From the NCBI GenBank assembly GCA_020724125.1, contig DYHM01000001.1:1-35325 (forward strand): 35,325 bases of DNA. Reading direction: 5' to 3'. This stretch comes from Patescibacteria group bacterium. Lineage in GTDB: Bacteria > Patescibacteriota > Minisyncoccia > Minisyncoccales > CG1-02-41-26. A model generated the notes under the pieces. It ran no database searches, was not told the origin of the DNA, and saw only the letters and a program-made list of their open reading frames with translations. Numbering within the stretch: the stretch's first letter is position 1; the number at the start of each line of letters is the position of its first letter. Positions 1 to 35,325 of this stretch are shown in pieces. A program made the position numbers and the translations under genes.

Positions 1-1296
1 ATGATAGCAGATTTATCCTTGTTTTATAAGGGGAAAACTCCCCGACCCCTCAATTAATTCTAATCTACTAAATTTTACGAACAAAGAAAAATTATTTCAG
101 TTAAGAAGAAGGGTCAATGAATTATTTTTTAAAAAAAATTTATCAAAGAGAAAAATCATTAGAAAAGAAAAAGTGTCGTGTGGTTTCGTTATGAGCCGGA
201 CAAAATCATCAACTCAAGATCTTAAAAGAGACAACAGAGGGTGGCTTAAGGGTAAAAGAAGGAGATGGACCAAGAAAGACGAAGAGAAAATCCAAATAAT
301 CCATCAACAATTAAAGAACGATCCTTATCAGTTCTACATTGGTACTAGCGCTATTAACCAAGAATGGAGAAAGAAATATCCCGAAACACCTCTCTGTCAC
401 CCTTAAGAACAATCGGCCGTATTATGGCTGACTTAAAACTCTCTGGTAATAGAATGAAGAAAAAATCTAAAGGAGTAGCTCGCTATCTGTGTTATCCAGA
501 ACACACTATTTATACTCTTTTAGGCGGTAGAGTGTTGGATAAGACTTTATTGGCAGGAAATATGTTGCGGGCAGAACAGAACCCCTTAACTTCATTGTAT
601 TTTCTTTTAAGGAAGAGCTATAATTAGGCTATTTTAAGCGCGTAGAAGGACAAACAGTAGATAATTTTATTAAACAATCTGATTATTTCTTCAAGAAATT
701 TAAGAAACCAGATTTTATGAAAGTTGATAACGAGTTGGCAATAATCGGTTCAGTTTCAAGAAAAAGAAATATTTCTAAAGCAATGAGTTTTCTCTTGAGA
801 AATCAAGTCGTCCCCATCTTTACTGTGCCAAGGAGACCATTTTCCCAGGCCTCTATTAAAGGCAACAACAGTATCTTTGCCAGGAAGTTCTGGAATAGGA
901 TTGACTTTAAGTCAGTAGAAGAAGTTGATGAAAAATTAGAATGGTTTAACCTTGCATCTCAGAGATATACCGGTTATCAACCCCGCAAAAGCGAAGCCCG
1001 GAGATAAGAAAAAGTTTATCCCGAAAATATATTTTATCAGGCAGGTAAAAGAGGACAAAAAACAAACGGGTAAAGCTTTCATTGACGTCTTAAATGAGAA
1101 AGTATTTCTACCCAAACCCTACATTAACTACTTTATCTTAACTGAATGGAATCTTAAACAAGAACAACTTTACATCTATTTTGAAAAAGAACAAAAATCT
1201 AAAATGATTAAAAAACTATCATTCAAAATTAATCCAACATCGAAACAGAAGCGCTGCGATTTCATATTCAACCATAGAAATTATTTGATTTTTTGA
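1..1296 (+). mobile_element. Decayed IS copy: DDE/integrase-core type transposase broken into four frame-shifted pieces (173-406, 364-627, 717-1007, 952-1296)
   Basis: Four consecutive + strand ORFs lie in three different frames and read as one protein. There is a basic N-terminal region. Piece 717-1007 has KVDNELAI (DNG-like) and PRRPFSQASIKGNNSIF (integrase-core P..P..Q..E-like) motifs, followed by a C-terminal tail. The first ~60 nt recur inverted at 35150-35209. Confidence 0.5.
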
Positions 1297-2663
1297 GATT
1301 TGAGTTTTGAGTTTTTATTAGACTTAAACATAAGGTTTTTTAATTCTTCGCGAACCACTAATCTATCGTCCCACGGAATATGTTTTTCTTTAACAATCAT
1401 TGATTGTTCAGCGCCTTTGCCAGTAATTAAAACAATGTCATCAGGCTTGGCTAAAGATAAAGCTTTTCTGATTCCTTGTCTTCTATCTTCAATAACAAAA
1501 AGATTTTTTTGACGAATTTTTCCAGATTTCTCAGCCCCCCTAGCAATGTCTTCCAAAATTTCCTTAGGATCGTCATTGCAAGGATCTTCATTGCTAACTA
1601 TTACCTCGTCAGCCATTTTCGCCGCTGATTCACCCATTATTGGCCGTTTTGTCATATCCCTTCCGCCGCCCATCGCGCCTAATAAAATAATTATTTTAGA
1701 AAAAGGACTTTTCATTTCCTTGGCGGTCTCTAAAACATTAGTTAAACTTTCTTTTTCATGAGCATAATCAACAAAAACTCTAAAATTTTGACCATCATTT
1801 ATTTCTTCCAATCTGCCGGGAATGCCTTTTAATTCTTTTAATCCTTTATTTATTAAAAAATCGGGTATTCCTATCCATTGACCGATTATTATTCCCGGCA
1901 AGGCATTATAGACATTAAATCGGCCCGGCATTTCAATTTTAAAGACCGACCCCAAAACTTGAAATTTAAAGCCCAAATTTGTTTTCTCTATATTCTCAGC
2001 CATATAATCCGCCTCCTGAAAAATGCTAAATGTTATTTTTTTATCGGCTGGAAAATTTAAAAAATAATCAGCATGCTCGCTATCTTTATTAACAATTATG
2101 AGCTTTTCAATTTTCTTGGTTTTAATAGTTTTTCTGTCTTGATTTAGCGATTCAAATAATTTCCCCTTTGCTTTTTTATACTTTTCAAAACTTCCATCGT
2201 GAGCAAGAAGGTGTTCGGGCGAAAGATTGGTAAGAACAGCAACATCATAACAAAGACCAAGATGTCTATATTGTTTTATTCCCTCAGACGTTGTTTCAAT
2301 TACGCAATATTGACAATCGGCCCTTAACATTTGGTTAAGAATTTTTTGAAGATCAAAACGACCGGGCATAGACCTGCGCCATTTATTCAAAATTTCCTGG
2401 GTTCCAATCCGAATGTTGACTGTGCTAATAATTCCTGTTTTATAACCGCCAGCAGTCAGGCAGGCCCAGATAAAATTAACGGTTGAGGTTTTTCCCTTGG
2501 TTCCAGTAACGCCAATTACAATCATCTTTTTGGCTGGAAAATTATAAAGAATTGGTCCAAGAACCGCTAAAAAATAATGATACCAGGAAAAAATTTGTTT
2601 GGGAACAAATTTTTGGAGAATTTTTTTTAATTGAGCAAACAACATTGACAATGTAAGAAACAA
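1281..2663 (-). CDS. Mur ligase family protein, MurE-like UDP-N-acetylmuramoyl-tripeptide synthetase
   Basis: 460 aa with the GVTGTKGKTST P-loop typical of Mur ligases, DYAHEKESL, and a degenerate MurE DNPR-like SNEDP..DDP segment. The last codons (..KNSKLKSQKIK) are encoded by a repeat shared with 22971-22996. Confidence 0.75.
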   Translation of the reverse strand: MFLTLSMLFAQLKKILQKFVPKQIFSWYHYFLAVLGPILYNFPAKKMIVIGVTGTKGKTSTVNFIWACLTAGGYKTGIISTVNIRIGTQEILNKWRRSMPGRFDLQKILNQMLRADCQYCVIETTSEGIKQYRHLGLCYDVAVLTNLSPEHLLAHDGSFEKYKKAKGKLFESLNQDRKTIKTKKIEKLIIVNKDSEHADYFLNFPADKKITFSIFQEADYMAENIEKTNLGFKFQVLGSVFKIEMPGRFNVYNALPGIIIGQWIGIPDFLINKGLKELKGIPGRLEEINDGQNFRVFVDYAHEKESLTNVLETAKEMKSPFSKIIILLGAMGGGRDMTKRPIMGESAAKMADEVIVSNEDPCNDDPKEILEDIARGAEKSGKIRQKNLFVIEDRRQGIRKALSLAKPDDIVLITGKGAEQSMIVKEKHIPWDDRLVVREELKNLMFKSNKNSKLKSQKIK

Positions 2664-2898
2664 GATAATTTTTAGAAGGTATTATTGGTATATTTTTATT
2701 GTTTTTAAAAAATATCTAAGAGCAATAAAAGACCTATTGTTATCCAAAAAACAATGAAACTCCCAACCGCCCCAAGGGGCAGGGTTTTAAAAACAATTAA
2801 AAGGTTCTACTTTAATAATTTTTATAATTTCTGTAGAAGTAGATATCTCTTGTTCTTGAGGAATAGCTTGAGGAATCTCTGGTTCTATTCTTTCTTTT

Positions 2899-3036
2899 TT
2901 AATCTCCATTGTCTCCTTTCTTTTCTGTTGCTTTTCTCTTTATCAGGTTTTCATTTATCGCCCAACCCGCTGAAACCAAAAGGATTATTGCTAATAAAAG
3001 AATTATTCCTTTAATTATTGTTTGTTTTTTAAACAT
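2899..3036 (-). CDS. Possible small membrane protein (45 aa)
   Basis: Below the ORF-track length cutoff. The ATG at 3036 has AGGAGTG 7 nt upstream. Translation is MFKKQTIIKGIILLLAIILLVSAGWAINENLIKRKATEKKGDNGD, with one hydrophobic helix. An overlapping shifted frame continues for another 41 aa, so a frameshift is possible. Confidence 0.3.
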   Translation of the reverse strand: MFKKQTIIKGIILLLAIILLVSAGWAINENLIKRKATEKKGDNGD

Positions 3037-3110
3037 AATTTTTCACTCCTAATTTTTAAAATCTTATTTATTATATCACTTTAACTATTTTTGCGTCAAT
3101 CTTTATTTGA

Positions 3111-3308
3111 AATCAAATCTTAAAAATTCAGCAATTAGGCTACACCACTCCCAAGGAATTCTGTCTTTTCCCAACCTTAATTTTAGATCGTTTAGTTAAT
3201 CTTCCAGAAATTCTAAATTACCCTAAAAGTATTCAGGAACATCTTAACTATGACCATTTAGCCTCAAATTATCGGAAATTCGGGTTAATTCACCTTAAAA
3301 ATTTGTAA
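3111..3308 (+). pseudogene. Transposase C-terminal remnant with no start codon
   Basis: The open frame reads ..KIQQLGYTTPKEFCLFPTLILDRL..GLIHLKNL*. The LGYxTPxEF motif is the usual C-terminal signature of integrase-core transposases. No upstream catalytic part is present. Confidence 0.35.
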
Positions 3309-3325
3309 TACTTCATTTTAAACTC

Positions 3326-3353
3326 TTGACAAGTATCTTGGGTAAGATACAAT
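3326..3353 (+). promoter_or_regulatory. Sigma-70-like promoter (TTGACA-16 nt-TACAAT)
   Basis: TTGACA at 3326-3331 and TACAAT at 3348-3353, about 50 nt upstream of the ATG at 3405. Confidence 0.55.
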
Positions 3354-3404
3354 CCTTTCTATAAAAAAGGTCGCTATAATTTAAAATTAGAATTAAATCA
3401 ATCT

Positions 3405-3626
3405 ATGAATTTTGAAATTTTGTCATTTGCTACTAAACACGACTGCGGACTCGCTCGCCCGGTAGTTACCAGCCAAGACGACGAGTTGGATATTGGTAAT
3501 GATGATGCTCATACAACGACCTTGCCTAAAGAAGAAGAAGAAGAAGAAGAAGAAATCCCCGAAACTGAAACGCCCGTAACCCCGGTAACCGAAGAACCCG
3601 ACGAAATATCCGACGAAGACTACTAA
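3405..3626 (+). CDS. Small, highly acidic low-complexity protein (73 aa), function unknown
   Basis: The ORF is framed by a consensus-like promoter and a strong terminator. It contains a perfect (GAA)8 run at 3531-3554 (poly-E) and an E/D/P/T-rich tail. It also carries the 11-mer gctcgcccggt (3453-3463), shared with the palindromic element at 26299. Confidence 0.4.
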   Translation: MNFEILSFATKHDCGLARPVVTSQDDELDIGNDDAHTTTLPKEEEEEEEEIPETETPVTPVTEEPDEISDEDY

Positions 3627-3640
3627 TAAAGAATCTTATG

Positions 3641-3674
3641 AAAAACCCCCTATAAAAAGGGGGTTTTTATTTTA
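3641..3674 (+). terminator. Rho-independent terminator
   Basis: aaaaaccccc-tataaaaa-gggggttttt hairpin followed by a T-run (tttttatttt). Confidence 0.8.
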
Positions 3675-3721
3675 ATCAATCAAGATATAATAATAAGAGT
3701 AAAGGTTAAAAATAACTAAAA

Positions 3722-5824
3722 ATGATTCCTTCTAAAACAAAACCCAAAAAGTCTAAAAAAAAGACCGGATTTCTTGTTCAAATTTTTCGCTTTTTTGCTG
3801 TTTTTTTTCTTGGTTTAATAATTTTTATTGTTGGTTTTCTAGTTTACTGTTTAAAAGATTTCCCAAGGCCGGAAAAATTCACCGAAGGAATTATTAGTCA
3901 GCCGACAAAAATTTACGACCGCGATGGAAAAATAGTTCTATATGAAATTATTGGAGAAGAAAAAAGAACCATTGTTTCCTTATCTGAAATTCCTGAATTT
4001 CTTAAACAAGCCGTTATTGTTATTGAAGATAAAAATTTTCCCCGCCACCGAGGCATAGATTTTAAAGCCATAATCCGCGCTATAATTTCCGACTTAAAAA
4101 TAGGCAAGTTAAAAGAAGGAGCTTCAACCATTACCCAACAAATGATTCGAACTTATTATCTGACCCGAAAAAAAACCTTAACCAGAAAAACCAAAGAAAT
4201 AATTTTATCTCTGGAGTTAGAAAAACGACATTCTAAAGACCAAATTTTAGAATGGTATTTAAATCTTATTCCTTTTGGTTCAAATATCTATGGTGTTGAA
4301 ACAGCCTCTCAATCTTTTTTTGGCAAAAAAGTTTCCGATATTTCCATAGCCGAGGCGGCAATCTTAGCAGCCATGATTAAAGCGCCTTCTTATTTTTCTC
4401 CTTATGGTCCAAATCTAAGCGAATTATTAAAAAGAAAAGACTATGTTTTAGAAGTAATGGTTAAAACAAAACATCTAAATAAAGAACAAGCCGAGCAAGC
4501 CAAAAAAGAAAAACTTATTTTTCAACCGCATATTTCCCATCTTAAAACTCCTCATTTTGTCTTTTTAATAAAAGATTATTTAGAAAAAGAATATAGCCAA
4601 GATTTTTTAACCAGAAAAGGATTAAGGGTCTATACCACCCTGGATTATAAAATTCAGGAAACAGCTGAAAAATTATTAAAAAAAAGATTGGAAGAAATAG
4701 AAATTTATAATGTTCATAATGGCGGATTAATAATTACCCAGCCCGAAACAGGCGAAATCTTAGCCCTGGTTGGTTCAAGGGATTATTTTGGCAAGCCCCT
4801 TCCCGAAGGATGCCAGCCGGGCATAAATTGTAAATTTGACCCCTATACTAACACTGTTCTATCAATAAGACAACCCGGCTCAGCCTTTAAACCCTTTGTT
4901 TACGCTCGAGCGTTTTTAAAAAACTATACCCCCCAAACCATACTTTGGGATGTAAAAACCGAATTTAATCTTTATTGTTCGTCAGACGCTAATCAATCCC
5001 GAGGAAAAAATAATAGTAAATGTTATCATCCCCAAAATTATGACGGCAAGTATTTAGGGCCAATAAACTTAAAATCCTCCCTTGCTCAATCGCGAAACAT
5101 TCCCTCGGTAAAACTTTTATATTTAACTGGTTTAAATGATGTCTTAAATTTTGTAAAAGATTTTGGAATTACCACCTTAACCGAAAGAGAAAAATATGGA
5201 CTCTCTTTGGTTTTGGGCGGCGGAGGGGTAAAACTTTTAGAAATGGTAGAAGGTTATGGCGTTTTTGCCAATAATGGCCTAAGGGTCCCATTGAATTTTA
5301 TAAAAAAAATAGAAGATGCAAACGGAAACATTCTTAAAGAAGATAAATCCCATACCTCTATCAGAATTATCCCTTCATGGGTGGCTTATGAAATAAATGA
5401 TATTTTATCCGACAACGAAGCTCGAGCGCCGGTTTTTGGCTGGAATTCTCCTTTATATTTAGAAAATTATCAGGCCAGCGTTAAAACTGGGACGTCTCAG
5501 GACCACCGAGACGGCTGGATAATTGGTTATACCCCATCCTTAATGGTTGGTATTTGGATAGGAAATAACAATAATTCTCCCTTTAAACAAAAACCAGCCG
5601 TAAGTTTGGTTGGGCCTCTTTGGAAAGAGCTTATGGAAATAATTTTAAGCGATTATTTTCAAAAACAAAAAAAATTTATTTCCCCCTTAAAAAGAATTAC
5701 AGGCATTCCCGTTTTAGACGGCGAACCGCCTGAAAGCCATTCTATTTTATACTACCTTAATCCTAACGATTCTTCTTATTTTCATTGGGAAAAAGGAGTG
5801 ATTAATTTCCTAAATAAAAATTAA
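3722..5824 (+). CDS. Class A penicillin-binding protein (GT51 transglycosylase plus transpeptidase), PBP1A-like
   Basis: N-terminal TM helix. GT51 motifs EDKNFPRHRGID and GASTITQQ. Transpeptidase motifs SAFKP (SxxK), SRN and KTGT. Confidence 0.9.
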   Translation: MIPSKTKPKKSKKKTGFLVQIFRFFAVFFLGLIIFIVGFLVYCLKDFPRPEKFTEGIISQPTKIYDRDGKIVLYEIIGEEKRTIVSLSEIPEFLKQAVIVIEDKNFPRHRGIDFKAIIRAIISDLKIGKLKEGASTITQQMIRTYYLTRKKTLTRKTKEIILSLELEKRHSKDQILEWYLNLIPFGSNIYGVETASQSFFGKKVSDISIAEAAILAAMIKAPSYFSPYGPNLSELLKRKDYVLEVMVKTKHLNKEQAEQAKKEKLIFQPHISHLKTPHFVFLIKDYLEKEYSQDFLTRKGLRVYTTLDYKIQETAEKLLKKRLEEIEIYNVHNGGLIITQPETGEILALVGSRDYFGKPLPEGCQPGINCKFDPYTNTVLSIRQPGSAFKPFVYARAFLKNYTPQTILWDVKTEFNLYCSSDANQSRGKNNSKCYHPQNYDGKYLGPINLKSSLAQSRNIPSVKLLYLTGLNDVLNFVKDFGITTLTEREKYGLSLVLGGGGVKLLEMVEGYGVFANNGLRVPLNFIKKIEDANGNILKEDKSHTSIRIIPSWVAYEINDILSDNEARAPVFGWNSPLYLENYQASVKTGTSQDHRDGWIIGYTPSLMVGIWIGNNNNSPFKQKPAVSLVGPLWKELMEIILSDYFQKQKKFISPLKRITGIPVLDGEPPESHSILYYLNPNDSSYFHWEKGVINFLNKN

Positions 5825-6951
5825 ATTTTAATCGGCATTAAAACATAAAGATAACTCTCATCTCCAATTGGCGTTATTACCATTGCGTTTTCTTCGTCGG
5901 TAAAATTAAATTTAACCTCAGCGCTTTTAAAATTATTCAAACCATCTATTAAAAACCTGCAATTAAAAGAAATTTCTAATTCTTTATCTATTTTTTCCTC
6001 TATTTTTATAGGCAGATAAACCTCATTCTTTCCTATTTCCGGACTTTGAGAAAGAATTTTTAATTTATTTTCTTTTGGAAAAATAGTAAATTTAACCTCA
6101 GAGGTTTTTCCGGTAAAAAGATTAACTGTTTTTAAATAATTTCGAATTTCTTCTTTATCTATAATAATTTGAGCTGTATATTTCTTGGGGATAATATCTT
6201 GATAATTAGGGTACTCTCCTTCTATTAAAGATGAAGAAAAAAGGATTTCCGGATAAGAAAATTCTTCCCCTTTCCATTCAAATAATACCTGTCTAGGACT
6301 ATAATAAAATTTAAATTTCATTTGTCTTAAAGAAAGAATATTTATTAAATCCCTAACCACTATTTGAGGAAGAATAAAAGAAAAATCCTTTTTTATTTTT
6401 TCCTCTAAATTAATAGTTTTACAACCTAAACGGATACAATCAGTTGCTGCTATTTCTAATTTATTTTTATTAAATGAAAAATAAATTCCAGAAATTTCAG
6501 GTTTTATTCGAGACATTAAAGGAATATTAATAAGTTGATTTAATCCTTGAAGTAGAATATTTCCATTTAATTCTATAAAATCTTCTATTATAATTTCAGG
6601 AATAATAACAAAATCATCTAAATTACTTCCTTGAATTTTTATTTCTTGATTTTCTGTTTTTAAAATTAAACTTCCACCTTCTGATTCTAATTTAATTATT
6701 TCTTTTTTAAAAAAACTAATTACTGATTTTAAAAAAGAAACTGGCATTAATAATTTACCTTCTTTTTTAATTTTACTTAAAATTCGCCAAACAATACTTG
6801 TTTCTAAATTAGTGGCGCTTAATTTTAAAAAATTTTTTTCTGTTTCTAATAAAACATTATTTAAAATAGAAAGGGTGGTGCCTCTTTTTATTATAGGTTC
6901 AATAATTAATAATGATTGATTTAATTTATCTTTAAAAATATTTAATTCCAT
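5821..6951 (-). CDS. dnaN: DNA polymerase III beta sliding clamp
   Basis: 376 aa located directly downstream of dnaA. The N-terminus has the typical clamp pattern (..L..L......I..R.T.P.L..VLLE....L.L.ATNLE). Confidence 0.85.
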   Translation of the reverse strand: MELNIFKDKLNQSLLIIEPIIKRGTTLSILNNVLLETEKNFLKLSATNLETSIVWRILSKIKKEGKLLMPVSFLKSVISFFKKEIIKLESEGGSLILKTENQEIKIQGSNLDDFVIIPEIIIEDFIELNGNILLQGLNQLINIPLMSRIKPEISGIYFSFNKNKLEIAATDCIRLGCKTINLEEKIKKDFSFILPQIVVRDLINILSLRQMKFKFYYSPRQVLFEWKGEEFSYPEILFSSSLIEGEYPNYQDIIPKKYTAQIIIDKEEIRNYLKTVNLFTGKTSEVKFTIFPKENKLKILSQSPEIGKNEVYLPIKIEEKIDKELEISFNCRFLIDGLNNFKSAEVKFNFTDEENAMVITPIGDESYLYVLMPIKI

Positions 6952-7217
6952 AATAATATTAATAATTTTTATAATTTATTATTATAATATATATTTATAT
7001 ATAATATTTTTTAAAATATAAAAATATAAATTTAATTAAATTTATATTTAAAATTTAATTAAAAGATGTTTTTTAAAAAAAATAATAAGTTGTTAAAAAA
7101 TTTTTAATAAAATTTTATTTATTTTAATAAAACTTTTGGATAATTTATTTTTAATAATTTTTATTAAAAATTATTACCTTTATTTTTTATAATTTTCCCT
7201 ATTTTATCCTATTTTTA
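6952..7217. other. Candidate oriC / DNA-unwinding region in the dnaA-dnaN spacer
   Basis: 266 nt of almost pure A/T between dnaA and dnaN. DnaA-box-like 9-mers: TTATCCAAA (minus strand, 7135-7143, 1 mismatch to TTATCCACA) and TTATCCTAT (7204-7212, 2 mismatches). Confidence 0.5.
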
Positions 7218-8582
7218 TTATAAAAGATAAAATTTTTGACGAATTAAATTAATTTCCGATAATAATTCTTCGCTTTCTTTTATTTCTTTATCTATTTTAG
7301 ACCAGGAATAAATAACAGTTGTGTGATCTTTACCTTTAAATCTTCTTCCAATTGAGGGAAAGGATTCTTTTGACTCCTCTCTTAAAAGATACATCGCAAT
7401 TTGTCTTGGTTTGACAATTTCTTTTCTTCTGGTAGTTGATAAAAATTCTTCTTCTTTTAAATCATAAAAATCACAAACAGTTTTTATAATTTTTTTAAAA
7501 TTAACTTTCCTTTTAGGGGGATTAAATAAATTCCTTAAAAGTTGTTTTGTGGTTTCTAAATCTGGTATTTTATTGTGTATTCTTTTAAAGAAAATTATTT
7601 TATTTAAAGCTCCCTCTAATTCTCTAATATTACTTCTAATGTTTAAAGCAATATATTCTAAAATTTCTTTTTTAAACTCTATATTTTTTTCATTAGCTTT
7701 TGCTTTTAAAATAGCCATTCTAGTTTCTAAATCGGGAATTCCAATATCAACCATCATTCCTCCCTCGAGTCGCGATCTTAATCTTTCTTCTAATCCAGCA
7801 ATTGCTTTTGGAGAAGCGTCAGATGAGATAATGATTTGTTTTTGTCCTTGTTGAAGAAGATTAAAAATATAAAAAAATTGTTCCTGCGATTTTTCTTTAC
7901 CGGTAAAAAATTGAATATCATCAGTAATTAAAATATCAATATTATTAAATTCTTTTTTAAAAACATCTATTTTTTGTTGCATAATTGCTTCTATAATATC
8001 TGCGACAAATTTTTCACAAGGGATATATTTAATTCTTTTTTCAGGGAATAGCTCTTTTAATCGATTGCCGGTAGCTTGAAGAAGATGGGTTTTTCCTAAC
8101 CCTACTCCTCCGTAAATAAATAAGGGATTATAAAGAATGCCGGGTTTTTCTGAAATAGCGTAAGATGCGGCTTGAGCCATTTGGTTAAAACCACCAACAA
8201 TAAAATTATCAAAGGTATAACAAGGATTGAGGTTGGTTTTGGTATCTACCTCTAATTTTAATGGTAAAGAATATGAATCCGCAATTTCTTTATTGATTGA
8301 AATATCTAAATTTTTAGTTTCAGAAAATTGTTTTTTATGGTCATTAATAAGAAAGCTGATATTTTTTATTTCAGAATCTAAACTTCTTAAAATTTTTAAT
8401 ATTAAAGAAGAATATTTTTTATCTAACCACTCTTTGGTAAAAGAATTTTCCACCAAAACCAAAACTTCCCCGTTTTTTTTAGAAAAAATTTTAGTGTTTT
8501 TAAACCAAGTGGCAAAATTAGCTCTGGAAATAGAAAATTGGATTTGAGCTAAAACTGTTTGCCAAAGCTCTTCATTGTTCAT
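7218..8582 (-). CDS. dnaA: Chromosomal replication initiator protein DnaA
   Basis: 454 aa with Walker A GGVGLGKTHL, Walker B ILITDDIQF, and a C-terminal DNA-binding signature (KDHTTVIYSWSKI). Confidence 0.95.
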   Translation of the reverse strand: MNNEELWQTVLAQIQFSISRANFATWFKNTKIFSKKNGEVLVLVENSFTKEWLDKKYSSLILKILRSLDSEIKNISFLINDHKKQFSETKNLDISINKEIADSYSLPLKLEVDTKTNLNPCYTFDNFIVGGFNQMAQAASYAISEKPGILYNPLFIYGGVGLGKTHLLQATGNRLKELFPEKRIKYIPCEKFVADIIEAIMQQKIDVFKKEFNNIDILITDDIQFFTGKEKSQEQFFYIFNLLQQGQKQIIISSDASPKAIAGLEERLRSRLEGGMMVDIGIPDLETRMAILKAKANEKNIEFKKEILEYIALNIRSNIRELEGALNKIIFFKRIHNKIPDLETTKQLLRNLFNPPKRKVNFKKIIKTVCDFYDLKEEEFLSTTRRKEIVKPRQIAMYLLREESKESFPSIGRRFKGKDHTTVIYSWSKIDKEIKESEELLSEINLIRQKFYLL

Positions 8583-8797
8583 AAGTAAATAACTTGAAAA
8601 ATTAAAATATAAGAATATGATAAGGGTGTGTTAAAATTTCCTTACTGATTTTTTTTAATTAGCGTTGATTCGGGTAAAAAAGATATTACACGAATTATTC
8701 AATAGTCTAATGATATAAAATAAAAGATATAAAGATTATGAATAAATTATTATCATAATGCAAATTAGTTAAAAAATCAACACAAAAAGGGAATTTG

Positions 8798-8826
8798 TTG
8801 AAAAAATGGGAATAACCTGTTAAAAT
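8798..8826 (+). promoter_or_regulatory. Promoter of rpmH (TTGAAA-17 nt-TGtTAAAAT, extended -10)
   Basis: TTGAAA at 8798-8803, TG at 8818-8819, TAAAAT at 8821-8826. The -10 element ends 6 nt before the rpmH ATG. Confidence 0.45.
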
Positions 8827-8832
8827 TTAATT

Positions 8833-8967
8833 ATGAGCATTACCTATCAACCAAAAAAGAAAAAAAGAAAAAGAAGTCATGGTTTTTTAACAAGGAGCAG
8901 GACCAAATTAGGAAGAAAGATTATTTCTCAAAGGAGAAGAAAAAAAAGACAAAAATTAACTATTTAG
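8833..8967 (+). CDS. rpmH: 50S ribosomal protein L34
   Basis: Not in the ORF track (44 aa). Translation is [44 protein letters not shown], the classic L34 pattern. It is divergent from dnaA and upstream of rnpA. Confidence 0.9.
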
Positions 8968-8985
8968 GTTTATATTGATTTTTTT

Positions 8986-9360
8986 GTGTTGCCAAGATTA
9001 AATAGATTAAAAAAAGGAAAAGATTTTAAACTAATAATTACCCAGGGGAAAGTCATAAAAGAGAATTTTTTATTTTTTAAAAAAATAGAAAACGATTTAG
9101 GATATTCAAGAATAGGATTTATTGTTTCTCAAAAGATTTCTAAAAAAGCAGTAGTAAGAAATAAAATAAAAAGAAGACTTCGGGAAATAATAAGATTAAA
9201 ATTACCGATAATTAAACCGGGCTATGATTTTGTTTTTTTTGCTAAAAAAGGAATAGAAAATAAAAAGTTTCCTGAATTAAAAAAAACAGTTGAGAACCTG
9301 ATTAGAAAAGCAAGACTGATAAATGTAAGAAAAAACAATGAGCTCATCCCAAAACATTAA
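8986..9360 (+). CDS. rnpA: Ribonuclease P protein component
   Basis: 124 aa with a GTG start, a basic sequence and the RNR-like motif (KKAVVRNKIKRRLREIIR). It sits immediately after rpmH. Confidence 0.85.
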   Translation: MLPRLNRLKKGKDFKLIITQGKVIKENFLFFKKIENDLGYSRIGFIVSQKISKKAVVRNKIKRRLREIIRLKLPIIKPGYDFVFFAKKGIENKKFPELKKTVENLIRKARLINVRKNNELIPKH

Positions 9361-9462
9361 TTTTGCGTTATAATAAAAGAAATTAAAAGGTCGAAATAAA
9401 CAATTGCCAACAAAACTAATTTAATTTCTTTTATAATAACAGAAACAAGAAAGTCATATAAT

Positions 9463-9690
9463 TCAGATTTAACCGACAAACAATGGAAAAGAATTGAACC
9501 GTTATTGCCCAAACCAGCCAAAACAGGTAGGCCGAGAAGTGACGACCGAGAAGCCATTAATGGAATCCTCTATGTACTCTCTACTGGCTGCCGTTGGAAA
9601 GATATGCCGCACGATATTGATACTTCTCCCTCAACCAGCAATCGTCGTTTATTAAAGATGTTGTTTAATAAAGTTTTTTGTGAATTTTAG
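9463..9690 (+). pseudogene. IS5-family (DUF4096-type N-terminus) transposase fragment
   Basis: Reads SDLTDKQWKRIEPLLPKPAKTGRPRSDDREAINGILYVLSTGCRWKDMP, the conserved N-terminal module of IS5/IS427-group transposases. There is no ATG, it ends after about 75 codons, and no DDE domain follows. Confidence 0.6.
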
Positions 9691-9784
9691 CAAATTGATG
9701 CCATATAAACCATTTATTTATAAGGTTTTTTAAAAGGAAAAATTATAAAAATACCTCAAAATATTATTAAACAACATCTTTAAT
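9651..9784. repeat. 21-bp perfect inverted repeat around a 92-nt spacer (MITE-like or long hairpin)
   Basis: attaaagatgttgtttaataa (9651-9671) is the exact reverse complement of ttattaaacaacatctttaat (9764-9784). The left arm overlaps the end of the IS5-like fragment. Confidence 0.6.
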
Positions 9785-9933
9785 GAACCATCAATATCAA
9801 ATACAGGTAGTTGACCTAAGCAATACTGCCTTAGATTTTTAAAATATAAATTTTTAGGCGAAAGCCATCTTACAGTCGACCAATAAACCCTCACTGGTGG
9901 ATTATCTAAGGGAATTCTTTGATTTATTTCTTT

Positions 9934-10302
9934 TTAAAGATCTTTGTTAATTTTAATGCATTTGTCGGTTTGATTTATAAATCTGGAAATTGAGTTTTTG
10001 GATCTTTTTGCTAATTTATAACGGAAGTGATGTTTTCCCGCATTAAACTCTTCTTGAAATTTTGATGGCAAGTTTATTTTCCAATTTTGATAGAATTTCT
10101 CGATGGGAGATAAATCAGGATGAAATTTAATATATTCGATATCTATTATTCGATATCTATTCCTTTTTTAATTTTATTTTCAAAATTTGGCGCTATAATT
10201 TTTAAACATTTGAAACCGAAATGTTTATATTTATCTGATATTAATCTAATTTCTTTTTCTTCGAGAGGATAACTTTTAACCCCTATTGACCACCCTTTTC
10301 TT
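9934..10302 (-). pseudogene. IS630/Tc1-mariner-like transposase C-terminal remnant, frameshifted
   Basis: The minus strand reads ..KIIAPNFENKIKKGIDIE then, after a shift, IEYIKFHPDLSPIEKFYQNWK.. (equivalent to the YSPxLNPIE motif). A 14-nt tandem duplication, tattcgatatctat x2 at about 10136-10163, causes the shift. Confidence 0.5.
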
Positions 10303-10319
10303 TAATGTTCATTTATAAG

Positions 10320-10424
10320 ATAACGATACGTTAGTTGGTAATTTTAATTAGTTTTAAATCAATATCTTTATTCTCTTTTAGGCATTGAGCTGGTGTTTTG
10401 AAATTTAATCTTTTTAATCTTGTA
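10320..10424 (-). mobile_element. Truncated inverted copy of the right end of the IS481-like element at 15220-16209
   Basis: By hand alignment, about 105 nt match the reverse complement of about 16105-16209 with only about 6 mismatches. The match includes the terminal TAACGATACGT. Confidence 0.8.
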
Positions 10425-10568
10425 TTCACGCATAAAGATGATGCGTAATAAGGTTTTCCGTAAATTTCCGGCTCTTTCTAACGCAATTTTATTAGTAAAA
10501 TTAACGCAAAATTGCCATAAATTTTATTACGCGCTAAATTTAATGTTCGTTTAAATTATGTTTTGGCT

Positions 10569-10597
10569 GTTTAAATTTTGCTTCGCAAAATTTAAAC
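10569..10597 (-). terminator. 13-bp perfect hairpin just downstream of murG (no clear U-tract)
   Basis: gtttaaattttgc-ttc-gcaaaatttaaac. It shares ttgcttcgca with the GC-rich module inside iorA. Confidence 0.35.
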
Positions 10598-10608
10598 AAT
10601 AAAAAAAT

Positions 10609-11748
10609 TCAAGAAACCCTATTTTTATTAGAGAGTTGGGTGAAATACTCAATAAGATAAGAGGCGATTATTTTGGCGGCATTAGACCGGCTGAAATTCT
10701 TGGAATTTTCTTTCATTTTAGTTAAAATATCCCGACGGGAAAATAGATGCTTTAATTTAGTCAAAAAGAAATGCGGACTAAAATTACTTTCTTCAATTAC
10801 TTCCCCTCCTCCTTTTTCAGTAAAGATATAAGCATTTTTTAATTGATGATTTTGAGCAGATTGAGCTAAGGGGATCAAAAGGGCCGGTTTGCCGGCGGCA
10901 GATATTTCAAAGATAGCTCCGGCGCCGGCTCGGGAAATAATCAAATCAGCAACCACTAAGGCTTGTTTATAAAACTCTTCTTCTAAAAAAGGAAAGGGAT
11001 GATAATCTTTTTTAAGATCTTCATCGGTTAAAATCGCTTCGGCTTCTTTTTTAACTTCTAAAAAGTTTTTCCGACCGGTCTGATGAATTATTTCAAAATC
11101 TTTAAGAAAGGCTGGTAAAATTTCTAAAATTACTTCGTTAATTTTTTGAGCGCCCTGAGAGCCGCCTAAAATTAAAATAAGAGGTTTATTACCTTGAAGT
11201 TTAAAAAGTTTTTGAGCCTCTTTTTTGGAACCTTCTAAAATTTCTTGACGAACAGGATTGCCAACAACAATTCCTTTGTTTTTGTCCAAGGAATCAATCA
11301 AAGGAAAAGAAAGAAACACTTCCTGAGCCCATTTACTCTCAATTTTAGAAGCTAATCCAAAAACACTGTCTGATTCATGAAGAAAAAAGGGAATGCCAAA
11401 AATGTTTGCCCAAAAAGCAACAGGAAAAGAACCATAACCGCTTTTACTAAAAACCAGGTCTGGTCCCAAAAAGAATAACCAAAAGAAAGATTGAATTAGA
11501 CCAATGGGTAATTTAAAAATATCTAAAAAATTTTCCAACGAAAAATACCTTCTCAATTTACCAGTTAAAATTTTAATAATCCTTATTTCTTCTTTTTCTA
11601 ATAACCCTGAAATGTGTTCATTGAGATTCGGACCAATATAATAAGGTTTAAAGTTTAAATCAGGATAATTTTTTTTAATTTCACGAACAATGGCTAAAAA
11701 GGGAAAAATATGACCAGCAGTTCCGCCGCCAGTAAAAACAATTTTCAT
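10609..11748 (-). CDS. murG: UDP-N-acetylglucosamine--lipid I N-acetylglucosaminyltransferase MurG
   Basis: 379 aa with the N-terminal MKIVFTGGGTAGHIFP motif and a C-terminal GT28 region (GGSQGA.., SRAGAGAI.E). Confidence 0.9.
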   Translation of the reverse strand: MKIVFTGGGTAGHIFPFLAIVREIKKNYPDLNFKPYYIGPNLNEHISGLLEKEEIRIIKILTGKLRRYFSLENFLDIFKLPIGLIQSFFWLFFLGPDLVFSKSGYGSFPVAFWANIFGIPFFLHESDSVFGLASKIESKWAQEVFLSFPLIDSLDKNKGIVVGNPVRQEILEGSKKEAQKLFKLQGNKPLILILGGSQGAQKINEVILEILPAFLKDFEIIHQTGRKNFLEVKKEAEAILTDEDLKKDYHPFPFLEEEFYKQALVVADLIISRAGAGAIFEISAAGKPALLIPLAQSAQNHQLKNAYIFTEKGGGEVIEESNFSPHFFLTKLKHLFSRRDILTKMKENSKNFSRSNAAKIIASYLIEYFTQLSNKNRVS

Positions 11749-11784
11749 AAATCATTTATTTAAAGTTCCAAATTACAAATCAAT

Positions 11785-13473
11785 TTATTCTACATAATCT
11801 GGTAAAACTTGCCAAGAGTCAATAATATATTTTATTAAATCTCGACCCAAGGGAACCGCTGAGTAGCTGGAAATTTGTGCCTTTTTGGGATTGTCTAACT
11901 TAATAAAAATCAAAAATTTTGGCTCAAAGGCTGGGAAAAAAGCCGTAAAGGTATGAATAATTTCAAATTGCGAATAACCCTTTTTGTCTTTTAAAGGAAC
12001 CTGGGCTGTTCCGGTTTTGCCGGCAATAAAATAACCAGGGATTTTAGCTCGTTGAGAAGCGCCGTCTTCAACCACCTTAATCAGTATCGAAGTAATTGTA
12101 TCGGCTGTTTTTTTTGAAAAAACTTTTTTCTGAATTTGGGGTTGAATTTCAATAATTTCATTATTAACCTTACTAATTTTTTTAACAACAAAAGGCCGCA
12201 TTAGATTTCCACCATTCGCAATAGCGCCGAAAATTCTTATTAATTGAATTGGCGTAATTTCTATCCCTTGACCAAAACTCGCTGTCGCTAAGGTTCGAGG
12301 ATGAGAAACTTTGGTTAAATTTTTATTTTCCGAAAAAACCTCTCCTGGTAAATCAATTCCTGTTTTTTCAAAAAGACCAAATTCTTTCAGGTATTTCAAA
12401 AAAATCTCACGGCCAAGTTTTTGTTGAACAAAAACGGCGCCGGTATTTATTGAATGTTTTAAAACGCCAATTATTGACTGTTCTCCCCAGGCTCGTCTAT
12501 CAAAATTACAAATAGGTCGACCTTTTGTTTTTAGACAACCCTCATCAAGATAGGTAGTTTCGGGGGTAATTAATTCTTCCTCTAAACCAGCTGTTATTGT
12601 GATTGGTTTTAAAACTGAACCTGGTTCAAAAAGTTTTTGAGAAATTGGATTAAGAAACGTTTCTAAATTTTTTTCTTCTTTATAATGGTTAGGGTCAAAA
12701 TTGGACAAAACCGCCAAGGCCAAAATTTCGCCGGTCTGAGGAATCGTCACCACAACCTGGCCAGAATCAATATCCCAAAGTTCTTTAGCTTTATCTAATA
12801 ATTTTTCGCTAAAATATTGAAGCTTGTAATCTAAGGTTAAAAAAATATTTGCTCCTTTTAAGAAAATAGTTTCGTTATTTTTCCGTAAAAGAGAAGCAAA
12901 ATATCCAAAAGGCGCTTTCTCTCTTTGCTCAAACTTTTTTTCTCCTTTTAAAAAATCATCATAAAAAGATTCTATTCCATATTGTCCTTCATTCTCGGTG
13001 TTTATAAAACCCACAACATGAGAAGCTATTCTTTTTTGGGGATAAACTCTTCCCCAAAAACTATCAGTAACTACCCCTTTTATTTTTTTATCCTCTATTT
13101 CTTTTAATGTTTCAATAGAGATTTCTTTTTTAAAAATTTGATTTTTTGTTAAAAAAAGAGCTAAATTCGCTTGTTTTTCTTTTAAAATTTCACTTAAAAT
13201 CCGAACCTTTTCTTTTAATTGGTCTTGGGAAATTTTTTGAGGAAAGAGATAAACAATATTTTTTTTCTCTGTTTTGGCTAATGGTGTTTGCTCGTCATTA
13301 AAAAAAATTTCTCCTCTTTCTCCCTTAATCTCGCCAAAAAAGATTTGCTGACCTAGCGCTAAAACTTTATAATATTTTCCCTTCTCAATTTGCAAATAAT
13401 ATAACCGCCAAAAAATTAAAAGAGAAAAACAAATTAAAAAAAGAAAAATTAATTTATTTCTCCAAGCAATCAT
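11785..13473 (-). CDS. Class B penicillin-binding protein (FtsI/PBP2-type transpeptidase)
   Basis: 562 aa with an N-terminal TM anchor and the SVLKP (SxxK), SIN (SxN) and KTGTAQ motifs. Confidence 0.85.
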   Translation of the reverse strand: MIAWRNKLIFLFLICFSLLIFWRLYYLQIEKGKYYKVLALGQQIFFGEIKGERGEIFFNDEQTPLAKTEKKNIVYLFPQKISQDQLKEKVRILSEILKEKQANLALFLTKNQIFKKEISIETLKEIEDKKIKGVVTDSFWGRVYPQKRIASHVVGFINTENEGQYGIESFYDDFLKGEKKFEQREKAPFGYFASLLRKNNETIFLKGANIFLTLDYKLQYFSEKLLDKAKELWDIDSGQVVVTIPQTGEILALAVLSNFDPNHYKEEKNLETFLNPISQKLFEPGSVLKPITITAGLEEELITPETTYLDEGCLKTKGRPICNFDRRAWGEQSIIGVLKHSINTGAVFVQQKLGREIFLKYLKEFGLFEKTGIDLPGEVFSENKNLTKVSHPRTLATASFGQGIEITPIQLIRIFGAIANGGNLMRPFVVKKISKVNNEIIEIQPQIQKKVFSKKTADTITSILIKVVEDGASQRAKIPGYFIAGKTGTAQVPLKDKKGYSQFEIIHTFTAFFPAFEPKFLIFIKLDNPKKAQISSYSAVPLGRDLIKYIIDSWQVLPDYVE

Positions 13474-13577
13474 TGATTTTAATTTTAATTTTTGATTTAA
13501 CTCAATTTAAGTTTTAGGTCAACCAAAAAAGAAAAAAACTATTTATCCCGATAGAAACATTAGCGCCTGTGTCGGGT

Positions 13578-14618
13578 TTACAAAATTTCAAATCCCTGTT
13601 TAACTTGATTTCCTTGTTTTAATTTTAGATAATCTTTGATTATCTCAAAAATTATTCCCGCTAAAGGAATAGACAAGATCGCCCCTAAAATTCCCCAAAG
13701 GGTTCCTCCAACGGCTAAGGCGATTAAAACTAAAACCGGCGGCAAATCAATAAATTTTTTAAATAAAAACGGAAAAAGAAAATTATTTTCAAGTTGTTGA
13801 ATAATTATAAAACTAAATAAGACTAACAAAGCCTGAGGCATGGAATCTATCATCACAAACAAAACAATGCCCGCGCCGGCCACCATTGGTCCCACAACGG
13901 GAATGAAATCAAAAACACCAAAGATAATACTTAAGACCAAGGCGTATTTTATTTCTAAAACATTTAAGGTTAGATAAGATAAAAAACCGACAAACAAAAC
14001 ACCGATTAACCGACAAATAAACCAACCACTTACTTGTTTTTTAGCCCGAAGCAAAAAATTAAAAAGATAAAAATGATATTTTTGCGGCGCCAAATTAGCG
14101 ACTAATTTTTCCAAAAATTGTTTTTCTAAGGATAAAAAGAACGCTAAAAAGAAAACAAAAATCAGGGCATTAATTCCGCCAAAAACAACGATTAAGCCGC
14201 TAAAAACATTTTCGCTAATTTTCCCCAAATTTCCTTTGATAAAATTTAATAAAGATTGAATATCAGAACTAAAATCAAAACCAATTTTTTCTAAAAAGGG
14301 AGCAATTTTTTGAAAATAAGATGGAAGAATGAAGGTAAGTTGTTTAATTTCCAGAAGCAAAAGAGGTCCTATTTTATAAAGAAAGACAGCTAAAAGAATA
14401 AATAGTCCGAAATAAATAAAAGTTGTCGCCAAAATTCTTGGAATTCTTATTTTTTCCAGAAAATCTATGAAAAAATTAAACAAAATTGAAAGAATTAAAG
14501 CAAAAATAAACCAGATAACCAAATCTTTAATTATAAAAAGGAAATAAAGAAAAATAATAACAGCAGTTATTTTTAAACAAAAATCCCAGTTTATATTTAA
14601 AGTTTTTTCGTTTTCCAT
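13578..14618 (-). CDS. AI-2E family transporter (PerM/UPF0118-like permease)
   Basis: 346 aa polytopic membrane protein whose length and helix layout are typical of the family. The assignment comes from overall pattern recognition only. Confidence 0.6.
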   Translation of the reverse strand: MENEKTLNINWDFCLKITAVIIFLYFLFIIKDLVIWFIFALILSILFNFFIDFLEKIRIPRILATTFIYFGLFILLAVFLYKIGPLLLLEIKQLTFILPSYFQKIAPFLEKIGFDFSSDIQSLLNFIKGNLGKISENVFSGLIVVFGGINALIFVFFLAFFLSLEKQFLEKLVANLAPQKYHFYLFNFLLRAKKQVSGWFICRLIGVLFVGFLSYLTLNVLEIKYALVLSIIFGVFDFIPVVGPMVAGAGIVLFVMIDSMPQALLVLFSFIIIQQLENNFLFPFLFKKFIDLPPVLVLIALAVGGTLWGILGAILSIPLAGIIFEIIKDYLKLKQGNQVKQGFEIL

Positions 14619-14696
14619 GTTAGTTTTATTAAGTCCTATCGGAAAGAAAGAGGTTTTTTAATGGATAAAAGTTTTTGGCGGTCTCAAAAATTAAAG

Positions 14697-14915
14697 TTAT
14701 TTTCGGCGCAATTCTTTTTTCCACAAATAGGCGATATTGGCCGTTACTTTGTATTCGGTAATTTTGCCGTTTTCTACTCTAACGGTTTTATCTAAAATTT
14801 TAGCGCCCGTTACATTTTCTTTTTGTCCAACCGCGCATTTTATTATTTCCCCCAAAGCATCTTCAAAACTTTTAGATGATGAACCTATAAGTTTTTTTAT
14901 TTTTATCACAGCCAT
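14697..14915 (-). CDS. Dodecin-family small protein
   Basis: 72 aa. The pattern IKIKKLIGSSSKSFEDAL..VTGAKI..TVRVENGKITEYKVTANIAY matches the dodecin fold pattern (v.e.vG.S..S.edA.. / v..G.v.eY.V...v.F). Confidence 0.6.
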   Translation of the reverse strand: MAVIKIKKLIGSSSKSFEDALGEIIKCAVGQKENVTGAKILDKTVRVENGKITEYKVTANIAYLWKKELRRK

Positions 14916-14916
14916 A

Positions 14917-14958
14917 TTTTTAGATTTAAAATTAAAATTTTAGATTTAAAATTAAAAT
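14917..14958. repeat. 21-nt tandem duplication (x2) directly upstream of the dodecin start
   Basis: ttttagatttaaaattaaaat occurs at 14917-14937 and again at 14938-14958. Confidence 0.7.
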
Positions 14959-14984
14959 CCAACTTTTCGACCTTATAATTCAAG

Positions 14985-15219
14985 TGTTATTAATTATCCT
15001 TTATAAAAACCAAAATGTCAATTTTTAAGAAAACTAACTTGGGAAAAAATTTGCATTGGATTTTTTTATTAAGACTAAACCTCAATGATTTTAATTTCAA
15101 AACTTTAAAAGCGCGTTCTTGTCCTGTTTTAATATTTAAAAATCCATAAACACTTCTATTTTCTTTTTTATTAGAGACCTCTATTTTGGGATTTTCTCTC
15201 TGTAATAGTTATTTGCTGG
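14985..15219 (-). pseudogene. IS630-like transposase middle fragment, abutting the IS481-like left end
   Basis: The minus strand reads ..YREKIPK*/IEVSNKKENRSVYGFLNIKTGQERAFKV..KLVFLKIDILVFIKDN*, the pattern seen around the second catalytic D and the DN(A)..H region of IS630 transposases. It is frameshifted and truncated. Confidence 0.45.
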
Positions 15220-16209
15220 CTAACGGTACGTCATTGTGTATAATAAAAGACGTATGCAAATCAAATTACATAAATATGCTACCACAACTCCAGTTATAAG
15301 ACAAGCAATTGCCTCATCTTCCCTATCTGCCTATGCTTTAGCTAAACAATATGGCATTTCTTAAGATACAGCAAGAAAATGGAAATTTTTAGGAAAACAA
15401 GGTATTTTTAAAGACAGAAGTAGTCGTCCTCATAAACTTAACACTGACCTTATTTCAGAACAAGAAGATTTAATCTGTTTTGAGGGAAAACAATTCAAGA
15501 AAACAATTGAGGATATCTTCCTTACTCTGGAAGACAAAATCTCTAACCTCTATCCGATGAAAATCTACCGTTGTTTAAGGAGGCATGATCTTGCTACCCC
15601 TCCCTCTGATTTTATAGAAATGGAAAGGAAGATTAAGAAATTCAAGAGATACGGGATAGGCTATCTTCATATTGATCTTTTGCATGCTCCCAAGATTAAT
15701 AAGGAAAGAAGCTATATCTATACTGCCATTGACTGGGTGGCCAAGATTGCCTTTGTGATGTTAGGTAAAAGAAAAATCAAGGAAACTGGCGCCAAATTCC
15801 TAAAACAAGTCTTGAAATTCTATCCCTACAAGATAAACTATATCCTAACAGATAATGGTTTTGAATTTTTCTACAAGGCTTTACCTAAAAACAAGAGAAC
15901 CAAAAAGATTCATCCCCTTGATAAGATTTGCCAAGAGAATAAAATAGAACGCGGAACAATCAAGTTTAAACATCTTTGGACCAATGGAATGATAGAAAAC
16001 TTTCACGGAACAATTAAAGATAAAGCGTTGAAAAGATATTTGTTTGAAACAATATTTGAAATGAACGTTCACTTAATTGAATTCATTAATAATTACAATA
16101 CGAACGCAAGATTAAAAAGATTAAATTTCAAAACACCAGCTCAATACCTAAAAGAGAATAAAAACATTGATTTAAAACTAATTAAAATTACCAACTAACG
16201 TATCGTTAG
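15220..16209 (+). mobile_element. IS481-like insertion sequence (~990 bp) with imperfect terminal inverted repeats
   Basis: CTAACGGTACGT (15220-15231) versus the reverse complement of 16198-16209 (CTAACGATACGT). One transposase frame fills the interior. Confidence 0.7.
15254..16198 (+). pseudogene. IS481-family DDE transposase with a single in-frame TAA (15362-15364)
   Basis: ATG 15254 and ORF 15557-16198 are in the same frame. The N-terminal HTH reads ..AKQYGIS*DTARKW. DDE region motifs: LHIDLL, TAIDWVAK, ILTDNGFEF, WTNGMIENFHGTIK. Confidence 0.7.
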
Positions 16210-16316
16210 TCAATAATTAAAATCATTAAATAAATTCAGTTCGTTGTTTCTTAAACATCTCAACTTTAATAAGGGAAAGAAGAAAATATTAAATTTATTG
16301 AATCGATAAATTTTTT

Positions 16317-16742
16317 ATGCAACATTTTACTATTCATATTGACGGCAGTTCTCGCGGCAATCCAGGGCCGGCCGGGCTCGGCGTTTTGTTCGTCAATGAG
16401 AATAACGAGATTATAAAAGAATATTTTCAATTTCTTGGTCAAAAAACAAATAATGAAGCCGAATACCTGTCTTTAATTTTCGGTCTTAAAAAAGCCAAAC
16501 TTCTTTTGGGTAAGAAAAAAATAAAAAACGTCTCTATTGAAATAAGATCTGATTCTGAACTTTTGGTAAAACAAATGAATGGTCACTATAAAATAAAAGA
16601 ACCCAATATTCAAAAGCTTTTTTTAGAAGCTTGGAATTTAAAAATTGATTTTCCAAATCTAAAATTCATCTTAATTCCGCGGGAAGAAAATAAACAAGCG
16701 GATAAATTATCTAATCTTGCGTATGAAACTCATCGTAGTTGA
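16317..16742 (+). CDS. rnhA: Ribonuclease HI-type (RNase H fold) protein
   Basis: 141 aa with DEDD-like positions: IHIDGSSRGNPGPAG, NNEAEY, RSDSEL, NKQADKLSN. Confidence 0.8.
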   Translation: MQHFTIHIDGSSRGNPGPAGLGVLFVNENNEIIKEYFQFLGQKTNNEAEYLSLIFGLKKAKLLLGKKKIKNVSIEIRSDSELLVKQMNGHYKIKEPNIQKLFLEAWNLKIDFPNLKFILIPREENKQADKLSNLAYETHRS

Positions 16743-18894
16743 AAGTCCAACCAAAGCTAAAACCTTAAAAAAATTTTTAGGCAGGGATTATCAAATAACA
16801 GCCACCTTCGGTCATATTCGAGACTTGCCCAAAGCTGAATTTGGAATAGATATTGAAAATAATTTTCAACCAAGGTATGTTATTCCCTTAAAAGCAAGAA
16901 AAATAGTCTCATTTTTAAGGCAAGAGGTTAAAAAAAGCGATTTGGTAATTTTGGCTGTTGACTCTGATAGAGAAGGAGAAGCTATTGCTTGGCATTTCGT
17001 TCAGTCCTTAGGACTAAACGAAATCAAAAATCAAAAATTTCACCCGCCCAAATTTTTACCCGGCCAAATCTCAAAGAGACTTGGCGCGGGCGAAAAGAAA
17101 ACTTGGCCGGGCAAGCAAATCAAAAATTACGAACGAATTGTTTTTCATGAGATAACCAAACCGGCTATTGAGAAAGCACTAAGAAATCCGCGAGATATCA
17201 ATATGAACCTTGTTAATGCTCAGCAATCTCGAAGAATTTTAGATAGAATTGTGGGTTATAGTCTTTCTCCTTTTTTATGGAAAAAAATAAGCCGAGGCTT
17301 ATCAGCCGGCCGCGTCCAATCAGTGGCAGTCAGATTAGTTGTTGAACGAGAAAAAGAAATAGAAAATTTTAAACCACAAGAGCATTGGACAATCGTCGCT
17401 ACGCTTCTTAAAATCAAAAATCAAAATTTAAAAATCAAAAATAAGGGATTTGACGCTATTTTGGTTAAAAAAAACGGGAAAATAATTCCAAAATTAGGGA
17501 TTAAAACCAAAAAAGAAGCAGATGAAATTATTAATGACATAGAAGGGGCAGAATATAAAGTAATAAAAATTATCAAAAAAGAAATTAAGCGCAATCCCTT
17601 GCCGCCTTTTACAACAAGCGCTCTTCAACAAACCGCCTGGCAAAAATTTCATTGGCCGGCAAAATTTACAATGCAATTAGCCCAGGGTTTGTATGAAAAA
17701 GGATTAATTACTTATCACCGCAGCGATTCTTTAAATTTATCTGAACAAGCTATAGAAAAAGCGAAAAAATTTATTGAAGAAAATTATGGCCCAAATTATT
17801 GGCCTGGTTTTTTCAGGAAATATAAAACAAAAATCAAGGGAGCCCAAGAAGCCCACGAAGCGATTCGACCAACCAGCTTAAATTTTATCCCTCAAAACTT
17901 AGGAGGACAAGCGCCTTCCAAAGATAAAAATACCGAAAAATTATATGATTTAATTTGGCGAAGATTTATAGCCTGTCAAATGAAAGAAGCAAGTTTCGAT
18001 TCAACAATGGTTGAGATTGAAACTGAAAATTCAAAATCAACGTATTTATTCCGCGTCAATGGTCAAGTTCTAAAATTTGACGGTTTTTTAAGGGTCTATC
18101 CCCTGAAATTTATTGAAGCTGAATTGCCAAATTTAGCGGAAAAAGAAATTTTAAGATTAATTAAAGCATTTTCTTCTCAACATTTTACTCAACCGCCTCC
18201 CAGATACAACGAAGCCAGTCTTATTAAGGCCTTGGAAGAAAATGGAATTGGCCGACCCTCTACATATGCGCCCATTCTTTCAACTATTCAGGGAAGAAAT
18301 TATATTATTAAAGATGAACAAAAAAGATTTCAACCAACTGAAATTGGTTTAATGACGAACAACCTTTTAACCGCTCATTTCCCGAGTATCGTTGATATTG
18401 AGTTTACCGCCCAAATGGAAGAAAAATTAGATGAAATCGCCCAAGGGGAAAAAGAATGGACCTCGGTGATAAAAGAATTTTATTGGCCATTTGAAAAAAA
18501 TCTTCAAAAGAAATATCAGGAAATTTCCAAAAAAGAAATCGCTGAACAGAAAACCGAAAAAAAGTGCCCGGAATGCAAAAGCGAGCTTTTAATAAAATTT
18601 GGAAGGTTTGGCAGGTTTTATGCTTGTTCTTCTTTTCCTAAATGCCGCTACACAGCTTCATTAAAAAATACCGGTTTAGGTATTAAATGTCCAAAATGTC
18701 AAACAGGCGAAATTTTTGAAAAAAAAACCAAAAAACAAAAAATTTTTTATGGTTGCTCTGATTGGCCAAAGTGCGACTTTGCTTTATGGGATAAACCATC
18801 TGGCGAATTTTGCCCAAAATGCAAATCGCTTTTAATTGAAACCAAAAATAAGCGGTTAAAATGTTCAAACAAAGAATGCGGCGCTCCCCGCTAA
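16723..18894 (+). CDS. topA: DNA topoisomerase I
   Basis: Toprim domain (LIVVESPTKAKT, DSDREGEAIAWH), active-site ITYHRSDS, and three C-terminal Cys4 zinc ribbons. ATG 16723 is preferred over the track TTG 16717. The gene overlaps the rnhA 3-prime end. Confidence 0.95.
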   Translation: MKLIVVESPTKAKTLKKFLGRDYQITATFGHIRDLPKAEFGIDIENNFQPRYVIPLKARKIVSFLRQEVKKSDLVILAVDSDREGEAIAWHFVQSLGLNEIKNQKFHPPKFLPGQISKRLGAGEKKTWPGKQIKNYERIVFHEITKPAIEKALRNPRDINMNLVNAQQSRRILDRIVGYSLSPFLWKKISRGLSAGRVQSVAVRLVVEREKEIENFKPQEHWTIVATLLKIKNQNLKIKNKGFDAILVKKNGKIIPKLGIKTKKEADEIINDIEGAEYKVIKIIKKEIKRNPLPPFTTSALQQTAWQKFHWPAKFTMQLAQGLYEKGLITYHRSDSLNLSEQAIEKAKKFIEENYGPNYWPGFFRKYKTKIKGAQEAHEAIRPTSLNFIPQNLGGQAPSKDKNTEKLYDLIWRRFIACQMKEASFDSTMVEIETENSKSTYLFRVNGQVLKFDGFLRVYPLKFIEAELPNLAEKEILRLIKAFSSQHFTQPPPRYNEASLIKALEENGIGRPSTYAPILSTIQGRNYIIKDEQKRFQPTEIGLMTNNLLTAHFPSIVDIEFTAQMEEKLDEIAQGEKEWTSVIKEFYWPFEKNLQKKYQEISKKEIAEQKTEKKCPECKSELLIKFGRFGRFYACSSFPKCRYTASLKNTGLGIKCPKCQTGEIFEKKTKKQKIFYGCSDWPKCDFALWDKPSGEFCPKCKSLLIETKNKRLKCSNKECGAPR
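17019..17129. repeat. In-frame repeat insertion in topA: GC-rich palindromic module flanked by aaatcaaaaatt direct repeats
   Basis: aaatcaaaaatt occurs at 17028-17039 and 17117-17128. The core 17058-17096 aligns at about 33 of 38 positions with the intergenic hairpin at 26303-26340. It encodes ..EIKNQKFHPPKFLPGQISKRLGAGEKKTWPGKQIKNYE. Confidence 0.75.
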
Positions 18895-18909
18895 CCAGCC
18901 ATTTCTTGA

Positions 18910-18931
18910 TTTAACCGCGTCAGCGGTTAAA
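18910..18931. terminator. Hairpin between convergent topA and the CaCA gene
   Basis: tttaaccgc-gtca-gcggttaaa, a 9-bp stem. There is no clear U-tract on either strand. Confidence 0.3.
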
Positions 18932-18938
18932 TAGGCTT

Positions 18939-19910
18939 CTATCTTGCCAAAATTTCCGAGATAACAAAAAACAAATAAATTATTAAAAGAATAATGGCTT
19001 CTTTTGAAGTAATTTTTTTACCTGTTCGGATAAAAAAGAAAAAGAAAAGAGCGGAAATGATAAGAAAAAATCTGGCGATAACAAACGGAGAAAAATCAGC
19101 GACTTCAAAGGGACAAAGAAAAGCAACGATTCCCAATACCAAAGTGGCGGCGACAATCACCGAGCCCATTAATGTTCCTAAAATCAACCAATTTTGTTTT
19201 TTCTTGGCCGAGACAATGCCGAAATAAAGCTCTGGCAGGGAATTACCCAGACCTACCACCAAAATACCCAATAAAGGAAGAGAAAGATGAAAAATTTCTC
19301 TAAAAAAATTAATTGACCTCACTATTCCTTCGCTTGCGATTAAAAGAAAAAATAAAGCTAAAAAAAGCTTTCCTATATCAAGAAAAAAACCTTTAAAGTT
19401 TTTTAGAAATGAAGGGATTTTTTCTTCTTTTTTTTCTTCTTCGTAAATTTTAGTAAATCTTTCTTTTTTAGCGAAAAGCCAAATAATATAAAGGAAAAAA
19501 CTGAAAAGCAAAAAAAGACCGTCCCCCCTTCCTAATTTACCATCGAAAGCTAAAATTAGAGGGAGAATGGCAATATAAGCGGTAAAAATCGCTGAACTTT
19601 GAATCAAGCGACTTTCGGCCGGCAATCCATTGCCAATTAAAACAACAATCGCCACAACTAAGGTTAAATCAATAATATTTCCGCCAACAATATCGCCAAA
19701 AGATAATTCGGGAATTTTATGAATAATCGAAGAAACGCCAACAAAAAGATTAGGCAAGGAAGAGGCAATGGCAATAATAAAAAAAGCCAAAACAAACTCC
19801 CGCCATTTTAAAAACTTTCCTATTTTGATTAAACTTCTAATAAGGAGATTGCAGGAATAATGGAGGAAGAAAAAAGAAATAAAAAAAATAAAAAGATAAA
19901 CCCAGAACAT
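18939..19910 (-). CDS. Sodium/calcium exchanger family (CaCA, YrbG-like) membrane protein
   Basis: 323 aa polytopic protein with two alpha-repeat-like motifs: GDIVGGNIIDLTLV and GLGNSLPELYFGIVSA. Confidence 0.75.
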   Translation of the reverse strand: MFWVYLFIFFISFFFLHYSCNLLIRSLIKIGKFLKWREFVLAFFIIAIASSLPNLFVGVSSIIHKIPELSFGDIVGGNIIDLTLVVAIVVLIGNGLPAESRLIQSSAIFTAYIAILPLILAFDGKLGRGDGLFLLFSFFLYIIWLFAKKERFTKIYEEEKKEEKIPSFLKNFKGFFLDIGKLFLALFFLLIASEGIVRSINFFREIFHLSLPLLGILVVGLGNSLPELYFGIVSAKKKQNWLILGTLMGSVIVAATLVLGIVAFLCPFEVADFSPFVIARFFLIISALFFFFFIRTGKKITSKEAIILLIIYLFFVISEILAR

Positions 19911-20238
19911 AATTTAAAATTTTAATAGTTAACAACCAAACGAGAGAATGCTAAGTATTTTAATTTGCCTAATAATTTTTTAATAAAAATTTATCTAATA
20001 AGAATTATACTACATTTTACAAATAGAGAAAATATGGCGCATTAAGTTATCTAAAATGTGAACGAAATGGGTGCTTGACGCCTCCGTTTCCTTTTAACGA
20101 ACACCTTAATAAAATTTTCTTCTTCTAAACTCGCTTGCTGAGAAAATTCGTTTCATTGAAGTAATATGAAAAACATGAATAATAATAATTATTACGCCAG
20201 AATAAAAGAGATAAATATTTCTCACTATTCATATCACA

Positions 20239-20266
20239 TTCCAAAATTATACTTTTATGATATAAT
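20239..20266 (+). promoter_or_regulatory. Candidate pilM promoter (TTCCAA-16 nt-TGaTATAAT)
   Basis: Extended -10 TG at 20258-20259 and TATAAT at 20261-20266, about 70 nt upstream of the pilM ATG. Confidence 0.4.
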
Positions 20267-20335
20267 TTAGGCAATGAAATATCCAATAATAGACATGTTG
20301 TTTAATAAATCAGGTGATAAAATAAATTTAAAGAT

Positions 20336-21415
20336 ATGAATAATTTCCTTTCTAATCCTAAAGGTTTTGGTCTTGATATTTCTGATTTCTCTTTAAAAAT
20401 AGCCGATCTAAAAAAACAGGGAAAAAACCTAAAACTAACTTCTTTTGGAAATTTCGTGATTCCCGAAGGTATTATTGAAAAAGGAGAAATAAAAAAAGAA
20501 AAAGAACTAACAGAGATTCTGAAAGAAGTATTGAAAAAAATCAAATCTCGATCTGTAATTGTTTCCTTGCCGGAAGAAAAACTATTTTTGGACATCATTC
20601 AATTTCCATTGATGAGCGAGGCGGAATTGGAAAAAACAATTCAATTTGAAATAGAAAATTATATTCCCTTTCCATTAGAAGAGGTTTATTTTGATTTTGA
20701 AAAAGTTGAGGTTATTTCTAACCGTCAAAAATATCAAGAGGTTTTAATTACCGCTTTTTCCAAAAAAACTATTGATAGTTATTTAAGGGTTTTAAAAAAC
20801 GTCGGCCTTCAGCCGTTGGCGCTGGAACCAGAATGTCTTTCGATCAGCCGGGCTTTAGTGGAAAAAAATAAACCTTCTGAATTTATTTTAATTTTAGATT
20901 TAGGGGAAAGCCGAACCGGTTTTACTCTCTTTTTTAACAAGACCATAAGATTTACTTCAACCATTGCTTTTTCTTCTCGTCAATTAACCAAATTTTTAGC
21001 TGAGAAATTAAAAATCTCCTTTGCCGAAGCGGAAAAAATAAAAATAGAACAAGGATTAAAAAAAGAAGGCCCTGTTAAAGAAATTTTAAATCTTGCTCTT
21101 TTAGATTTAATTAAAGTAGATTTAATTAAAGAAATAAAAAATTTATTGGAATACTATTATTCCCACAACGTCGAAAAACAAAAACAAAATAATAACATAT
21201 CATTGGAAAAAATTTTGCTTTGCGGCGGCGGCGCCAACCTTCGAGGTCTAACCGAGTTTTTAAGTTCCGAATTCAAAATCAAAGTTGAAAAAGGCAATCC
21301 CTGGCTTAATGTCTTAAAAACTCCTCTTAAAGAAATTCCCGAATTATCATTTGAAGAGTCTTTGAGTTATGCCACCGCCCTGGGACTGGCTTTGCGAGTA
21401 TTCTATGGCTATTAA
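20336..21415 (+). CDS. pilM: Type IV pilus assembly protein PilM (actin-like ATPase fold)
   Basis: 359 aa starting FGLDISDFSLKIADLKK.., with ..LDLGESRTGF.. and ..LCGGGANLRGL.. motifs. PilN/PilO-like genes follow. Confidence 0.8.
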   Translation: MNNFLSNPKGFGLDISDFSLKIADLKKQGKNLKLTSFGNFVIPEGIIEKGEIKKEKELTEILKEVLKKIKSRSVIVSLPEEKLFLDIIQFPLMSEAELEKTIQFEIENYIPFPLEEVYFDFEKVEVISNRQKYQEVLITAFSKKTIDSYLRVLKNVGLQPLALEPECLSISRALVEKNKPSEFILILDLGESRTGFTLFFNKTIRFTSTIAFSSRQLTKFLAEKLKISFAEAEKIKIEQGLKKEGPVKEILNLALLDLIKVDLIKEIKNLLEYYYSHNVEKQKQNNNISLEKILLCGGGANLRGLTEFLSSEFKIKVEKGNPWLNVLKTPLKEIPELSFEESLSYATALGLALRVFYGY

Positions 21416-22022
21416 CTTATTGCCTGAACAAGAAAAAAGAGAACTTAAACGAAAAGAAAACTGGAAAAAAATTTTCCTTATTTTGGTTTTTATTTTAATT
21501 TTTTTATTGTTGCTGGTTTTAATTCTTTTTTCTTTAAAAATTTATATTGCCTCCAAAATTGAAACTCTCCAAGAATTATTTCTGAAAAAAGAAAAAGAAT
21601 TTCAGGAAAAACATCTCCAGAACTTTGAAAAAGAGATTGAGGAAATCAATGAAAATCTTTTTAAGATTAAGCAATTTGGGGAAAAACAGATTTTAATTAC
21701 TCCTGTCTTGGAAAAGGTTTCTTCTTTAATTCCTAATTCAATCTATCTTACTAATTTTTCTTTTCGGAAAATTTTTCAAGAAGAAAAAAGGAAAGAAGAA
21801 GAAAAAGAAGAAAATGAAAATGAAAAAGAAAAGATCAAAATTTTAGCCGAGGTCCAAATTAGCGGTTGGGCTAATAATCGGGAAGATCTTTTTTATTTTA
21901 GAAAGGCCATAAAAAAGGAAAAGGGGATTCAGGAAATTTATTTTTCACCCTCTTCCTGGGTCAAACCGAAAGACATTAATTTTTCTTTAAGTTTTAAAAT
22001 CAATGAATTTTTCAACAAATAA
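21405..22022 (+). CDS. pilN: PilN-like pilus assembly protein
   Basis: The start MAINLLPEQEKRE.. is the typical PilN INLLP motif, followed by one TM helix. ATG 21405 overlaps the pilM stop. The protein contains an E/K-rich low-complexity insert. Confidence 0.7.
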   Translation: MAINLLPEQEKRELKRKENWKKIFLILVFILIFLLLLVLILFSLKIYIASKIETLQELFLKKEKEFQEKHLQNFEKEIEEINENLFKIKQFGEKQILITPVLEKVSSLIPNSIYLTNFSFRKIFQEEKRKEEEKEENENEKEKIKILAEVQISGWANNREDLFYFRKAIKKEKGIQEIYFSPSSWVKPKDINFSLSFKINEFFNK

Positions 22023-22581
22023 AAAAATATATTTGGTTCTTATTCTTTGGTTTCTCTTTTTGGGAATTTTAATAAAATTTGGTTTTATTCCTTTTTTGGG
22101 TCAGTTAAAAATTTTCTCTCAAAAACTAATTGAACAGAAAAAAACTCAAAACTTGCTTGAACTTCGGATTAAAGATTTTGAAGAGTTTTCTAGGGATTAT
22201 CTTTCTTATCAGACAATTTTAAATAAAATTAAAAATTCTTTTGTCGCCGAGCCAGAGGTGCCTATCGAGTTTATTAAATTTTTAGAAACCGAAGCTGAAA
22301 AAACCAAAATAAAACTCAAAATCTCTCCCTTGAACGTTAAATCCGAAAAAGATGATCCTTGGCCGCCAATTGGTTTTCAGGTTTTTTGGGCTGAAAGCTT
22401 CCCAAATTTTTTGAGGTCTTTAGAAAGATTGGAACAAGGCCCTTGGTTGATAGAAATTTTTCAATTAAGAATTGGGAGAATCTCTGAAAAATTTATTCTT
22501 CCCGAAATGGACTTCGGGGGATTGAATCCCGGAGATGTCCATTCAGTTATCAATCTTAAAGTTTTTTCCCTTAAGCAATGA
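22003..22581 (+). CDS. pilO: PilO-like pilus assembly protein
   Basis: 192 aa with an N-terminal TM helix, a coiled-coil, then a small globular domain. It overlaps both neighbouring genes, as expected in an operon. Confidence 0.55.
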   Translation: MNFSTNKKIYLVLILWFLFLGILIKFGFIPFLGQLKIFSQKLIEQKKTQNLLELRIKDFEEFSRDYLSYQTILNKIKNSFVAEPEVPIEFIKFLETEAEKTKIKLKISPLNVKSEKDDPWPPIGFQVFWAESFPNFLRSLERLEQGPWLIEIFQLRIGRISEKFILPEMDFGGLNPGDVHSVINLKVFSLKQ

Positions 22582-22865
22582 AGATAATTATTTTTAAAAT
22601 TAAAAAAGGTTTAATTAAGACATTAAAGAAAATCTGGCAAAATGTTTTTTTGCTCCTCTTTTTATTCTTAATTTTAGATTTAATAATTGGAGTAGGTTTC
22701 TTTTTAAAATATTATTCTGAACAAGAAAAACCAGAAGATTATTCGATTTTAAGGGTTAATCAGGATTTATTAGATAACTTTTCTTCTGAATTTCAAAAGC
22801 GAGAAGAAAATTTCAAAAATACCGAAAATAAAACTTACCTTGATCTCTTTAGGGCTGAATTTTGA
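22578..22865 (+). CDS. Small membrane-anchored protein, last gene of the pil operon
   Basis: 95 aa with one TM helix. Its start overlaps the pilO stop (ATGA). Confidence 0.45.
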   Translation: MKIIIFKIKKGLIKTLKKIWQNVFLLLFLFLILDLIIGVGFFLKYYSEQEKPEDYSILRVNQDLLDNFSSEFQKREENFKNTENKTYLDLFRAEF

Positions 22866-23029
22866 ATTTTAAATTTCGAATTTCGAATGAATTTCGAATT
22901 TTGAATTTTTTAAAATTAAAAATTAAAAATTATTTAAAAATTAAAAATTAGAAATTAGAAATTATTTAACTTTTGAGATTTGAGTTTTGAGTTTTTTGGT
23001 CTTTGGTTTGTGTTTTTGGTTTTTGGTTT
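22860..23029. repeat. Intergenic block of period-7/8 A/T-rich tandem repeats
   Basis: Successive runs of gaatttc/gaatttt, aattaaaa, agaaatt, gagtttt and ggttttt. It contains a 26-mer (22971-22996) identical to 1291-1316. Confidence 0.85.
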
Positions 23030-24781
23030 TTAATTTAATCTTACACAGGGTCTTCGGGCAATAATTAAAGATGGTTCTTTCTTTTTTAGAAACACTCTAA
23101 TCGTTTTAACCATTTCTTTTATTTTAATTGGATCAATTATTTTTAAATTTTTTACACCGCAGGCTCGAATAATTTCTTCAATTTTAATTATTGGTAAATT
23201 ATCGCTTTTTATGCCGAGATGGGGCTGTTGACCGGTCATCGCTGTTGTCTGGTTATCCATCAAAATAATTAAAGGATTAGATTGGTTACGAACGACATTG
23301 ATTAAAGCGGGAATGCCAGCATGAAAAAAGGTTGCATCGCCAATAAAAGCAATTAATTTTTGTCCATTAGTTGATTTTTTGATTCCATGAGCAATACCAA
23401 TTGAAGAACCCATGCAGGAAAGATAATCTTGAAGAAAATGAGGCGGAAAGCCGGCTAACATATAACAACCAATGTCGCCGCCGAAAATCACTTCTTGGGG
23501 TTTAACCGCTTTTTTTATCGCCGAGAAAACAAACCAATAAGGACAACCAGGACAAAGTTGAGGATATCTTTTTGGAATTTCTAATTCCCAATTCCTAATT
23601 TCTAATTTCTCCTTTAATTGTCCTGCCCGCTTTGCTTCGCAGGGCGAAGCAGACAAATAATTTTCAATTTCTAGTTTTTTATATTTTTTATTAAGAAGTT
23701 TAGCAATAGCCGCGATAATCTGGTCATGGTTTAATTCGCCAATTTCTGGCAATAATTTTTTACCAATGATTTCTAAACCCGGGTTAACATCTTTGGCTAA
23801 TCTCTGAATTTCTTTTTCTAAACAGGGCTCCAATTCTTCGACAACAAGCACCTTTTTAAAATTTTTAATAAAGTTTTTAATTTTTTTCTCCGGCAAGGGA
23901 TAAAAAAATCCTAATTTCAAAATCGGCAAAGAAAGGTTAATTTCCTTTAAGACCTCTCGCGCGTGAAGATAAGAAATCCCTGTTGTTATGATTCCTAATT
24001 TTTTTGTTTGTTTTCTTTTATAACGTGGAATGGATGCGCAATTTTCAACTTTATTTATTGAAGAATTTTCAGAAAATTCCTGAATGTTGCTAATTTTAGC
24101 GAGTAATTTTTTCTTCATTTCTAAAATCCTTGACGGCATCGCGGCAAATTTTTCAGAAGAAGTTTTTTTAAATTCTTTTATATCAAAATTGGGTTTAAAT
24201 TTGTTTAATTTTAAATTTTCTAATTTCACCAATTCTCTTTGATGAGCCACTCGAGTGGTTGTTCTAATCAAAATAGGGATTTTAAATTTCTCCGAAAGTT
24301 CAAAAGCTAATTTTGTAAAATCCTTAGCTTCTTGAGGGCTGGCTGGTTCTAAGGTGGGAAGATGAAATAAGTAAGAATAAAACCGGGAATTTTGTTCTGA
24401 TTGAGCGGAACTGTGGCAGGATGGATCGTCGCCAACAATGATAACCATTGAACCATTAGAGCCGGTATACAAAAATGGCAATAAAGCGTCTGAACAAACA
24501 TTAAGGCCGAAATGCTTCATAACCACCAGGGTTTTTAAACCAGCAAAAGAAGCACCAATCCCGGCTTCTAATACAACCTTTTCATTGACGGAATACTCAA
24601 AATATAAATTTTGAATTTTGAATTTTGAGTTTTGAATTTTATAAAAAATATCTCCAATTTCCGAGGATGGCGCGCCGGGATAGGTAGTCGCAAATTGAAC
24701 ACCCGCCTCTAAACTGGCCCTGACAATCGCTTCATTGCCAAGAAAAATTACTTTGCCTTTATTTTTTAAAATTTCTTCCAT
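23030..24781 (-). CDS. iorA: Indolepyruvate:ferredoxin oxidoreductase alpha subunit-like (IorA), apparently lacking the C-terminal 4Fe-4S domain
   Basis: 583 aa with FLGNEAIVRASLEAGVQFATTYPGAPSSEI, CPGCPY and GGDIGCY (TPP domain). The protein ends ..RRPCVRLN at the edge of the repeat block. No iorB lies adjacent. Confidence 0.7.
   Translation of the reverse strand: MEEILKNKGKVIFLGNEAIVRASLEAGVQFATTYPGAPSSEIGDIFYKIQNSKFKIQNLYFEYSVNEKVVLEAGIGASFAGLKTLVVMKHFGLNVCSDALLPFLYTGSNGSMVIIVGDDPSCHSSAQSEQNSRFYSYLFHLPTLEPASPQEAKDFTKLAFELSEKFKIPILIRTTTRVAHQRELVKLENLKLNKFKPNFDIKEFKKTSSEKFAAMPSRILEMKKKLLAKISNIQEFSENSSINKVENCASIPRYKRKQTKKLGIITTGISYLHAREVLKEINLSLPILKLGFFYPLPEKKIKNFIKNFKKVLVVEELEPCLEKEIQRLAKDVNPGLEIIGKKLLPEIGELNHDQIIAAIAKLLNKKYKKLEIENYLSASPCEAKRAGQLKEKLEIRNWELEIPKRYPQLCPGCPYWFVFSAIKKAVKPQEVIFGGDIGCYMLAGFPPHFLQDYLSCMGSSIGIAHGIKKSTNGQKLIAFIGDATFFHAGIPALINVVRNQSNPLIILMDNQTTAMTGQQPHLGIKSDNLPIIKIEEIIRACGVKNLKIIDPIKIKEMVKTIRVFLKKKEPSLIIARRPCVRLN
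23574..23660. repeat. In-frame repeat insertion in iorA: A/T-rich period-8 array plus GC-rich hairpin
   Basis: ggaatttctaattcccaattcctaatttctaatttc, then cctgcccgctttgcttcgcagggcgaagcag (stem gcttcgc/gcgaagc). It shares gggcgaagc with 26332-26342 and encodes ..SASPCEAKRAGQLKEKLEIRNWELEI. Confidence 0.65.
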
Positions 24782-24864
24782 TTCTTCAAATTTTTATCTT
24801 GAATTTTAATACTTTTATGATATCCTAAACTAAAACAAACTCAATGCCGGAACTCAACTTTCAT

Positions 24865-24936
24865 GCCCTCATAGCTTAACGGATAAAGCATAACCCTGCG
24901 GAGGTTAAGATGGAAGTTCGATTCTTCCTGAGGGCG
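24865..24936 (+). tRNA. tRNA-Arg (anticodon GCG)
   Basis: Hand-folded cloverleaf: acceptor gccctca/tgagggc, D stem gctt/aagc, anticodon stem taacc/ggtta with loop cuGCGga, T arm ggaag-ttcgatt-cttcc. No CCA is encoded. Confidence 0.85.
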
Positions 24937-25030
24937 ATATAAGTTCAAAGTTCAAAGTTTAAAGTTATAAATAAAAATAAGTTCTTAAAAGTTCAATTAG
25001 AGGTTTTGAATTTTGGATTTTAAATCTTAA
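24937..25030. repeat. A/T-rich period-8 repeats between the two tRNAs
   Basis: aagttcaa agttcaaa gtttaaag .. ttttgaat tttggatt. Confidence 0.6.
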
Positions 25031-25031
25031 C

Positions 25032-25113
25032 GGAGGGTTCGCCTAATGGTATGGCACCGCTCTTGAAAAGCGGCGGGCGCAAGCCCTTAGAGGTTCGACT
25101 CCTCTACCCTCCG
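25032..25113 (+). tRNA. tRNA-Ser (anticodon UGA) with long variable arm
   Basis: Acceptor ggagggt/accctcc, anticodon stem ccgct/agcgg with loop cuUGAaa, variable arm gggc-gcaa-gccc, T arm agagg-ttcgact-cctct, discriminator G. Confidence 0.85.
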
Positions 25114-25291
25114 TCATGTAATTTTAAAAAAATATTCAGTCGTTAGCTAAAGATTTAAATGGCAATACCGCTAAATTATTAGATTTAATACTTTATAATA
25201 TTGAGGAAATAAAAAGTTATGGCCCGAAAGAAAGAAAAAGATTATATGTTGATTATGATAGAGAAAGGAAAGTAAAAAGCAGGTTCTTTGT

Positions 25292-25319
25292 TTGACATTA
25301 ATTTCTAAGAATCTATAAT
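25292..25319 (+). promoter_or_regulatory. Sigma-70-like promoter of rnhB (TTGACA-16 nt-TATAAT)
   Basis: TTGACA at 25292-25297 and TATAAT at 25314-25319. Confidence 0.55.
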
Positions 25320-25345
25320 TTAATTACTTGAATCAATGTTTTATA

Positions 25346-26161
25346 ATGTCTTATTGGGTCGAAAATCTCTTAAAAGAAGAAAAAAAATTATGGCGAAAGG
25401 GATATAAATATGTGGTTGGCCTGGATGAGGCGGGCCGCGGTCCGCTCGCCGGCCCGGTGGTGGCGGCAGCCGTAATAATAAATCCAAGGCCTGAAACCAA
25501 AAATAAAATAAATTCAAAATTCAAAATTAAGAATTTAAAATTAAAAACAGGCCAAATTCAAAATTTAAAATTTTATTCAGATAAATCTCCTAAAACAAAA
25601 ACCCAATTAAAAGCAGAATTATTTACTTGGGTGAAAAAATCAGAAATTAGAGATTCTAAAAAATTAGCGCCGAAAAAACGAGAAGAACTTTACCAAATTT
25701 TAATCCATCATCCTCAAATAAAATGGGGGATAGGCAGGGTGTCGGAAAAAACAATAGATAAAATCAATATCTTAGAGGCAACGAAATTGGCAATGATTAA
25801 GGCGATAAAAAATTTGGGAATAAAACCAGATTTTTTAATCCTTGATGGAAATTTTGAATTAAAGCTAAAAATCAAAAATTCAAAATTCAAAAACATAATT
25901 CAGAAATTAAAACATTCTCGGTTTAATAAAACAAAAAGTATTATTAAGGCTGACGAAAAAGTTCTTTCTTGTCTTTTGGCAAGCATTATTGCTAAAGTAA
26001 CTCGCGATAAAATAATGGAAAAACATAATACAAAATTTCCTCAATATGGATTTAACAGACACAAGGGCTATCCTACTAAATTTCATTTAGAAATGTTAAA
26101 AAAATATGGGATTTGTAAAATTCATCGAAAAACATTCAACCCTGCTAAACATTTTGTTTAA
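25346..26161 (+). CDS. rnhB: Ribonuclease HII with two low-complexity insertions
   Basis: GLDEAGRGPLAGPVVAAAV, DSKKL, ILDGN and ASIIAKVTRD..HKGYPT motifs. ATG 25346 is preferred over the track TTG 25328. Insertions lie at about 25481-25645 and about 25851-25945. Confidence 0.9.
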   Translation: MSYWVENLLKEEKKLWRKGYKYVVGLDEAGRGPLAGPVVAAAVIINPRPETKNKINSKFKIKNLKLKTGQIQNLKFYSDKSPKTKTQLKAELFTWVKKSEIRDSKKLAPKKREELYQILIHHPQIKWGIGRVSEKTIDKINILEATKLAMIKAIKNLGIKPDFLILDGNFELKLKIKNSKFKNIIQKLKHSRFNKTKSIIKADEKVLSCLLASIIAKVTRDKIMEKHNTKFPQYGFNRHKGYPTKFHLEMLKKYGICKIHRKTFNPAKHFV

Positions 26162-26428
26162 AAAATTCTCCAATTTTCAATGACCAATTTTCAATGAATT
26201 CCGAGGGAAAAATTCTAAATCCAAAATCTTAAATCCTAAACAAATCCGAAATCCCAAATCCCAATGACCAAAACTCGTCTGTTTTGAACTTTGAATTTGC
26301 TCGCCCGGTCAAATTTTCAAAGAAAATTTGGCCGGGCGAAGCTGGTAAACATTTAGAGTTTTGAATTTAGGATTTTATTGTGGAGTTTGATTGTAAATTG
26401 AAAATTGATAATTGAAAATTAATTTTTT
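26162..26428. repeat. Intergenic repeat block: period-8 A/T-rich arrays around a GC-rich hairpin
   Basis: ccaattttcaatga x2, then aaatcc/aaatccc runs, the hairpin at 26299-26342, then gttttgaatttaggatttt and aattgaaaattgataattgaaaatt. Confidence 0.8.
26299..26342. repeat. GC-rich palindromic module (17-bp stem, 5-nt loop), reference copy of a dispersed family
   Basis: tcgcccggtcaaatttt-caaag-aaaatttggccgggcga, with one G-U position. No U-tract follows on either strand. Confidence 0.8.
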
Positions 26429-27115
<687 letters not shown>

Positions 27116-27138
27116 TTATTGGACAATTTAATTGCTCA

Positions 27139-27867
27139 ATGGACGAAAAACAACTTCTTAAAAAAATAACTCTTCTTAAAAAAATAAAACCATCTCAGGA
27201 CTGGGTTTTTTTGACTAAACGAAAAATTTTAAAAGATGACTACTCTGGCATGAGAGAGAAATTATCTTTTTGGCAAGTTTTTTTTACTCCAATCAAAAGA
27301 CCTGTTTTGGTTTTCGCTTTTCGGGGCATAATTGTCTTAACTTTAGTTTTGACAAGCGGTGTTTTTTACTTATATTATTTAAATACCCAAATTGTTTCTA
27401 ATCATCAGTTTGTCGCTCAAACCAACAAATATAGACATTATGATAGTAATGAAGAGAAAAAAATCGTGGCAATGTTAGAAGAAATGCAGCAGGGTTTAGA
27501 AAAAATAAAACTATCTTTGGATAAAATAAAAAATTTAAAAAATCAGGGTCAAGCTTTGGTTATGAGCGAGGTAATTAAAATTACAGCCGATGTCGGCGAA
27601 AAAAGAATCAAGGAAATAAAAGGAAAAAACTCTCCCTCGGCGCAAGTATTAGCCAGTTTAACAGCAATAGAGAATGATTATAAAGAATTAAAAGAAGCAA
27701 GCGATGAACTCCAAAAAGAAAAATTGGTTGTTGCTTTTGAGGGCTTGAAAGAAATGACCTTAACCGAAGAGCAAAAAAGCCGTTTACAAAAAGCCGAAGA
27801 GTATTATAATGAAGGAAAACACAACGAAGCAATGGTTTTACTTGTTAAAATAATGGAAAAAAAATAG
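27139..27867 (+). CDS. Membrane-anchored anti-sigma-like protein (single TM, coiled-coil ectodomain)
   Basis: 242 aa immediately after the ECF sigma gene, with a TM helix (VLVFAFRGIIVLTLVLTSGVFYLYYL) and a helical K/E-rich C-terminal part. The role is inferred from position only. Confidence 0.45.
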   Translation: MDEKQLLKKITLLKKIKPSQDWVFLTKRKILKDDYSGMREKLSFWQVFFTPIKRPVLVFAFRGIIVLTLVLTSGVFYLYYLNTQIVSNHQFVAQTNKYRHYDSNEEKKIVAMLEEMQQGLEKIKLSLDKIKNLKNQGQALVMSEVIKITADVGEKRIKEIKGKNSPSAQVLASLTAIENDYKELKEASDELQKEKLVVAFEGLKEMTLTEEQKSRLQKAEEYYNEGKHNEAMVLLVKIMEKK

Positions 27868-27934
27868 TCATTTAGTCATTGTTTTACTCCAAAAAAAAGG
27901 AGTTTTTCTTCTTTTAGAAGATAAAACAAAGGTC

Positions 27935-27960
27935 GAACAATGACAACCCTTTTTGTCTGA
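27935..27960 (+). promoter_or_regulatory. Candidate ECF-type promoter upstream of the surface-protein gene
   Basis: GAAC (27935-27938), a 17-nt spacer, then TCTGA (27956-27960). This resembles the RpoE-group GAACTT-N16-TCTGA architecture. Confidence 0.3.
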
Positions 27961-28028
27961 AAAGATAAAAAGTAAAGGTCGTAAAAACAATTTTTAAAAA
28001 TAAAAAAATAAAATTTTAAATTAAAAAA

Positions 28029-31000
28029 ATGAGTATTCCAAAGAAATTTATTTCAGTTATTGTTTCTTTAGCTTTAGTGGCTGCTGTTTTACCGATTAGC
28101 AATACCCAGGCTATTACTGCTGACGAATTAAAGGCTCAAATTGAAGCATTGGCAAAACAATTAGCCGAATTACAACAACAATTGGTTCAGATAGAAAGCC
28201 CTGCTGCAACAGTTAGCGGTTGCGCCATTACTTCTTTTGACCGCAATTTAAAACAAGGAATGACAGGCGACGATGTCAAATGTCTTCAAGTTGTTTTAAA
28301 TAGCGCAGCAGATACCCAAGTGGTAAGCGAAGGCGCTGGTTCTCCTAACAGTGAGACCACTTATTTTGGTTCAAAAACCAGAATTGCAGTGGCTAAATTC
28401 CAAGAGAAGTATAGCGCTGATATTTTAGCGCCGCTTGGTTTAACAACCGGAACTGGCTATGTTGGGCTATCAACCAGAACTAAATTAAGTAGTTTATTGC
28501 CGGGAATTCCCGCTAAACCAGGAACTTCCACTGAACCGGTAATTCCCCCTAAACCAGCGGGAGCAGGTTTAACTGTAAGTTTAGCCGAAGGCGCTCCGGT
28601 TAGCGGCACTATAGTAGCGGGTCAGGCAACAGCTGATTTAGTCCGTTTTCTTTTTACCAATGGTGATGCGTCAGAAGTTAAAGTAACTAAATTGGTCTTA
28701 AAAAGAATTGGCGTTTCCGGGGATGACACTTTAGAAAATGTCTATCTTTTCGACGGCAGCGTAAGAATAACCGATGCCGCGAGCGTTTCCCAGAACACAG
28801 TTACTTTTGCCAATACCGCTGGTTTATTCTCTATTTCAGCTAAAGGAACGAAAAATATTAATGTTAAAGCAGACATTAAAACGGGCACTAGCGGCCAAAC
28901 AATAGGTATTCAGGTAGCTGGAGCCGCTGATGTTGTTTCTAACGCTAGCGCAATCGGGGGCAACTATCCGATTTCCGGCAATTTAATGACAATAGCCACA
29001 GCTACTTTAGCCGGGGCTGATTTCACTGGAGCAACTCTGCCAACCACCGCTAATATCGACCCAGCGGTTGATGTCTTGGCATGGCAGAGAACTTTAAATG
29101 TTTCCAATAGAGACATTTATTTGAATCGGATTGCTTTTAGGGAAATTGGTTCGGTTAATTACAGCGACTTGAAGAATTTCCGTCTTTATGTTGACGGAAC
29201 TCAAGTAGGAGCGACTGTTGAAACATTAGACAGTAATGGCTATGTTACCTTTACTCCAGCCGGCTCTTATAAATTAGCCACTGGCAGTCGGGTAATTAAG
29301 GTCTTGGCTGATGTTGTCGGCGGTTCTTCTAGAAATTTTAGTTTTTCATTAAGAAATGTCGCTGATATTGATTTGGTTGATTCAAGTTACAATGTTAATG
29401 TCCGACCATCAGTCGCAGGAGCTGCTTTTGTTTCTATTACGAGTGGCACCCAAGGGATTAATGCCGGCGCCATTACTGTTCAAAAAGCAAGCGATTCTCC
29501 TTCTGGCAATGTTATTAACAATGGCTCAGATGTGGTCTTGGCTAAATATACCTTAACTGCTTATGGCGAACCAGTTAAAATTGAAACCTTGAAGGCTGGA
29601 TTTACTTATACTGATAATAGTGGGGGTGAAAATGCCGCTGCGACATTGCGCAATGGAAAATTAATGGCTAATAGCGCTCAAGTGGGCAGCACTGCTACTT
29701 TAGTGTCAGCTGGCACAACTTTCACCACTAATTTAACTGTGACCCCAGGCGCCCCGGTTACCTTAGAAATACGAGCTGATATCTATGATAATGATGGAAC
29801 CGGCGCTATTGATAACACTGACACCATTAAGGCAAATTTAATTGCTGGCACAAGCAACGCGCAAGGAACCAATTCTTTAAATTTAATTAATGTTCCTTCA
29901 GCAAATAATGAAGCTAACACCCTAACAGTGGCTACTGGCGCAATCACTTTGGCAAAAACTTCTTCTTATGTTAACCAGAGCTTAACAGTGCCCCAGACCG
30001 CTTACAAACTCGGTTCCTTTATTCTAACCGGCAATACAACCGAAGATGTTAATATCAACACTCTTCAGGTTAACTTTACCGGCGCTGACGCATGGACTGT
30101 AACTGGTTTAAGCGATGTCTATCTAAAATATGGCGCTAATACCACTACTATTAAATCAACAGTGGGAGCAACTGGTAATACTTGGTCGGTTAATTATACC
30201 ATAGCCAAAAATACTAATGTCACGATTGAGGTTTATGCCAATATTGCCAGCACTGTCTATAATGGAGGTGCTGCTGACACAATGATTACCTCGCTCTTGG
30301 TTGTTGGCACAACCGCTTCTTCCGGTCAAACAGTAAACACTAATAACGGCTTGGTTTTAGCTGGTCAAACAATGACTGCTACTGTTGGCGCTATCGCTTC
30401 AGCGTTAGACGCTTCAACCCCAACAGCCAAAATAGTGGCTGGTAATACCACCCAAGATGCGGCTGTCTTTAAATTCACAACAACCAATGATAGTTATACT
30501 TTGACCCAGATAGTTGTTAAGGTTGTTGACGCAACCGCTGCTTCAACCATTCAAAATGTAATTTTGAAGGACGGAGCGACAACCATAGGAACAGCGCCTA
30601 TCAGTGGAACTTCAGCCACTTTTAGTGGTTTAACAGTTCCAGTAGCAGCTAATACCTCTAAGGCCTTAACCATTGCTTTGCAATTAGGAAGCATTGGCGT
30701 TGGCGCTGGCGCAAGCGGCGCTAATATTCAGGTAACCTTAGATTCTTTCAAGGCAAATAATTCCCAAGGAGTTGAGACTGTTGATCTTACTGATCGAGCG
30801 GCTAATGTAACCTATGCCTACAAGGCAATCCCAACCATCAGCAATGTTGGTCTACCTTCAACTGCCTTATTAACCGGCACAGTTACCTTATCTAAATTTA
30901 CCATTGTTAACACTGGCAATACTATTGGTTGGAAGAAACTTATTTTTACTGTTAACAAAACCGGCGGCGCTGCTGGCGACCCGGCAATTTCCAACGCCAA

Positions 31001-31367
31001 GATTTATGATTATGACACCAACACTGAAATTTCTGGCGCTGTTACAATTACGACTTTAGGCGAGCTTAATACCGCTGGCGCAATTGCTTTTGTAGCTACT
31101 GCTGAACAACAAGTTAGCGGAACCAAGACATTTGTTTTGAAGGCTGATGTAGCTGGCTCATTAGTTACTGGCGACAATGTTAATACCAACATTACTCAAC
31201 CATCAGGCTATGTTGCTCCAGATACTTATGCCAATGTGGCCCTTACTGCAGCTTCCCTTGCCTGGACTGACCAATCAGCCGCAAGCCATTCAGAAACAAC
31301 TACTGACTGGAACAATGGTTATCTGGTCAAGAACTTACCAACTGATTCCCAGACCCTAACCAAATAA
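28029..31367 (+). CDS. Secreted peptidoglycan-binding beta-repeat surface protein (S-layer-like candidate), 1112 aa
   Basis: Signal peptide (..LPISNTQA/IT), coiled-coil (ELKAQIEALAKQLAELQQQL), and a PG_binding_1-like domain (LKQGMTGDDVKCLQVVLN..FGSKTRIAVAKFQEKY). A Pro-rich linker follows, then about six divergent ~150-aa A/T/V/G/S/N-rich modules with no Cys. Confidence 0.7.
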   Translation: MSIPKKFISVIVSLALVAAVLPISNTQAITADELKAQIEALAKQLAELQQQLVQIESPAATVSGCAITSFDRNLKQGMTGDDVKCLQVVLNSAADTQVVSEGAGSPNSETTYFGSKTRIAVAKFQEKYSADILAPLGLTTGTGYVGLSTRTKLSSLLPGIPAKPGTSTEPVIPPKPAGAGLTVSLAEGAPVSGTIVAGQATADLVRFLFTNGDASEVKVTKLVLKRIGVSGDDTLENVYLFDGSVRITDAASVSQNTVTFANTAGLFSISAKGTKNINVKADIKTGTSGQTIGIQVAGAADVVSNASAIGGNYPISGNLMTIATATLAGADFTGATLPTTANIDPAVDVLAWQRTLNVSNRDIYLNRIAFREIGSVNYSDLKNFRLYVDGTQVGATVETLDSNGYVTFTPAGSYKLATGSRVIKVLADVVGGSSRNFSFSLRNVADIDLVDSSYNVNVRPSVAGAAFVSITSGTQGINAGAITVQKASDSPSGNVINNGSDVVLAKYTLTAYGEPVKIETLKAGFTYTDNSGGENAAATLRNGKLMANSAQVGSTATLVSAGTTFTTNLTVTPGAPVTLEIRADIYDNDGTGAIDNTDTIKANLIAGTSNAQGTNSLNLINVPSANNEANTLTVATGAITLAKTSSYVNQSLTVPQTAYKLGSFILTGNTTEDVNINTLQVNFTGADAWTVTGLSDVYLKYGANTTTIKSTVGATGNTWSVNYTIAKNTNVTIEVYANIASTVYNGGAADTMITSLLVVGTTASSGQTVNTNNGLVLAGQTMTATVGAIASALDASTPTAKIVAGNTTQDAAVFKFTTTNDSYTLTQIVVKVVDATAASTIQNVILKDGATTIGTAPISGTSATFSGLTVPVAANTSKALTIALQLGSIGVGAGASGANIQVTLDSFKANNSQGVETVDLTDRAANVTYAYKAIPTISNVGLPSTALLTGTVTLSKFTIVNTGNTIGWKKLIFTVNKTGGAAGDPAISNAKIYDYDTNTEISGAVTITTLGELNTAGAIAFVATAEQQVSGTKTFVLKADVAGSLVTGDNVNTNITQPSGYVAPDTYANVALTAASLAWTDQSAASHSETTTDWNNGYLVKNLPTDSQTLTK

Positions 31368-31409
31368 TTTTGAATCTCTGTTTTAAGTTTCCCGATAGCT
31401 CAAATCGGA

Positions 31410-31450
31410 AAACCAAAAACCGGCTTAAGCCGGTTTTTGGTTTATTTGTT
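31410..31450 (+). terminator. Rho-independent terminator
   Basis: aaaccaaaaaccggc-ttaa-gccggtttttggttt followed by atttgtt. Confidence 0.8.
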
Positions 31451-31537
31451 AAAAAAAGAATTTTAAACTTGAAAAAGAACTAAAAAGGTTTAAAATGAAA
31501 ACGTGCTTGCAAATAAGCAAATTCAATTTGAAATTTT

Positions 31538-32800
31538 ATGTTTTTTGGAGAAATTTTAATTTATCTTATTATTTTTTCAGGCCTTTATTTTTCCATTTTT
31601 ATTTTTTGGGTTTTTCTTGAGAACCAGGGAAGAATTTATCAAAAAGAAAAAAACAAAAAATTCCCATTGGTTTCTTTAATTGTTCCCTGTTATAACGAAG
31701 AAAAGGGCGTTGAAAAAACCCTTTATTCTTTAATAAGTTTGGATTATCCCAAGGATAAACTCGAAATTATTTTTGTCGACGACGGCAGTTTGGACAGCAC
31801 TCTTCAAAAAGCCAAGCTTATTCAAAAAAAAGATAAAAGAATTAAAGTTTTTCATCAGGAAAATAAAGGTAAATTTATGGCTCTTAATTTAGGATTAGAA
31901 AAAACAAAAGGAGAGTTTATTGCCACGGTTGACGGCGATTCTTATCTTCATTCTTCTGCCTTAAAAAGGGCAATGAAATTTTTTGAAAACCCGGAAATAA
32001 AAGCTGTTTCTGGCACAGCCAAGCTTATTAAACCAAGAAATCTTATTGAGGGGATTCAGCGCGTAGAATATCTAATAGCTAATTTTTGGCGAAAAATTTT
32101 TTCTTTTTTAAATAGCCTTTATCTTACTTCTGGCGCCTTTTCTGTTTATCGACGAGAAATTTTTGAAACATTAGGTCCTTTTCGGGACCCAAAGCTTTTT
32201 CAGACCGAAGATTTAGAGATGGCTTTTAGGCTGCAAAAAGAAAATTTAAAAATCGTTCAAGCCATGGACGCTTTTGTTTATACCCGTCCTCCTTTTGGTT
32301 TTATGTCCCTTTTAAAACAAAGAACCAGGTGGTATGCCGGTTTTCTTCAAAACTTTAAAGAGTATTCTTGCCTTTTAAGCATTAAAAAATACGGCAACTT
32401 GGCTTTTTTTCTTTGGTATATTATTTTTAGCGTTCTCTTTTCAATAATTTTAGTCGGTTATTTTATTCAAAGAGGGTTCGAATTTTTTTTACAACTTTTA
32501 AACCAGTTTATTTTAACTGACTTTGATTTTTCTTATTTTTTTAGCTTGCCTAAAAATTGGGAATTTTTAAATTTAAACATAACACCTCTTTTTGTTTTAA
32601 CCATCCTTTGTCTTTTTGTTTTCTTTTTCAATTTTTTCCTAAGTCGAAAACTAAGTTTTGACAGTCAACCCTATAAAAAGGGAATTTTCTTTTTTATCTT
32701 TTTATATCCTTATTTTAACGCCCTTTGGTGGATTTCAGCTTTTTGGTCATTTCTTTCTAAAAATAAAAAAGAGTTTTTATGGTTGAAAAAAGAGAACTAA
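31538..32800 (+). CDS. Processive family-2 glycosyltransferase (PgaC/IcaA / cellulose-synthase-like)
   Basis: 420 aa with an N-terminal TM helix, SLIVPCYNEE, FVDDGS, VDGDS, TEDLE and the QRTRW (QxxRW) motif, followed by several C-terminal TM helices. Confidence 0.8.
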   Translation: MFFGEILIYLIIFSGLYFSIFIFWVFLENQGRIYQKEKNKKFPLVSLIVPCYNEEKGVEKTLYSLISLDYPKDKLEIIFVDDGSLDSTLQKAKLIQKKDKRIKVFHQENKGKFMALNLGLEKTKGEFIATVDGDSYLHSSALKRAMKFFENPEIKAVSGTAKLIKPRNLIEGIQRVEYLIANFWRKIFSFLNSLYLTSGAFSVYRREIFETLGPFRDPKLFQTEDLEMAFRLQKENLKIVQAMDAFVYTRPPFGFMSLLKQRTRWYAGFLQNFKEYSCLLSIKKYGNLAFFLWYIIFSVLFSIILVGYFIQRGFEFFLQLLNQFILTDFDFSYFFSLPKNWEFLNLNITPLFVLTILCLFVFFFNFFLSRKLSFDSQPYKKGIFFFIFLYPYFNALWWISAFWSFLSKNKKEFLWLKKEN

Positions 32801-33474
32801 ACTGGAAAAAACATTTTTTGGTATTTTTTATTACCATTTTGATTTTTTTAAGCGGGTTTTTTTTCAGTAATTTTTTTCTGGGGAAAAAAATTGTCCAAGC
32901 AACAAATCTTCAGCAGGATTTGATTTTAGATATTCTTTCTTTGGAAACCCAATTTTCTCTTTTAACTGAAATGCCTTGCAAGGGCTGGGATGAATCTATT
33001 TTAACCGAACAACTTCAAGTGATTGGGCAGAAACTTTCCGAAATAGGAGGCAGATTGGGCGAAAACAACCCTGATTTTATAAGATTCAAAAAATATTATT
33101 CAATTTTGGAAATAAAGTCCTGGCTCCTTTTAAAAAAATCCATCCAGAATTGCAAGTTAAATCTCGTTCCTATTTTTTATTTTTATGGTTCAGAAAAGGA
33201 ATGCGGTCAATGTCAGGACCAATCTTTTCTCTTGGGTTATTTTCATGAGAAATATCCATCTTTAAGGATTTATTCCTTTGACTATAATTTAGGACTGGGT
33301 GTTCTTCAAACCCTAAAATCAATGTATTCATTAAAAAAAGACCTGCCAATTATTATTGTTAATGGCAAGGTTTATTATGGCTTTCAAAACAAAGAAGCCA
33401 TTGAGAAAATCTTAAAAGAGTATCTTTTGGAAAACCAGATTGAGTCAGCCACCTCAACCCTGTTTCAGGAATAG
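32779..33474 (+). CDS. Membrane-anchored CxxC (thioredoxin-fold-like) protein
   Basis: 231 aa overlapping the GT2 gene by 22 nt, with one N-terminal TM helix. It has CGQC within a beta-alpha-beta-like context (VPIFYFYGSEKECGQCQD..LPIIIVNGKVY). Confidence 0.45.
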   Translation: MVEKRELNWKKHFLVFFITILIFLSGFFFSNFFLGKKIVQATNLQQDLILDILSLETQFSLLTEMPCKGWDESILTEQLQVIGQKLSEIGGRLGENNPDFIRFKKYYSILEIKSWLLLKKSIQNCKLNLVPIFYFYGSEKECGQCQDQSFLLGYFHEKYPSLRIYSFDYNLGLGVLQTLKSMYSLKKDLPIIIVNGKVYYGFQNKEAIEKILKEYLLENQIESATSTLFQE

Positions 33475-33496
33475 CAAGAATAGGCAAAATAGAAAA

Positions 33497-33631
33497 TTAA
33501 TGAAAATTAAAATCAATCTGATAATTATTTTCAACGGGGAATTTAAGGATTTTGATAATTTTCGGCTGGTTTAAAGATTTAAATCCCGCCACTCGGATAT
33601 TTGTTCCTCCAACATCAATAATAATATTCAT
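33497..33631 (-). pseudogene. ROK/glucokinase-like N-terminal fragment (44 codons)
   Basis: MNIIIDVGGTNIRVAGF.. matches the ROK/sugar-kinase phosphate-1 motif (DxGGTxxR). The reading frame stops after 44 aa. Confidence 0.4.
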
Positions 33632-33651
33632 AAATTTTTTTTTGGAGTTTA

Positions 33652-34944
33652 TTATTCTAATTTGATATTTAAAATTCGAGGCAGGTCTTTAATTTTTATC
33701 CTTTCCTGCTTCATTGTGTCGCGGTCGCGGACAGTAACCGTGTCATTTTTCAAGGTCTCAAAATCAATGGTAATGCAATATGGGGTGCCGATTTCGTCTT
33801 GGCTATAATATCGTTTGCCGATATTTCCCCGTTCATCCCATACTAAGGGAGAAAAATTAAGGATTTTTAAATTTTCGTAAACACCACGGGCTTTTTGAAT
33901 TAATTGGGGCTTATTGGCTAAAAGAGGAAAAACCGCTGCTTTGATTGGAGCTAATTGCGGCTTGAGTTTTAAAACAATCCTCTCTTTTTCTTCAGAATAT
34001 GCCTCTGATAAAATTGCCAAAAATGTCCGGTCTACTCCAAAAGTTGGCTCAATAACATGGGGAATATATCTTTTATCATTTTGGTCATCAAAATATTCCA
34101 GTTTCTCTCCTGAAAATTCTTGATGTTTTTTTAAATCATAATCTGTTCGGTAAGCGATTGCCCATAATTCTTCCCGACCAAAAGGAAATTGATATTCTAT
34201 ATCAATGGTTCTTTGGGAATAAAAAGCTCTTTCTTTTTCTGGAATTTCATGGTTAAAAAGTTTTTTCTTGTCTAATCCTATTAATTCAGCAAATCCGTTT
34301 ATATAATTTAACCACTCTTCAAAAATTTGATTCCAATTTGATTCCGGGGCAATAAAGTACTCAATTTCCATTTGTTCAAATTCATAAGTTCGAAAAATAA
34401 AATTGCCGGTGGTAACTTCGTTGCGGAAGGCCTTGCCAATTTGTCCAACGCCAAAGGGAATTTTTTTGTTAGTAGAACTTAAAATGTTCTTGAAATTAAT
34501 AAAAATCGCCTGGGCTGTTTCGGGCCGCAGGTAAACAACCACGCCCTCTTTTTCCACTGGACCAATTATTGTTTTAAACATTCCTAAAAACATTTTTGAT
34601 TCGGTAAATTCACCGTTGCAATCAGGACACTTTGAAGTATTAGTCAATTTATCCGGCCGAAATCTTTTATGGCAGGATTTACATTCAATCAGGGAATCCT
34701 TAAAGTTTTTTAGATGGCCGCTCGCTTCCCAGACCTTTGAATTTAAAAGTATACAGCCATCCAATCCTATCATATCTTCTTTTTGATGAATAAAATATTC
34801 CCACCAAAGTTTTTTGATGTTATTTTTTAATTCAACGCCCAAGGGACCATAATCATAGGTATTAGCCAAACCGCCATAAATTTCTGAACCATGATAAACA
34901 AACCCCCGTCTTTTACATAATGAAACAATTTTTTCTAACGTCAT
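33652..34944 (-). CDS. glyQS: Glycine--tRNA ligase (dimeric GlyQS type)
   Basis: MTLEKIVSLCKRRGFVYHGSEIYGGLANTYDYGPLG.. plus class II motifs (FRNE, GVDR). ATG 34944 is preferred over the track start 34989. Confidence 0.9.
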   Translation of the reverse strand: MTLEKIVSLCKRRGFVYHGSEIYGGLANTYDYGPLGVELKNNIKKLWWEYFIHQKEDMIGLDGCILLNSKVWEASGHLKNFKDSLIECKSCHKRFRPDKLTNTSKCPDCNGEFTESKMFLGMFKTIIGPVEKEGVVVYLRPETAQAIFINFKNILSSTNKKIPFGVGQIGKAFRNEVTTGNFIFRTYEFEQMEIEYFIAPESNWNQIFEEWLNYINGFAELIGLDKKKLFNHEIPEKERAFYSQRTIDIEYQFPFGREELWAIAYRTDYDLKKHQEFSGEKLEYFDDQNDKRYIPHVIEPTFGVDRTFLAILSEAYSEEKERIVLKLKPQLAPIKAAVFPLLANKPQLIQKARGVYENLKILNFSPLVWDERGNIGKRYYSQDEIGTPYCITIDFETLKNDTVTVRDRDTMKQERIKIKDLPRILNIKLE

Positions 34945-35149
34945 AAACGTTTGTGTTTTAAAAAGTTTATTTGATTGAAAAATTATCATTCAAATCAATC
35001 GAAAGTCTAAAACCTTTTAAACGAAATTTTTTCTTTTTTTGAATATTTTTAAAAAGATGCATCTCTGAAATTAAATCATAATCTTTAAATCATGATTTTC
35101 TATAAAAATTTATTGCTAAATCATTTTGAACAGATACCCCAACGGAAAT

Positions 35150-35209
35150 ATAATTAATTAAAGCGTCGGGGATTTTCCTTTTATAAAACAAGGATAAATC
35201 TGTTATCAC
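35150..35209. repeat. Inverted copy of window positions 1-61 (IS-end remnant)
   Basis: By hand alignment, the reverse complement of 1-61 matches 35150-35209 at about 52 of 61 positions, including ttataaaacaaggataaatctg exactly. Confidence 0.75.
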
Positions 35210-35325
35210 AGAGGGCGAAAAGTCGAAGGTATTAGTATTTTAATATTAAAATTTCCATAAAGCAACCAATAAAGTTAAATCCCCAATGGATTAGAAATAC
35301 TCGTGATTACTTTAAAAAGTTCCTT

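What the first reader, a model, noticed from the sequence alone, without database searches (positions are those of the whole stretch)
17019..17129. GC-rich palindromic element family inserted in frame into essential genes (topA, iorA) and present between genes
The intergenic hairpin at 26299-26342 (17-bp stem) has a clear homolog inside the topA coding sequence. The stretch 17058-17096 aligns with 26303-26340 at about 33 of 38 positions, with extra half-copies of each arm on both sides. The reading frame stays open. As a result TopA carries about 45 residues between AIAWH and RIVFHEITK, where E. coli TopA, as I recall it, has about 12. A third copy at 23621-23652 shares the element ends (ttgtcctgcccg.. 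/ ..gggcgaagcag) and sits in frame in iorA. The 11-mer gctcgcccggt also occurs inside the acidic mini-ORF (3453-3463). Every copy is flanked by period-8 A/T-rich repeats, and in topA the flanks are the direct repeat aaatcaaaaatt. The behaviour resembles the Rickettsia palindromic elements, which are known to insert in frame into protein-coding genes. I am not aware of this being described for this type of genome.
Basis: partly seen in the sequence, partly recalled or inferred. Interest (0 to 1): 0.75.

Follow-up and report, generated by a model that had tools for sequence, protein, structure and literature searches.

The report
In-frame palindromic repeats inside bacterial genes
A short GC-rich hairpin-forming DNA repeat lies in frame inside the topoisomerase I gene of an AT-rich candidate-phyla-radiation-type bacterium and again between two genes; it behaves like the REP/RPE selfish palindromes known from other bacteria, and I found no report of this for the group.

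Summary
The core observation holds. topA (16723-18894) carries a 77-nt GC-rich insert (17040-17116) that keeps the frame open. It adds about 32 residues to a loop that is 14 residues long in 97 of 119 nearest orthologs.

The insert is two nested copies of the 44-nt intergenic hairpin at 26299-26342. A covariance model of this family also finds copies in relatives. These are intergenic in L001 and L143, and in frame in a second IorA loop in L147.

The topA site is "empty" in three relatives, carrying A-rich heptamers only. In other relatives it holds different hairpins. One of these is a 60-nt double hairpin that recurs in leuS and tatD of another genome. Dispersed palindromes tolerated in frame are therefore real in this clade.

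- The iorA insert (23618-23655) is a genuine lineage-specific hairpin insertion, but it is not demonstrably the same family (model E=1.7).
- The 11-mer at 3453 is at chance level.
- The flanking repeats have period 7, not 8.

The best reading is a REP/RPE/GC-cluster-like non-autonomous element. The mobilising enzyme is unknown. Unexplained extras are the heptamer arrays and a covarying "coding palindrome" just upstream in topA.

The parts
16723..18894 (+). topA (DNA topoisomerase I) gene that hosts the insert
   Evidence: Pfam Toprim, Topoisom_bac and Zn_ribbon_Top1. PDB matches down to E 4e-145.
16994..17024 (+). 'Coding palindrome' (hairpin A) in the conserved HFVQSLGLNEI segment, directly upstream of the insert
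   Evidence: 15-bp stem with 1 mismatch. Fold -13.6 kcal/mol, z -5.0. Over 7 orthologs, 84.6% of cells are paired and 7 of 13 pairs have changes on both sides; 0 of 500 shuffles reach this, and slid controls give 23-47%.
17021..17039 (+). Left flanking A-rich heptamer array (AAATCAA x2.6), translated as EIKNQK
   Evidence: TRF period 7. The same array without a hairpin is found in L143, L144 and L145.
17040..17057 (+). Outer left arm of the nested element (TCACCCGCCCAAATTTTT)
   Evidence: 16/18 identical to the reverse complement of the intergenic right arm. Pairs with 17097-17111 in the minimum-energy fold.
17058..17092 (+). Inner hairpin, a second family copy sitting in the loop of the outer copy
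   Evidence: Covariance model R1 gives 54.9 bits for 17052-17099; this was a training sequence. Alignments.
17093..17116 (+). Outer loop remnant, right arm and tail (AAAAGAAAACTTGGCCGGGCAAGC)
   Evidence: 22/24 identical to 26319-26342.
17117..17128 (+). Right flanking heptamer unit and direct repeat (AAATCAAAAATT), translated as QIKN
   Evidence: Read directly from the sequence. The equivalent flank is present in L001.
26299..26342 (+). Canonical intergenic copy of the family, between rnhB and a sigma-70-family gene
   Evidence: 18-bp stem. Fold -32.2 kcal/mol, z -6.6. No T-run, so not terminator-like. No Rfam family. All three forward frames are open; two of three reverse frames have stops.
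26210..26264 (+). Heptamer array (AAATCCT x7.9) 35 nt upstream of the intergenic hairpin; a further array lies at 26390-26420
   Evidence: TRF; distances.
23030..24781 (-). iorA-like gene (indolepyruvate:ferredoxin oxidoreductase alpha) hosting a separate hairpin insert
   Evidence: Pfam POR_N and TPP_enzyme_C. Source names.
23594..23656 (-). Residues 376-396 (LSASPCEAKRAGQLKEKLEIR), absent from most orthologs. GC-rich hairpin core at 23618-23655.
   Evidence: More than 60% of 119 orthologs are gapped here. The linker is 41 aa against a mode of 17. Fold -16.6 kcal/mol, z -2.4. Model R1 gives E=1.7, so family membership is not shown.
23576..23610 (-). Heptamer array (AATTTCT x5 on the + strand), in frame next to the iorA hairpin
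   Evidence: TRF; 8 nt from the hairpin.
3453..3463 (+). Exact 11-mer GCTCGCCCGGT. Listed only because the finding names it; it is most likely a chance or codon-driven match and not part of the element.
   Evidence: Score 22 is within the null, 95th percentile 25-26. Fold z -0.7. Not reported by model R1.

Best explanation
The topA insert and the intergenic hairpin are copies of a small non-autonomous palindromic repeat of about 44 nt. Its anatomy is a GC clamp, an A/T-rich centre CAAATTTTC-AAA-GAAAATTTG, and short conserved tails TT(C/G)... and ...(G)AAGC. It is of the REP / Rickettsia-RPE / mitochondrial GC-cluster kind.

SHOWN
- Copies occur at unrelated loci in this genome and in related Patescibacteria genomes.
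- The orthologous topA site is empty in several relatives.
- One copy sits in the loop of another.
- Copies inside genes are in frame, free of stop codons, in the orientation whose three frames are all open, and located in variable inter-domain loops.

INFERRED
- The element spreads by transposition or recombination. The extruded hairpin would be the recognised substrate. This would explain why stems stay paired while their sequence drifts, and why a hairpin loop is itself a target.
- It lands preferentially in, or is tolerated only in, the A/T-rich heptamer tracts that fill spacers and protein linkers in this genome.
- In essential genes only in-frame loop insertions survive selection. These would be translated as extra disordered residues, 32 in TopA.

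UNKNOWN
- The mobilising enzyme.

The iorA insert is the same kind of object but probably belongs to another family.
For: - INSERTION STATUS. 97 of 119 TopA orthologs have 14 residues at the site; the window has 46, the longest. Solved TopA structures have no counterpart.
- EMPTY SITES. At DNA level L143, L144 and L145 carry heptamers only.
- FAMILY STATUS. Both arms match the intergenic copy at 16/18 and 22/24 (score 36 against a null maximum of 28). The arm pattern gives 3 hits against 0.1 expected.
- MODEL R1. An independent hit at L147 2459-2502 (E 3e-4) is an in-frame insert NSPQISKKFGRAD in another IorA loop that is absent from orthologs. The L001 and L143 intergenic copies score 1e-10 and 7e-9, but they were training sequences.
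- CROSS-GENOME CONSERVATION. The L001 intergenic copy is 26/28 identical to the window copy, although the two TopA proteins are only 64% identical.
- ELEMENTS OF THIS KIND ARE DISPERSED IN THE CLADE. A double-hairpin element about 60 nt long is nearly identical in L003 topA and L143 leuS. It recurs in L143 tatD and at a second L003 topA site. These copies are in three frames or orientations.
- HAIRPIN LOAD. It varies strongly between genomes: 15 observed against 0.9 expected in L001, but 3 against 1.4 in L144.
- FLANKS. All three window hairpins lie within 35 nt of period-7 arrays, which cover 1.8% of the window.
- PROTEIN CONTEXT. The AF2 model shows insert residues 104-132 without secondary structure at pLDDT 28-45. 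The model is poor overall.
- LITERATURE PRECEDENT. Intragenic REP/RPE copies occupy linkers or loops (PMC3733652, PMC10969869). Yeast GC42 has constrained stems and shows cluster mergers (PMC4478555).
Against: - Only two loci of the family are in the 35-kb window, and the rest of the genome could not be reached.
- No clean target-site duplication was found. The 12-nt repeats are 89 nt apart and belong to the array.
- No candidate transposase is linked to the element. The only transposase is an IS3-like remnant with unrelated ends.
- No presence/absence polymorphism between close strains was seen; the nearest TopA is 66% identical.
- The topA insert sits at the same position with the same flanks in L001. 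This fits long vertical inheritance as well as repeated insertion.
- An exact 19-mer scan of metagenome contigs found only chance hits.
- Sequence similarity of GC-rich strings in this genome is an unreliable signal. A conserved Sua5 WPGK motif reached score 40.
Confidence: 0.6

Rival explanations
1. In-situ palindrome genesis. Replication template switching, or hairpin-primed repair, at slippery A/T heptamer tracts creates and perfects local inverted repeats. Under this reading the hairpins are mutational products and not mobile elements.
For: - Many hairpins are unique in sequence: 26 singletons among 86.
- The topA insert looks like duplicated arms, L1 L2 loop R1 R2.
- The conserved coding segment upstream is itself a palindrome. 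Its symmetric changes alter amino acids: V/N, V/D, I/N, and Cys in L003. A mutational drive would explain this without selection.
- A similar coding palindrome occurs in IorA of L146 and L148.
- Quasipalindrome template-switch mutagenesis is established in E. coli (my own knowledge).
Against: It cannot produce the same non-palindromic tails, loop and linkers at unrelated loci and in unrelated genomes. Examples are family 1 and the 60-nt double hairpin shared by topA and leuS.
Confidence: 0.15
2. A selected nucleic-acid structure. The hairpins, together with the upstream coding palindrome and the A-rich tract, would form a functional mRNA or DNA module. Possible roles are transcript stabilisation or processing, translational pausing at a domain boundary, a protein-binding site, or a supercoiling-sensitive cruciform in topA.
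For: - Pairing is kept by compensatory change in hairpin A and in hairpin 1 of the double-hairpin family.
- The family-1 sequence is about 90% conserved in non-coding DNA between genomes whose TopA proteins are 64% identical.
- Inserts sit at domain junctions.
Against: - Most orthologs lack any insert.
- The same loop holds unrelated sequences in different lineages.
- Copies occur in several frames, orientations and unrelated genes.
- No Rfam family matches.
- Constrained stems are also expected for a selfish hairpin element, as in GC42 (PMC4478555).
Confidence: 0.15
3. The intergenic hairpin is simply the rnhB transcription terminator or an operator, and its likeness to the topA insert is coincidence between GC-rich strings.
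For: - It lies 140 nt downstream of rnhB.
- Other intergenic hairpins in the window look like terminators: 3641-3668 and 31410-31443.
- A chance GC-rich match did occur elsewhere, at the Sua5 motif.
Against: - There is no T-run, and the terminator scan reports no site.
- Both arms, the loop and the tail match the topA insert in the same order.
- Related copies lie in other contexts.
Confidence: 0.05
4. The extra residues are an ancestral or adaptive protein segment, with selection acting on the peptide.
For: The frame is open and the segment lies in a loop.
Against: - It is absent from 97 of 119 orthologs and from all solved structures.
- The homologous DNA is read in different frames in different hosts.
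- No other protein cluster carries the peptide. The single hit is an unrelated repeat protein.
Confidence: 0.03

Closest known systems
Intragenic REPs (repetitive extragenic palindromes of the GTAG/CGTC superfamilies; PMC3733652)
   Same: - Stem-loops of 20-45 nt that are mostly intergenic.
- They are also found inside genes, notably DNA synthesis and repair genes.
- They often occur as dimers or grouped copies encoding 20-30 residues.
- They are thought to be tolerated in linkers or loops.
   Different: - The window copies have no GTAG or CGTC tag.
- No RAYT transposase is in view.
- The stem is longer (13-18 bp) and has an A/T-rich centre.
- Host phylum and sequence are unrelated.
- Copies here are embedded in heptamer arrays.
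Rickettsia palindromic elements (RPE; reviewed in PMC10969869)
   Same: Palindromic repeat families inserted in frame into unrelated housekeeping genes. They are translated and compatible with the protein fold.
   Different: - RPEs are about 100-150 bp and encode a conserved peptide per family. Here the elements are 27-77 nt and are read in different frames.
- No sequence relationship was tested, because no RPE sequences were at hand.
- The host is a different phylum.
Yeast mitochondrial GC clusters (e.g. GC42; PMC4478555), including the optional in-frame cluster of var1 (my own knowledge)
   Same: - GC-rich palindromes of about 40 nt in a very AT-rich genome.
- They are flanked by A/T-rich DNA.
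- The hairpin is kept by constraint on the stems.
- Clusters merge or nest.
- The mobilising mechanism is unknown.
- Occasional in-frame residence in a gene.
   Different: - Organellar and eukaryotic, with no homology.
- GC42 has an AG target duplication that is not seen here.
- Copy numbers here are unknown.
Double-hairpin elements of Allomyces mtDNA and repetitive hairpin-forming elements of sponge mtDNA (cited in PMC4478555; PMC2800124)
   Same: Two adjacent hairpins with conserved linkers, dispersed and sometimes lying in genes. This matches the double-hairpin family seen in L003 and L143.
   Different: Mitochondrial. Seen here only in relatives, not in the window itself.
Coding palindromes of Nematomorpha mitochondrial genes (PMC6649704)
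   Same: Inverted repeats whose two arms both encode conserved protein sequence. This matches hairpin A in topA.
   Different: Those repeats are far longer, up to 284 bp. Here the stem is 10-15 bp and is restricted to one subclade.

Membership tests
REP (GTAG/CGTC-tagged) elements | Short palindromic unit (stem 5-13 bp, loop 2-20 nt) repeated in the genome | tested here: inconclusive
   The palindromic unit is present with a stem of 13-18 bp and a loop of 3-5 nt.
REP (GTAG/CGTC-tagged) elements | Unpaired GTAG or CGTC tag at one end | tested here: not met
   Neither window copy has a tag. One relative has GTAG and one has CGTC, each next to the stem and inconsistently placed.
REP (GTAG/CGTC-tagged) elements | Associated RAYT (Y1) transposase gene | tested here: not met
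   No Y1 transposase was found among the window ORFs; only an IS3-like rve remnant. The whole genome was not available.
Rickettsia palindromic elements | Palindromic repeat of about 100-150 bp with a family-specific conserved peptide | tested here: not met
   Elements are 44 nt, or 77 nt when nested. Copies are read in different frames.
Rickettsia palindromic elements | In-frame insertion into unrelated housekeeping ORFs | tested here: met
   In-frame copies occur in topA in the window, and in iorA, leuS, tatD, sua5 and nadE in relatives.
Rickettsia palindromic elements | Sequence homology to RPE-1 to RPE-10 | not tested
MITE | Terminal inverted repeats and small size | tested here: met
   The whole element is an inverted repeat of 44-77 nt.
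MITE | Target-site duplication | tested here: inconclusive
   - The 11-12-nt direct repeats belong to the heptamer array and are 89 nt apart.
- The L003 insert is exactly 57 nt between two TTAAAAA units that also exist in the empty L143 site.
MITE | Parent IS with matching ends | tested here: not met
   The ends of the IS3-like remnant are unrelated to the hairpin.
Mitochondrial GC clusters | GC-rich palindrome in an AT-rich genome, with A/T-rich flanks, constrained stems, and merged or nested clusters | tested here: met
   The window is 32% GC. Flanking arrays are shown, compensated stems, and nesting. This is a functional analogy only; homology is excluded by host.
Intrinsic terminator | GC-rich hairpin followed by a T-run | tested here: not met
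   No terminator-like site was reported at 26299-26342 or in 16900-17250.
Any Rfam RNA family | Match at gathering score | tested here: not met
   Only two tRNAs were found in the window.

The most novel reading that the evidence does not exclude
The hairpin inserts, the A-rich heptamer arrays and the covarying coding palindromes may be three faces of one lineage-specific process acting on nucleic acid. One possibility is hairpin-guided single-strand transposition or repair that targets heptamer tracts and hairpin loops, with heptamer arrays left behind as footprints. Another is a structure-maintaining mechanism. Either would be strong enough to override amino-acid choice in essential genes such as topA. 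This would be a mode of protein-loop evolution peculiar to Patescibacteria, not ordinary REP-like hitch-hiking.
Probability: 0.15. Interest if true: 0.8.

Novelty: new member of a known kind. Interest (0 to 1): 0.5.

Why it matters
- Candidate-phyla-radiation genomes are small and regarded as poor in mobile DNA. Here short palindromic repeats sit translated inside topA, iorA and, in relatives, leuS, tatD and sua5. This suggests selfish or structure-driven DNA shapes protein loops even in these genomes.
- It explains length heterogeneity and odd low-complexity or GC-rich peptides in their protein alignments.
- It warns annotators and structure predictors about non-protein-driven segments.
- It gives a tractable case of nested copies, empty sites and several families for asking how hairpin elements move without an obvious transposase.
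- The covarying coding palindrome in topA is a rare example of nucleic-acid pairing constraining, or driving, amino-acid change.

Tried and rejected
- GENOME_CONTIGS SCAN with GCCCGGYCAAN{8,24}TTGRCCGGGC. No Patescibacteria hit was seen among the rows shown.
- METAGENOME SCAN with the 19-mer AAAGAAAAYTTGGCCGGGC. All 18 hits were chance matches in contigs of 42-64% GC with no hairpin.
- VIRAL SCANS for family 1 and for the double-hairpin linker. They gave nothing, or only acidic-stretch coincidences.
- CHIMERIC PEPTIDE SEARCH with the translated element. The third found no candidate and did not recover even the window's own TopA, so it is uninformative.
- REPRESENTATIVE-LIBRARY SEARCH with the 30-aa insert peptide. 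The single hit is an unrelated tandem-repeat protein.
- EXACT LOOK-UP of the window TopA to obtain the source record. It is not on record and no name was returned.
- REJECTED HITS. Matches in L145 and L143 sua5 scoring 40 and 30 are the conserved KFLKKVWPGK motif, not elements.
- REJECTED READINGS. Frameshift or bypass signal: the frame is continuous and there is no slippery X XXY YYZ in register. Terminator. Known RNA family. Link to the neighbouring IS3-like remnant.
- STRUCTURE MODEL. The AF2 model of TopA was poor overall (pLDDT 56.6). It is used only for the local statement about the insert.
Full report
CONTEXT

The window is a whole 35,325-nt contig. The exact TopA protein is recorded on one contig of that length. 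GC content is about 32%. It carries dnaA, dnaN, rnpA, cell-wall genes, pilM/N, topA, iorA, rnhB and a sigma-70-family gene. The best TopA and IorA relatives are only 60-67% identical. Where they are named, they are Patescibacteria, Pacebacteria or Nealsonbacteria. The source is therefore a candidate-phyla-radiation-type bacterium with no close sequenced relative.

THE OBSERVATION

The intergenic hairpin 26299-26342 reads GCTCGCCCGGTCAAATTTTC-AAA-GAAAATTTGGCCGGGCGAAGC.
- It has an 18-bp stem with one G·T pair.
- It is the most stable 60-nt fold in the window (-32.2 kcal/mol, z -6.6).
- It is not followed by a T-run and is not called terminator-like.
- It matches no Rfam family.

In topA the stretch 17040-17116 folds into a nested structure of -30 kcal/mol (z -3.3).
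- An outer stem pairs 17043-17057 with 17097-17111.
- It encloses an inner hairpin at 17059-17090.
- The outer arms match the intergenic element best, at 16/18 and 22/24. The Smith-Waterman score is 36 against a maximum of 27-28 in 100 composition-matched or palindromic shuffles.
- The inner hairpin is a second copy (alignments).
- A 17-nt arm pattern with up to 3 mismatches hits three times against 0.10 expected.

IT IS AN INSERTION

- The frame is open.
- Against solved TopA structures, residues 101-135 have no counterpart: S. mutans 139->140 and E. coli 160->163.
- Among 119 nearest orthologs, 97 have 14 residues between AIAWH and RIVFHEIT. Eight have 21. The window has 46, the longest.
- An AF2 model is poor overall (mean pLDDT 56.6). 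It places residues 104-132 as a coil with pLDDT 28-45, between helix 83-95 and strand 136-139.

COMPARISON AT DNA LEVEL

Three relatives (L143, L144, L145) have an "empty" site made only of A-rich heptamers: GAAATTAAAAATCAAAAATTAAAAATTAAAAATTA, translated EIKNQKLKIKN.

L001 has a shorter palindrome, CCCCCATACCAAAATTTGTTATGGGGG, at the same position with the same flanks (tttca...caagcaaat).

L003 has, at that position, 57 nt containing two unrelated perfect palindromes.

L002 has a GC-rich palindrome three codons downstream.

The L003 element is nearly identical to a segment inside leuS of L143. Its form is AAAACCGAG, hairpin 1, CGAAGGTGAA, hairpin 2, GCCT. It recurs in L143 tatD and at a second site in L003 topA. 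Across these copies the frame or orientation differs, and hairpin 1 differs in sequence but is still paired. This shows that dispersed palindromic elements translated in frame exist in this clade.

THE WINDOW'S FAMILY ELSEWHERE

I built covariance model R1 from five copies.
- In the window it finds only the topA and intergenic copies. The next best hit is an AT-rich hairpin at 10559-10609 (E 0.08). iorA scores E 1.7, and 3453 is not listed.
- In 121 kb from relatives it recovers the two training copies. These are L001 intergenic, which is 26/28 identical to the window copy, and L143 intergenic.
- It also finds an independent hit in L147 (E 3e-4). This is an in-frame insert NSPQISKKFGRAD in a second IorA loop, absent from other orthologs.
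- The forward orientation of the element is open in all three frames. The reverse orientation has stops in two. The intragenic copies are forward.

A caution applies to sequence similarity alone. GC-rich strings in this AT-rich genome come mostly from Ala/Arg/Pro/Gly codons, and a conserved Sua5 motif (KFLKKVWPGK) reached score 40 by coincidence. I therefore rely on the two-arm, loop and tail match and on the model.

iorA

Residues 376-396 are missing from most of 119 orthologs. The linker is 41 residues against a mode of 17. The core 23618-23655 folds to -16.6 kcal/mol (z -2.4).

Other lineages carry other hairpins at the same point: L146, L147, L148, L162 and L163. Several have termini like TTC(A/G)CCC...GGGC(G)AAG. 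This hints at a looser superfamily.

Membership of the window's iorA insert in family 1 is not demonstrated.

FLANKS

The A/T-rich repeats have period 7. They cover 1.8% of the window, yet all three hairpins lie within 35 nt of one. They fill spacers and also lie in frame in topA, iorA and rnhB, always A-rich on the coding strand. The 12-nt direct repeats in topA are 89 nt apart and are array units, not a clean duplication.

AN UNEXPECTED EXTRA

The conserved segment just upstream (16994-17024, HFVQSLGLNEI) is itself a palindrome. In six subclade orthologs it stays paired through changes on both sides, some of which alter amino acids. Examples are GTT/AAC = V/N, GTC/GAC = V/D and ATT/AAT = I/N.
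- 84.6% of cells are paired.
- 7 of 13 pairs have double changes.
- 0 of 500 shuffles reach this.
- Slid controls give 23-47%.

A similar coding palindrome occurs in IorA of L146 and L148, but not in the window.

INTERPRETATION

The best-supported reading is a REP/RPE/GC-cluster-like non-autonomous palindromic element that is tolerated in frame in permissive loops (confidence about 0.6).

The literature supports the kind:
- Intragenic REPs, often dimers encoding 20-30 residues, are described in DNA synthesis and repair genes and are argued to sit in linkers (PMC3733652).
- RPEs insert in frame at high frequency (PMC10969869).
- Yeast GC42 shows constrained stems, mergers and an unresolved mechanism (PMC4478555).

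The defining tags and transposases of REPs, the size and peptide of RPEs, and a parent IS for a MITE were all tested and not met. I therefore file it as working like these elements and as a new family, not as a member of any named family.

Searches for Patescibacteria or CPR literature on such elements returned nothing relevant.

Rivals that cannot be excluded, at least for the coding palindromes, are local template-switch palindrome genesis and a selected RNA or DNA structure.

LIMITS

- No strain-level empty and filled alleles and no expression data are available.

Noticed in passing
window 17410-17442, 24607-24640, 25510-25572, 25867-25917, 22856-23031, 24941-25025, 26210-26264, 26390-26420: Period-7 A/T-rich arrays (AAAATCA, AAAATTC, TTTTGAG, AAATCCT and others) fill intergenic spacers. 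They also lie in frame in topA (KIKNQNLKIKNK, +7 aa against S. mutans TopA), iorA (KIQNSKFKIQN) and rnhB, where the Pfam match is split in two. They are always A-rich on the coding strand. The same heptamer-coded peptides recur patchily in orthologs; 8 of 119 TopA have exactly +7 aa, equal to 3 heptamers.
   Followed up: partly
window 16994-17024; L001 7782-7806; L003 4065-4089; L143 and L144 10275-10299: A conserved coding segment of topA is a palindrome whose pairing is kept by double changes that alter amino acids (7 of 13 pairs; 0 of 500 shuffles). A similar coding palindrome occurs in IorA of L146 and L148.
   Followed up: partly
L003 4108-4168 and 4940-4990; L143 18285-18345 and 19230-19300: A double-hairpin element of about 60 nt (AAAACCGAG, hairpin 1, CGAAGGTGAA, hairpin 2, GCCT) is shared by topA, leuS and tatD of two genomes. 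It is read in different frames or orientations.
   Followed up: partly
window 15260-16198 and 10308-10427: An IS3-like (rve) transposase remnant lies just upstream of an RNase H-like gene and topA. A 120-nt partial copy, 91% complementary, lies 5.7 kb away in inverted orientation.
   Followed up: partly
window 2-58 and 35152-35208: An inverted repeat of about 57 nt, roughly 85% matching, lies near the two ends of the contig. It may mark ends of another insertion sequence, or a larger element bounded by inverted repeats.
   Followed up: no
window 1291-1316 and 22971-22996: An identical 26-nt heptamer block, TTTTGAGATTTGAGTTTTGAGTTTTT, occurs at the 3' end of a Mur ligase gene and in the spacer next to iorA.
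   Followed up: no
window 26947-27058: Twelve tandem copies of a 9-nt unit (AAAAGGGTG, Gly-Glu-Lys type) start at the stop codon of the sigma-factor ORF.
   Followed up: no
window 28029-31367 and 31410-31443: A 1112-aa ORF has 42% GC against 32% for the window, which may indicate foreign origin. It is followed by a perfect 34-nt palindrome, AAACCAAAAACCGGCTTAAGCCGGTTTTTGGTTT.
   Followed up: no
window 10562-10590: An AT-rich hairpin downstream of murG is the best non-family hit of model R1 (E 0.08). It shares an 11-mer, TTTGCTTCGCA, with the iorA insert. That 11-mer contains GCTTCGC, the complement of the stable GCGAAGC mini-hairpin motif.
   Followed up: no
L003 6147-6827; L143 12242-12859; L146 12335-13009: Free-standing LAGLIDADG-like ORFs lie next to topA in three relatives but not in the window.
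   Followed up: no
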